From contig JANHCV010000013.1 of the NCBI GenBank assembly GCA_025594325.1, positions 1,054,001-1,118,000 of the forward strand: a stretch of 64,000 bases of DNA, read 5' to 3'. Below the pieces are notes generated by a model that had not been told where the DNA came from, did not search any database, and saw only the letters and a program-made list of their open reading frames with translations. The DNA comes from Blastocladiella emersonii ATCC 22665. Lineage: Eukaryota; Fungi; Blastocladiomycota. Positions 1 through 64,000 of this stretch are shown in pieces; position 1 is the first letter of the stretch; each line of letters starts with the position of its first letter. The position numbers were made by a program, and so were the translations under genes.

Positions 1-2
1 AC

Positions 3-773
3 ACGGAGTACAACGAGTCGCAGGCCGACGCGTCCCGCACAACCAGCGCCCTCGACGCAGATCGGACCCGCAAGTACCAGTCGGTCCTCGGCGCCCTGCT
101 CCACCTCGCCACTGTGTTGCGGCCCGACATCACGTTTGCAGTCGGTGTTGCGGCTCGCCGCGCATCGTGCCCGACGTTTGACAACTGCAAACTGCTCGCC
201 CAAATCTCGCGCTATGTGACCAGCACGCCCGATCCGGGGCTCAAGTACACACGCGGCGCCTCGATCGCCAACTCGCTCCAGTGCTTCGCCAACGCCGATT
301 ACACCGGCGACAAGGCGACGTGCCGCTCGACCTCGGGCGTCGTGATCCTGATCGCAGGCGCCCCCGTCGCGTGGATCTCCAAGCGCCAGGCATGGGTCGC
401 GCTGTCAATGGTCGAGTCGGAGCTCAACGCCGCCACCGAGGCAACGCGCGAGATCGTCTGGATCAAGGACCTGCTCGAGCAGATGACGCACACCACGCTC
501 GGCACGATCGTCCTGCAGGAGGACAACGCGCCGCTCATTGCCACCACCGACAACACCGTTGCCGTGTACCGCTTGGTCAAGCACGTCACGGTCCACATCG
601 CCTTCATCCGCAAGAAGGTCGACACGGGCGTGATCTCGATCAACAAGGTCGCGTCCAAGAACAACCTCGCCGACTTCTTCACCAAGCCCATTGTGAGCAC
701 GTTCGACTGGGCCGTGTCCCGACTCGGCCTTCACCCGCACCCGCTCGCCAAGCGCGACATCACTAAGGCGTAG
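3..773 (+). CDS. Ty1/copia pol, C-terminal part (end of RT plus RNase H), 5'-partial and degenerate
   Basis: Frame is open from the window edge. Motifs KYQSVLGALLHLA..RPDI, FANADYTGD (D>N in DADxAGD), RSTSG, ISKRQ..VALS..ESE, EDN and NLADFFTKP are the copia RNase H signature. A polypurine tract GGGGGAG follows at 795-801. Confidence 0.95.
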   Translation, partial: TEYNESQADASRTTSALDADRTRKYQSVLGALLHLATVLRPDITFAVGVAARRASCPTFDNCKLLAQISRYVTSTPDPGLKYTRGASIANSLQCFANADYTGDKATCRSTSGVVILIAGAPVAWISKRQAWVALSMVESELNAATEATREIVWIKDLLEQMTHTTLGTIVLQEDNAPLIATTDNTVAVYRLVKHVTVHIAFIRKKVDTGVISINKVASKNNLADFFTKPIVSTFDWAVSRLGLHPHPLAKRDITKA

Positions 774-801
774 GCTCCCCCTCGACCGGCAGTCGGGGGA
801 G

Positions 802-1126
802 AGTTCAAGTACACACGCGCACGCTGGCCCAACCGCGAGAGACGCGTCGGGCAATCACGCGAGTGGCACGCGCCGGCGGCGCCACACTTCCAGTCACCAC
901 TGGCGGACTGCCTCGCCGCGGGGTCGCACGCTCACCTCAAGCGAGCGTCTCCGCTCCCTCTGGTTTTGTTCGAGATCGCTGCTACTATTAGCCGTCGTTA
1001 TACACCCTTTCCTCCCTTCTGCGTCTACCTCCTTCGCTGTGTCCATCACCGTCTCCGTCATCTCCTCAGCCTTCCGTGCATCGTGCTCAACCTTCCTCTC
1101 GCACCCTGCACCTGTACGCTTCAACT
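802..1126 (+). repeat. Candidate 3' LTR of the copia element at the window start
   Basis: Begins right after the PPT. AGTTCAAG at 802 and CTTCAACT at 1119-1126 form an imperfect inverted pair. The partner LTR is outside the window, so the right end is unverified. Confidence 0.35.
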
Positions 1127-1351
1127 GGCTTTGCCCTGAAATGCAGGGCTTTGCCCTGAAATATTGGGTGGCCCCTTCGAAAGTCTCGGTCTGTGTCACG
1201 TGCTTTTGGCGGATTTCACTTGGTTTCATCAAGTCGTACATGTCACGTGACTGTGGCTGAACGCGTTTTGCGGCTTGCTCGCGACTTTGGCTCGGGCGAC
1301 GTTGCGCACTCCACTTCTCCTCCACGAAACGATAGCTTGAGCGGCTGTAAC

Positions 1352-1717
1352 ATGCCGCAACACGAGAGTCGGCCAAGGTGGACCGCAGAGGAGTGTGACC
1401 GCCTTGTCGACTGGCTTTGCCCCGACTCGAGCAACTACGCCACCTTCGCGTCGCACGGCCACCGCGCTGCTGCCGGTCGACACGCTGCCGCATGGCTCGC
1501 TCAGCATTCTGCTCATACACGCGCCCCTGAACCCGTCGGCAAGAAGCTCCATGAGCTGATTGACGCATACCATGGACTGCTTGCGTCGCTGTCGCTGTCC
1601 GCTGCAGATCTGCGCGACCCGTCCTCTCTCTCAGCTCTCCGCCTCGCCCTCATCAACAACGATCCAACGACCGCGCTGAACTTTCAACACGCGTGCCGCC
1701 GTTCAACGCGCATGTAA
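1352..1717 (+). CDS. Small Myb/SANT-like (trihelix-type) DNA-binding protein, possibly transposon-derived
   Basis: MPQHESRPRWTAEECDRLVDWL..(helix)..VGKKLHELIDAY matches the W-T-x-E-E-x3-L pattern of Myb/SANT-like domains. It may continue through a GTAAGC donor at about 1714. Confidence 0.55.
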   Translation: MPQHESRPRWTAEECDRLVDWLCPDSSNYATFASHGHRAAAGRHAAAWLAQHSAHTRAPEPVGKKLHELIDAYHGLLASLSLSAADLRDPSSLSALRLALINNDPTTALNFQHACRRSTRM

Positions 1718-1859
1718 GCGCTGCACTTACTTCAAACACCTTGTCCTCAACAGTCGCACCCAGGTCGCTTTCGCCTTCTGGTCCTGCACCTCCGCCTACC
1801 GCATCTGCAACCGTGCCTCCACCACCTGCTCCGCCACCGGGTCTGGCGTTGATTGTCAC

Positions 1860-2305
1860 ATTTGGGCTTGCCTCATCATGTCACGTGAGTGGCTGAACGC
1901 GTCCCCTTGCCCTTTCTCCCTCGCGCGCCCTCGCTGAATCAAAGTCAACCCGCAACAAATATGTACTCTGTTGTTGCTTCTTCATGTGTCAATGACGTTT
2001 CTTGGTTGCTGTGCGACTTGAGCCGCATCCGCGCCAAGTTGGCGGTTCACCTTACGTGTTACCTTGTCACTGTCGCTCTGCGCAGCATGTTATGCGGCAA
2101 CAGCAGCAGCAGCGCGGCTGAGTTGAGTCGCAGCCCCTGATCCTTGCCTTGATCGTGTCGCGATGGAGATGAGCAACCATAGGTTGGGGCAGAAACGCGA
2201 CAGGAACGCAATATGTTTCGCTATGACGACTTCACCGTAGTCTGAGCTATCTCAACTCGTTTGTTTGTCGACTCTCAAGCGCAGCACTCGAGATTCATCT
2301 TGGCT
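1860..2305 (+). repeat. Dispersed duplicated module, copy 1 (copy 2 at 8679-9191)
   Basis: Colinear high similarity: ATTTGGGCTTGCCTCATCA..CATGTCACGTGAGTGGCTGAACGCGTCCCC..GCGATGGAGATGAGCAACCATA..CTCAAGCGCA. Each copy is followed directly by a minisatellite array. Confidence 0.9.
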
Positions 2306-2338
2306 TAAATCACTGTTGCGCGGCGCGGCGTCGCTCAG

Positions 2339-3063
2339 CGACGGAACGAGGCGACGCTGGCAATCAACGCAACGAGGCAACGCTGATCATGAACGCAACG
2401 AGGCGACGCTGATCATGAACGCAACGAGGCGACGCTGATTACGAACTCAACAAGGCGACGCTGGTCATTGACGCAACGAGGCGACGCTGGTCATTGACGC
2501 AACAAGGCGACGCTCACCAAGTCAACGCAACGAGGCGACGCTAGTCATCGACGCAACGAGCTGACGCTGATCATTAACGCAACAAGGCGACGTTGATCAC
2601 GACCCAACAAGGCGACGCTGATCACGACCCAACAACGCGATGCTGTTCATCGACACAACGAGGCGACGCTGAACATTGACGTAAGGAGGCGACGCTGACT
2701 ATCAACGCAACGAGGCAACGCTGATCCGCAACTTAACGAGGCAACGCTGAACATTGAAGTAACGAGGCGGCGCTGAACATTGACGTAACGAGGCGACGCT
2801 AGACATTCACGGAACGAGGCGACGCTGGACATCAACGCAGGAAGGCGACGCTGGTCATGGACGCAACAAGGCGGCGCTGATCATCGACCTGGCAAGGCGG
2901 CGCTGACTATCAACCCAATAAGGCGACGCTGGTCATCAACCCAACAAGACGACGCTGGTCATGGATGCAACGAGGCGACGCTGGTCATCTACGCAACGAG
3001 GCGACGCTGGTTATCAACCCAACAAGGCAAACCTGATCATCGACGCAACGAGGCGATGCTGAT
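2339..3063 (+). repeat. Minisatellite array, ~26-bp unit (core CAACGAGGCGACGCTG plus variable ~10-bp linker)
   Basis: Roughly 27 tandem units read directly, e.g. GTCATCGACG-CAACGAGGCGACGCTG. Confidence 0.95.
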
Positions 3064-3299
3064 CAACTACTCTTAGGGCCCGTTTGGTTCCGGGGTGAAT
3101 CAGGTGGATCAATCGATTTTACACGGTCCGGTGTTCACCCAGCTGAAACGTGGCATTTTCACCCCGTCGCGTTCATCGCGGCGTTTGGGTCGACCCCCGG
3201 ATGAGCTGAATGGAACCCTCGTCGCTGAATTGCCCGTCTGCTCGCCCCCGAAACCTTCAGGCTGTGCTTCCCGGCCTATATAAACCCTGTTTTCCTTCG

Positions 3300-3674
3300 T
3301 GGGGCAGCTCGACCACCACCGGCGAGTACTCGCACCTCGAGCAGGACGGCAAGGAGTCTGGTGACGTGGAAGGTGTCGATGGTCAAGACGACGCGGCCCC
3401 CGCCAGCAAGCGCAGCCGCACTTCGGACAGCAGCTCGCGTCGCCTCTCGGACTCGGAATTCCTCATGGGCATCAAGGAGGTGTTCCAGAGCGTCGCGACC
3501 GCCGACTCCAAGCCCGTTCTGACCGCCGCACTTGAATGGGTCCAGGACGCGTACAATGACAATGAAGAGTACCAGATCGACGTCGCCACCCGCCTGACCG
3601 AGGATCAAGCGCTTCGCGTCATGGCCGTGTCCGAATCGAAGCGCAAGCGCGTCCTCGAGTTTTTCATTCAGTAG
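3300..3674 (+). pseudogene. Harbinger accessory-protein remnant: C-terminal part only, Myb/SANT N-terminus apparently deleted
   Basis: A TATA-like CCTATATAAA at ~3275 is followed by coding-like sequence (PASKRSR NLS, helical EWVQDAY..VATRLTEDQALRVM..KRVLEFF) with no suitable ATG and no Myb domain. Position and orientation match Harbinger ORF2. Confidence 0.6.
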
Positions 3675-3987
3675 CTCTCTCGCACATGTCCCCCTCCCCT
3701 CGCGTTGCTTCCTGGCCTTGTTCTCGCCCATTTGTGTCCAATACATCTGGCTTTGTGTCCATCGTATCTTCAATCGTTACCCTTGGCTCGAAAATGACGC
3801 GACTCGTTGAGAAACGCGTGGTTCTCAAAGTGTCTCGCACGTCACGTGATTGATCGACGCGTCTCCACCGATGCGTTCTGACCTCAGCGACGCGTCAAAT
3901 CATCTGGAATCGCTTATCTAACGTTATAGTACTTGACAAATCAGTATATTACAGCATGCATGCGGGTACAACAATTATTTCGCGCCT

Positions 3988-5305
3988 TCAAAGACGGGTC
4001 CCACGAGCGGCCATGACGCGCCTGTACTCGGTCCAAAGAACATTTGCGACGCGGTTCCGAAGCGAGATACCGCGCTGACGAGCTCCGTCCAGCGAGGCCT
4101 CGAGGACAGCGGCCTCGTCGTCCTCCTCGTTCTCGTCGTCCAGGGGCTCGCGCCCACGCACTGGCGCCTCACGCGCCGCGTCCCGCGCGCGCCGGAGCTC
4201 CGTCTCGGCGTCGCGAAAGAAGGCGTCGCCGCCTTGGTTCCACTTGTTGATCATGTTGTGCAGCGTGCAGAGCGCGTACACAAGCTTGACTTGAGTCTTG
4301 ATTGGGTAGGCCGCGCCAATCGAGAGGACGCGGAACCGCTTCTTGAGCACGCCAAAGATATGCTCAATGGAGTTGCGGAGCGACGCGTGACGCAGATTGA
4401 AAAGCTCTTCGCGGTTCTTAACTCTACGTACGTTGGTGAAGCAGATGAGATGGCGCCAACGTGATGGTCATGGCAGTGAGAACGTACCCATCCTTGCCGC
4501 GGGCAAACTCGCGAAGATGATAGCGGGTACCGCTGAAGGGCACGATGATGGACGTGCGGTTTGCGTAGCCGCCGTCGGCGAGGTAGAAGCGGCCGGCGGG
4601 GATCTTGAACCCACGGGCGAAGGCGTCCGAGAGCACGCGCGAGTCGTGCGCCTTGCCCTCCCACCCTGCGAGAACGTAGGTGAAGTTCAAGTCAAAGTCG
4701 CAGGCAGCGAGGACATTTGAGGAGATGGTCCCCTTGCGGTTTCGGAACGAGTCGTGAAGCTTGGCGGGCACAACAAACGGGATGTGCGTTCCGTCAAGCG
4801 CGCCGACCGCGTTCTGGAACGGAGCGTATTTCGGGTCGTGGGCGATGCGCTCATGCACGGGCGTAGAATCGGACGGCTGGACAATGAACTCGGGCATCAG
4901 GCGGTACAGAGCGTCGAGCACCTGCTTCAGAACCCTGGACGCGGTCTCGCCAGAGATTTGGAACCGCTCCCTGAGGTTGCGGTTGGTGCTGCCCTCGCCG
5001 GCCATGACAAGAAAAACCATGAAGCGCGCCTCGACGGACAGCTCGCGGCCGTCGGTGAGAAGGCCACGGTCGCGGAACAGGCGGCAGATGGCCTTGAAGG
5101 TCTCGCGGGGCATACGGGCGATTTCCGAAAAACGCGTTTTGCTGTTGCACGTCAGCAGCTCTTGAACCCACGACTCGCCAGAAAGCGTGGACGTGCGGAT
5201 AGGCTCCCACGAGCGGCGCTCGTTGCGCGCAGCGAGACGTCGCAGGAGAGCGAGGGCGGCCGTGAGCATGAGGCCGCGCAGCTTGCGGTTGTATCTCTTG
5301 CCCAT
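3988..5305 (-). CDS. Harbinger DDE transposase (DDE_Tnp_4-like), 2 exons, ~417 aa, apparently intact
   Basis: Motifs GALDGTHIP, AGWEGKAHDSRVL, YLADGGY, FNLRHASLRNSIEHIFGVLKKRF. Removing the 64-nt GTACGT..ACGTAG intron (4424-4487) joins ORF 4424-5416 to ORF 3988-4350 in frame. Confidence 0.93.
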
Positions 5306-6352
5306 GTTGTTTGAGGGCTTGAGAACACGATGCGTGAGGTTAGGTGTTGATTCGTTGCAATAAGTGCGGCTGCAAAGAGGTGGGAAAGATTTTATTGCGG
5401 GGGGGGGGGGGTTCATCCAGCGGGGCGTTTGGTTCGCACGGCCACTGAGATGAACGGGGGTGAGGTGAAACGTGGCAACTTTTTCAGCTGATCCACCTGA
5501 TCTGAACCAAACGGGCCCTTACAAGCACTTTCCCAAATTCTTCGGCTTGCTCCCGGCCTGCCCATTGGCCCGTTTCAGCCGTGAGGCATTTTTTCGATTG
5601 GCGCGTTTCAGCCCGGCGGACCCGTTTTGATTGGCTCCCACCGGCCAATCCCCTTGCTCCTCTGCCACTCCCTCCCGCGCTTCCTATTCGTCAGAAAAGA
5701 GTCACCTGATCTCGCTGTCACTCCAGCTTTCCCGCAAGCGTCTGTTGCTCTTCCTCCTTGGCGCCCGCCTCAACGTCGCTCTCTTCGTGTCAGCGCTTCT
5801 CCCTGTCCATGCAGCTCTCACTACTGTTCTTGAAGGCGCTCTCCATGGTCGCCGCCTTCGCTCCCCTTTCAGCGCTCTCCCCTCCGACCACGGCCCACCC
5901 GCTCTCCCCTCCAGCGCTCTTCCCTTTGACCACGGCGCTGCCGCTCCCTCGCCCAGCGCTCTCCCCTCAGACCACGGCGCTGCTTCTGCCGCGCGCCTGC
6001 ACTCTTTGCCTGCCCGTACCTTGCACCATCAGCAGTCCCGTCTCCACGCGCGCTCTTCACTGTATCCGTTGGCCCGTCCCCGCCTCGCTCCTCTCCCTGC
6101 TCCCGTCCGTTGTGCACGACGTCGCTGCTCTCCCATCTCCATCTCCATCTCCCCAAGCCTCGCCGCTCCATCCATCTGCAACACCCGCCATCACTCGCGC
6201 CATCACGCAAGCCGCGGCGGCCATCGCGCGCCAGCCACTCGACCTGAGACGTTTCCTTTCGCTCTCCCTGCGTCACTACCACTCCCCTTCTTCGCACCGC
6301 ACGTATCCGACCATCGAATCGTTCGCATCCGCTCGCCCGTTGCTGTTCCCTA

Positions 6353-6840
6353 CTGCACTGGTGAGGTGCGCGAGCCCGCAGGGCGAGCTCCGCGATCAAG
6401 ACTAACGCGCACGTTGACTTGCGACCTCGCTAGCCGGGCTCGCCGCGGCGCGCTCTCTCTCACCTTCCGCACACGCGCAAGACCTGCTGCGTCGTCCGCT
6501 GCTGATCTTTCACTTCGCCGCACCCTGCACCGCTCGCGACCACCATCGCCACGTTCGCATCCGCTGGACCTGCGCTCGCCCGCGCCGACCCTTGGTCCGT
6601 TGCTATTTCCCCGCCGTTACTATCGCCCTCCATCCGCACCCTCCTTGGTCGACTCGGTGTCAATGTCTTCCGCTCGCTCGCTCGCCCCTCTCGCGCCATC
6701 CCGACACGGCCCGCGGCCGTTCCCTCCTGCACTGGTGAGGCGCGCGAGCCCGCAGGGCGAGCTCCGCGATCAAGACTAACGCGCACGTTGACTTGCGACC
6801 TCGCGTGAGGGGCGCGAGCCCGAAGGGCGAGCTCCGTGAT
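6353..6840 (+). repeat. 78-bp direct repeat (6353-6430, 6727-6804) plus a partial third copy (6805-6840)
   Basis: CTGCACTGGTGAGG(T/C)GCGCGAGCCCGCAGGGCGAGCTCCGCGATCAAGACTAACGCGCACGTTGACTTGCGACCTCGC, 1 mismatch between the two full copies. Confidence 0.9.
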
Positions 6841-7344
6841 GAAACCTCGCGAGCGCATCGACCCATGAGCTCGCTCGCCACGCTTGCCACCGCCCGCTCG
6901 CTCATCATCCACGAACTCCACGACTCGCTCTGCCGTTTGCTCCCGCCCCTCGAGTCCATGGTGCTTCGCCACGTCGGTTCCCGCTGCGTGTACTGACCGG
7001 CCGAATGTCTGCCGTTCCCCAATCAGCGCCGCCGGCCGGCCTTACTGCTACTCTTATGTAACTCGGCTACTTCCCCATCGCAACCCCACATCAGCGGCGG
7101 CGCATGTGGGGCATCTCACTGGAACTTTGGTGTACTTGGTGCCGTCGGCATAGCCTTTCACGCGGACCAAGTCTCGCGCCGGCTGTCTCTACTCACGCGT
7201 CGTCGCGATCCTGCAAGCGCGAATTGCTCGCTCCTCATTCACGTTCTCCATCAATGCATGACGCATCGGTTTCAGCAACTTGAAGCGGCTCACTGTCGCA
7301 TTCGCGAACGCACAGTTACTTCCCTCTCAGCACATTGTATTCGC

Positions 7345-8000
7345 GGAATCCACGGCGAGGATTGCGACCGCGCTCTCGCTTCCCTGCCGCGCGACTCGCT
7401 TGATCGCAGAAATGATCTCTTCCTGCTCCTCACGTCTCGAACTGAGCGATATAAGACATTCGGCGCTCTATCATCGTACCCTCCCGTCAGTAATTCTCCC
7501 AATCACACAGCGAATTCCCAGACGGCTACTTAGGAGGCCGGAAATCCGCACCTCCCTCAGAAGCACCAAAGGCCGTTGCAACGGCGCCCTCCCTCTACCC
7601 GCAGCCATACCGAACAGCAACTCCCTCAACCACGAGCTCACGACAGTCGACAGCGACCTTCCCGGTCCCCGCAGTAGTCAGGTTCCCCGCTGATTCGCTT
7701 CGCGATGGCCGCAGCCGCTCACACTTCCCTGCCGCGCGCCCGCCTGATCGCAGCAATGATCTCTTCCGCACCTCGCGTCTCTGACGGAACGGCTGCATAC
7801 GCTCGGCACCCTCCCAGTCTAAACTCAATTCAGCAACTCCCCCGATTACACTGCAAATTCCCAGACAGCGACTTGGGAGGCCGAACAGCTGCACCTCCTC
7901 CAAAAGCACCAACGGCCGACGCGACGGCACCCATCTGCTACTACTCGCAACCACACCAAACAGCAGGTCCCTCAACGGCGGGCTCGCAACAGTACGTAAC
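7345..8000 (+). repeat. Diverged tandem duplication, ~350-bp unit
   Basis: CTTCCCTGCCGCGCG..TGATCGCAG.AATGATCTCTTCC and ATTCCCAGAC.GC.ACTT.GGAGGCCG each occur twice, about 350 bp apart. Confidence 0.7.
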
Positions 8001-8221
8001 TCGACAGCGGCCTCCCGGTTCCAGCGGTGGTCAACGTCCCCGTTTCAGCCTCGGCAGGTCCCCCGAATCGCGATCGCACGCGTTCAGCCACACCTCTCCC
8101 TGAAACGCGGCGCGATCACCTCCCCATCCGAAACTCCCCGCTACCCCGCTGCAACTCGCGTCGCCAAACCTCCCCCTACAGCACCCTCCCCAACGTGGCG
8201 ACGCGTAGAAAAAACTTGTCA

Positions 8222-8400
8222 CCAACTCAACAAGGCGGCGCTGAACTTCAACTCAACAAGGCGGCGCTGAACTTCAACTCAACAAGGCGACGCTGGTCAT
8301 CGATGCAACGAGGCGGCGCTGTTCATCGATGCAACTAGGCGGCGCTGGCCACTAACTCGACAGGGTAACGCTGATAATCAACGCAACGAGGCGACGCTGG
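8222..8400 (+). repeat. Minisatellite array of the same 26-bp family (short)
   Basis: About 7 units of CAACAAGGCG(G/A)CGCTG plus linker. Confidence 0.9.
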
Positions 8401-8678
8401 CCGCCTTTAAGAAGTTTCCTCGAGCTTGCCATCACGCGGAACCTGAACATCAGCGTGTTCGTTCGCGCGGCGAAGCGCAGGGTCGGCAAGCGAGCGTTTG
8501 TATGCCGGGAGGTGGGCGCGTCGCACGATTTGGTCAGAGAGTACGAAAGCATGCGCGGCGCGAGGTTGGGTAAGGGCGAAAGGGCAAAGCCCTGCGCCGG
8601 TGCCAGCCGAAGGCTGTGTGACGGAAAATATTGGGTGGCCCCTTCGAGTTTCTATCCTGGGTCACGTGCTCTTGACGG

Positions 8679-9191
8679 ATTTGGGCTTGCCTCATCAGGC
8701 TGATACATGTCACGTGAGTGGCTGAACGCGTCCCCTCGCCCTTTCTCCCTCGCGCGCCCTCGCTGAATCAAAGTCAACCCGCAACAAATATGTACTTTGT
8801 TGTTGCTACTTAATGTGTCAATGACGATTCTTGATTGCTGTGCGACTTTAGCCGCATCCGCGCCAAGTTGGCGACTGTACCTCATTTAGCTTCCTTACAA
8901 AGTTAATTTTGCAGCTGAGCCAAGGCGGCGGTTCACCTTACGTGTTACCTTGTCGCTGTCGCTCTGCGCAGCATGATAGGCGGCAACAGCAGCAGCAGCG
9001 CGGCTGAGTTGAGTCGCAGCCCCTGATCCTTGTCTTGATCGTGTCGCGATGGAGATGAGCAACCATATGCTGGGGCAGAAACTCGACAAGAACGCAATAC
9101 TTTCGCTTTGACGATCTGAGCGTAATCCGAGCTAACTCACCTTGTTTGCTTGTTGACTCTCAAGCGCATCACTCAATCCTCGTCTTGGCTC
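8679..9191 (+). repeat. Dispersed duplicated module, copy 2
   Basis: Matches 1860-2305. It is preceded by AAATATTGGGTGGCCCCTTCGA, also found at about 1159. Confidence 0.9.
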
Positions 9192-9205
9192 CAATTAGTG
9201 CTGCG

Positions 9206-9958
9206 CGGCAAGGCGACGCTGGTCATCGATGCAACGAGCCGACGCTGGCCATCGATGCAACGAGGCGACGGTGACCACGATGCAACGAGCCGACGCTGGT
9301 CATCAATGCAACGAGCCGACGCTGGTCATCGATGCAACAAGCCGACGCTGGTCATCGATGCAACGAGCCGTCGCTGGTCATCGATGCAAGGAGCCGACGC
9401 TGGTCATCGATGCAAAGAGCCGACGCTGGTCATCGATGCAAGGAGCCGACGCTGGTCATCGATGCAACGAGCCGACGCTGGTCACGACCCAACGAGGCGA
9501 CGCTGAACATCGAAGTAACGAGGTGGCGCTGAACATTCACGGAACGAGGCGACGCTGGACATCAACGCAGCAAGGCGACGCTGGTCGCCAGCACAACAAG
9601 GCAACGCTGATCACCAACTCGACAAGGCGACGCTGACTATCAACTCGACAAGGCGACGCTGGCATCAACCCAACAAGACGACGCTGGTCATGGATGCAAC
9701 AAGGCGGAGCTGGTCATCAAGTCAACAAGGCGACGCTGGTCATCAACTTAACAAGGCGACGCTGGCCATCAACTTAACAAGACGACGCTGGCCATCGATG
9801 CGACGAGGCGACGCTGATTGTCAACGCAATAAGGCGGCGCTGATCCTCAATCCAACGAGGCGACGCTGGCTGCCCGTGCACTGTGCGTTCTGCAGGATCA
9901 TGAACATGAGCGGCAGCGGCGCGCTGATTGTCGACCAAACGAGGCGACGGCGACGCTG
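9206..9958 (+). repeat. Minisatellite array of the same 26-bp family, with a homogenised block
   Basis: About 28 units. 9220-9480 is a near-uniform run of GTCATCGATGCAACGAGCCGACGCTG. Confidence 0.95.
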
Positions 9959-10762
9959 TTTGCCTACAACAACGCTTTATTGACCTCGCGATCACGCGCA
10001 ACCTGCAAAGCATCGTGCTTGTGTCTGCGGGTGAGGTCAAGGTCGGCAAGCGCTCGCTAATGTGCCAAGAGGTGCACGCGCTGCGCAACACGGTCAACTT
10101 GGACGCGGGTAACGCGTCCATCACGCAAGTATTTTTCCCAAAGATGCGCGCCGGAATCGAAGAAGCGTGCGCAACTGAAAATGTGCTCATTGCCGACTTA
10201 CGCTCATGAACGCTGAGGAGGGGAAGCGAGCGCGAGGCGAGGATGGCCATGGGCAAGGGCAAAAGGGCAAAGCCCTGCGCCGGTGCCAGCCGAAGGCTGT
10301 GTGACGGCAAATTTTACATTTGTGTTCGCCGATCAGGCGAAGGAGCTGTCGTTTCTGTGGTGTGGCGCAACACGTCAGCACGTCTGCGGCACAGCTGCAA
10401 CCCGTGGTTTGCTGTGATGCTGCCAGTGACGGGGGATCTCAGCCACATCGAAACCAATGTATTACTACCTCCTTGTGCGCTTCAACATTTTCAACGCCGC
10501 TCTCCCTGGCGAAGCTGAGAGACGCGACTTGTCCTCAACCCTCGCTTCGCCGGGTCACTCAAGCGTGTAAGAATGCCATCCGAAGACGGCGGTAGTACAT
10601 AGATGCGTCGAAACGAGGGCGAGAAGTCAAAGGGAGCGGGAACAGTCCAGGTCGTCAAACCCAACCTGGTCCACGAGATGTTGCATACTCGAGGCTTCAA
10701 AATCAAACACGAGCTTTTCAAGCGAACGAGGGAGTCGCAAGAGCATCGGGTACATTTCATCG

Positions 10763-11704
10763 TCAAGCAAATTGTTGCCAGCCCAAAATTTGTTCCGAGT
10801 CCCACTGCTCGAACTCAACGTTTAGCGTTTTCAGCGAAGTGGGTAAGTAGCGGAGAAACGGTGAGCCGTCTGGCGAGTGGAGAAGACTATTGGTGAGAGT
10901 GAGAACTTCGATAGAGTCAGGAAGCCACTTGCCGACCACGCCAGAGCTGCGATACGCAAGGATGTTCTCGGCGACATTGAGCTCGCGGAGTGTATCGGGC
11001 AGGCCCATACGGACAAGCGTTTCGAGGGTAAGCGCCGTGTTGTAGAACGAGGCTTTGGTCACGGCCTGATGCGGGCTCGCAAAGGCTTCATGAAGGATAG
11101 CGGCGCCAGCCTCGGAAAGCCGCGCGCCGTTGATATTGACCTCCGTTACGCGCCCTGACGCAATCTGCGGGCTGAGCTGTTTGGCCTGCTCGTTGCCTGC
11201 TGCGACACGCGCTCCGGAAACCGGATCCTACCCATCAATCATTGAGTATAAGGGCCATCTGGTATTTGAACAGGTCTGGGCTCGCCAGCAGCGTGCCGCA
11301 AGAGGAGGCGCGAGCAAGGCACCACACAAGCTGGGAAAATGTCCGTCGTGGTAAAATAGCCCGCTCTCGTCACGAAACCACTCGAGCACATGGAATTGGC
11401 GGTGGTGCCGCGCTCTGTGAAAAAGAGAACGCAAGTCGCATCCGCGCAGCCCGTCGGTCAACTTGGCAAGACGCAGCAGATAGATGGCACCATGCTCGCA
11501 GGCACGGAAGACGTTTAGAGTGGTTACTGCACGTTCCTTGACGGCACGAAATACTTTTGGCGCAACTGCACGCGGCAAGCATCGCGCGAGGTGGACGAGG
11601 GCAGCGTCGGACGGGTCGGTCGCATGAACAGCGTAGACAAGAATGCGCTTAGCAACCTCGACGGGCAGCGGGCGCGTTGCATTAAGTTGCATTGTGTATT
11701 TCAT
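10763..11704 (-). pseudogene. F-box-like / ankyrin-like / RNI-like LRR protein, disrupted
   Basis: N-terminal PLPVEVAKRILVYA; ankyrin-like ACEHG and FHVLEWFRDESG; LRR segments LPDTLRELNVAEN, LPDSIEVLTL, LPTSLKTLNV. The pieces lie in different frames with an in-frame TGA near 11240. Architecture parallels 23712-25546. Confidence 0.7.
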
Positions 11705-12078
11705 CGTGTCTGGTAGGTGTGGGCGGACGGAACGCGGTCAGATCGCGCCGAACGGGCCGATGATCGGGTTGACGGTTTGCGTTCGACGTTCACGCGGTGC
11801 GGCTGCCACTTCGCGAATGTGGCGCAGCGCGTCGGTGACGCGAGGGATTTCTCGAGTGCCGCATCTAACTCTCTAGGCCCGCGAAAATTTCGGGATCCGG
11901 TTTTCGATAAATGAAGCGCAAATTTAAGGGCGGGACGGCGCCCGACTCCCACGCGTGTAGCGGAGGAATCCCACGCGTCGCTCGCAGCCAATATTAAGCG
12001 AAAAATAGCGCTCTAATTTTCGTTAAAAACGCATATATAAATATTGACACGGACAAATCCCAAGCAGGATCTGAGCAA

Positions 12079-13420
12079 CTATCGCGGGACTTGAGGCTGG
12101 CGCGTTTCGAGGCCCGCGTCACGCCGCCACTGAGCGATCTGTTCAAAACCGAGCTTTTGAGCATATTGCTGGGCACAATGGAAGTGGTTTCTGCCAAGCG
12201 CGAGAGGCACGCCCGAGTCGAGCCACCACCAGAGTCGCGTAAGCACTGCCTCTTCGTCGTCCCCTTGCTCCACAGTCGACCAGCCGAGCGGGCACGCGAG
12301 CTCGTCGCGTGGGATGTTGGCCAGGAACCAATCAAGCACCGCGATTCGGTTCCGCTTGCTCGCGTAGCCGACCATGTAGTGCCAGAAATACTCGTAGGTA
12401 GAAATAGTTTCGTTGTTGGTGAACACGATGGAGATAAGTGGTTGAACTTCGTTTTGCCCAAGTACGCTGCTGCGATCGGTCGAGTTGTACTCGTACCCGT
12501 AGTCGCCGTCGTCGCCGGCAGATTGAATAGCGTCGACGCCGTACTGCTTGATCCCGTACGTCCTCCCGTCGCCTCCACGCGGACCGAGACACACGAGTCC
12601 GAAATCGGGCGCGTTACGATAGATCCAAGCAAGAAAGTCCACGTCCATCGCGTCGATTGCGTCGCAAGCGCGCTGGGCCCAGCCAGCTCCCTCAATGGTG
12701 CTGGCGAAGCAGGGAAACACATCGCAGCACTCGTCAAGAACCTTGATGCTCCTGCGATCCAGCGCACGTTGCGTCAATTCGTAGCGATAACCGTCCTCGG
12801 TCCACTCTTCAATGTCCAGCTTGAAGAGGCTCTTGAGTACTGCCACGTCTTCGCGGTTAAGTGCGTCGTAAACGGTGGATGCGTCGACCTCGATTTCGAG
12901 CTTGGACCCTGCCTGCCAATCAATGACTCTTGTGAGTCCCGCGTCCGCGGCTGCATCAATCATCCAAGTCGTGTAGAAGTCAGCGAGGTTATCAGGAATG
13001 AGCCAGTCAAACAAACCGGGCTCGGGGTGGTTTGAGTCCAGGGGCATATGATAGTGGACGTGTCGAAAGAGGTCCATCCGACTGGATCCACTGGTCGAGG
13101 AGATCCGCGCGGCTGCTGGCACATAGGAGCGCAAGGTACAGCGCGGCCTCATCATCCTCCGCTTTGTATAAATTTTGGCGATACTCGACAGCAGCGTCCG
13201 AAAGCTTTTCGTTTGGTCGTTTAAGCAGGTTCCACATGCGCCGATGCAGAGAGAATTTCAAGACGACGCGGCGCAGTCGCGACAGACTGGGGGCGACGTG
13301 AAGCAGCGGGAGCGGGTCCGCGTCCCGGCGGTCGTTCAGGACGACGCGAACTAGAATTTCCTCGATAATCTCTAGAGGTAGGCGTTGCATGATGTTTGAT
13401 CCGACTGCATCGTGTTCCAT
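12079..13420 (-). pseudogene. F-box-like + ankyrin-like repeat family member A, one frameshift near 13050
   Basis: MQRLPLEIIEEILV N-terminus (ORF 13007-13627) and C-terminal ORF 12079-13155 together align end to end with paralogs at 43186 and 44960. One indel is required, either real or a sequencing error. Confidence 0.8.
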
Positions 13421-15095
13421 GGTTGCTAGAGTGCGGTCCGTGGGAGCCCAAGCGCGATCGGCTCGAACCGGCTTGTGAAGCGCGGAAGACGGTGTGGCGC
13501 CACGATGCGTGTCTCTCACACGTTTTCCCGACGCGTCTCTCGCGTAGCTCGGGAACGTTCGCCCACCATGCCTCGCTCTTGGCCGAACGCAGTTGAAGCT
13601 TCCCTCTGGCGCCCATCCCACGTCCATTATTCGGTTTCATCGCACCAAGGGCCGCGGGTCTAGGCGGTCCGTGCGACCAGCCTGATCCTGTCGCAGGGCA
13701 AAAACTCCCTCGGGCGCAAGATGTTGGTCAAGATGCTGTTCGATTTCGCAGACAAAAGGCTGGCGCGTGCATCAGCAAGGTCGCCGCCGGCTTGGGTAAT
13801 CGCGGCGGCGTCGTCATTAGTTTCGTGCGCCGGCCGGTCGTGATCAAGGCGCTCGGCATCACGTCCGCGTTCAACGTCGCGTATGTGTGCGTGTCGCCGT
13901 TCCCGCTCAAATTAGCGCCGGCCGCGCAGCACGACGCCGTAATCAAGCTACGCAACGCGTTCGGGAAGCATGACAGCTGGTGCGACCGGTACGTTGGGTA
14001 CAGCTTCTCCATGATGAAGCGGGTCAGCGCACACAGCGAGACGATCACCGAGTACCTCGAGTTCTGCCACGCGGCCACGGCCGACCGAGCCGCGGGACGG
14101 CGGTCAGCACCACGCCGTCCGCGGGCGGCTCTCTACGCAACCCATCATCGGCCGGAGCAACGGGAGGTCAAGCGGGGCATTACTCGACCTGATGCGCGCA
14201 AGCAGGTCAACGGATTGTCCCGCCGTGGAGTTGGGCGAGCGCGTGCTGGGCTCCTTCGCCAAATGGGTCGCAACGCGGTCCGTAAAGGGCATGAGCGCGC
14301 TTGCGCGCGCCGCGTTACAGCTCAGAATCGTGGGTTTGCACGACTGAGCGAAAGAAGGTGGCGCTGCCGGGTCGGCGCATCGCCCACGTCGCCCGCGTCG
14401 CTGTGGAGACCGTTCCCGTCGGCGGCGGCGGTGGGGGATCCGCGTACCCGTGCTCCCGCTGCACGACCCGCAGCACGACCCGCCGTCGCTCGTGAGCGAG
14501 TCCGCGGACTCACCGACGAGCTCGACGAAGGCGGCGAGGCGCAAGGAGTCGCGCGGGCCCGGCGGTCGAGTCGGCCCTCGACGTCAACGACCCGTTCCCG
14601 CTGCCAACACAGCTACCGGTTCCCGTACACCTCCACGGGAACCAGCGTGAGTGGGCGGGAGTACCTGTGAAGCGCGCACGATGCGACACTCGGCTTCAGA
14701 ACCAATCTGTTGATCAGATCAGGCAGAGGCGGCGGCCGATTGATCTCGGCGGCCCGCTCCAACACAGCCAGCCGCCGCCGATGCCACCCGTGCCGTCGAT
14801 CGACTCAGCCTGGCTCAAGTCATCGTCCAATGCGTTCGGCCCACCTCGCGGCGGATCAGCCGGTGAGCACTCCGCGGGGGCACGAGAGCACCGGTCGATG
14901 ACCGTCGACCACGCGTCGCTCGCCAAGGCGCGGACGCCGCACCGAATCCTGGCTGCTCGCAGCGACCGGAGCGAAAAGAACACTCGAGGAGCATGTTGCA
15001 GCAAGTCGCAGTCAATCTTCATTCGTTTCGTTGACGGCGAAGCGGCCGGACGGGAGAGCGACGATCACCGGCCCGACACGAAGTTGATGAACATC

Positions 15096-17570
15096 GGGAA
15101 ATGGGGGGTCACTCCGCTGCGGTGGATCACGAAAATCTTCCTAGATCACTGTGATCTACGAAGATTTTAGCCCTGCGGAAATCTAGCCCCGCTCAACCAG
15201 TCCGGAGTGGTTCCGCTCGCGAAGATCTTGGCACCCGACATAGATCTACGAGTAATCTATGGCGCTCGACCACAAATCTAGGAAGTAGTCGAGCGCTTGC
15301 ACTCGCGCAGCGAACGACTTTGAGACAAAACTCGCGCGGCGCGTCCTTGACTCTCAAATCACAACATCGATCATCGCTGCCTTTGTCCTCCATGGTCGCG
15401 TTTGGAATAAATCAAGCAGTTCACTGGACTATCTCTCAGTCGTACATCAGCGCGTCGCACAGGCGGGTCGGGAGAACCGTGGTTCAAGTGAGCAAACAGG
15501 GAGCACCACACATGCAGCGTGACCAACGAAGTGGGAAGGGGAGAGGGCCAGGGGCATCGATTCACTCGAGGCGGTGTGCAGGATCGGCGTCAAGGAACGT
15601 GAAAATGGAGCTGTTGAAGAGCTGTACGGGCACGACAGGGATCAAGGTTGCGGGTGCCCGCCAGTGTGCCCTCAAGCGGGAGCGAGGTCGTAAGCGGGCG
15701 GGATCACGACGTTGTGGAGCCGCCAACAATCCTGCAGGACGGATCAGCGAGTTCCGGCTCGCGCATCTCACCACGTAGCAGGTCGGGCAGAGCAGCGACG
15801 GCCAGTATCCGCAGCTGTTTCGAGTTCGTTCGACCACGGAACCACGCGGCGAGGGAGTTGCAGCGTGTCAGTAATGAGATCTTCAGACCTGCGTTGTGTA
15901 TGCTTGACAAGAGGGGAGGAGGCATGGTCCGACGCGACGCGGCGAAGCTGTCAAGGGAGGCGGCGGTCAAGCGCACGTGAGGATCGGCGGCGTTTGTTTT
16001 GGGCGAAGTCCTTCGCTCGGTCGCCACCGCCCACCGCCCACCCTTGCCGCTGCCGACTTCCTCTCTCCTCCCCCGCCCCTCGTCCTTCCCCCCAACTCCC
16101 CTACGACGCATCCAACTCCATGCACTTGCTCCAGGACTGCATCGGGCACATCGCCATGGCCTGCGCCGGGTACGAGCCAGACCCTCCCTGCGCCGTCGTG
16201 TGCACGCCACCTCGCCACCTCGCACGGCCGCCACCAACTGCTGCCTCACGCCGCGCCGCTGACCGTCGCACCGGTTTGCCCTCACTGACGCCTCTCTCGT
16301 GCTCCCGCTGTCCAGGTCCCGCCGCGGCTGATACTGCCCGCCCAAGCCGGCCGACGCCACCCTTCGCCCCCCGGACGCTCTGAACCTCGCTGGCGTCGGC
16401 GACGTGAACGCTCTCGTCGAACCTGCCGTCCTATCCTTCCTGGGGCTCGAGACGGCCTGCGGTCGCATGCTCATGGCGCCGCGTATCGTCGCCGCCATCG
16501 AGATCCCGCACAACGTGGCGCGCGCGCGGCGACGGCGCCCAGCAACCGCAAGTCCGAGGTGCTGCTCAACCTCACGTTCGACTGGAACCGCAGGGCAACG
16601 ACGTATGTTTGCGATCGTCCGCTTCGGGCTGCTTCCCAACCAGCGATCTGACCCGGACCGCCCCGCCTATAGAACCTACGCCCGCGGCATCGTCAAGCTG
16701 ATTGCCCATGGCACCCGCTCGCGCACCCTAGGCGACCTGTCCCCCTCCGAGTCGTGCGTGTGTTTTCGCGTGTCTGGTCGCCCACGCTAACGCCACCGCT
16801 GGCCGACGTAGCAAAGCTGCCCGGGCCGCACCTGTTCGCCATCGTGGATCGACTCGCACCTGATCGCACGCTCGTCGACATGGTGTACTTCATCGAGCTG
16901 GTACGCGTCGCGCACGATCCTGACTCGCTTCGTAGCTCACGCCCCGACGTGTCTGTGTAGTTTGCTCCCGTGGTCCAGTCGTACGTGCAGGGGTCGGCGG
17001 CGCCCATCGTGGATGTCGACATGTTCCGCCGCAGCTACTTCCACTAGCTGGTCGCGAGCATCGAGCGTCGCCGGGCCGCTCACCCGTTTGTCCGAATGAT
17101 CACGGAGGAGGTCGTGCGCCGGTCGTTCACCAAGTCCACCCACGCTGCCGCTGCCGCTGCCGCTGCGAACGCAGCCTCGGCGGCGGGTGCCCGAGGCGCG
17201 AGTCCGGACGGAGTCGCGCTGGATAGCGACGACGACGACGACGCGTAGATTTGATGCACAATACAGATCTGTTTCTCACTCATCGAACTCTCCCGTTGTG
17301 TGCTGAGACCTCTCGCTTGGCGAAGATCGCTTGAAAATCTCACAGATCTCCTCAGCGGCGGGGAATCTACGTTCGCTGCGAAGATCTATCGGTCTGAACG
17401 GAGTCAAGCTCGGCTGGACGGGAGGGATAGATCTATGGTGAGATCTATAGAAAACATAGGTTTGCAGTGGATTTCTACCTAGATCTTCCCCAGCTATTAT
17501 GGCCCCCGAAACCCTAAGATCTATGAGAGATCTAGCTAGATCTCTTTGAAATCTTAACCCCCAATTTCCC
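15096..17570. mobile_element. Non-autonomous TIR element, MULE-like, carrying a decayed gene
   Basis: TIR GGGAAAT(G/T)GGGGGT (13/14). Flanks GATGAACATC (15086-15095) and GATGAACAGC (17571-17580) give a 10-bp TSD with 1 mismatch. Dense AGATCT(A)/GATCTA motifs occur only in the two subterminal ~200-300 bp. No transposase. Confidence 0.75.
16340..17248 (+). pseudogene. Unidentified decayed protein-coding sequence inside the MULE-like element
   Basis: Protein-like, C/G-ending-codon segments in shifting frames (LNLAGVGDVNALVEPAVLSFL, EVLLNLTFDW, LFAIVDRLAPDRTLVDMVYFIELVRV), ending in an acidic tail LDSDDDDDA*. Contains in-frame TAG codons. Confidence 0.4.
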
Positions 17571-20500
17571 GATGAACAGCGCAGGACCTCAACGGCGCCC
17601 AAGAACGCGAGCGCTGTCCGTGGTGCTTCGGCCGCAAGCGAAGCGGCTTCGAAGCCGGTCAGGAAGGCGACATGAGAGCGACTCGCCCGGTGCCCGCGAG
17701 CGGGGCCCCGGGTTCCCACGCGACGCGACGCGCCACGCACAAGGGAGAGGAACAACGTGCGCGTTGCGTCCTCGGGCATCGAGCAGCAGTTGCGGAGCTC
17801 GTCGGTCCAAGGTCTCTAGCTTGAACTCATGCAGCAAAATGAATCGCGACCCACTGATGACGCGGTGGAGTGCGGGGGCAAGTGGCCCGCGGGAGGCCGA
17901 GGGCGACGGATCTCAGCGAGGATCCGGTCGTCAGGCTCGGTCGGCCGTGAGCGCCACGACGATGCAGGGTTGTGGATGCGAGTGGATCTGCGATGCGAGC
18001 GCGAGAGCAGCGGCGATCGGGCGCGTTGGCGAGGCGAATGAAGGCCCGCGGCGACCTGTCGGGGCCGGGCTTCCTCGCGTGGCTGCGTCATCGTCTCGGA
18101 GACGGCGCCTCTCAGGCTCGCGAGAGCAGATGAAGTACGCCGTAAGCCGGCGAGGAGCGCCCCGAGCGCCCCGAGGCCGGCAGACCGTCGGTGCGGCCAT
18201 GGGAGCACCGTTGCGGGAAGTCGCGCATGCGTATGCGGTCCATGATACCTCAAGGCGCCTGAGAACGCGCCGGCGGGGTGAGAGCTCGAGGAGAGGTGGC
18301 CGCCATCAGAAGGAGGCGTGGGAGTTCGCTCCTCCGCGACGAGCGTGGTGATGCAGTGTGGCGCAACGCGTCAACCGCGCGCTCTTCCGGTCCGCGGCGA
18401 CGCAGTGTGCGCAACCAGCTGAAGTGTCGACGTATGCGAGTTGGTGAAAGCTCTTGCACTACTTCTTCGGCCAACGCGAGGCGAAAAGTCGTCACGTCGG
18501 CGCGTCATATGAAAGTCACGCTTGTCTCGCGGCCGCGGGAGACGCGACGTTTTCACGCGCGCGCTTCCAGAAACGCGTCGCTGCGACGCGTTGAGCAACG
18601 CTGTCGTGATACAACTATCGACTCCTTGCGATGCCATCGACTTCCTCTTCTACCAAGGACCTCAACGACAGCACCTGCAACTACTCGACGCGCTCGCGGC
18701 TCTCATCCACGTACGCGCACGTCGATGGGTGCGGGCGGACCGCTGGTTCATCGCGCGACTGGGCGCGGCCTCGGGCTCCGTGTAGCGCGACTGCTCGTCG
18801 CACGACGAGCTGCGCGGGAAGGCATCATTGCCGTCGCGACACCGCGCACTTCATGGAATTGTATCTCCGGCGGTCGAGTTCATGCTGGTGCGCGTACCGC
18901 CGAACGCGCCGCTCGTCGTCAACGCTAACGTGCGCGTCCGCTCGTGTATGTCGGCCGTGCGGCAACGCTCGGCCTAACCGTCTCGCACGTCACGTTCTCG
19001 GCTATGCTCGGCATATCTGCTCCGGTACGACAAGAACACGCCGCGAGACAACTACTGACGCGACGCACGTCTGTCCAGGCAGCGGCGACGACGTCAAGGA
19101 GATTCTCGACTGCACTGGCCGAGCCCGCTACATGCAACTGAGCCCGCCAGCCTCGTGTCCGGTTCCTCATGAACCACCCAGCTCAAGAACGGTACGTGTC
19201 TTCGACCGCTTCGCTCGCACCCTATACCCGCCGTATCGCGTCGTGCTCGCCGTCCAGATCGCCTCGCGCGAGCAAGTACTCGAGCGCAGGCTCGCACGAA
19301 TCGGGCTCGACGCGTCCTTTGACAACCTCATCACGCTTTACGGGTACCCTGCGAGACGAGATGCAGGTCAAGCTCGATGTGGATCGCGCACCAGCGGCTG
19401 CTCAGCTTTGGTACGCGTGTATTCGAGGCCAGACACTTCACTCGCACTGACCTGGCTCGGCTTTCGTGTGGGAGCCGCTTCATTCTCCTTTCCTCCCGGC
19501 CGCACTGGCGGCGACCGTTCCGCGACCATGCACCGCGCTACGCCGTCTTGGCGAGTTCCCGCAGCGACCTCGCTTCTTCCCGGTACGTGTCCATGACCCC
19601 GTGGCGGTCGGCATGTCTTTCTTGCTTACTCGCGACCGATCGTGTAGTCGACGCTGTGCAGCTCTGCTCGCGCGTGTGCGAGTCCACCAACCTGGCCCGA
19701 GCTGCCCAACTACTGCTACACGCCGCTTTGGCACGTCGTGTCGACCACGCTCACGACCACGACCAGCAGACGGCATGGCGAACCGTGCGGGGCGAGACCA
19801 AGACGACGGCGTATATCGACTGGCATGGTACGTGTCTTTTTGTGTCTGTGGCCATGGGAGTGCCGTCAATGCTCACTCACGTCTTGCTGCTGGCACACTT
19901 TCCCAGATCCTCTCCATGTCTTTCGGTTGAGCGAAGCGGTGGCTCCACAACAACACACAACGACCGAGAACCAGTACACGTGATGTTCAAGGGCGGCAGC
20001 ATCGGACATGGGTCAGCTCGCACTCGTCAAGAAGCTCGGCACGCTCGCTCAACGACTCGTTCGCCGATCGAGATCCAGGGCGCGGCCATGACGACGGCCG
20101 TCATGGCTCGCTCGGGCCGCAGATCGTCTGGCAAGCAGCAGCAATCCGTCGTCATCCATCCCCGAGCTCACGCACGCCGAGTTCATGGCGAGCGTGTGGT
20201 ATCTGTCGGTACGCGAAAAGTCGCCGCCGTCCGCAGAGTCATGAAGCGTCGCTCAATCGTAGGACAAATTACAACCATCGGCACTACACGCACCGCCCAC
20301 CTCACGGTTCTCGTCACTGTCAAAGCTCAACACTCTCTGCTTCGACATCAAGCGGCAGAGTGCCTCGGCGTCTGTCGCTCCAGAACTGCAACGACCGCCG
20401 TGACATCTTGACCACCGCGGTCCTCGACGCGTACCACCAGCTTAAGTATGCGGCGAGCGGCGCGTGATGTCGTAGGTCATGGCCAGCCTGTGACGTGTCG

Positions 20501-22814
20501 CTCTGGATCTCCCACCCGCACGAACAAGGCTGATCACTCACCACTTGCTCACTCGTCGCGCTGCCCTAGGAACCCACGGATTGCGACTCGTTCAAGTACT
20601 CGCGCGAACGCTTCCGCTGCTCCATGTCCATCGCGTGCGTCCGCGTCGTGATCCCGCCTCGCGCCAGCGCTCAAAGTCGATCCAGGTCAACCTCATTGCG
20701 CCCCACCAGCATTGCCGTGTTTGCGTCCGCCGCCGCCGCTTCGCCAGTGGCCGGTGGTACTAACACTTCGAAGGTACGCTACCAATCTCCTGCCGCCGCG
20801 TCGTCACGGGAAAATGACGCGTCGCTCGAGTCTAGAGGAATGTAATCTCCCGAACGGAACACGGCTGGCCGAGGTCCGTTGGAGCGAGACAGCAGCAGCT
20901 ACGACTACTCCAACGGCACGCAGCGGCCACGGCCACGGCCACGGCCACGAACTACACGATCAAGATGAGCGGCGGGATCGACTGCGAGCTCATCGCGATC
21001 CACTAGACAACGACCTACGGCATCAACAAGTCGACCAACACTCAGCAGCACTCGAGCAGCGTACCTGGAACGTGGCGCCCTCCTCTTCCAATCACACCCA
21101 TCCGCAAATCCGTGATCGCTGACATCTGTCCTCTGAGACCAGTAGGAGATGGAAGTCGCGCTCCTTCTTCTCGTTCGCAGCGATCCAACTCGTGTTTGTA
21201 CGCGCGCGCGTGCCGCGTAACGACGACAAACTATCGCGTCGTCCCTCAATCGATTGATTGCGGCCAGCTGCTCGCCTCATACACGTACACGTACACGGAC
21301 GGCCTCGGCTGCGTCTCGACCACCGCTCCAAGTCATGTACGCGTCGACTGAGACGAGGTCGAGCTCAAGGAGAACCGCGGCCGCGGGCGGAGCACACAGC
21401 AGCTTGATGATGTCAGTACGCGTGGCCGAGACGAGACCATCCGCACGGCGGCACATACAGACCAAGCCGCGCAACTGCATCCGCCGCGTAGCCACCGACT
21501 CCACCAGCTTCAAGCTCTTCTTCCTCCGCGTCCGTACTCGGCTCCATCCTCGACGCTGCCGCGACCAGCAGTGCTGCACTACGACAACGACTTGTTTCCG
21601 CGACGGCACGCTCCATCTCTTCTGCGCGTAGTGACTGCGAATACGGCGGGCTGACACGCGCAAACCTCGTTCCACCGAGTAGGCGCTGCACGCTCTACAA
21701 GGGCTGCCAATCGATCTTACCGGCGCTGTCGCTCTTCCTCAAGCGTGTCCAGATCATCCTCTTCGCCGTAGCCCATCTGCTTTGTCAACCTCGACTCGTA
21801 CAGCTTCGCTTTCGCCATCGTTCAGCCCGGCAAGACGTGTCCGTGGCCTCGCGCTGTCGCCATGATGGCCGCGGAGGGCATCGATTGTTCATGACCCGCG
21901 ACACAAGCCAACGACTCCCATGCCCGGGCCACCCGCGCACGCACATTTGAGCACAAGTCGTCGTCGTCGTCGTGGTCGTGTCGGTGGCGGTGGCGAAGCT
22001 CGCTGTCCAGCATGGAACGTGTTTTCCTGGGCTGGTCGCCTCAAGCTCTCCTCCATCAGCTGATGATCGCTCACGCCCCGCTCGCTCGCTGCGCTGCACT
22101 AGTAGAGCTGGCGCTCGGTTCGTTGTGACTCGAGTCAAAACGGTGGTCGGCAGTCTGACGACAACCATCCGTTTCTCGAGCATCGCATCAACGTCGTGGC
22201 CAACAAGGCTGCGGCGCGCGCGTCAAGCTCCTCTACTTCCACGTCGACCTGGTTCCGCTACTCGCCAGCAAGCTTGCCGCGCAGCACGGCGACCAAGACT
22301 CGAGTGGATGATACCGTGTGGTGGGAGGGTACGCGGCATACCGCTCGCTCGCTCGAATACCAGCCACGGATGCTGACGGTTCGCCCGAGTGTAGTGGGAA
22401 TCGACGGGCCGCGTTTCGCGACGACCGGCTAACGCGCTTCGCTCTGCGGCCGCGAGCGACGTCGGCAGCTACGTCTACTTCTTCAGCTCCGAGCTGGGTT
22501 TGGTGGCGCGTCGCAGTTCCGCGCGTCGCGGTTCGGCGGGTTAAGATCAAGGGGTCTCGCTCTCCTCCTGGGCGACCTCGACTTTGCCGTAGCCAAGAGC
22601 CCGATTGTGGCGGTGGTGCAGAATGGGTGCTTCCACGGCGCGCCGCGACGATCAACCTCTTGCTCCTGACGACTGCCCCAACTACTACGACATGCACTCG
22701 GGCGCACATTTCGGGCACGAGATCAAGGGCTCCGACTCGTGGCCGTCAACAACCTCGGCTTCGCGCAGCGGCGTCGGCCATGAACTGCACGATCAAGATG
22801 AACGGCGCGCCACG

Positions 22815-23486
22815 CTCGTCGCCGGTAACGGCGCCCTCGACTGGCTCCGTGCGCTCGTCCTCGCCCAGAACGTCGTCCAGGGCCACATGCTCGCCGACAA
22901 CTGCGTGCCGCGGCTCCTCGCGCCGCGCGCTGGGACGAGCGTCACGGTGACCCCGACCAAGCTCGCGCTCATGCTGCACGACGGGCGCACCCCCAGGCTC
23001 GTGATCCGCCGTGGTGCGGGTGACGAGATCACGATGACGCTCACGCACGCGTACGACGGCCACGCGGCCAGCCTCGACCTCGTGTTCTGGTACTCGCCCG
23101 AGCCGCCGTACGCGCTGGTCCACGAGAAGCTCGACGGCCGCAACGCCCGTGTCAAGGCCCTCTACGCGGCGCTGTCGACCACCGAGGTGGTCAAGGGCAA
23201 GACGCGCAAGTGCACGTCGTCGCACGTCGTCGACCGCGACTCGATCACCCAGTTCTGCAAGGTCGTCCAGAACGACGCCGAACAGTTTGTCGACCGCGGC
23301 CAGGACCGGCTCGCGGCGCCGCTCGACTACGCTATTGTCGCCGGGTGGCAGGCCGTCATGCAGCCGCTCTTCTCGGGCCTCATTGACGGCGACCCGCTCA
23401 AGCTCGTCCACCTCAGCAACTCGTTCAAGGTGCTCGTTCCCGGCTCGCTCGTCTACGCCGGCGACAAGATCGAGACCCGGGCCAAG
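22815..23486 (+). pseudogene. Fragment of fungal type I fatty acid synthase (beta-chain dehydratase/MaoC-like region)
   Basis: RNARVKALY..SITQFCKVVQN..APLDYAIVAGWQAVMQPLFSGLIDGDPLKLVHLSNSFK..GDKIET resembles the conserved Fas1 motif APMDFAIVVGW..IDGDLLKLVHLSNGF. Only about 220 aa of a >2000-aa protein is present. Confidence 0.85.
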
Positions 23487-23711
23487 GGCTCAACGCCGTC
23501 ACGCAGGACAGCCCCCGCTCCTCATTGTTCGCTCGCGAAAGCCGGTTTACATCAGTTCTATCAACAGGTTGCATGCAGTCGAGGCCCTGCCCAACGCCGA
23601 TCCGATGGATGGTGGGGCGCAGAGCACGGCGAGCGGCCAAGTCGGCGGCCAGCGAACGATCGTCTCCCGCGCCCCCTCACCCGAAGCCTAGACTCGCTCC
23701 ATGTAATCAAA

Positions 23712-25546
23712 ATGAAAGTCTTACCTGCTGCATTATGCATTTCCGAGCTTATTGAGCGCGTGCTCTGTGCCGCCGTCGCACTGCTTGACCCGGCCGACGG
23801 CGATGGGTTCCGACAGCTTGCCCGCGTCACGCATGCGAGCCTCATCCCGCGCGTTCACGCCGCCATCCTGCAGTGCTCCGAGTGCCACACGTTGGAGCAC
23901 GCGATACAGACCGGTCACGCCGCGCTGCTTGACAAGTGGAAGAAGTCGGGCCTCACGCTGCACTACGACGCTGAGATGCTTCGCGGCGCGGATCTGGCAG
24001 CGCTCGAGTGGTTCCGCGACTCGGGACTCTCGGTTGACTGCTGTGTTTGTGAGACGGTGAGCGACCGCGTCCGGACTGCGCTCGGCATTGGGTGCGGCTC
24101 GTTCGACAGGTTCCGCGAGCTCTGGATTGTGCGATCGCCTCATTTGTCGCGTGTAGCCTTCCAGTCTTCTAATGTAGACGCATCTAGGAATCGAATGACC
24201 GGGTCAAAGCCGACGCCACCCTCCTCACTGCGGTCGATGCAATCGCCGCGGGAACGCTGACCGACCTTGTGCTCAAGTACCAGCCCGTCACCGACGTGGG
24301 AATCGAGGCGCTCAACATGGCAACGGCGAGCCCGACGCAGGCTCTCGCATCGCTCAACTTGCACGGCAGCACTATTGATTGTCGCCGCCTTTCCGCTCTC
24401 CACTTCCCGCCGACTCTCAAATCGTTCAACCTGAGCCAATCGTGGCTGCCGCACTCGCTGACCGAGCGCTGGCTCGATGACTGGGCGTGGCCCGCCCAGC
24501 TCGAGCACCTCAACCTGACTGGGAACGGGTTCGATCCGACCATCGCCGTCTCGCTCTTCAAGACTCTTCCGCCGGGCCTCAAGTCTCTCGACCTGACCTT
24601 CAACCAGCTCGGCGACGCTGTCATGCTCGAGGTGGTCCAGAACCTTCCGCGCACCGTGACCTCGCTCAAACTCTCCAACAACCGAATCACTGGCGTGGGC
24701 TTCCAGGCCATTTGCCGCCACCTCCCGCCTTCTCTCGTATCGCTGCCCATGATTGGCAACAAGCTCGCTTCGGCCAACGCCCGCAACATGCTTCGGTGGT
24801 CGCTCCCCGCGACTGTGACGGAGCTCAACTTCAACGGCACCGCTTTGTACACAAACGGCACGCGCGCCTTGGTTGCTGCCCTGCCGCCGAACCTGCACAC
24901 GCTTTCGCTCACCAGCGCCAACGTCTCGCAGAAAGGGGCCGCTCAGCTCTTCCCCGCGCTTCCACCCTCGCTTCGCTCGTTCACCTTCTCGTCCAACCCC
25001 GACTGCGAGACGCCCGCTACCGTGAAGCTCCTCGCGCGCTCACTACCCGCCAATCTCGAACGACTCATCCTCCCCTCGGCCGGCATCGACGAAGCGCTCG
25101 CCGCGTACCTCTTCGCACGCCTGCCGCGCACGCTGCTGCACCTGGACGTGAGTCACAGCGAACTCGGCGCGATCGGCCTCGCTGCGCTCGCCCGCCACAT
25201 GCCGCCCAATCTCGAATCCCTGCGCCTCGAGGAAGCGGTCGTGACGGCACCGGGGATGCGCGCGCTCGCGCCCGCGTTCCCCGCAACGCTGCGCGAGCTC
25301 GACCTCGCGGACAACTTTCGCTTCACGGACGCGGCGGCGCTGGCGCTCGCAGAGCATATGCCGCCCGCGCTCGAGAAGCTCGTACTTCGCGCTACGCGCG
25401 TCTCGGCTGTTGGAGTGCAGGCGATTCGGGATGCCGCGCCCGCGTCGCTTGCGGAGATTCGGTTTCCGCTAGACGGCGACCTCGAGCCGTACGCGGACGC
25501 GATCGAGGCGATGGCGAACGGCGAGCTGGTTTGGGATGACGAGTAG
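23712..25546 (+). CDS. F-box-like / ankyrin-like / RNI-like LRR protein, 2 exons, ~591 aa
   Basis: N-terminal SELIERVL, HAIQTGHAALLDKWKKSG, LEWFRDSG. A 59-nt intron (24129-24187; GTGCGA..CTAAT..CTAG, phase 0) joins this in frame to about 12 LRRs of the LPPxLxxLxLxxN type (ORF 24269-25546). Confidence 0.85.
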
Positions 25547-25750
25547 TGTGCATGAATCCGACTCCCCTGCAATCGTTAGTCCAAGAGTTACGTTTCATCG
25601 AGGACGCGATGCGCCACTCACATGGTTCCGCGTCGCGTCCGTCGGTGAGGATGCGAGAAGGACGAGGATTTAGAAATAAACTCGATCAAATTGAGACAAC
25701 TCTAGAATGCAACTAGAATAGCAAACACAAAATCGAGTCGCATCTCGACC

Positions 25751-27493
25751 TCAGATGCCCTTGAGCATGAAATCGTTGTACGTCGGGCCAAGCGTGTCCA
25801 CGCACTGCCCCGCCCCGACCGGGTACGCGGGGAGGACAAGTACGCGCTTCAAAACGTCGCGCAGCGCCGAGTACAAGCTCGCGTCGATCCGCGGATCCGA
25901 GTCAGGAACCGTTGCGCCGGGTAGTTCGTAGAACGGAAGCTGGCACATGGGCAGCAGCGCCTTCCACGGCAGCTCACGCCAAGCAAGGGGCTCTCTGAGG
26001 ATAGTGGTAGCGCCGCTCGAGACAATCAGCTGCCGCCGGTCGAACGACATGTCGGGTACGACGTGAAGATCATCCCTTTTTCCGGCCAGCGCAATCGTGC
26101 ACTCTAACGCGGGCGTCAGAACCATGCCCGGACCCGCCGACGGAATGAAGACAGCGCGATCGATAAAAACGAGAGCGGTGGGCCCGCCGTCGTTAACTGC
26201 TTGGCGTAGCACGACAACCTGGATGCCGGCCGTGTAAGCGTCAAAAAGCTCGCGGGTAAGCTCCACGACACCCGCCGCGGCGCTCTTGGCGGGCGTGTTG
26301 GCCGGGTCAAGCTTGAGCAGGCGCAGCATGGACTCGCCGTTGGGAAGATCGCGCGGCGACGACGGGTGCAGCGCATGGACCAAGTCGCGAGCCGAGTGCA
26401 TGAACGCGCCAATCGCGTGCGCGAGAAGGCGACCGTTGCGCGGAGCAGGGACCGTGCGTCCGATGCGAACCGGCGCGTGTGCGAGCCCCGCAGCGCCGGA
26501 TCCGTTCATGATGCGCTTGAGCGAGAGCATCACGCGGCCCTGCTTGCGCGCCACCTGCACGTTGGTGATGAGCACTGGCGTCGAAACCCGCATCGTTTGG
26601 CGCTCGCCGTCAACGAGAAGCGTCGCGGCGCCGCGCTCAGCCTTGGTCTCGGATTTCGGAAGCAGCCCGAATTTGGCCGTCGACCCAGGCGGAATCGATA
26701 GAGTGAGCTCGATCAAATTGCGGGTCTCGACGACGTGCGACACGTCGAGCGGCCAAGCAGCGGGTCCAGATTGAGCCGGCGGCGGCGGGCGCGACTGGAT
26801 GAGAGCATTGAGAAGGGCGGCATTCGGTTGCACGTCGACGGGCGTGAATTTGATTGCGGTGAGCGAGAGGAGCTTCCCGCCAACAAGGTTGCGCCAGTGG
26901 CGGTTGATGGACTCGGAGTACACGCCGATGGTGGTGCTGCGCTGCGCGTGCGTCATAAAGCCCAGAGGCAGGAACGCCGTGACACGCAGGCGCGGAGGAT
27001 TCCCGTGGAGCGGCTCAGCATGAACCGCATCCAAGCGCATCGGGTCGCCGCCGCGAGCTTTGATTTCGACCGTAAGGTACCCAGAGATTCCCTCGTCGGT
27101 TACGAGAACAGTGAGCTCAATGAGGCACATTTTGGCCAAGTCCTCCTTGTTTTTGCGATCCGCCTTCGGCTCGCGCGTAGGAAACCCGTAAAAGTCGAGC
27201 AGGGGAAGGATTTCGACGGGGACCATTTTTTGGCCATCCTCTGCATCGGGCGCGTAGAGGCCGCTAAGGAACTCTTTCACGTCCGCCGACCAGGGGATCG
27301 AAGCAGCTGGAGTCGAACCAGACCAAACGATGCGTCCCGAAGCCAAGGCAAAGGCAAGAAGTTTGACAACCACGCCAGTGCAAACGTTGTTGACTAGCGA
27401 GACCAGGGAGGGGCAAGGTGAGCAACACGTTACGTTCCGTTCGCGTTGGCGAGAACGGCTGAGCGCATACTGGATCGTGCGTGCTGGACGCAT
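25751..27493 (-). CDS. Hypothetical protein, weakly resembling the C-terminal region of fungal MYND/DUF4470-type proteins
   Basis: Long protein-like ORF with first internal ATG at 27226. RVSTPVLITNVQVARKQGRV recalls the FPxPV..RIARKSxYIEV motif of that family. The 5' end is uncertain. Confidence 0.55.
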   Translation of the reverse strand: MRPARTIQYALSRSRQRERNVTCCSPCPSLVSLVNNVCTGVVVKLLAFALASGRIVWSGSTPAASIPWSADVKEFLSGLYAPDAEDGQKMVPVEILPLLDFYGFPTREPKADRKNKEDLAKMCLIELTVLVTDEGISGYLTVEIKARGGDPMRLDAVHAEPLHGNPPRLRVTAFLPLGFMTHAQRSTTIGVYSESINRHWRNLVGGKLLSLTAIKFTPVDVQPNAALLNALIQSRPPPPAQSGPAAWPLDVSHVVETRNLIELTLSIPPGSTAKFGLLPKSETKAERGAATLLVDGERQTMRVSTPVLITNVQVARKQGRVMLSLKRIMNGSGAAGLAHAPVRIGRTVPAPRNGRLLAHAIGAFMHSARDLVHALHPSSPRDLPNGESMLRLLKLDPANTPAKSAAAGVVELTRELFDAYTAGIQVVVLRQAVNDGGPTALVFIDRAVFIPSAGPGMVLTPALECTIALAGKRDDLHVVPDMSFDRRQLIVSSGATTILREPLAWRELPWKALLPMCQLPFYELPGATVPDSDPRIDASLYSALRDVLKRVLVLPAYPVGAGQCVDTLGPTYNDFMLKGI

Positions 27494-27685
27494 TTCGGCT
27501 CAACCTGGACTATTTGACCGCGGTGACTGACTCTTCACGTCACACGATTGATCAAATACGTCTCGCATCCCCATTAAACGGTGAAACTCGGCGAACAGTC
27601 TATTCTCTGAATCAACGACAGCGACACACTGTGCCGATCACAGCTCTCCCAAGGTCACAACGGCACGACGGGCTTCAAGCCAAGA

Positions 27686-28501
27686 TCACACAAGAGCGGA
27701 GGGCGCCGCCGTGTGAGAACGACCCGGCCCACTCGTGCTCGCGCCGTGCGTCAGCGACTCCACAGGCGGCAGCGTCTCGGGGTTCCAGCTCTCCTCAGCC
27801 TCGGCGTGCGACCGCGGGAGTGGCGCATGCTTCGCTGCACCTTGGCGCCGGCGACGGCGACGGTAGACGACCGCGGCGCCGATCGCGGCAGCGACCGCGA
27901 CCGCCGCGCCGATGCCCGCGTACATGCCGATCGAGCTGTCGGACGAGCCCTTGGGGATCTTGACGGACGTGGTATCGGACGTGCCAACAGCTGGGGCGGT
28001 GGTCTTCATCACCACCGCGGCGCTCGAGGAGACAGACGGCACGCTGCGCGACATGTCGACCGTCACGGTGGGGATCGACGCGGACCTCACGGTGCGCGGA
28101 GAAGGTACGCCGTTGGTCCACGGATACACGGCGCCGCCGACGAGATCGCCACACTTGGCCTTAGGGGTCCAGTTGGTCCAGTCGCCCTGCGATCCGTTGC
28201 CGCAGTAAAGTTTGAGCGCGGTATCATAGGAGATAGACCGGCCATTCTCGGTGTAGCTGCCGTCGGCGTTGGGGATCGGCCCGCAGTACCCGTCCTTGCT
28301 GCAGCACTATACGGTCGTGACTGAGTTCAAGCTCGCCACTTGTGAGCGGCAGCGAGACGTGAGCCGTACCTGGCCCTGAAGACAGGTGACATCCGACGCC
28401 AGTTTGCCGCAGGTGGGCTGGCCTTTGCTGTTTGTAACCTGGGTGGTCCTAGGTTCGGGCAGGCCGACCTCGTTGCACCGACTGTTGGCGAACGACAACA
28501 T
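27686..28501 (-). CDS. Single-pass membrane protein with a hevein-type chitin-binding (CBM18-like) domain and S/T-rich stalk; 5' end uncertain
   Basis: Removing the 63-nt GTACGG..GTATAG intron (28307-28369) gives CGKLASDVTCLQGQ-CCSKDGYCG..YCGNGSQ. This is followed by an S/T stalk, TM segment YAGIGAAVAVAAAIGAAVVY and an RRRRRR stop-transfer. Confidence 0.8.
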
Positions 28502-29215
28502 GGTTGCTTTCAGTTCTGCTTTGCAGTTGGAGAGGGAAGGCGACGGGGAAAGTAAGCCAAGGCGCACCGCGAGTACTTTTCCTGATCAACGTGTGGTAGC
28601 CACCGTACGGTGTGAGCGGTGAACGGGAGCGAGCGGTGGGCACGAACCCGGGGCGGCGACCGCTGCACCGCATCACATGATTGATCGACGCGTCTCGCGC
28701 TTTCCGCTCCATGGCCGAGAGCTCAGCGCGCGTTCCACGCTTTTAGTCGACAAATCACGCACAAAATCTCGCTAGTTACATCTCTCGCGGTTTCCGTGGT
28801 CGTGACGAGCGACAGGATCAGATCAGGCGCGTGTCCCAGCGCCTCCGCCGCCGCTCGGCGGACTAGAACTCGCACCGTGGATCAAAATCGCGACGGACGA
28901 CAGCGCAATATTATCACAGGTCCCGTGCATTGCGCTCGAGTTCATGGCCTCCGTCTCAGACTGCGCGAGCGGCATCGATGTGTGCTTTGCCACGGCTCCG
29001 TTGCGGTGTGAACACTTCCAAGCGGTCGACGCGGTGGTGGCGGTGTTGGTTGATGCGGTGGCGACGATAGAGATAGACACGTAAGAAAAAAAACACTGTA
29101 TGAAGGCCTACTACGCGACAGATGCGACACATAGACTGCGACATCGGGGCGCTGAGGACGCTGGTCGGGGGGACACTGGCCGACCCGTTGAAGCGAACGG
29201 GACGCTTGACCACGG

Positions 29216-29431
29216 TGTTGATGCCGACAGAAGGAGGCGGGAGACAAGTAGTCAGGGATGTCTATTCCTGCCTTCGGCCCCGAACCCAAGACGGGGAGAG
29301 GGGAGAATGGATAACAAAGCAGGGCGCGCCGCAGCGGGGTGTGGCGGCGCGGGAGCGAGGGATTGCGGGCGGCTCACGCGAGATCAGATGATTGATCACC
29401 GCGGTCGTGGCCACATGAACGTCACGCAACA
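29216..29431 (-). repeat. Gypsy 3' LTR
   Basis: 214/216 identical to 34629-34844. Confidence 0.97.
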
Positions 29432-31074
29432 TCACCTCCCCCCAGACCGTGACCTGAGCGACTTGACGAACCCTTGGTACACCGCGTTCTTGAGCTGGCG
29501 ACCAGACCGGCTGCGCGTGATGGACGACGGCGGGTTGGGCGAGGGTGAGCGCGCGCGCTTCGGGTTGGCGCGGGCGGGCGATGAGGCGGCCGAGGACTGC
29601 GTGACTGAGAACTGCGGCTTGTCGGCCGAGACTTGGCGAGGAGCAGGATCTTGGCGTGGAGCTGGCGCAGGGGAAGACGCGGCGACCTTGGAGGCGAGAC
29701 GCTGCAGCGAACGCTGGCGCTCGAGCCGGGTGTCAGCAGAGATCTTCTTGTGGAAGTTGTTGATGGCGCCGGCGGTGTCAAAGCTGCTGGCGGGGATCCA
29801 CAAGTTCTTAGCGGAGCGATTGGACCAGCGGACCAGGTACTCGCGCTCGCCGTTCGCGCCGTCGCGATGACGGAGGATGTCGCGCACGGTGTCCGATTCG
29901 CCCAAAGGCGCCGACTCGGGCTGGATGAGGCGCAGGTGGTGCGCGGGGATCTTCTCGACGAGTGCGCCAGTGGCGTCGCGGAGCACGTACGCGCCGCCAC
30001 GGTTGCGGCGGACCACCATGTACAGGCCCTCGTAGCGTGGGTCAAGGCAGGAGGCGCGGTCGGTGGTCATGCGCATGACGATGGCGCCCGTGGGGAAGTT
30101 GGTGGCGATGATCTTGCGGTGCTGATCGGCGCGCGCCTGCACGATGGCGTTGCGGTCGGCGGTGCGCTGCGCAATGGCGGGGTAGATGGACTTGGTCATG
30201 AGCTTGAGGCGAGCGAGCTGCTCCTGCTCGGTCATGTCGCGGAGGGGCGGCTGCGCGCGGTAGTCGCGGAGCGCGTTGGCGGGACGCGCGAACATGAGCG
30301 AGAAGGGCGTCGAGCCGTGGCGCGCGTGCGCGCGCGTGTTGTAGGCGTACTGGATGGCTGGGACCATGGCGGGCCAGCGGTTGAGCTGCCCGTTGAGCGA
30401 GGGGAGCAGCATCTCCTTGACCGAGCGAACGAGACGCTCCGAGGCGCCGTTGGCCTGCGGGTGGTACGGCGACACAAGGTGGCAGTCGATGCTGGCCATG
30501 TCAGCAAGCGAGGCAATGATCTGGTTGGCGAACTCGGGGCCGTTGTTGGACTGGATGATGCGCGGGAAACCGAACTGGAAGCACGTGGCCAGGAAGCAGG
30601 TGGCGACCTCGCCGGCAGACGTGGAGCGGATCGGGTGGAGCCACACGAACCGGGTGCAGATGTCAATGATCACGAGCACGTGCGTGTATCCGTCGGGCGA
30701 GATGGGCAGCTGCATGCAGTCCATGGACAGGTGGTCAAGCGGCAGCAGCGCCTTGATCGAGCGCATTGGGTGGAAACCCTACCACGTGGCCAAGAACCGC
30801 GCGCACGGGATGCAACCGGCAATGACGCGCTGGCAGTTGGTGAGCATGCCGGACCATTTGTGGCCAAGGACAACGAGCTGCTGCTGTGTGACCGCGGGAC
30901 CCGAGTGGCCCCCGCCGTGCACGTTGCAGATGATCTGGTCGCGCTGGTCACGCGGAACGGGCGCCGTGTCGAGGCGCTGCGCAGGCGGGACAGTGCCGAT
31001 GGGCGAGAACTCAGGCCGCGGCGCGCTACCCTTGGGGGCGGGTGCGGCGGCGACGACGCGGGCGTGCACGGCGG

Positions 31075-31455
31075 GCGCAGGTGTTGAAGAAGAGCTGCCC
31101 CCATGGGTGGGTGCGGCAGCAAAAGCGCAGGCCCGCTCCGCGGGCAGGAGCGAGGCCAGCGCGAGGAAGAAGTGTCAAGCACGATTCTCCGCAAGGGAGA
31201 GATCTTGCGCCATGAGCTGCTTGAGCTCGCCGTCGCTGAGGGCACACTCGGGGAGAGATGGCGCGGGTGTTGAAGAAGAGCTGCCCCCATGGGTGGGTGT
31301 GGCAGCAAAAGCGCGGGCCCGCTCCGCGGGCAGGAGCGAGGCCGGCGCGAGGAAAAAGTGTTGAGCACGATTCTCCGCGAGGGAGAGATTGTGCGTCATG
31401 AGCTGCTCGAGCTCGCCGTCGCCGAGGGCACACTCGGGGAGAGACAGCGCGGGAG
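31075..31455 (-). repeat. 186-bp tandem duplication between RNase H and integrase
   Basis: TGTTGAAGAAGAGCTGCCCCCATGGG at 31082 and 31268. Confidence 0.9.
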
Positions 31456-32461
31456 AGGATCTGGAGTGACCCCCCCCCACCAGCGGGCGCCCACGGGGGG
31501 AACGCGATACAGGATGACGGCCGGCGCAGTTGATGCGGACAAGACGGGCACAGGCGTCGGTATTATACAGGCGCGACAGGATGTTGGGCAGCACGTTCAG
31601 GACGCCAGGGAGGTGCGTGACCAAGAACGAGAGGGAGAGTAGCGTGTCGAGCCAGTTTTTGAGGATGGGCAACAGGCGCTTCTGCGTGAACATGTGGGTG
31701 AGCGCCGCGTGGTCCGTGAACAACGCGAAACGGCGGCCGTGGAGGTAGTAGAAGAAGCGAGTGAGCGCAAAGACGATGCCAAGGAGCTCGCGCTTGGTGG
31801 CAGAGTAGTTCTGCTCGGCGGGCTGCAGAGAGCGAGAGGCGAACAAGATGTAGTGCAGGGACTCGCGGCTACCCTGGAACAGGACGGCGCCGAGACTGAC
31901 GTTTGAGGCGTCGGTAGCGACAAAGAGCGGCTTGGAGAAATCAGGCGGCGCAAGACACGGGGCGGCGGCGACAGCGGCTTTTACGGCGAGGAACGCCTGC
32001 TTGCACTCGTTGGTCCACACGTTGCGGACGTCGAGGTCGATGCGCTTGAGGTTGTGCAGCGCGTCAAGCGGGTGCATGAGGACCGCGGCGAGCGGGATGT
32101 AGGCGCGCAGATAGTTGACAAGGCCGAGGAACTTCTGGACCTGGTTGCCGGACGTCGGACGCGGCCAGTTGCGGATTGAGACAACCTTGGCCTTGGCGGG
32201 CTGCACGCCCTCGGCCGAGACGACGTGGCTGAGCAGGTGCACGCGTGCGTAGTAGAAGAAGCACTTGGCGGGGCTGAGGCGGAGGTTCCACCGCGTGAGA
32301 CGGTAGACAACAAGGACGAGGTGCTGCGTGTGCTCCTTGATCGAGGCCAAGAAGATGACGAGATTGTCGATGAAGACGCACACGAACGGCATGTCGTGGA
32401 AGATGTTGGACATGACGGCCTGGAACTGCGCCAAGAGGGTCTTGATGCCGAACGGGCCGCG

Positions 32462-32780
32462 CAAAGACAACATTGGGCTGGACAGAGCCGGAATGATGTT
32501 GTTGAGGAACAGGTCTGCACGCACAGTCAGGAACGCCGGGTAGCACCAAGAAGGCTCGCTGCGAACGGGCGTGCGGTTCGCCGCAGCCGAACGAGCGCGC
32601 GAAGACAACATTGGGCTGGATAGAGCCAGAATGATGTCGTCAAGGAACAGGTCTGCACGCACGGTCAGGAACGCCGGGTAGCACTGAGAAGGCTCGCCGC
32701 AAACGGGCGTGCGGTTCGCCGCAGCCAAACGAGCGTGCGAAGACGACATCGGGCTGGATAGAGCCGGAATGATGAGGTCA
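32462..32780 (-). repeat. 138-bp (46-codon) tandem repeat, ~2.3 copies, where the RT N-terminus should be
   Basis: GACAACATTGGGCTGG recurs at 32466, 32604 and 32742 (variant). Confidence 0.9.
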
Positions 32781-33193
32781 GAGATATTATTATTGTGAGC
32801 GACAAGCGCCACGTACAGGTCGCGGATGGACGCGCGTGCCCAGGTCACGGAAATGCGGGCGTGCCCAGCCAGTCGGGGTCGACCGCACCGGCGCCGTTGT
32901 GCTCACGGCGCGCACCAGAGCGGGCGGGGGCGGCGAAATGCGCGACGGGACTGAGGCGGCCGCGAAGGGGATCGTTGTGGGTGACGGTGGCGGCGCGGGC
33001 CGAGGTGGGGCCAAGGCGGGAGCCGACGATGATGTGGTAGAACTTGTCAAGCAGGTGCGCGAACAGGCTGGTGGCAGACGCTGGCAGGAGGGCGAGGACA
33101 CGGAGGTGGTGGGCGAGCAGGGGCTGGGAGCGGGGAATGCTGTTGACCGCGCGGGCAGGCAAGGAGACGAACTCGGAGCGGGAGCGCTCAAGG

Positions 33194-34606
33194 TCATCCG
33201 CCAAACTTGGTCTCGAGACCCGCGGGCCGGACGGGCGCCACAGCCGCGTGGTAGTTGCGCGGGGCGCGCTTGCACACAGCAGAGCGGGAGCGCGAGCGGG
33301 ACCGGGGACGCGAGTGGGACTGGGAACGCGAGCGCTGACGCTTGTTGCTGCCGCCACAATCACGATCGTGGCAGTCGTTGGGCACGGCGAGAAGCGCGCG
33401 CGGGGCGTCGCGGGACGCGCGGTCGTCACGGCTGGCCTTGCCCTTGTTGTAGTGGCTGTTCTTGTCGTGGGCGCCGCCGCCACGGTGGTTGTTGTAGTTG
33501 TAGTTGTTCTTGTTGTTGTAGTTGTTGTAGTTGTTGTTGTTGTTGTTGTAGTTGTTGTTGTTGTTCTTGTTCTTGTCCTTGTCCTTGTCACCCAACTTGG
33601 TGCGCGCGGCCGGCACGGCAGATGAGGCGTCGCCAGCGTCGCCGGCGGGCGCCTTGCTGCGCGAGGCGATCTGGACGTAGCCGTAGGGGCCAATGAGGTC
33701 GACGAGCGTGAGCGGGGTGCGCTTGGAGGTGGCGGTGCCGAGCGTGTGGCAGAGGGCGTTGTAGACGTCGTCCTTGATGCCCTTGACTGAGTTGAGGAAC
33801 GAGGAGAGGAGCGCAGGAGGCAGGTGGCCGGTGGGATCCAGGCAACCCCCCTCGCGGAGACGCCGGACAAACACAACGCGGTGGCGCTTGAGGGTGAGGC
33901 CTGGAGTGGCGGGGATCGAGAGGTCGAGGTAGCGGACAATGGCGGCGCGGTCCATGTGGTTGAAGAAGCGGGCGATCAGCTGGTGCTCCTCGAGACCGGC
34001 GCCCTCGCGGACCATCAACTTGTACACGACCTGGGCGTCGTGGCCGACGGTGGTGGTGGCGGCGTTGAGCAGCTTGTACAGGTTGTGCAGCGGGTAGAGG
34101 TTGCGGAGGTTGCGGAGGAAGGTGGCTGGGTCTCGGCAGTTGCCGCGGGTTGGGTGGCGGTAGTTGATGCGGGTGCTCTCGATGTTGGCGCGCAGCTGCT
34201 TGTCAACGCTGGTGGTCGACGCGGCGGGAGCGGCTGGCGAGGCGGCGGCCGGCGCGGCCGGGGGCGCCTCGGCGGGCAGCCTGTTGATGGCGAGGTTGAT
34301 GATGTTGTTGTAGCGCGAGTGCGCGGCGATGAGCGCGTCCAGCGCCTTGGCGGCCTGGGCCTGCAGCTTGGGCGGGTGGGTGGCCGACGTGCCGTTGCCC
34401 TGGGACGGCGCGGGTTGCGCGGCGGCGTCGATGGCGGCCGAGCAGGCAGCGAATTGCTCACTGAGTAGCTGGCGCAGCTTGGCGGCGCGCGCGCGTGCGG
34501 CGGGCACGGCCTGGGGGTCCTTGGACGCGGTGCTGCAGGTGCTGGGGAGCGCGGAGATGTCGCTGCAGAGCGCCAGCGAGATGGTGAAGGTGGGGTTCGA
34601 GGCCAT
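33194..34606 (-). CDS. Gypsy gag with an Asn/Tyr-rich low-complexity insert
   Basis: First ORF after the 5' LTR (MASNPTFTISL). Helical capsid-like region, then KDKDKNKNNNNNYNNN.. and RS-rich segments. Confidence 0.75.
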   Translation of the reverse strand: MASNPTFTISLALCSDISALPSTCSTASKDPQAVPAARARAAKLRQLLSEQFAACSAAIDAAAQPAPSQGNGTSATHPPKLQAQAAKALDALIAAHSRYNNIINLAINRLPAEAPPAAPAAASPAAPAASTTSVDKQLRANIESTRINYRHPTRGNCRDPATFLRNLRNLYPLHNLYKLLNAATTTVGHDAQVVYKLMVREGAGLEEHQLIARFFNHMDRAAIVRYLDLSIPATPGLTLKRHRVVFVRRLREGGCLDPTGHLPPALLSSFLNSVKGIKDDVYNALCHTLGTATSKRTPLTLVDLIGPYGYVQIASRSKAPAGDAGDASSAVPAARTKLGDKDKDKNKNNNNNYNNNNNNYNNYNNKNNYNYNNHRGGGAHDKNSHYNKGKASRDDRASRDAPRALLAVPNDCHDRDCGGSNKRQRSRSQSHSRPRSRSRSRSAVCKRAPRNYHAAVAPVRPAGLETKFGG

Positions 34607-34628
34607 GCGGAAAACTACTTGAAGAAAA

Positions 34629-34844
34629 TGTTGATGCCGACAGAAGGAGGCGGGAGACAAGTAGTCAGGGATGTCTATTCCTGCCTTCGGCCCCGAACCC
34701 AAGACGGGGAGAGGGGAGAATGGATAACAAAGCAGGGCGCGCCGCAGCGGGGTGCGGCGGCGTGGGAGCGAGGGATTGCGGGCGGCTCACGCGAGATCAG
34801 ATGATTGATCACCGCGGTCGTGGCCACATGAACGTCACGCAACA
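34629..34844 (-). repeat. Gypsy 5' LTR
   Basis: 214/216 identical to 29216-29431. Confidence 0.97.
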
Positions 34845-36600
34845 CACGGCCGCGCCCTCGTACTTGAACCGGTACCCAATAACGCGCAGCCTGGTGATAC
34901 CCGATTCGGTCTTGACAGCCACGGCGAGCTTGTCGCTGTCCACGAGATTCCTTGGCCGAGGCACGTTCCTTGGGATCAGGTCCGTCGGTATGTCACACGC
35001 AACGAGGACCGAGACCTAGAATGCGCTCTGGGTCGGCTCGCGGATGCACCACGAAAAGAGGACCAGGATCGTGATCTCCGTGTTGTTCGAGTTGGCGGGG
35101 ACGCGCAGCGACGCGAGGGTCCCGTTCGCGACGAGGTCCGTCGCGGCCGCCAACGGGTACGCCGCGTACTGCAAGCCGTACAAGTCGACCTCAAACGAAT
35201 TCGAGTTCGCGATTGACAAGACAAATTCCCAGTTGATGCGCAGCGTCGTGGTCGCGGCGTCAACGGCCATTGGACTCCGTCCCGTCCCCGCTGGTAGCGC
35301 CTGCGCGCGCACGAGCGCGAGGGACGGTGCCGTGAACGACGTGATCAAGACGAGCAGGTAGCTGCCGAAGATGATCAGGCCGAGGACGACGAAGACGCAA
35401 GTGCCGCACGCGATCTGTTTCGGGCGCGACGCGGGAACGACGCGCGCGAGCCAACGTGGCAGGTTTCCGGTCGCGACCTTGCCGTGCCCATTGCCAGAAA
35501 ACGAGACCAACGAAACGGCGGCGGCGCTTCCTCTCATCGGGCTCGATGCGAGAGCACTTTAACCGACCGGGCGTTGCTGCGATGGGATGAGCGGATCCAC
35601 GACGAGCGGTTCCGTTGCCAACGGCTCAAGCCAGGGGATCCCAACCCTGAGCGGTTCGGGCGACAGAGTCGCGGCGGCGGGCGCGACGGTGCGCATGCCC
35701 GCCTCGCCCTGCGTGTAGTCGAACGTGACGTGCACCGGTGCACGCGTCGTCGTGCCCGCGCCCTGAACGGCTAAGAAGCGCAAGCTAGAGGTAGAGGCGT
35801 AGATATTGGGTTCGCGTGGCGCTGCCGCAGTTGTCCTCGATATGCGGGTTATGATCAGGGCGATCCGACAGGTCTCAGGCGGCATCGTCAGCGACGCACC
35901 TTCCACGAGCGCGAGCTGAGACGCATTCCGCGTGGCCGGACACTGGTGCAATGTGAGCTCAGCGGTGTACTTTGCGAAGCGATCAAAGCTACCGCTCATG
36001 GCAGCAACTGGCGAGGACGCGCTTGCACTGGCCGCCGCACCGGCAGCCGATGCGGACGATCCAGGAGGTAGCAGCAGCGTCTCGTCCGTGCGCGACCGCG
36101 TCAAGTAGTTATGTTTCATGGCTGGGGATGAAAGAATATTTACATGGTCGTGGAGAGCGCGAGCTAGATCACTCCACGCCCTGAAGTGCAAGAACGGTCG
36201 CACGGGCTTCCGAGTTCGGCAAGCGGGTGGGCGAACGGCGCGCCACACAGCAGGCGTGACCGCGTTGCGCCACTCTCGCGGCGATCATGAAGCGCGCTCG
36301 CTCCTCGGCTGGTCGGGACGGGGATCTCGGCCTTCATACCAGCTGGCGGAGCTGCTTCTGTCGTCGCTGTTGCGCGGGCTAGAAGGCTCACATCGGCGAG
36401 CACCGTGCGGTGCGTGCGATCCGCATCAGAACAGCGATCACAGCTGAGTCCAACGCACCATTTACGAGCAGCGGTGCGCGAGTCTCATCACGCGAGCGAT
36501 CGTATCAGAGCCTCGCACGCGGAGTCTCGCAGTGATGGGTATGCAAAAGGGGTGGTGTATAGATGTACTACTGCTACTGCTACAGCCGCTCTCCTACTCG

Positions 36601-38340
36601 CTAGAACCGGGGCAGCGCGACACCAGGGACCTCGATCTTGGGCAAGTCGACCTTGGGCACCTCGATTCCCACAACGTTCGGCGGCGGCCCGTTGAGTTTC
36701 GGGATGAGCGACCCGACCGTGCCGATCACACTATTCACGATCCCGCCGGCCGCGTCCTGCGCGATCTTATCCAGCCTGACCGGGCACTTGGCGGCCGCGC
36801 TGTCCTGGTGCTTGAACCGGTACCCGATGATCCGGAGCTTATCGACGCCAGTGTCGACCGTGTAGAAGACGGACACCTTATCCCCGTCGACGACATTCGT
36901 CGGTTTCGGCACGTTGCTCGGGATCAGCCCCGGGGGCACGCCGCACGCGACGAGGACCGAGAGCAGGAACGCGTTCTGCGTCGGCTCGCGGATGCGCCAC
37001 GTGAAGAGGACCGGGATCGTGATCTCCGTGTTGTTCGAGTTGGCGGGGACGCGCAGCGACGCGAGGGTCCCGTTCGCGATGAGGTCCGACGGCGAGGTCG
37101 CGGCCGATGACGGGTACGCCGCGTACTGCACGTCGTACAGGTCGACGTCGAATGCATTCGGGTTCGCGACCGAGACCACAAAGTCCCAGTTGACGCGCAG
37201 CGTCGTGGTCGCGGTATCGACGTTGAGCGGGGTCCGCGACGAGCCGGCGGGCGGCGCCTGCGCGCGCAGGAACGCGACCGTCGGTTTCGTGAACGACGTG
37301 ACGAGGACGAGCAGGTAGATGCCGAAGATGAGCAGGCCGAGGACGATGAGCACGCACGCGCCGCACGCGATCTGTTTCGGGCGCGACGCGGGGACCACGC
37401 GCGCGAGCCACGGCGGCAGGCTGGTGCGCGCGGACGCGTCCTTGCCCTTGCCGAAGGATGAGATGGACGCGGCGGCCGTGGTGCTCCCGCCGGCAACACT
37501 GCTCGGTCGCGTCGCGGGCGCCGACGATGCGAGCGCGTTGTACCCGGCCGGGTGCTGCTGCTGTGACGCGGTCGGAAGTTGTTGCGGCAGCGGGTGCTCG
37601 ACGAGCGTGGCGGCGGACGCGTCGAGCGGCTCAGCCGACTGCGCGAAATGGGCCTCGGCAGGCGCCGACGGGATGAAGGTCGGGGTCACGGCGCCCATGT
37701 TGACGGCGAGGTGGTACTGCGACATGAGCGGGCCGGGCGACATGACGTTGTCGGTCGACGACTTGGGCGGCAGCGTAGGAGGAGCGGCGGCGGCGCCGGT
37801 CATGGTGGCGTATGACAGCGCGGGCTCGTTGGGCAGCGGCAGCGGCTGCTCGACGCGCGCACCGCCGGGCTTGATCGTGGCAAACGCCGATGACGAGGAC
37901 GAGGACATGAACCCGCCCGTGTTACCGAGCGAGGCGGCGGCGGAAGGCGCGCGCGACGAGGCGCCCGCGAGACGCGGCGGGTGTGCGGCGACGAGCGACG
38001 CGACGTCGACCTCGGCGACGAGTGGCGCCGTCTCGCTCGCGTTGGTGCCCGTGCGGCGCGGCGCAGTCGGAACGCGCGCTGCCGTGGTAGCAGTAGGCGA
38101 GTCGAAGCGGCGCGCGGTGATGGTGGCGGCGCTCGCGTAGAGCGAGGTCACGTCGTCGTCGCTCTCGCCGCCGTCCTCGTCCTCGGGGCCTCTTGGGACC
38201 GCAGTGCTGGCGAGGCGGCTCGGCGGCAGGACGGGTGGCGGTGCGGCGCCGAGCGAGGGCAGCCGCGGCGGGGACGCCGTAGATGGTGGCGATGAAGTGT
38301 CGGTATCCATGGTAGTCGTTGCAAGGGGTGCGAGATGCAT
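36601..38340 (-). CDS. Type II membrane protein with LEA_2-like domain, paralog A, ~579 aa
   Basis: Long P/S/A-rich N-terminus, one TM helix (CVLIVLGLLIFGIYLLVLV), then KPTV..VSVANPNAFDVDLYDVQY..IANGTLASLRVPANS..ITIPV, the LEA_2 pattern. Confidence 0.85.
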   Translation of the reverse strand: MHLAPLATTTMDTDTSSPPSTASPPRLPSLGAAPPPVLPPSRLASTAVPRGPEDEDGGESDDDVTSLYASAATITARRFDSPTATTAARVPTAPRRTGTNASETAPLVAEVDVASLVAAHPPRLAGASSRAPSAAASLGNTGGFMSSSSSSAFATIKPGGARVEQPLPLPNEPALSYATMTGAAAAPPTLPPKSSTDNVMSPGPLMSQYHLAVNMGAVTPTFIPSAPAEAHFAQSAEPLDASAATLVEHPLPQQLPTASQQQHPAGYNALASSAPATRPSSVAGGSTTAAASISSFGKGKDASARTSLPPWLARVVPASRPKQIACGACVLIVLGLLIFGIYLLVLVTSFTKPTVAFLRAQAPPAGSSRTPLNVDTATTTLRVNWDFVVSVANPNAFDVDLYDVQYAAYPSSAATSPSDLIANGTLASLRVPANSNNTEITIPVLFTWRIREPTQNAFLLSVLVACGVPPGLIPSNVPKPTNVVDGDKVSVFYTVDTGVDKLRIIGYRFKHQDSAAAKCPVRLDKIAQDAAGGIVNSVIGTVGSLIPKLNGPPPNVVGIEVPKVDLPKIEVPGVALPRF

Positions 38341-40234
38341 CCGAGACCCGCTGCGGGCCGTCTCCGAGGGGAGAGAGGGGGGGGCGGGAGCGCGCAACGG
38401 TCGGCGGCGGTCGTTCTCGAGTGGCGCCTTCCACGGTGGGAAAGCCGCCTGCCACGTCGCGGGAACGCCTGTTCTGGAACGCCCACGAGGGAACCCGACG
38501 CGCCCCGAAGCTGAAACTGCATCACCGGGCGCATCACGCTCTTCCACTGCTCCAATACGACGCGCCGTTCGAAAGGGAGCGACGCGCCCACGCTCTCAGC
38601 TCCGCGATGTGTGAGCTCCCCTGTACTCGTGCGCGGCAGTGCGGGCGAGAGCGCGTCTGCCCTGGACACAACCCAGGGTGGGCGGTCTTCCCTCTCGGTG
38701 AAGCAGAGTCCTCGCCGGCACGAGCCCCCAGATCGACTCAGGACCGAGCACAGGCGAGCCCGCGATGGCGTGCCTCGCCGATCCCCCTTTACCCAAGCGC
38801 TCGCTCTCACGAAGCAAATCCGAACTCCTCACCCTTTGCCGTCAACTTCCGCTCCCAGAGCGGCCGGTTTGACACGCGCCGAGATCCAGTGCCTCGGCGA
38901 CCCGAGCGACGCCGCGCGCGTGGCCCGCGTGCGCTACCTCGCACAGCAGACTCGTCTCGCTGTTTGTAGCGTGGGACGTTCGAGGAATCACGCGGATCGC
39001 GATCCACGGACAGTTGGCGCCGGCCTTCGCGATCCGTGAGCGTAGAGCCAGAACGCGGGAAGGGCGCTGAGGTCGCGGGCTGCCTCGTGAGGCTCAACGG
39101 CGACGCCCCATGCCCGCGCGTGTCCACTCGCTCGCCTTCGTGTGCCCGCCGTTCCCCGCTGCAATGGACGCGGGGAAGTCAAGCGTGATTCGCACTGGAG
39201 CGAGCTAGGCGCGGGCGACTTCGACTCGCGAGTCGGCGACTGCATCGACGTTTACAAACACCTCGAGTGCGCCAAAGACTGCTTCTACCCTCGCGACTGA
39301 CGCCAAGTCGTCGCCGCCCGACCTGCTAGCGACTCTCTGCCGCCGCCGAGTTCATTCCGCCACGGCCAAGCTGCACGCTCGCGAGTTCGACGCGTTCAAT
39401 AAGCCCGCTTTCGCGTCCGCGACGGTTTCCGCCCAACCGCCTGCCGCGCTTGCAGACAGCGACCACGCCGCGCACCTCTCGCCGGCGATAGATGCGTTTG
39501 ATGCAGTCAGTGGTGCGGCGCTGGTACTGCGGGACCGCAGCGAGTTGTAGTACCTCCCGTGAGAGCGGATGTGCGGAATGATGGATAGAAAGGACGGCGA
39601 TTGGATCGTTGCATCGAGCGAGAACCGTACATCTCTTGCATTGTGAGTTCAGCGAGCTGGGCGCGCCGCGACGCAGGTCGCGACCCATCCGTGTGCTGCA
39701 GCGTTGCGCTCTTGTCAGTCGCTCGCTGCAACGCAGCGCGAGAGGTTGCGGAATGGAGAACCTATAATCGACGCAGCATCGTGTGAAGCCGACAGCGGCG
39801 CGCAGCAGTGTCCTGCGGCGATCGAGCCCACCACTCTTGCGTACAGCGCGACGGAGACTCACGTCACGGCCGCCCTTACCCTCACGCGACACGCAACATG
39901 ATGCTTCGAGTCCGTTGCACCAAGTGCAGCATGCGCTACATCCCGCGATCAGCGTCCACGCCGAGCCGCCCTGAACCGCGCAGAGGCGGCGCTCAGGGGA
40001 CCGACCGCGATCCGGTGCCATGGTGGCCCGCGTGGGCTCACCTCGGAGACGAGGCGAGGGAGCGCCGCCCTTGATCCTCTTGTGCGCGCTCGCCGGGCGA
40101 TCCGCGCTCTCCGCGTCGACCGACCTCTGCTGCTTCAGCTCGAGTCGTTTCACGCAACGTCCGCATCACCAACCGCACCGCCCACCAGCGCGCAATCTCA
40201 CCCTGCCTCCCGCCGCGTAGCCGATCCCTTCACC

Positions 40235-41203
40235 ATGTCCAACTTCCGCACCGTGGAGCGCCGCGTCGGCGAGATCCCCGTCGCACTCCGTACATCAGGC
40301 GACCCGAGCATGCCGCCGGCGATCTGGGCCCGCGATTGCCTGCCCGACGCGGAGCGCGGGTACCAGCCGTACGCCGTCGCGCTGGACGTGCCATGGAACG
40401 GCGCCGTCGCCGGCCCCACCGGCGTGCAGTGCCAGTCGGACCTCGACGACCCCGAGCGCGCGGCGCGGCTGCGCGCCGACAGCGTGCCCGTCTCGCGCGG
40501 CGGGCTCGTCGCGCTCGAGTTCTACTGGAACCGGCGCGGGTTCACGCGGATCACGTATAACGGCATGTCGTCTGCGCGACCCACGGCCGAGTATGCCTGG
40601 AAGCAGGCCGAGGACAACGAGGTGCGCGATTGCCGCCTCGCCAAGCTCGAGGGCGTCGCGTCGGTGCCCGCCGTCTACGAGCTCACGTTCGTGTGCCCGC
40701 CGTTCAACGCCGCGGGGCGCACGCTGACGCCGACGATGTTTGGGCCGGCGACTACTACGTCTACTTCATCCACCACCACGTCGGCGACGGCCGCTCCCAC
40801 GACGCGTGCGACGGCTACCTCGACTACGGCCACTACGACCAGCCCGCCGTCATCCACTCCGACTCCCGCCGCCGCCGACTCCAAGTCGCAGCCGCCCGAC
40901 CCGTCCACAACCTCCTCGTCTCCCGCCGCCGTGTACGCCGGCATCGGCGCCGCGATCCTCTTCGCGTTCGCGCTCCTCGCCGTCGTCATGTACCGCCGCG
41001 GCGCGCGCGCCGCCGAGGCCAAGCTTCGCGACAGCAACCCCACCACGCACACGCGCGGCTTCCCACCCAAGGCCGTGACGGTTCCCGCCCCGCCGCCCGC
41101 TGCGCTCGCCGACAAGGACGACTACGTCGTGTACCTCCCGCCGGCGAAGGGCGGCGCGGCAACGGTGCCGCGGGATCGCGGCGAGACGCTGTACCTGCCC
41201 TGA
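40235..41203 (+). CDS. Single-pass membrane protein A: Cys-containing ectodomain, S/T stalk, TM, YLP-motif tail
   Basis: Ectodomain is homologous to 41795-42691 (SRGGLV.LE..WN.RGFTR..YNG, WKQ, CRLA, F.CPPF, PTMFG). TM YAGIGAAILFAFALLAVVMY. Tail contains VYLPP and LYLP. An upstream signal-peptide exon is possible (AG acceptor at 40219-40220). Confidence 0.8.
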   Translation: MSNFRTVERRVGEIPVALRTSGDPSMPPAIWARDCLPDAERGYQPYAVALDVPWNGAVAGPTGVQCQSDLDDPERAARLRADSVPVSRGGLVALEFYWNRRGFTRITYNGMSSARPTAEYAWKQAEDNEVRDCRLAKLEGVASVPAVYELTFVCPPFNAAGRTLTPTMFGPATTTSTSSTTTSATAAPTTRATATSTTATTTSPPSSTPTPAAADSKSQPPDPSTTSSSPAAVYAGIGAAILFAFALLAVVMYRRGARAAEAKLRDSNPTTHTRGFPPKAVTVPAPPPAALADKDDYVVYLPPAKGGAATVPRDRGETLYLP

Positions 41204-41794
41204 GCGGAGCGAGTAGAATAGAATAGACGATGTTACTGGTCACCCGACTTTGTGCACTCCCCGCGGACCGCGTTTGGTGACACGGACAGCGTATATCCCT
41301 CGCGCTCCGACACGGCGAGCTGACGGCGAGCAACGCCCGAGCGGCGCAGCCAGCGAGCTGTCACGGGGGGAGCTTTCGCGCCGCGCAGGTCGCGGAGACG
41401 CGCGTGAGGCTGCCCAGCCCTCCTCGCCTGCGCGGGGCGGACACGGAACAAGTGCTTCATGCGCTACATGTATATTCGTCGGCGGCCACGCCGAGTCTCG
41501 GGGAGGGCGCGCGCTCGAGTCGAGCGGCGTGGCCGGCGCCCCGCGCTCCTCGAGCACGCCTGCTAGACGCCGCCGTCGCAGTGCGCTCCCCGAACGAGGG
41601 AGCGGATGGCCGCGATCGACATGGAAAGCAAATGAAGTAGCTGCAACGCGCCGTGCTCGCCGCCTCGAGTTGAACGATGCGCGCCGTGGGCCGTGTCGGG
41701 GAGCTGTCCGCGCGGCTTGCACGCTCGCCCGCGACGTCAGCTGGACCATGAACCGCGTCTCTCATCCCTCCTGCTCTTGTAGCCGCACCCGATC

Positions 41795-42691
41795 ATGCCG
41801 AGGCTAGATACCGTGCAGCGCCGCGTGGGCATGGTCACGCCTGGCGACGGCGGCAGGGAAAGTGGCGTCGCGACCGAGGGCTGCGTTGGAGGCAACCCGT
41901 TCGTCGTCGGCCTCGACCTGCGCTTCCAGCTTGGCGGCAAGACTGAGGAGAGCAAAACCGTGCTCTGGCCCGTGTGCACCGCCTACCTCGACGACAAGGA
42001 GAAAATGGCGCGCTTCCACCCGGGCATCGCCACCTCGCGCGGCGGCCTCGTCTCGCTCGAGCTCGACTGGAACGAGCGCGGATTCACCCGCGTCGCCTAC
42101 AACGGCCAGTCCTACGGCACGCCCGGCCCCATCACCTGGAAGCAGGACAGCGAGGCCGACCTCGCCAAGTGCCGCCTCGCTTCGCTCACGTTTGTCACCG
42201 CGCAGGCGAACCAGGTCGACCTCGGCTTCGCGTGCCCGCCGTTCCCCGCCGCGCTCGAGGCGCTGCAGCCCACCATGTTCGGATCGACGACCCCCGTTGC
42301 ACTGTACGCCGGGATCGGCGCCGCGGTGCTTCTCGTCGGTGCGCTCGCTGTCGTCCGGCACCGCCGCAGCGCCCGCGCCGCCGGGGCCAAGCGTGATTCT
42401 GACGTGCCGATCAAGCCCTCGTCCCCTGCTGCTATCGCCACTTCACCCGCTGCCGCGCCCACCGCCAAAGAGGTGCTGTACCTCCCGCCCGAGCCGCGGC
42501 CGCCCGAAATCATCATCGCCGTGCCCACGCTGCCGCGCGACGGGACCGACGCCGAGCTCGCCGACAAGGTGTACTACTTGCCCACCGCGGCGGCCGCGGA
42601 GCGGCGCGAACCCGCCGCCGTGGCTGTTAATCTCAGCGAGGAGCTGTATCTGCCCAGAGAATTAAGCGAGTGCGTGGAACGAATAAACTAG
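41795..42691 (+). CDS. Single-pass membrane protein B, tandem paralog of A without the S/T stalk
   Basis: Same ectodomain motifs. TM YAGIGAAVLLVGALAVV. Tail contains LYLPP, YYLPT and LYLPR. Confidence 0.8.
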   Translation: MPRLDTVQRRVGMVTPGDGGRESGVATEGCVGGNPFVVGLDLRFQLGGKTEESKTVLWPVCTAYLDDKEKMARFHPGIATSRGGLVSLELDWNERGFTRVAYNGQSYGTPGPITWKQDSEADLAKCRLASLTFVTAQANQVDLGFACPPFPAALEALQPTMFGSTTPVALYAGIGAAVLLVGALAVVRHRRSARAAGAKRDSDVPIKPSSPAAIATSPAAAPTAKEVLYLPPEPRPPEIIIAVPTLPRDGTDAELADKVYYLPTAAAAERREPAAVAVNLSEELYLPRELSECVERIN

Positions 42692-43185
42692 AAGGCGTTT
42701 CAACCAAGCAAACAACTTTAATTCATCAAGGCGATGCTGTGTCGTGCTTGCGGAGGGAACCAAGCGGGACGCGGGCAGGACCAACCCACGACTTGCGTCA
42801 GACGGCGCGTGTCTGCGCCGCGACGACTCGGGATGCATCAGCTGTTGTGGCGCAGAGAGTCGTCGAAGGCGCTCCCCTCTTCGCCTCTCCTCCAGACGCC
42901 GAGCGTGACGGCGACGCTCATTAAACCGCTATCGTACTCTTGGGACACATCACTGGCACAAGCGGTGCTTGAGGCGAATCGCTCAAAGCGGCGGTGCAAG
43001 TCGCGGCGCGGAGAACATTCCACGTGAGTGGCGCAACGCGACCCTCAGTCTCTCTATTGACGCGAGGATGAAATCACATGTAAGATCTGCGGTACAGTAT
43101 TTATTCGAGTTCAGAAAGTTATTAACACAACAAATTCATAGCAAAGCTCAAACGGCATCAATAACGGAGAACACGAGCGCATCGA

Positions 43186-44535
43186 TCACGCTTGCTGCTG
43201 GCTTTCGAGACCCGAGTCGCGCCACCACTGCGCGATCCGATGGAATCCGAGCTTGAGCGCAAAGTCTTGAGCGCAGCGGACGTGGTTCCGTCCGAGCTTG
43301 AGCGGAATGCCCGAGTCGAGCCACCACCAGAGGCGCGCGAGGACTTTTTCCTCATCGTCGTCCTGCTCCACGATTGACCAGCCAAGCGGACAGGTGAGCT
43401 GATCCCGCGGAATGGTGGCGCGGAACCAGTCGAGGACCGAAATCAAGTTGTGCTTGCTCGCGTAGCCGACCATGTATGCCCAGAAATCGTCATAGGAAAG
43501 CCTGTCCTGCGCAGACGCGGGCCCATAAGAGCGAAGGGAAGGAACTTTGCCCGCTTCAGCAACGCTGTCGTCTCTGGCATCGCTGGCGTTTAAGTCGACA
43601 ACACGGCTTGCGTCATAGCCGTAATCGCCCAAGTCGGCAGCGCTCTGGATCGCGTCCACCCCGTACTCCTTGCTGCTACGCTTCAGCTGATTGCCGCGGT
43701 CAAGCCAAATCGTAGGAATCGTGTGGTAGATCCAAGCGAAAAAGTCAAGCTCCTCGTTCTCCATTGCGTTCCGCACTTGATCGACCCAGTCTGCGCCGTC
43801 CACGGCATACTCGTAATCGGGCAACGTATCGGCACATTCGGTGAGCACTTTGACGCGTCGGTGCTCGATCGCATCGTACGCCAACGGGTACCGGTCCCCG
43901 TCATCGGTGTGGTGGTCGACGTTCAACTTGAGTAGATGCTGAAGCATTTCAACGTCCTCGTCGTCGCAAGCCCGGAAGAACGGATCGTATAGGCAGAAAT
44001 CGATTTCGAGACCGGCGCGGGCCCACCAATCGATAACGTGGAGATGGCGGTTGGCAATGGCGTTTTCGAGCCCATCCGACGTGTAATCCCGCTCGAGGCC
44101 GTGTGCTTTAAACCAGTCGAGAACGTTGACGTGGCCGTGCGACGAGGCCAAGTCCATGAAGAGCGGGGAAGTGGGAACAAGGAGACTCGCCTTGTCCCAC
44201 TCGTCCAAGAGGTCGACACGACCAGCCGCGCAGAGCAGAGCAAGTTAAAAGGTTGCCTCGTCGCTGTCCTCCTCCAACGGTAAAACATCGCGAAGGTTGA
44301 AAAGAGTTTCCCAAATTGTTGCATCGTACTTGTTGAGAAGCTTCCACATGCGGGGGTGCACCGAGTGCTGAAAAACGACGCGTTTGAGCTGCGAAAGTCC
44401 GGGAGCGACCCGAAGCAGCGGGAGCGGGTCGACACCCTTGGGGTCGAGGAGGATGACCTCGGCAAGGATAAGCTCAATGACCTCGATGGGAATTCGTTGC
44501 ATGGAGTTTGATTCTAGTAATGCATTGGGTTCCAT
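43186..44535 (-). pseudogene. F-box-like + ankyrin-like repeat family member B, single nonsense codon
   Basis: MQRIPIEVIELIL N-terminus. In-frame TAA at 44245-44247 where the paralog has Tyr (FYLSLLC). Ankyrin-like MDLASSHGHVNVLDWF and AIANRHLHVIDWW. Confidence 0.85.
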
Positions 44536-44959
44536 GATTTTGAGAGGACGCGCGGGAGTGCAGGCGTGAAGCGAGGATTCATCTCGCGTGGCTTGCACTG
44601 TCTCGCAAAGGCCGTCACGACCCCTCACATGATTGTTCGTCGCGTCTCACATTTCGCGTCTCGCGCGAACAGCGCAACACGTAGACCTGCCTTTCGCTTC
44701 GAGGTGCCGAATGAGCTCGGGCAGCGTTCGCGTCCGCAACCGCGAAACATCTCTAGCTGGCGCAAGTTCACGCTGTCCTAGCGTGTTGCCGCACGCATTC
44801 ATTAGCGTTGCCGAAGTGCCGCTGGTTTGCCAAAAAGACAAGGGCAAAAACTGATTCCAGATTCGGCGACTGTATTCATTGGAGCTCTCGATCATGTCAA
44901 CTCGATAAACTGATGCCGTAGCTCAGCCAACTCGCACTGAGGGAGCACGAGCGCACTGA

Positions 44960-46228
44960 TTACGCTTGCTGCTGGCTTTCGAGACCCGAGTCGCGCCACC
45001 ACTGCGCGATCCGATGGAGTCCAAGCTTGAGCGCAAAGTCTTCGGCGCAGCGGACGTGGTTCCGTCCGAGCCTGAGCGGGACGCCCGAGTCGAGCCACCA
45101 CTGGAGCCGCACAAGCGCCGCATCCTCGTCGTCGTCCTGCTCCACGATTGACCAGCCAAGCGGACACGCGAACTCGTTGGGTTGCAGCGTCGTGAGAAAC
45201 CATTCGAGCACTTCGACCCAGTTGCGTTTGCTCGCGTAGCCGATCATGTAAGTCCAGAAGCGGTTGTCGCTTTCAGCGTCACTGTATCTCGGGTGAGAGG
45301 CATAGTCGTAGTCGTAATCCCCCGAATCGGCGGCGCTCTGGACGGAGACCACGCCGTAATCACGGCCGTTGCTTTTGAACGTGCTAGAAGGGTCGAGTCG
45401 GTCCTTGGGAACATTGTGATAGATCCAGGAAAGCAAGGCAAGCTCTTCCTTTTCCATCGCGTCCTGCACAAGTTTGACCCACTCCGTTTCGTACAGGGCG
45501 TGGTCGTAGTCGGGCAACAGCTTGGCGCACTCGTAGAGAACCTTGAGTCGCTTGCCTTCGAGCGCCTCGCGCATCATGCGGTAGACGTAGCCGTCCATGG
45601 ACCAGTGGTTAACATTCAATTTGACGAGGTGTTGAAGGATTTCAATGTCCTCCTCGTCGATTGCGCGAGAGAATACATCAACCTGGGCATCGGCCTTGAA
45701 CTTGAGACGTTGGCGGACCCACCAATCAAGAACGTCAAGATTCCGCGCGCTCACGGCCTTTTCGATGGCAGCCCACGTGAAGCGCTGCGCGAGGCGGTGC
45801 ACGAAGAGCCAGTTGAGGACGTCGACGTGGCCGTGCGCCGAAGCCAAATCCATGTAGCGCGACGAGCACGGAAACCCAAGTAGCTGGTCGGCCCACTTGA
45901 CCAGTAGATCGACGCAGCCGTTGGCGCATAGCAGCGAAAGGTAGAACTCGGCCTCCTTGTCATTCAAGGACAGCGCATCGCGATGATGGATGAGGACGTC
46001 CCGGATCAGTTCGTCGTCCTCGTCGTGGAGAAGCTTCCACATTCGGTCATGCAAAGAGTGCTGGAACACAACGCGCTTGAGCTCCGAAAGTCCAGGAGCG
46101 ACGCGGAGCAGCGGAAGCGGGTCGACGCCTTGTGGATCAAGCAGGACGGCCTGAACCAGAATTTGCTCGACGATCTCGATCGGAATTCGTTGCATGATGT
46201 GTGATTTTGTTATAACATCAGGTTTCAT
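44960..46228 (-). CDS. F-box-like + ankyrin-like repeat family member C, intact, ~422 aa
   Basis: MQRIPIEIVEQILV, MDLASAHGHVDVLNWL, AVSARNLDVLDWW, and conserved C-terminus GYASKRN..CPLGWS..WWLDSGVPL.LGRNH. No disruption. Confidence 0.88.
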   Translation of the reverse strand: MKPDVITKSHIMQRIPIEIVEQILVQAVLLDPQGVDPLPLLRVAPGLSELKRVVFQHSLHDRMWKLLHDEDDELIRDVLIHHRDALSLNDKEAEFYLSLLCANGCVDLLVKWADQLLGFPCSSRYMDLASAHGHVDVLNWLFVHRLAQRFTWAAIEKAVSARNLDVLDWWVRQRLKFKADAQVDVFSRAIDEEDIEILQHLVKLNVNHWSMDGYVYRMMREALEGKRLKVLYECAKLLPDYDHALYETEWVKLVQDAMEKEELALLSWIYHNVPKDRLDPSSTFKSNGRDYGVVSVQSAADSGDYDYDYASHPRYSDAESDNRFWTYMIGYASKRNWVEVLEWFLTTLQPNEFACPLGWSIVEQDDDEDAALVRLQWWLDSGVPLRLGRNHVRCAEDFALKLGLHRIAQWWRDSGLESQQQA

Positions 46229-46755
46229 TTTCACTTGCGAATGCATGGGAGAGCACGCGAGGGCCACAAATCCGTTCACCTCGCGTGGCTTGTTTCGGCT
46301 CGCGATCGCGTCACATGTTATTCGTCGCGTCTCGCGTCTCCCGTCTCGCGTCCCGCGTCTCACACGGCCACTGCAACGCATTGAGTCGCGTGCACACGAG
46401 AAAATCTCTATCTCACACACTATTGCCCCATGCTCGTTCCGATCTTCTTCACCGTGCCCCGGGATACACGGTGGTGGACGACACAGTGGGGCCATGCTCG
46501 GCGTCAATGCCCGCGGCTGCGTCCATGAACGTGACCTGATCGTCTTGCGACATGACGCGAAGCAAAGCGAGCGTGAAGGGGCTGCCATTTTCTTCGCCGC
46601 AAGCGGGCGAATCAAGCATGGACAAAGCCAGGAACGCCACGTTTCTGGTAAAGCCGCTTGTTGTTGGGTCAAAATCGAACGTGACGAGCCAGCAAAAGCC
46701 ACGGTCAGCTGGGCGCCCTTGGGAACCAAGCCGACAATCTCCTGGATCTGGTCTC

Positions 46756-47237
46756 ATGCAACGATTGCTTTTTGAACTGAATTGGACGATCCTAAAGTGA
46801 GCTGTTCACGTCGATCCGTGCGGCACCAACCCGTGGCCAATCATGTTGGTCGCTCCTGGTCTCACTCGGTTCCGCCGTACCACACGCTGCTTCTAGCTTC
46901 ATGATCGATTCCAGCGAGCTCTTGACGAGAAGGAGTCGTCGCTTTGCAAAGAGCTCATCCAGTATCGCGCTACGTTCCGCTATGCGGCGACGACCAGATC
47001 CATCTTTACCTCTGCTTGCTCTGTGTCGACGGTCGCATCGACCTTATGGAGGAGTGGTTTAACTCGGAGCGCGACTTTCCTCTCTCGCCTGACTACATCG
47101 ATCTTGCATCCGTCGATGCCAGGTGTTACGCTGCCCTGCGTCGCTTTCAACCTCGGGATTCACAACCCGAGCGTGCTTGGTTCGATCGTGCCGCCGCGTG
47201 GCTGAGCAAATCTGGCATTGTACAGAGCCGCGAGTGA
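46756..47237 (+). pseudogene. F-box-like + ankyrin-like family member D, truncated and divergently oriented
   Basis: MQRLLFEL..*, PIMLVAPGLTRFRR..*LHDRFQRALDEKE, LYLCLLCVDGRIDLMEEW..DYIDLAS align to the N-terminal third of member C. Contains stops and frameshifts. Confidence 0.75.
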
Positions 47238-47926
47238 CGGCTTTTGCGTCGGTCCGCCAATTCAAAGTCAACATTAGTGTATTCCGATTGGCGCCGAGAC
47301 CCCACGACGAAAATTCGGAGGGCTGGCCGGCGGTCTGGACGGCGACGGGCTCCTGGCCGGGCGTGAACTCGAGGGTGACGGCGGCGCCCTTCTCGACGGC
47401 GGCCTTGATGGCGGTACCGGCCTCGGCCGAGACGAACCCGACGGGGACGGGGAACACCGAGTCCTCGGCGAACCCGCCGAACCACACGCCGGTCGGCTGG
47501 TTGTTGAAGAAGACGATCGACTTGGCGCCGGCCGCCACGGCGTTCTCGATCTTGACCGTGAACGCGCAGGTGCCGCGGCGCAGCAGCGCCGTCTTGCCCT
47601 CGAACGAGAAGCCCGCGGGGAACGGCGCACACGCGTCGTTGGGGATCGTGGCCGGGTTGGGCGACGGCTTCACGACGTACTTGTCGCCCGTCTTGAACGC
47701 GCCCTTGGGCCGCGCGTCCGTGTTGGCGGGGATCTACGTCAGGCCCGCGACGCCCTCGACCTTGACGGCCTGCTTGAGCGCCTTGGCGTTGTCGAACGAG
47801 CCGACGCCGAAGCCGTTGAGCGCGACACCGGGCGCGGCCGCGTGGAACAGGCCCTGCGCACCGTCGTTGCCGAGCGCCGACATGACGACGAGGCCCTTGT
47901 CGGCGAGGCGCGACGCCGCGATGGCG

Positions 47927-48181
47927 TGCTATTCTACTCAGGCACGGGGGAAGCGGGATACACGCGACGTACAGTGACAGGATGGTATTGCAGGGGAAAT
48001 CAACCAGTGTATCAAACAGGAACAGCTTCATTCATCCTCGAACAGGAACCGAGCGCGAGAGTGCGCCGCGCGTTGGGCCGCGGCGGAGGCGTGGGAGGCG
48101 GCGTCGGTGGGTGGCGTGATCCACACCTGACCTCAACGCGTGCGTGTCTCGCATGTCTCGCACGCACGCCCCACTACAGCA
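47927..48181 (-). repeat. Copia 3' LTR
   Basis: 248/255 identical to 53914-54168. Confidence 0.97.
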
Positions 48182-48207
48182 CTCCCGCATGGATCTCGGC
48201 ACCCGGA

Positions 48208-51200
48208 CTACTTGGTCTTGACCGGGACGACGTCCTCGAGCTTGACCATGCCCATGGCCTTGAGCGTCTCGATGAACTGGTCGCGCGGCACGACCTTGGT
48301 GAGGTAGTCGGCGAGGTTCTTCTTGGACGGCACGTACTTGAGCTCGACGACCTTCTCCTTGACCTGCTCGCGCAGGAAGAACACGCGCACCGAGACGTGC
48401 TTGACGGACCGGCGCATGTCGCTCGTGGTGGCAAGGATGCACGCCGCGTCGTTGTCGATGAACGTCGGCACCATGTCGATCTTCTTGTTGAGCAGGTCGG
48501 ACGTGAGCGTGTTGAGCCAGGCCACGTCGCGGATCGCCTCAGTGGCGGCGTTGAGCTCGGCCTCGGTCGTTGAGAGCGCTACCCACGACTGGCGGCGCGA
48601 GCACCAGGTCGTCGCGCTGCCGTTGATCAGCGTGACGAACCCCGTGGTCGATCTGCGCGTCGCCTCGTCGCCAGCGAAATCGGCGTCCACGTACGCGGAC
48701 AGATCGACCGACCCATCGGCGGACCGGTGGTACATGATGCCGAGCGAGACGGTGCCCTTGAGGTACTCGACGATCGCAATGAGCGCGTCCATGTCCATGG
48801 TCGTCGGGTTGGCCGCGTTCCGCGACACGACGCTGGTCGCGTACGCAATGTTGACGCGCGACACGGTCGCGAGGTGCATCAGCCCGCCAAGCAGCGACAG
48901 GAACCGCTTGCGCTCGCCCGGGTTGAGCGGCACCGCCTCCTTGGCCAAGCTGGTGGCGACCATGGGCGTGCTGCGCGTTCTGGGCGAGTCGCCGCCAAAC
49001 TCCTTGATCAGGTCGCGCGTGTACTGCGGCTGGCCGATCCAGATCCCGTCCTTGGTCTGGATCACCTGCATGTTGAGGTATTTCGAGGCCAGGCCCAGGT
49101 CCTTGATCTTGAGCTCTCGCGCGAGCGCGGCCTTGACAGCGGCGACCTCCTTCTCGTCGGTGCCCGCGATCAGGATGTCGTCGACGTAGGCGATCAGGTA
49201 CGTGACGGACGTGCGCGTACGCCGAATGTACATGCAGCAGTCGGCGGCGCTGGCAATGAACCCGTTCTTGATGAGGATGGCGGCGAGGTGGTTCGACCAC
49301 TCGTGGCCAGCCTGGCGCAGACCGTACAGCGACTTCTTGAGCTTCAGGACGTGGCCGTCCTTGATGTCCATGCCCTCGGGCGCGCGCATGTACACCGTCT
49401 CCTTCAACGACGCGTGGACGTACGCGCTCGTCACGTCCATCGAATGGACGGGCAGGCCCTGCGCGGCGGCGATGGCGAACAGCGTGCGCGCCGATCCGTG
49501 GGCGACGGCGGGCGCAAACGTCGCGTTGAAGTCGCGGCCCTCGATCTGCTGGTTTCCGTGCGCAACGAGACGCGCCTTGAAGCGGGTCACCTCGCCCTTG
49601 TTGTTGCGCTTGAGCGCGAACACGAACATGGACGTGATGACGTGGGCCATGCGGCCGTCGCCGCGCACTGGCCACTTGACAAACTCGAACGTGTCGTTGT
49701 CGATGAGGGACTGGAGCTCCTCCTTGATGGCCTGGACCCACTCGGCCCACTGCGCGCTGGACATGGCCTCCTTATACGTCCGAGGCGTCAGGATGTCGAC
49801 GAACTCGCCGAGGAACGCGGCGGCCTTGTCGTCCAGCAGCGCCGCGATGAACCCGTAGTCGAGCGTGTACTCGTCACGCGCGCTGCTGTTTCGCGCAGCG
49901 TCGTCCGTCGGATCAATGGTGGTGTCCGAGTCCTTGAACTTGGCCGGCAGCTGGCCGCGGTTTGAGCGGGCCGGGTTGGTGCGCTTCGGCTCGCGCTCCA
50001 GATCAGGCGCGGGAGATGCAGCACGTTTCCGAGCCGCGACGCCGTGATCACCGATGGGCACCAGGTCCGTAGCGCCGTAATCGCGATCGGGACCGGCGAC
50101 ATCGCAATGCGGTGCTGAGGCGGCTTCGCCGCCCGCACCCTCCCGCCGCACAGCGGTGGACACGGCAGCTGGAGCTCCCGCCGACTGCGGCGCAGCAGCT
50201 TCCGCCGGCTGCGGCGCAATGGCTCCCGCCGACCTGGGCGCGGCAGCTCCCGCCGACTCGGGCTTGGCAGCTCCCGCCGACTTGGGCGCGGCAGCCCCCG
50301 CCGACTCGGGCTCGGCAGCTCCTGCCGACTCAGGCGCGGCAGCCCCCGCCAACCGCCGGCGGAACGACCGCTCCATGACGCGGGTCTCGTCGAACACGGC
50401 CCAGCTGGTGGTGTGGATCTCCTGGGTCTTGAGGTCAACAACAATGTACGCGGCACCGCCGTTGGTGTAGCAGAGCAGGCGCATCGAGGAACCACGCGGG
50501 CGGATCTTGCTGATGTTGTCGCGCGGGGAACGGACAACCACGTCCGCCGACCACGCGCGGAAGATGCCAAGATCCGGCGCCTCACCCGACCACGCCTCGT
50601 GCGGCAAGATGTGGTAGCGGCCCTCGGGCTGCTCAAGCGCGGTGCTCGGGAGGCAGTTGCGGACGAAACACGCGGCCGTGAACGCGTACGGCCAGTACGT
50701 CTCAGGCAGGTCAACGGCGGCAGCGATCGACGCGTGGGCCTTGACAGTCACGTCCTGCACCAGCCGCTCGATGCGCCCGTTGGCGTGGTGGTTACCCGGC
50801 GACAAGAAATGCCACTCGATGCCCTTGGCGGCGGCCCACTCGGTGAGCGTCTTGTTCTTGAACTCGCCGCCGTTGTCCGAGCGGAACCACTTGACAGTGG
50901 TGTCGGTCTCGTTCTCGAGGCGGTTGACGAGCTTCATGATGAACTCGGGCGCGTTGGACTTGGCCTCAAGGGCAAACGCCCAGGCCTTGCGCGTGTAGTC
51001 ATCGAGCACGAGCAGGATGCACGTCTTGTCCTTGACGGCGGCCTTGTTGACAATGGCGAGGTCGAAGCGCAGGCACTCGAGGCGCGCCTTGGTCTTCTCG
51101 CCTGTGGGGCCCGCCAACGGGCCGCGCTGGATATTGGCCGTGACGCACGACACGCAGATGCCGCCCACATCCTCGTCGCCGTGGTTCCCAGTGCATTGAC

Positions 51201-53547
51201 GGGCAAGGTTGACCAGCTTGTACGCCGGGTCCGCGAGGACCGCCTTGATGACGTGGGCGCCTGGGTGACCGAGCCGCATGTGCGCGACGTGCTGCGGCGA
51301 GTAGTTGAGCGTCGCGTCGGCAAACGTGTGGAACGCGGCGTCGCACGCGCCGGCCTTGGGGACAGTCGCGCACGCCACCAGCGCCGTGTGCTGCGCGTTG
51401 GTCTCCTTGCCAATCATGTCGGCGAACGACTGCTTGTTGATCTTGGTCATGACCTCGACGGCCACGGCGCGCTCCTCGTTGACGGCCTTCTTCATGTCCT
51501 CATCCAATGGGCACGCCCAGAAACGGACGTCGGGGTGCGGCCCCGCGTACGTGCCAAGATCGGCGACCATCATGGCCAACTCCTCCGTTGGGCGGTGGAA
51601 GTGGGCCTTCTCGGCCTTGGGCACCCGCGCCTGCGCTCGAGCGGGCAGCGCGCCGACAAGCGTCAGGAGGCGCCCATGGATCGCGCCCTTGATCTTGCGG
51701 CCGCAGGCCAGCTCCAGCGTGAAGGTGGTCTTGTTGGCGGGGAACGTTGATGTCACGCCATCACGCTGCAGCTGCGTTGTGCTGATCAAGCGACGCGCCA
51801 GGTCGGGCGCGTACAGGACGTCACGTAGGATGATCTGGGTGGGCCGACCCTCAGCATCAAGGGGCTGGATCTCGACCTTGCCGATGTGGGTCCCGTACAC
51901 CGCCGTCTGCGACTTGCCCACGGCAATGCGACGAGGGGTGTCAAGCTCGGTGAGCGAGGTGAAGTTGTCCTTGTAGGGCGAGAGGTGCGTGCTGGCGCCC
52001 AAGTCGAGGAGCCAGGTCGACTGCTTGGACCCGTCGCCGTGCATCCTGGTGAGCAGGGCGTGCTCCGTGATCTCGTTCTCGTTGAGGTCGACCATGCACA
52101 CGTAGGCCGCGTCCTTTTGCGAGCCACCCGCGCGGCGCTTCTCCTTGTGCGCCCGCGCAATGTCCTCCTTGATCTGGAAGCCTGCCGGCGTCAGGAACTT
52201 GGCCATGTCGCGGTCGCGGTTGTGCCAGCACCCGTCAATTACGTGAGGCTGGCCGCAAAGGCACATCACCTTGCGGCGCCTGTTGTGGCTGCGGCTACGG
52301 CTGCGGTACCGCAAGCGCCGGTCGGGGGTGCAGCTACAACCGCAGTAGCTGCCCCAGTGGCTACCATCACGGCTGCGGCTGCGACTGCGACTGCGACTGC
52401 AACTACAGCTGCGGCCGCGACCCTTGCCGCCCCTGCGCCTGCGGTTGCGCCCGCCCTTGTCGCCGCCGTTACCCGTATGGCGATCGTCGGCGAGGAACGC
52501 CTGCTGCACCGACACGTCGGCGCGCTTGGCCGAGATGGTGGCGTTGGCTGCGTGGGTGATTGCTGGGCGATGGCGTGCAAAGTACTCGATGACGACCTTG
52601 TGGATGTCCGACATGGTCTTGGCCTTCTGGAGCTCCTCGTTGAGCGAGATGAACGGCGACAGACCGGTGATCGTCGGGTTGAAAGCGGCCGGGATCTTGA
52701 TGCCCACCTTGGTGCAGAACATGATGAAGGCGGCCTTGCTGCCCATGTTGTGGGTACCCTCGGCGGACCCCATGGCGGTGGTGTAGCGCATGATCTTGTT
52801 CTGCAGGTCCACGAGGAACGCGGGCAGGTTGTCAAGGTTGGTCAAGTCAAACTGGGTGGCATCGAGCTGGCGCTTGAGCTTGGGCATCTGGGCCGAGTGG
52901 GTACGCTGCATGTAGCGGTACATCTGGAGCATGATCTCGATCGGCTGGTCGTTGTGGTTGACAGCGGCCTTGAGCCTGACGGGGAGCGAGTCACGGATGG
53001 CGAGGTTCAGCTGCGTCGCGTGCGACGCAAACATGTTCTTGGTCCCCTCGGTCTTGGCGATCCACTCAGTCTCCGTGAAGAAGAGCGCCAACGCGATGCC
53101 GGCGCTGCGGGCCGCCATTACGACGTCAATGACCCATGGGTCAAAGTTGATGCCCTCAATCGACTTGTGCTTGGCAATCTCGAGCTTGAAGGGCGGGATG
53201 CACTCGATCTTGAGGTTGGGGACTGGGATTGGCATGTACGCTGCGAAGAGCGACTCGCGCGTCTTCTTGAACTCGTCAACCAACATGCTGAGCTTGGCCG
53301 CCAGCTGCGGGTCAATGGTCGCCACAATTGGGCCGCTGCCGCTGCCGCTGCCGGTGGGCGTCTCGGGCGGTGGGCGCAGCCGGATCTCGGGCGCCGCGTT
53401 GATCGTGTTGAAGTACTGGAACATGGCGTCACCGATCTGCAGGTTGACAATCTGCAGGCAGGCGGTCGGCTTGTCAATCTTGCCCTTGAGGAGGTCAGCA
53501 ATGACCGCGTCGGCCTTGTTCTGCTTGTCCGTGTCGACGTCGGTCAT
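48208..53547 (-). CDS. Copia gag-pol polyprotein, ~1779 aa, uninterrupted
   Basis: Zn-knuckle variant CLCGQPHVIDGC. PR WLLDLGAS. HHCC HMRLGH..CVSC. IN RFD..DDYTR..RSDNGGEF..GRIER. RT YVDDIL. RNase H YVDADFA..EAE..IDN..LADYLTK. Domain order PR-IN-RT-RH. Confidence 0.97.
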   Translation of the reverse strand: MTDVDTDKQNKADAVIADLLKGKIDKPTACLQIVNLQIGDAMFQYFNTINAAPEIRLRPPPETPTGSGSGSGPIVATIDPQLAAKLSMLVDEFKKTRESLFAAYMPIPVPNLKIECIPPFKLEIAKHKSIEGINFDPWVIDVVMAARSAGIALALFFTETEWIAKTEGTKNMFASHATQLNLAIRDSLPVRLKAAVNHNDQPIEIMLQMYRYMQRTHSAQMPKLKRQLDATQFDLTNLDNLPAFLVDLQNKIMRYTTAMGSAEGTHNMGSKAAFIMFCTKVGIKIPAAFNPTITGLSPFISLNEELQKAKTMSDIHKVVIEYFARHRPAITHAANATISAKRADVSVQQAFLADDRHTGNGGDKGGRNRRRRGGKGRGRSCSCSRSRSRSRSRDGSHWGSYCGCSCTPDRRLRYRSRSRSHNRRRKVMCLCGQPHVIDGCWHNRDRDMAKFLTPAGFQIKEDIARAHKEKRRAGGSQKDAAYVCMVDLNENEITEHALLTRMHGDGSKQSTWLLDLGASTHLSPYKDNFTSLTELDTPRRIAVGKSQTAVYGTHIGKVEIQPLDAEGRPTQIILRDVLYAPDLARRLISTTQLQRDGVTSTFPANKTTFTLELACGRKIKGAIHGRLLTLVGALPARAQARVPKAEKAHFHRPTEELAMMVADLGTYAGPHPDVRFWACPLDEDMKKAVNEERAVAVEVMTKINKQSFADMIGKETNAQHTALVACATVPKAGACDAAFHTFADATLNYSPQHVAHMRLGHPGAHVIKAVLADPAYKLVNLARQCTGNHGDEDVGGICVSCVTANIQRGPLAGPTGEKTKARLECLRFDLAIVNKAAVKDKTCILLVLDDYTRKAWAFALEAKSNAPEFIMKLVNRLENETDTTVKWFRSDNGGEFKNKTLTEWAAAKGIEWHFLSPGNHHANGRIERLVQDVTVKAHASIAAAVDLPETYWPYAFTAACFVRNCLPSTALEQPEGRYHILPHEAWSGEAPDLGIFRAWSADVVVRSPRDNISKIRPRGSSMRLLCYTNGGAAYIVVDLKTQEIHTTSWAVFDETRVMERSFRRRLAGAAAPESAGAAEPESAGAAAPKSAGAAKPESAGAAAPRSAGAIAPQPAEAAAPQSAGAPAAVSTAVRREGAGGEAASAPHCDVAGPDRDYGATDLVPIGDHGVAARKRAASPAPDLEREPKRTNPARSNRGQLPAKFKDSDTTIDPTDDAARNSSARDEYTLDYGFIAALLDDKAAAFLGEFVDILTPRTYKEAMSSAQWAEWVQAIKEELQSLIDNDTFEFVKWPVRGDGRMAHVITSMFVFALKRNNKGEVTRFKARLVAHGNQQIEGRDFNATFAPAVAHGSARTLFAIAAAQGLPVHSMDVTSAYVHASLKETVYMRAPEGMDIKDGHVLKLKKSLYGLRQAGHEWSNHLAAILIKNGFIASAADCCMYIRRTRTSVTYLIAYVDDILIAGTDEKEVAAVKAALARELKIKDLGLASKYLNMQVIQTKDGIWIGQPQYTRDLIKEFGGDSPRTRSTPMVATSLAKEAVPLNPGERKRFLSLLGGLMHLATVSRVNIAYATSVVSRNAANPTTMDMDALIAIVEYLKGTVSLGIMYHRSADGSVDLSAYVDADFAGDEATRRSTTGFVTLINGSATTWCSRRQSWVALSTTEAELNAATEAIRDVAWLNTLTSDLLNKKIDMVPTFIDNDAACILATTSDMRRSVKHVSVRVFFLREQVKEKVVELKYVPSKKNLADYLTKVVPRDQFIETLKAMGMVKLEDVVPVKTK
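50172..50350 (-). repeat. 24-bp in-frame repeats (PESAGAAA-like) in the IN-RT linker
   Basis: About 7 copies, visible in both DNA and translation. Confidence 0.9.
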
Positions 53548-53597
53548 CTGGTAGCGCGCGCGACGCCATGTCAGGTCAGCTTCTTGTCCATGGTCAT

Positions 53598-53776
53598 CTC
53601 CTTGGTGCTCCAGCTCCCTCGAGGGGCGAGCAAATCTCCTTGGTGCTCCAGCCCCCTCGTGGGGCGAGCAAAGCTCCTTGGTGCTCCAGCCCCCTCGTGG
53701 GGCGAGCAAAGCTCCTTGGTGCTCCAGCCCCCTCGAAGGGCGAGCTTTGGTGCTCAAGCCCCCTCGTGGGGCGAGC
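53598..53776 (-). repeat. ~38-bp tandem repeats, about 5 copies, in the copia 5' leader
   Basis: CCTTGGTGCTCCAGCCCCCTCGTGGGGCGAGCAAAGCT units between PBS and gag start. Confidence 0.92.
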
Positions 53777-53899
53777 GACCATCATGCTCTACGCCTTCCA
53801 GCGGAGCCTTCTACCCCTGCTGTCCTCATGACAGCTCGAGGTTGCTTGTTACGTCGAAGACATCTCCTGCGTCTTCTTGAGCTGCGCGAGAGGCTGCAC

Positions 53900-53913
53900 C
53901 AGGGCTCATAACC
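53900..53913 (-). promoter_or_regulatory. Primer-binding site complementary to the anticodon stem-loop of initiator tRNA-Met (half-tRNA priming)
   Basis: GGTTATGAGCCCTG abuts the 5' LTR and is complementary to CAGGGCUCAUAACC of fungal tRNAi-Met, as in yeast Ty5 and similar to Drosophila copia. Confidence 0.9.
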
Positions 53914-54168
53914 TGCTATTCTACTCAGGCACGGGGGAAGAAGGATACACGCGACGTACTGCAACAGTATGGTATTGCAGGGGAAATCAACCAGTGTATC
54001 AAACAGGAACAGCTTCATTCATCCTCGAACAGGAACCAAGCGCGAGAGTGCGCCGCGCGTTGGGCCGCGGCGGAGGCGTGGGAGGCGGCGTCGGTGGGTG
54101 GCGTGATCCACACCTGACCTCAACGCGTGCGTGTCTCGCATGTCTCGCACGCACGCCCCACTACAGCA
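53914..54168 (-). repeat. Copia 5' LTR
   Basis: 248/255 identical to 47927-48181. Confidence 0.97.
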
Positions 54169-54786
54169 GGCGGTTGAGTAATCAAAAAAGCTACTTCCAC
54201 CGCCGATCGACATGTTGATGATGTCCATGCCGTCCTTGAAGGCGGCGGTCATGCCCTGTAGGATGAGCTCGGTCGAGGTGCCGCCCTTGCACCCGAAGAT
54301 GCGGTACGCGCCGAGCGTCACCTCGGGCGCCGACCCGTGATCTGGTTGTCGTTGCCGCCGATGATGCCGGTGACGTGCGTGCCGTGGCCGGCGAGCGCGC
54401 AGTCCATGGGGTCGTTGTCGGGCTTGGGCAATGACGCGGTTTGCCCTCTCTCAGATGTTCACGAACGATAGACTTTATAACCGTTGCATGTTGTTCCAGT
54501 CGGGTTCATGGGCGTTACATGGCAGTGCAAGCTTGTTGCGGAGAGGGAGACGTGTTGACAGAGGTGACAGCAGATCATGTCGAGCGAGGCGCCGCGGCAC
54601 AAAGCGTGGGCGGCGAACGACGCAGGGGGGCGACAACGGCCATCCGCGTGCCATAAAGTCGAGTGGCTGCCACTCCTTTCAACCCGTCCCCCACGCGTCT
54701 CGCTCGCGCGCGGCGGTCAGCTTACCCTCCCGTCGACAGCTCCTTCCGCTTCGCTCATCGTGCATGAACGATTCCCACTCTATGCA

Positions 54787-55566
54787 ATGAAATGGTCACT
54801 CCATGAACATGTGATGTTGGAGAAGAAGTTCCGCGAACTTATGCTCGAATTCATGACCCCGACTGACATCACGCGCGTCATGACGTTCCGGCGACGCGTC
54901 GCCCGCGAGGAGGCGCAGATGTTCCGAGAGATCCTGCGCCAGTCGACTACCGCGCGAATCGAGCACTGCCACCGCCGCGCCCTCGCCCTCGCTGGCCCGC
55001 AGGACCATCCAACCGCTTGGGATGCGGCGCGGGGTGCGGCGCTCGGCACGTTTGCGCGCGCCGAGTCGGACCTGGAGCGTAACCTCGCTAGCGCCATCCA
55101 GGAGGTGAACGCGCGGTACGAGCTGCACATGCACAAGGCCGACTGGTACTGGGGGTACCGCGTGTGGGACGAGCCGACGCGCTACTGGCTCGCGTCCATG
55201 CAGGAGTACGAGACGGGTGTGGTCGAGAAAGTCGCGAGGGTGGTGGAACGTCTCCACGCGACGGACGTTTGCACCTCGAGCCCCGACGTGCCGAGTTTTG
55301 TCCCGCTCATCTCCTACTCGGAGCTACCCTCGAGTCCATCGACTTCTTCTGCCGAGCTCGTCCAAGGGCTGGGCTCCGGCCCGGGCACAACGCCCGCACC
55401 CGCGCCGGCGTACGGTCTCCATGCGCCCATCGACCTCGCTGGCGCCACGCACAGCCTCAACGCGCCCGTCCACCTGCCCGCTGCGGCTCCCGGGTTCCAC
55501 ACGCACGCCACTCAACCTGCCGTCGCGGTCGGGTTTGGTGTCCCAACTGTACGAAGCAGCTCGTGA
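54787..55566 (+). CDS. Accessory ORF of unknown function inside the P-like element, 259 aa
   Basis: First ATG inside the TIR. Helical, charged N-terminal ~160 aa with an aromatic patch KADWYWGYRVWDEPTRYW, then a P/S/A-rich tail. Strong C/G third-position bias. Confidence 0.75.
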   Translation: MKWSLHEHVMLEKKFRELMLEFMTPTDITRVMTFRRRVAREEAQMFREILRQSTTARIEHCHRRALALAGPQDHPTAWDAARGAALGTFARAESDLERNLASAIQEVNARYELHMHKADWYWGYRVWDEPTRYWLASMQEYETGVVEKVARVVERLHATDVCTSSPDVPSFVPLISYSELPSSPSTSSAELVQGLGSGPGTTPAPAPAYGLHAPIDLAGATHSLNAPVHLPAAAPGFHTHATQPAVAVGFGVPTVRSSS

Positions 55567-55588
55567 TGATGGCTTGAGTGGAGCGCTG

Positions 55589-58500
55589 ATGGAGGAGATA
55601 CTCTTGAGTAGTAGCACGCCAACCGTCAAACCCATGTACTGGGTTGGCGGTTTGCAGGCTTGGCTGGGAAAGACGAGCATGCCCGAGCCCAAGTGCGCTG
55701 ATGACCAGCTCAAGATCTACTGTACCAATACCAAATGGAAACCCACCGTGCACTTGCGCGACCACCTTCTGGCGGGACTGGAAACACAACTCGCACGTCG
55801 AGCGAAACCCACATCCAGGTACACTCCTGAGCTAAGGCTACTTGCGGCTCGGACTGTACGGTGGTTGAATGCTTCCAACAGGTTCGTATCTCGCGCTTCC
55901 GCTGAACAGTGTAGATTTAGGTTCCGTCGCGATTCGAAGCGAGACTGACAAGTTGACGCGCCGACGTTCGATCTGTAGCGATCCACCGCGGCTTCCTGAA
56001 CCAGTACATCACCCTACACCATCCGCATCTCGTGCACCATCGCCATCTCCAACGGGCGAGGACATGGCCGTCAACCCGCCGCCGCTCGCCGCCGCAGCTG
56101 AGGACATGGACATGGACCTTGATCCGCTGGTGCTCGAGCCAATCTCGCGCACCCAAACCTCGTACTTGAGTCCCGACGAGGCCGACAAGAAGATGACCGA
56201 CCAAGCGACCAACATCAAGACGCTCAAGGAGAAGGTGCTCAAGCTCGAGTCGCAGCTTGCCGCCTGCAACAAGGAGAACAACGCGCTGCGCGAGGAGCTC
56301 ACCATGCTCCGCTCTTTGACGTGCGGCGGGTCCGAGGACGTGCAGTCGCTCGCCATTCTCGCCGTGCAGATCAAGGACAAGGAGGGCATCGAGCTCCTCA
56401 TCCAGCTGGCCACGGCGCTGTCCAAGGACAGCGTGCTCCCCCGCAAGCAGTTCATGTTCCTACATATTCGCGACCAAGTCCGCGGCGTTCTCGGCATCAC
56501 GATCACGTTCTACGATCCCGCGACGATCGAGGCGTGGTGCTACTTCCACGCCGAGGGCGGCGGCCACAAGGCGTTCCGGTACCTGCGCGGGCCTGGAAAG
56601 GCCGTGCCCGCCGGCCTGACTGACGGCGTCCGTCACAACGCACACGGCACCCCGCACCTCATCAACCTGTTCATCCCGGACACGCGCACAGTGCAGCGCA
56701 AGGCCAAGCAGGACCTGGACAAGAAGAACCCGATCGGGCTCCAGTACGGCCGCATCGAGGACGTGGCCAAGTACGTGACGGAGCAGAAGGCCAAGGGCAA
56801 CATCGTGGAAGTGTGTGTCGCGTTCGACGGCACGGACAAGCCCGACGAGCCGCGTCACTATGAGGACGGCATCGTCCAAGGCGGCCCAGAGTTTGGTAAC
56901 CTCGACATGGCGTTCAAGCTTCTAGCGGAACCCGGTGCGGCTCGCTTCGTGCGTTTTTGTCGCTCGATACGCGCGCCCTGACGTCCGGATCCGCGTGTAG
57001 TCCACGACGAGCGCTTCAAGGACGCGTCCGACCCCAAGTTCGCGCTCCCCGTTGAGCTGATCGACAAGCTCAAGGTCGACGAGCTCAACGACGCGTGCGA
57101 TGCGGCCGAGCAGGCCGTGTCCGAGTTCCACGCCGCGCCAGCCGCAACAGCAGCAGCCGCGGTCGGGTCGGAGAGCGGCGGCGCTGCACCAGCACCGGCC
57201 ACCGCCCTCCCAGGTTTCAACGAGAAGAACAAGCTTTGCAAGTGCGCGCAGCAGGTCATCGACACGCTGCGCTACCTCTGCGAGCGCGCGAACGTATACT
57301 CGGAGGCGCTAGCTGAAAAAGAGGAGAGGAAGCGGAGCAAGATCGAGAGCCCCGAGACCTTGGACGCCTCCAAGGAGAAGGCCAAGGTGGCCCTCGCCAA
57401 GCTGAGCGCCAAGCGCAGCCGTGTCCATATGTACGCTCAACAGGTTTGTGGTCGGCGATCATGACCGCTTGCCTTTGCTGTGTCTGATTAGGAACATTTC
57501 CTGGCTCGAGCTCCACGCGCAGCAGCTCGAACAGCAGGTGGCCATGGTCATGACTGAGCAGGGCCCGGTACAGCGCCTGACCAAGGTTGCCCTTGATCTG
57601 CTGCAGCTCATCATCGAGGCGCTCGACGGTGCCCACGACGCGCTCGTGGCCGTCACCGCTGCGGCGACGAAAATTCTCGTCTTCACCGTGACCGACCACG
57701 CGCTCAACAACCTGCAGTTCGTGGTCGCTCGCCTTCTCGTCGCATCCGAGTCCGCCAGCATCATTCTACCCGTACTGCGGTACATCAACTACGAGCTCAA
57801 GAAAGCTGGTATCTCGGTGGCCGCCCAAGCGTACGTTCTCCTCGTCCCACATCAGCGGCGCTTGCTGACAGCGAGTTTGCTTGTATAGGAGCGACGGCTC
57901 GAACGCCAACTGCCTCATGGGTCGCGGACCTGGCGCGGCGTGCTACCCGCAGATGGTTCGTGACGCGCAAGCGCAGTGGAAGAACATGGAGGAAGATGCG
58001 CTGCGCGAGTGGTTCAACTGCAACGTCGATTCGGCCATGTCGCTGCTCAACAACTCGAGCGACGTCAAGGCCAAGTGGAATGAGCACTACTTCACGACCT
58101 GGAAGAAGGACGTGCACATCAAGGCTATCATTGAGGTCCGCGACAAGCTGAGACGGAGCCCTTCCGCGACGGTCACACAGGCGGCGTTCACGAGCGTGCA
58201 GACGGTGCTGTGGATCAACGCGCGCCTGAAGCTCAACCCCAAGCACGACGTACGGCGAGTACCATGGGTTCCTGTGATTCGAGTCGGGCTCGACGGTCAG
58301 CTGCACAAGATCGTGACGGTGCACGACCGCGACCACGCGTTCAAGCGCGCCGCGATCCACTTCAGCGAGAGCTCCATTGAGGGCAAGACGGACCACACGC
58401 TGATCGACAAGATCATCAAGCTGTTCCCCGAGGTGCTCGGCCCAAAGTGGAAGAAACGCGATCGACAAAACGTTCCCGAGGCGCTAAGGCTGTTCTCAAT

Positions 58501-59248
58501 GGAGTGCATCCACAAGGTGCGCGAGGCGGCCGGACCCAACAACGAAAAAGGTACTGGACTCTGCATCATCCTCAACACCTGCCGCAAGCTCCAGGACGCG
58601 ATGAACAGCTCCAACCTCGGCATTGAGCAGCGGCACCAGCTCGTCGACGAGGCCGGCAGCATCTTCTACCTCGCGTTCCTCGAGAAGTGGTGTTTGGCCG
58701 ACGGCGGGTCGCCGACCAAGTACGTGTCCGGCATCCCCGCCTGCACCATCACGGCCCTGTTCAGCATCATCGGCGCGTTCAAGGCCTTTGACGAGCGCTA
58801 CGCTCGCTCCAACCCAGAGCCGAACGCCAAGCCGTGGCGCCAGCGCTTCCTCACCACCGACATGGTCGAGGCGTACTTCTCGGGCTGCCGCAACGCGTGG
58901 GGCCAGGACGGGCGCGCCAAGTCCAACACGCTGCCGCGCATCGTGATCCTGCTCGCCATGAGCAAGGCCGACCACTCGGCCGAGCAGCTCGCGAAGCCGT
59001 TTGACGAGCGCGGCGGGTTCGTCGGGTCCTCGTCGCGGCACTCGATGATCGGCGGGTACAAGCGCAACACGGGCGTGTGGGGGACGATGCGCGGCGAGGG
59101 ATGGGCACGCGGCACTCCGATCGCTCCCGCCGCCCCCGCCGACCGCCCGCGCAAGCGCCCAGCAGACGAAGTCGAGGGCGGCATCGAGTCGAGACCGAGC
59201 AACCGCGGCTTCCACCGCAACGGCACTCATGTGGGTCCCCAGTCGTAG
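55589..59248 (+). CDS. P-element-like DDE transposase, 5 predicted exons, ~1125 aa, apparently intact
   Basis: GT-AG introns 55882-55978 (least certain), 56935-57000, 57431-57491 and 57831-57888 join five ORF pieces in frame (3378 nt). Motifs: AFRYLR..IPDTRTVQR, VAFDGT (D1 at 56826), SVAAQASDGSNAN (D2 at 57893, created by splicing), HDRDHAFK (D(2)H), RQNVPEALRLFS, LTTDMVEAYFSGCR (E at 58868). Confidence 0.88.
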
Positions 59249-59611
59249 GCACAGTCGGCGAGATCATGCCGGGCGCAGCTTCGCGCCGCGCGCCGAGTCC
59301 AACGGGTCACGGGCCCGCGAGGGAAGTCAGAGATCGGGCAGTTGCAGCAAGAGAGAACATTTTTGTAATGCATAGTTATCATGTTTATTGCGATCCACGG
59401 GCTTGCCGAGGTCGAAGAGAGAGAGAAAAGCGGCCGAGGCGATGTGGCGGGTGGCGCAAGCGGAGGCCTGAGAGGCGGATTGGAGTGGCAGTCTATGGCA
59501 CGCGTCAGCTTCCCTGTGTCGATCATCGCTTCCACAGCGCGCGCGGTTGTCGCCCCCCTGCGAACGACGCGTCATGTTGCGGCTCCCCGGACGCTCGCTA
59601 CTACTTCATCC

Positions 59612-61798
59612 ATGAAGCATTCTCGAATGAATAACTCCATGCATTTGACCGAGGAACCACCCGCCACTCAGAATTTGAGGTTTAGCGACCTCCCGAATGA
59701 GGTGGCCGTTGTCGTGGTGCAGCTTGCCGAGGCCCATCCTGTCCTTCCGGCTGCCTCGCGCACACTGCTTGATCTCGCCCGCGACCACGCGGTCCTCTCC
59801 GCTTGGACGACGCGGGAGCTCGTCTGGCTTGGATCGTTCGTGGGCACTACTCAGGCCAGCGGCTCCGAGCCGTCTCAAAGCACCAACAGCAGACTGCTTA
59901 ATGGCGAAACCATCTTCGCCAACGCTTTCTTGGAACTGCAGAATCAATACTTGGCCGCATTCTCTGCCGTGAGCACCATACAAGACAACGAAACGTTCAA
60001 CTCGCGAGTCGACGCCTTGTTCCGCGCCGTCTTTTCTTGCGCGAGCTCACGCGCTCACGCTCAGCTTTCTGGCAAGAGCACCAAACAGCTTACCTCACTG
60101 CTGGATCATGTCATCAAGAAGTTGTTGGAGCGAGTTCGGTCCGAATCCCCGTATGGGTGCCCGGTCCCCACCATGATTCGGCTTCTCACAGCTGCAGTCA
60201 TGCTCGGAAATCCCTCTTTTATCGCTCACTCGCTTACGGTGATCAAGTCGGAGTGGCCGCAGCTCCTCGCGGTGCAACTGACGTGGTTCGAATGGCGCAC
60301 CCTTGGACTGTTCAACCCAATCTGCCTCACGGATGTTGGAAAGATCGAAGAGTCCTTTGAGACGGCAGAGGGGCTGTCTTCCTTCATGCCGCGCTTGGCC
60401 GACTTTCTCGCTTTCATTGCGCTCATATTTTGGAGTGCCTCTCCGCTCAAGCTCTTGTTTACTTCTCAGACGGTTCCTACGAACCAAGCCGCGATCCTTG
60501 CATTTGCAGCGCTTGAACCCATCACCCGCTTCATGTTCGGGGATTTCTACGAAAGAACTCCCGCGGACGAGGACATTACGGGTGTGATGGAGATTATTCT
60601 CAATTCTAACTGCGCAGTTCCGAACAAGCTCTTGTCCGCGGCCGTGGACGGGATCGGCGAGCACGACGCGACCGTACTTGCTGATCTCGTTTCGCGTTTC
60701 TCGGAAGTGCTGGGCGGGAGCTTGACCCCAGAGCAGCTCCGTGGCGCAAGCGACTCAATCGGCGAATGGTTTACACGCCAGCAGTATGCGGATAAACGCT
60801 TTGTGCTTCCAATGGAGGTCTTGAGCCCGCTCATCGCTCACGATTTTCTGCAAGTTCCCGAGCTTGGCAAAATCGTTGCCTGTGCGGTTCAAACTCGTTC
60901 GTCCAACGAATTCGACGCGCTTCGCACACTGGTCTCGCCGACCGTGTGGGATGACATTCTCATCGCGGGTACGCTGTCGCCCAGCTTAGTAGTGGGGATG
61001 CGCTGACCTTTGAGTGATGAATTAGCGTTTGCAAGCAAGCGCCTAATAGACGATGCGGCTTATGTCAACATGAAGCACCTTGTGCGCCAGACTTCGTCCT
61101 CCAACTTGATCCCGCGGATCGGCGAAACCTTTCTGACGAGGGACAACGGCTTCCAATCCGGCGTGTTCATTCGTACTTTCTTTGATGGCAAGCGCAGCTC
61201 GGACAACGAGTTGCTCGAGGTCTTTTCGATAACGATGCACCACCTTTCCGCCACACCTCCCAAGTACTATTCGATTTCCTGGAGCACGACTTGCGCGATC
61301 ACATTCCTTGCTGAGACCACGTTCTCCCGGCCGCTACTGAGGGACCGCGCCATCGGGCATGTTCGCGAGACAGGCGCCGCAGGGCATCTTGTTTGCGCCA
61401 TGGCCGCGGTCCGCTGTCATTATCGTCACAACTACGAAATGAAGCTCTCAAAATATCTCACTGAGTGCCCACGCTGCTCGCCGACCTACGCAAGCTCCTG
61501 GCGTGACATGTTTACCTTTCTTGTTGCAGCCATTCCTAGCGACACGGAGCTCGCTCAGCTCCTCTCAGCTTTCATTGACTCGGTTTGGCGCAAGAAAGTG
61601 GTTGAAGTTGAGGAAGATGCGGTACTCGATCAAATCATTGGCTGCAGCGAATGTTCGACGCAACAACTTGACAACGGGCTGTTTCAATTCGCGTTCAACA
61701 CCCTTGTTCAGCGCGACGCAGCTACTCGTCCTATGTTTCAAATTCCTGGCCCCGGGTCCAACTCGCTTCTCCGAGCCGCGCACGGATCATTCGATTGA
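59612..61798 (+). pseudogene. F-box-like N-terminus helical protein E, one in-frame TGA at 61004-61006
   Basis: RFSDLPNEVAVVVVQLA. ORF 59381-61006 and ORF 61010-61798 are in the same frame, separated only by TGA-CCT. The first part is homologous to 62671-64000. Confidence 0.7.
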
Positions 61799-62670
61799 TG
61801 AGCTTAGGACGACCCGGAGAGCTGAGACAGCCCCCAAAAGTCCGAGGGAATGAGCGCAAGTACCTTGTGGAGCTGACCTGGCCCCTGGAGTCGCACTCGT
61901 CGTTCTCGTTGGTGAGCGGAAAGAATGTCGTTAAATATGATCGTGCTCTCCTCAAACCCGCACGCCGAGTGAGATGCTAAGGCGGAGTCGTGACTTCGAG
62001 AGTTGCGTGATCGGGTCATCGTGGTTGACCATGAGCCCTAAGTTGGGTACCCCAGTCTGCATGCCGGCGTCTTCAACGGCATTCAATCGTCCCTCGCGGT
62101 ACTCAACAGGAACGAAATTTGAGCGTAGCAACACGAGCACCTCAAACGAGTTGCTGGCGGACACGAGATGCATGTCGTCGAGCGACAAAGAGCTTAAGCG
62201 GGCAACAATTTCCAGTCGCTCGACAAGCTTGCTTGGTTGCGATGCAGAGCAGCAACACGTCAAGCCAGATCGGACGGCGGGAGAGTGTCTCACTCACCAC
62301 TGAGCATCCCCGCGGCGCGACCTTGAGTCCACCTGAAGTGCACGCTGCTAGGGCTAGTGAAAGACATGGCGGGGGGCCGTGTCACGGAGCCGCGGGAAGT
62401 CAGGAGCGACCAGCGACGGCAACCGAGGGTCGATGCCGGGTGGATCGATCAAGCCGGCCTGCACCGGCACCTGTCTCATAAACTCGCAAAGCAAACGTTG
62501 CATGCAGTGGAAGCCGTGTTCCTCGGCGTTGCATGGCAGTGAGGTTGCGTGAAGAGAGCGGTGGCCTTGGAACGGCCGCCTCGCCGAGAAGCTCGCCGAG
62601 TCACCACAGCGGCGCGTCGTGTCTCAGCCCCCGAGCGCTCACCAGAACACCGCCCATGAAGCAATTCGTC

Positions 62671-64000
62671 ATGAAACACTCCGTGCATTAGGACGAGGGA
62701 CCACCAGACAGACGCTTTTTATCGTTGTTGGGGCTCCCGAGCGAGTTGCTTACTGTCGTCCTACGGCTATCGACGGCCCGAGCGGCAGTCCCTACGGCGT
62801 CGCTTGAGCTGGCCGTAAGTTGTCGCGACCGGTTGGTCTTAACGATTTGGACTGCCCGTGAACTTCTTAGACTTGCGTTGTCGTGCAAAACCCGTCGCGC
62901 AGGCAAAGAGCAGCCGCCCAGTTCGGACGAAAAACTGCTCGACTGCGACGAAATATTCTCCTGGGCGTATTCCGAGTTGGATTATCAGCTTCAGCGCTCT
63001 CGCCGGGCTCATGCGAAAGTGGGGGAGCACGACGTGCTCGTTGCGACGCTTAGTTCACTCTTCCGCGCCATCCTTTCATGTGCAGGCACTCTAGCCCATG
63101 CTCAGATCTTTGGCAAAAGTGCTGAACAGGTCGCCCAAATCCTGGCCCTCGTCTATGAAAAGTTATCGGACGACCATTTGCCAACCTCGCCCTACGCGTA
63201 TCCGCCTGCCGTGATCATTCGTGTGCTTTTGGCTGCGGTTTCGCTCGACGAACGGCCTCTGCTCGAATTTGTCCTTGGGGGAAATGGAGCAGCGGTGGCC
63301 TCAGCTTCTTGGCGCGCGGCTATCGTGGTTCATGTGGGACGGACTCGCTCTCTTTTGCCCGACTTTTTGTGTCGACGTCGTCAACTTCTTGGACGCACAG
63401 TACCTTTCATCGTACAAGCCAACTCTGACCGACTTTCTTTCTTTCGCCGCGGCCGCGCACTGGAAGCCTGCTCCTCTCGAGCTCCTCCTTGACCCGCGGT
63501 TTGGAGCGACGCCTGACGAGGTGCTCGAGTTTCTATCGATCGAGCCTATTCTCGATCTCACGTTCGAACCGCTAGAGGAATATCCCCCGCCCGAGACCGA
63601 CGGTCTTTCACAAGTGGTGGCAGTGTTTCTTTCGCGCGGTTACACTCTCCCCAGCAACCTCATGGCCGCAGTCGTGTGCGGACTCGTTCGGCACGACCCA
63701 TCCGCACTTACCCAGCTCTTAGTTCGGTTCGGCGATCCGGTGCGTGTGACGCTTTCCTCAGAACAGCTCAGTCGGGCCAGTCATTCGATTGATAACTGGT
63801 TTGACCCACCCGACGAGGAGTTTGGCGATGACAAGATGCTTGAAGTCGATGTTCTCGCCCCGCTCATCACTCACGGCTTGCTTCAACCTCCAGTAATTGG
63901 TCAAATCCTCGCCCGCGGGTTCGACGACCCTTACGTATGCGACGATTCCGAGGAGCTTCGTTCAATTGTTCCGCACTCAATTTGGGATGATGTCCTCGTC
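62671..64000 (+). pseudogene. F-box-like helical protein F, paralog of E; nonsense codon plus frameshift; runs off the window
   Basis: MKHSVH*DEGPP..LLGLPSELL (TAG at 62689-62691; E has HLTEEPP). An extra G in the run 63277-63281 shifts the frame, after which RWPQLL..LSWF.W..L.LFCP..LTDFL aligns with E. Confidence 0.8.

Follow-up and report, generated by a model that had tools for sequence, protein, structure and literature searches.

The genome of the blastoclad fungus Blastocladiella emersonii ATCC 22665 harbours a class II (cut-and-paste) transposon of 4,938 bp (54623-59560 of the window, the whole 64-kb stretch of DNA analysed here), which probably carries a five-exon gene for a DDE transposase of 1112 or 1125 aa of the P-element (P/THAP9) lineage and, alone in its family, is of full length and potentially autonomous. 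With a transposase only remotely related to that of the fruit-fly P, the element widens a known family and founds no new kind. Most of what is known about P-type transposons comes from animals, fungal records being scattered, and an Allomyces P element was reportedly described by Yuan and Wessler in 2011.

Element termini and target-site duplications

The element is bounded by perfect terminal inverted repeats (TIRs) of 15 bp, the left copy CAGGGGGGCGACAAC (54623-54637, forward strand) having its exact reverse complement at 59546-59560 (reverse strand), and these are the only two sites in the window at which the sequence is matched exactly. Directly adjoining the TIRs is an identical, unstranded 9-mer, CGAACGACG, at 54614-54622 on the left and 59561-59569 on the right; upon shifting the boundary by one base, the resulting 8-mers no longer match. 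An earlier note on this DNA had read the same TIRs and a 9-bp target-site duplication (TSD) to which an 8-bp reading does not fit, and two other copies in the B. emersonii assembly agree with it, L002 (4709-9104) being flanked by the perfect 9-bp duplication AGCGCGGCG and L004 (3745-8156) by GGCCCTGCT. A tabulation of TSD lengths, as the note had proposed, gives 9 bp in 3/3 complete copies and 8 bp in none, with a different sequence each time. The distant relative L006 was rejected as a further TSD source since its flanks, ATTGCAACC and ATTGTTGAA, differ, and the L001 relative yields no TSD because its apparent long TIRs belong to a perfect inverted duplication of 7.7 kb that takes in host flanks.

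The 5'-CAGGGGG terminus is common to the window element, the distant relatives L006 and L007, and the L001 relative. Further inwards, two colinear subterminal motifs are found at both ends: motif 1, CGCGTGCCATA (54645-54655, forward strand), recurs as an inverted 11-mer at 59494-59504, and motif 2, CTGCCACTCC (54667-54676, forward strand), as an inverted 10-mer at 59482-59491, the right-end copies together spanning 59482-59504 on the reverse strand. The distance of motif 1 to the TIR is asymmetric (7 nt at the left end versus 41 nt at the right), and this motif is a candidate transposase binding site.

Predicted structure of the transposase gene

Four predicted GT..AG introns on the forward strand (55882-55978; 56935-57000, or 56896-57000 if the alternative exon 2 donor at 56896 marks the start of intron 2; 57431-57491; and 57831-57888) restore, in a script check, one open frame of 1125 aa (or 1112 aa), in agreement with the four introns, the protein of about 1125 aa and the three catalytic residues put forward previously. 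Splicing at these sites is predicted from frame restoration, and NCBI ab initio models of other copies (P0002 and P0007) contain the same introns 2 (with the long-exon donor), 3, and 4. The NCBI annotation of these transposase genes reads "hypothetical protein", one fragment having been fused into a "midasin" gene model.

Exon 1 (55589-55881, forward strand as for all exons) would encode an N-terminal domain without a THAP domain or conserved zinc ligands, displaying 31% amino acid identity to the N-terminus of the L001 relative, in which only one of its two cysteines is conserved. A Pfam search of exon 1 returned no match, and no THAP domain was found at E<=1 in either exon 1 or ORF A (see below), consistent with the THAP-less protein of the earlier note. 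Exon 2 (55979-56934), placed by frame restoration, comprises a putative coiled coil (approximately aa 170-211), with weak Pfam matches of coiled-coil type, an HTH-like region (RYLRG..PDTRT), and the first catalytic aspartate, D381 (codon 56826-56828), whose FD[GE]TD setting is kept in L006 and L007. Exon 3 (57001-57430) is assigned to a helical insert between β1 and β2/3 of the RNase H domain on the basis of the D381-D675 spacing and the long helices in a low-confidence model, while exon 4 (57492-57830) would hold the end of this insert followed by β2-β3-α1-β4. Exon 5 (57889-59248) contains D675 (57893-57895), a second insert, the D(2)H motif D819-H822 (58325-58336), the predicted all-α insertion domain with V868, S876, D909, N912, and D997, the catalytic E1000 (58868-58870), the C-terminal tail, and the stop codon.

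Every motif of the P-superfamily set named beforehand was located in the spliced protein, namely RYLRG at 298, PDTRT at 331, FDGTD at 380, SDGSNAN at 674, DRDH at 819, QNVPEALRLFS at 866, and TDMVEAYFS at 996. The DDE triad of D381 (FD[GE]TD), D675 ([SF]DG), and E1000 (VE.[FY]FS) is kept in relatives sharing 20-33% identity, across which the D(2)H motif is likewise conserved (DRDH 819-822 here, DPSH in P0004 and P0006, and DPAH in P0003, the last by eye). The predicted RNase H domain carries inserts of about 220 aa after β1 and about 110 aa after β4. The first underlies the expanded D1-D2 spacing that had already been pointed out (294 aa versus 73 in Drosophila P); the second, between D2 and D(2)H, was missed by the earlier note.

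The [C/D](2)H motif directly after β5, which is D(2)H in P, marks the start of the insertion domain (PMC8230255), and from there to the catalytic glutamate the distance is 181 aa, compared with 192 in Drosophila P. Offsets from V868 to S876, D909, N912, D997, and E1000 are 8, 41, 44, 129, and 132, against 8, 43, 46, 127, and 130 from V401 to S409, D444, N447, D528, and E531 in Drosophila P (residue numbers from PMC7776569 and PMC8230255). Where the P GTP site has Lys400, Asn is found here, and the conserved W-D of the relatives aligns with Asn912 and not Asp909, rendering the equivalent of D444 ambiguous; use of GTP by the B. emersonii transposase is conceivable. AlphaFold2 models of P0007:240-1150 and the L007 ORF, built on alignments of 7-8 rows, had mean pLDDT values of 38.9 and 43.1, respectively, and were unusable; Foldseek against the PDB with the better of these low-pLDDT models gave noise only.

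Upstream of exon 1 lies ORF A (54787-55566, forward strand), an open frame of 259 aa without a Pfam match, which may be an accessory ORF or possibly an upstream exon, 38 combinations of in-frame GT-AG splices being available to join it to exon 1. It is present in every deletion derivative. Its sole match in the L001 locus is a patch of the window element's own family, the rest of that locus holding no A-like sequence.

Genomic copies and mobility

The family is small in B. emersonii (roughly 4-7 copies, mutually 96-99% identical), and the window copy alone has all five exons and is potentially autonomous; that it is the sole full-length copy had escaped the earlier note. Situated at different loci, L002, L004, and L005 carry an identical deletion (55545-56298), hence the deleted derivative was mobilised. 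In DNA contigs of one sample, depth over 55544-56311 is at flank level and the element ends are 3-7 times deeper, several more internal-deletion joints being visible in the contig data. The proposal that this is a P-related family without THAP, mobile until recently and masked by its introns, is supported by the uniform TSDs, the identity between copies, and the spread of the deletion derivative, and the family may still be active.

Classification and alternative interpretations

Assignment to the P lineage rests on a recurrent sub-threshold Pfam match, feature neighbours, the D(2)H motif, and the residue spacing of the insertion domain, which comes close to that of the GTP-binding domain of Drosophila P. 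A Pfam search with the six ORF pieces and the gene models returned nothing above threshold: none of the P-family models PF21787, PF21788, PF21789, PF12017, and PF12596 reached its gathering score, and PF21788, PF21789, and PF12017 gave no match whatsoever. The sole recurrent family was PF21787 (TNP-like_RNaseH_N), met in four members (E=0.00075, 0.0041, 0.0072, and 0.088) at profile region 64-132 in each case, with 13.6-20.3 bits against a gathering cut-off of 24.6; the third of these values belongs to P0007:590-720, covering exons 4-5 of a 98-99% identical copy and profile positions 65-132. In the ESM Atlas, the feature neighbours of two members (approximately 20-25% identity) were all P/THAP9 clusters, scoring 0.93-0.94 with 191-199 of 256 features shared; once P families were excluded, the highest score of a named hit was 0.78, with Mutator at 0.63 and hAT at 0.59. 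In these feature comparisons, the clustering with MULE or hAT elements that the earlier note had regarded as fatal to its reading was not observed. The P transposase was not recovered by phmmer and hmmsearch against PDB sequences, using single pieces and family profiles. Word-indexed homologue searches found the B. emersonii copies plus P0004 and nothing else, two metagenome locus scans found no relatives, and phmmer against 1.84 billion representatives found six proteins; no annotated P/THAP9, Allomyces, or rust protein was among them.

With the Pfam scores below their curated cut-offs and both structure predictions unusable, a member of the P superfamily is not separable from a sister group. 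A separate sister lineage at superfamily level, sharing with P a common ancestor and the insertion domain and lying outside the clade of P, 1360, Galileo, THAP9, and the rust/Allomyces elements, is judged rather unlikely: the failure of the Pfam P models at curated thresholds, the absence of THAP, the lineage's own N-terminal domain, its two large inserts, the narrow phmmer harvest, and the CAGGGGG termini kept within the group speak for it, but canonical P clusters are the feature neighbours, the signature spacing is close to that of Drosophila P, and the matter is a question of rank and not of kind. We tentatively entertain, in addition, an ancient THAP-less sister branch of P/THAP9 with its own end-recognition domain, 5'-CAGGGGG termini, and a 9-bp stagger, to which another B. 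emersonii family, a single metagenome contig, two elements of an AT-rich eukaryote, and possibly Basidiomycota clusters would belong; if true, the P-type (GTP-binding-like) insertion domain would predate the divergence of animals and fungi, and a likely autonomous copy would be at hand for testing. TSDs of 9 bp are typical of Mutator-like elements (MULEs; range 9-11 bp). Their occurrence here in 3/3 copies, together with the MuDR-type elements with 9-bp TSDs known in fungi (PMC3164196), would suit such an element, yet this identity is highly improbable given that no MULE or Transposase_mut model matched at E<=1-10, that D(2)H instead of C(2)H follows β5, and that the best Mutator cluster shares only 88 features as compared with 199 for P. 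An hAT identity was rejected on the 9-bp (not 8-bp) TSD, the absence of a match to PF05699, the C-terminal hAT dimerisation domain, and the Atlas score.

It is conceivable, though we lean against it, that the copy in the window is a defunct remnant, the family being extinct, the frame fortuitous, or the predicted introns wrong. Copies differ by 1-4%, so the insertions are not brand new; L002 already contains a stop; and no empty site, that is, no joint skipping 54623-59560, was seen in the DNA contig data of one sample. Against this, a 3.4-kb open frame over five exons in a genome of 62% GC would need four exact frame restorations, pN/pS between copies is below 1 (0.42-0.66), and three copies have TSDs and TIRs free of mismatches.

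Proposed mechanism and significance

For the P-lineage element, the transposase is envisaged as starting, instead of with THAP, with an N-terminal domain peculiar to the lineage, followed by the coiled coil, the HTH-like region, and a split RNase H domain that bears D381, D675, and E1000 and whose P-type all-helical insertion domain would lie between the D(2)H motif and the Glu of the triad. Dimerising through its coiled coil, the transposase would bind the asymmetrically spaced subterminal motifs, cleave at the conserved 5'-CAGGGGG termini, and integrate via 9-bp staggered target cuts, and interrupted gap repair may generate the internally deleted copies, to be mobilised in trans.

No new transposition mechanism is revealed, and 9-bp TSDs in repleta-group P as well as P elements in Allomyces and rusts are already known. 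What is gained is an apparently intact copy of full length in a model blastoclad that can be cultured, with non-autonomous partners in the same genome, from a lineage that standard domain models overlook entirely. A P-type transposase without THAP and with an altered GTP-site lysine constitutes a natural experiment, which could serve to find out if GTP dependence and the target stagger date back to the ancestral P element.

Comparison with known systems

In common with Drosophila melanogaster P and human and zebrafish THAP9 (PDB 6P5A), the B. emersonii element combines the TIRs of a cut-and-paste transposon with a transposase gene of several exons. The encoded protein likewise has a predicted coiled coil and HTH-like region ahead of a split RNase H domain, a DDE triad with D(2)H, and a putative all-helical insertion domain, some 180-190 aa long, with near-identical V/S/D..N/D..E spacing. 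Asymmetric spacing of the subterminal motifs and internally deleted derivatives are further common traits. The element departs from P/THAP9 in lacking the THAP zinc finger and in a similarity below Pfam thresholds, and from Drosophila P in its wider D1-D2 and D2-D(2)H spacings (the latter 144 aa versus 36), a TSD of 9 bp versus 8, 15-bp TIRs starting with CAGGGGG, and the Lys400 to Asn exchange.

The Drosophila repleta group offers a parallel in target-site length, and through this case alone does a 9-bp TSD fall within the published P-superfamily range. The TSD of a D. buzzatii P copy measures 9 bp and those of the MITE BuT5 8 or 9 bp (9 bp in 13/17 copies) (PMC3698922), so 9-bp TSDs, called non-canonical in the earlier note, are not without precedent in the superfamily. 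Both systems also have a non-autonomous partner mobilised in trans, whereas the repleta-group elements are of insect origin with a THAP domain, 3-bp TIRs, and mixed 8- and 9-bp TSDs, unlike the consistent 9 bp in B. emersonii.

Among fungi, P elements are known from the blastoclad Allomyces and from rusts (PMC5751038; PMC3164196), which qualifies the assertion that P is rarely reported there: the cases are indeed scattered, but they were on record. The Repbase elements P-1_MLP and P-2_MLP (Melampsora) and P-1_PSt (Puccinia), as well as Allomyces P, resemble the present element in being fungal and P-type, Allomyces being likewise a blastoclad, while the rust elements differ, according to their descriptions, in having 8-bp TSDs and in being recognised by the Pfam P models.

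Element termini and target-site duplications

The 4,938-bp element at 54623-59560 of the window is bounded by perfect 15-bp terminal inverted repeats (TIRs), with CAGGGGGGCGACAAC occupying 54623-54637 on the forward strand and recurring, exactly reverse-complemented, at 59546-59560 on the reverse strand; the two TIRs are the only exact matches to this sequence in the 64-kb window. A 9-bp target-site duplication (TSD), CGAACGACG, directly adjoins both TIRs (54614-54622 and 59561-59569), and shifting the boundary by one base gives mismatching 8-mers. Both the perfect TIRs and the 9-bp TSD, for which the earlier note had found an 8-bp reading unfit, were therefore borne out. Because the duplications AGCGCGGCG and GGCCCTGCT, flanking the copies at two further B. 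emersonii loci, L002 (4709-9104) and L004 (3745-8156), respectively, are also 9 bp rather than 8 bp in length, a perfect 9-bp TSD, each different in sequence, accompanies all three complete insertions.

Internal to the TIRs, the subterminal motifs CGCGTGCCATA and CTGCCACTCC recur at both ends in an inverted and colinear arrangement, and may be regarded as candidate transposase-binding sites. The first motif is unequally spaced, starting 7 nt past the left TIR versus 41 nt past the right TIR, a layout resembling that of the P element, where the sites bound by the transposase are likewise asymmetric.

Probable affiliation with the P superfamily

At curated thresholds, no P-family, MULE, hAT, or KDZ domain was returned by Pfam for the six ORF pieces and the gene models. 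PDB sequence searches with the transposase were likewise negative, and two AlphaFold models, with pLDDT values of only 38.9 and 43.1, were unusable. Three independent lines of evidence, namely a recurring Pfam family, the ESM-Atlas neighbours, and the spacing of signature residues, point to P. TNP-like_RNaseH_N (PF21787) is the sole recurring Pfam family, being the top or only match in four members, all below the curated threshold: the distant relatives at L007 (E-value 0.00075) and L006 (0.0041), the window family (P0007, a gene-model protein of another copy, residues 590-720; 0.0072), and the divergent second family at the B. emersonii locus L001 (0.088). The match always covers profile positions 64-132, a stretch that runs from beta2 through beta4 and includes the second Asp. 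The ESM-Atlas feature neighbours of P0007 residues 240-1150 and of the L007 ORF were all P/THAP9 clusters (0.93-0.94, with 191-199 of 256 features in common), whereas with the P families excluded the best named cluster reached 0.78, Mutator 0.63, and hAT 0.59. Beyond the second Asp, the next strand is followed by a D(2)H motif (D819-H822), and the residues V868-S876-D909-N912-D997-E1000 lie at offsets of 0, 8, 41, 44, 129, and 132, as compared with 0, 8, 43, 46, 127, and 130 for the GTP-binding and catalytic residues V401-S409-D444-N447-D528-E531 of Drosophila P (PMC7776569; PMC8230255). The element is real, and the evidence supports the first reading of a P-related family over a Mutator or hAT affiliation, with a placement either inside P or beside it.

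Gene model and upstream ORF

The four introns proposed earlier to assemble a protein of about 1125 aa were retained in the predicted model. Its five exons, at 55589-55881, 55979-56934, 57001-57430, 57492-57830, and 57889-59248 on the forward strand, form a single open frame of 1125 aa, or 1112 aa if the alternative exon 2 donor at 56896 is used. All four predicted introns possess GT..AG ends and, as read by eye, a CTGAC/CTGAT-like branch motif; in intron 3, the frame is kept by the donor GTACGC at 57431 and not by GTTTGT at 57444. The NCBI ab initio predictions for other copies (P0002 and P0007) share introns 2, 3, and 4. Annotation in the genome paper was made via gene predictors, and transposons are unmentioned there (PMC9730499).

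ORF A (259 aa; 54787-55566), located upstream of the transposase, is kept in all deletion derivatives and is fused to the transposase in the NCBI models of these derivatives (P0007 and P0008). It has no Pfam match, and no A-like sequence was detected across the rest of the L001 locus, where its sole match is a window-family patch. It may be either a separate gene or an upstream exon.

Copies in the B. emersonii genome

Contigs from public DNA runs showed no differences from the window-copy flanks. Identity to the window copy is 96-99% among the other copies, which include a fourth, truncated one at L005. Window positions 55545-56298 are absent from the copies at L002, L004, and L005, with about 230 bp in their place, and it follows that a deletion derivative has transposed to several loci. 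Contig depth across 55544-56311 equals that of the single-copy flank and is 3-7 times higher at the element ends. Together with the deletions, these depths leave the window copy as the sole full-length representative of a family that numbers roughly 4-7 copies. The pN/pS ratio among copies is 0.42-0.66, and a stop codon lies within the L002 copy.

Further internal-deletion joints were seen in contigs of public DNA from the same sample (55223>55262, 55410>57182, 55446>56174, 57398>58625, and, with filler letters, 58548/58553>58637), fitting the pattern expected of interrupted gap repair following excision. The window and L004 insertions occupy short intergenic gaps beside genes, a sample too small to call a preference: the former lies about 50 bp upstream of a long ORF (59381-61006), and the latter 171 bp past a Mitofilin-domain gene (PF09731) and 211 bp ahead of an Amidase-domain gene (PF01425), within L004:3574-8367.

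Relatives

The window family is very sparse; with exon 5 as the phmmer query, a set of 1.84 billion representative proteins yielded six matches, comprising B. emersonii copies, an ENA metagenome contig (L003), a short protein (P0005), and L006 and L007, two contigs of one Logan run with 31-36% GC. L006 (SRR7244338; GC 36%) harbours a complete 3.35-kb element at 31-3380, its transposase split over three ORF pieces and its TIRs beginning CAGGGGGTGCTC; its flanking 9-mers, ATTGCAACC and ATTGTTGAA, do not match. The L007 terminus is the same as that of L006, and the L001 relative begins CAGGGGGGTGG; these shared ends indicate that a terminal CAGGGGG is conserved among members with about 25% protein identity. 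In the L001 family, 31-40% identical to the window family at the amino acid level, the N-terminal domain is likewise followed by the coiled coil and then the HTH-like region.

The L001 locus (1-19517; JANHCV010000004.1, 553378-574582) is itself a perfect inverted duplication. Its arms (1-7685 and 11833-19517) are 100% identical over at least 7,685 bp and enclose a 4.1-kb spacer containing the divergent relative and window-family patches. The duplication could result from aberrant transposition or from a hairpin-type rearrangement, or could be an assembly artefact. The NCBI "AAA ATPase midasin" at L001:10001-11205 (P0001) is a chimeric model, its first ~63 residues being a window-family transposase fragment (98% identical).

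Unnamed Basidiomycota clusters (619-1019 aa, without Pfam matches) score as highly as canonical P transposases in the ESM Atlas, and their models superpose on P-type clusters; they may represent a wider unannotated fungal P-like group.

Comparison with known P elements

The earlier note had placed a 9-bp TSD outside the P range and regarded the family as undescribed. The former cannot stand, as the TSD of the D. buzzatii P element measures 9 bp and those of its MITE BuT5 either 8 or 9 bp (PMC3698922); in Melampsora P elements the TSDs are 8 bp (PMC3164196). P elements are also on record from Allomyces and Pucciniales (PMC5751038), and hence neither the TSD length nor a blastoclad P is unprecedented. 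Unlike canonical P, the transposase has no THAP domain, as first reported. The expansion between D1 and D2 was also confirmed (294 aa versus 73 in P), but a second insert, between D2 and D(2)H (144 aa versus 36), had been overlooked. Lys400 of P is replaced by Asn, and in alignment with relatives a conserved W-D stands opposite Asn912, not Asp909. The novelty resides in a THAP-less, insert-bearing lineage that is missed by standard models, has conserved CAGGGGG termini, and retains a likely autonomous copy.
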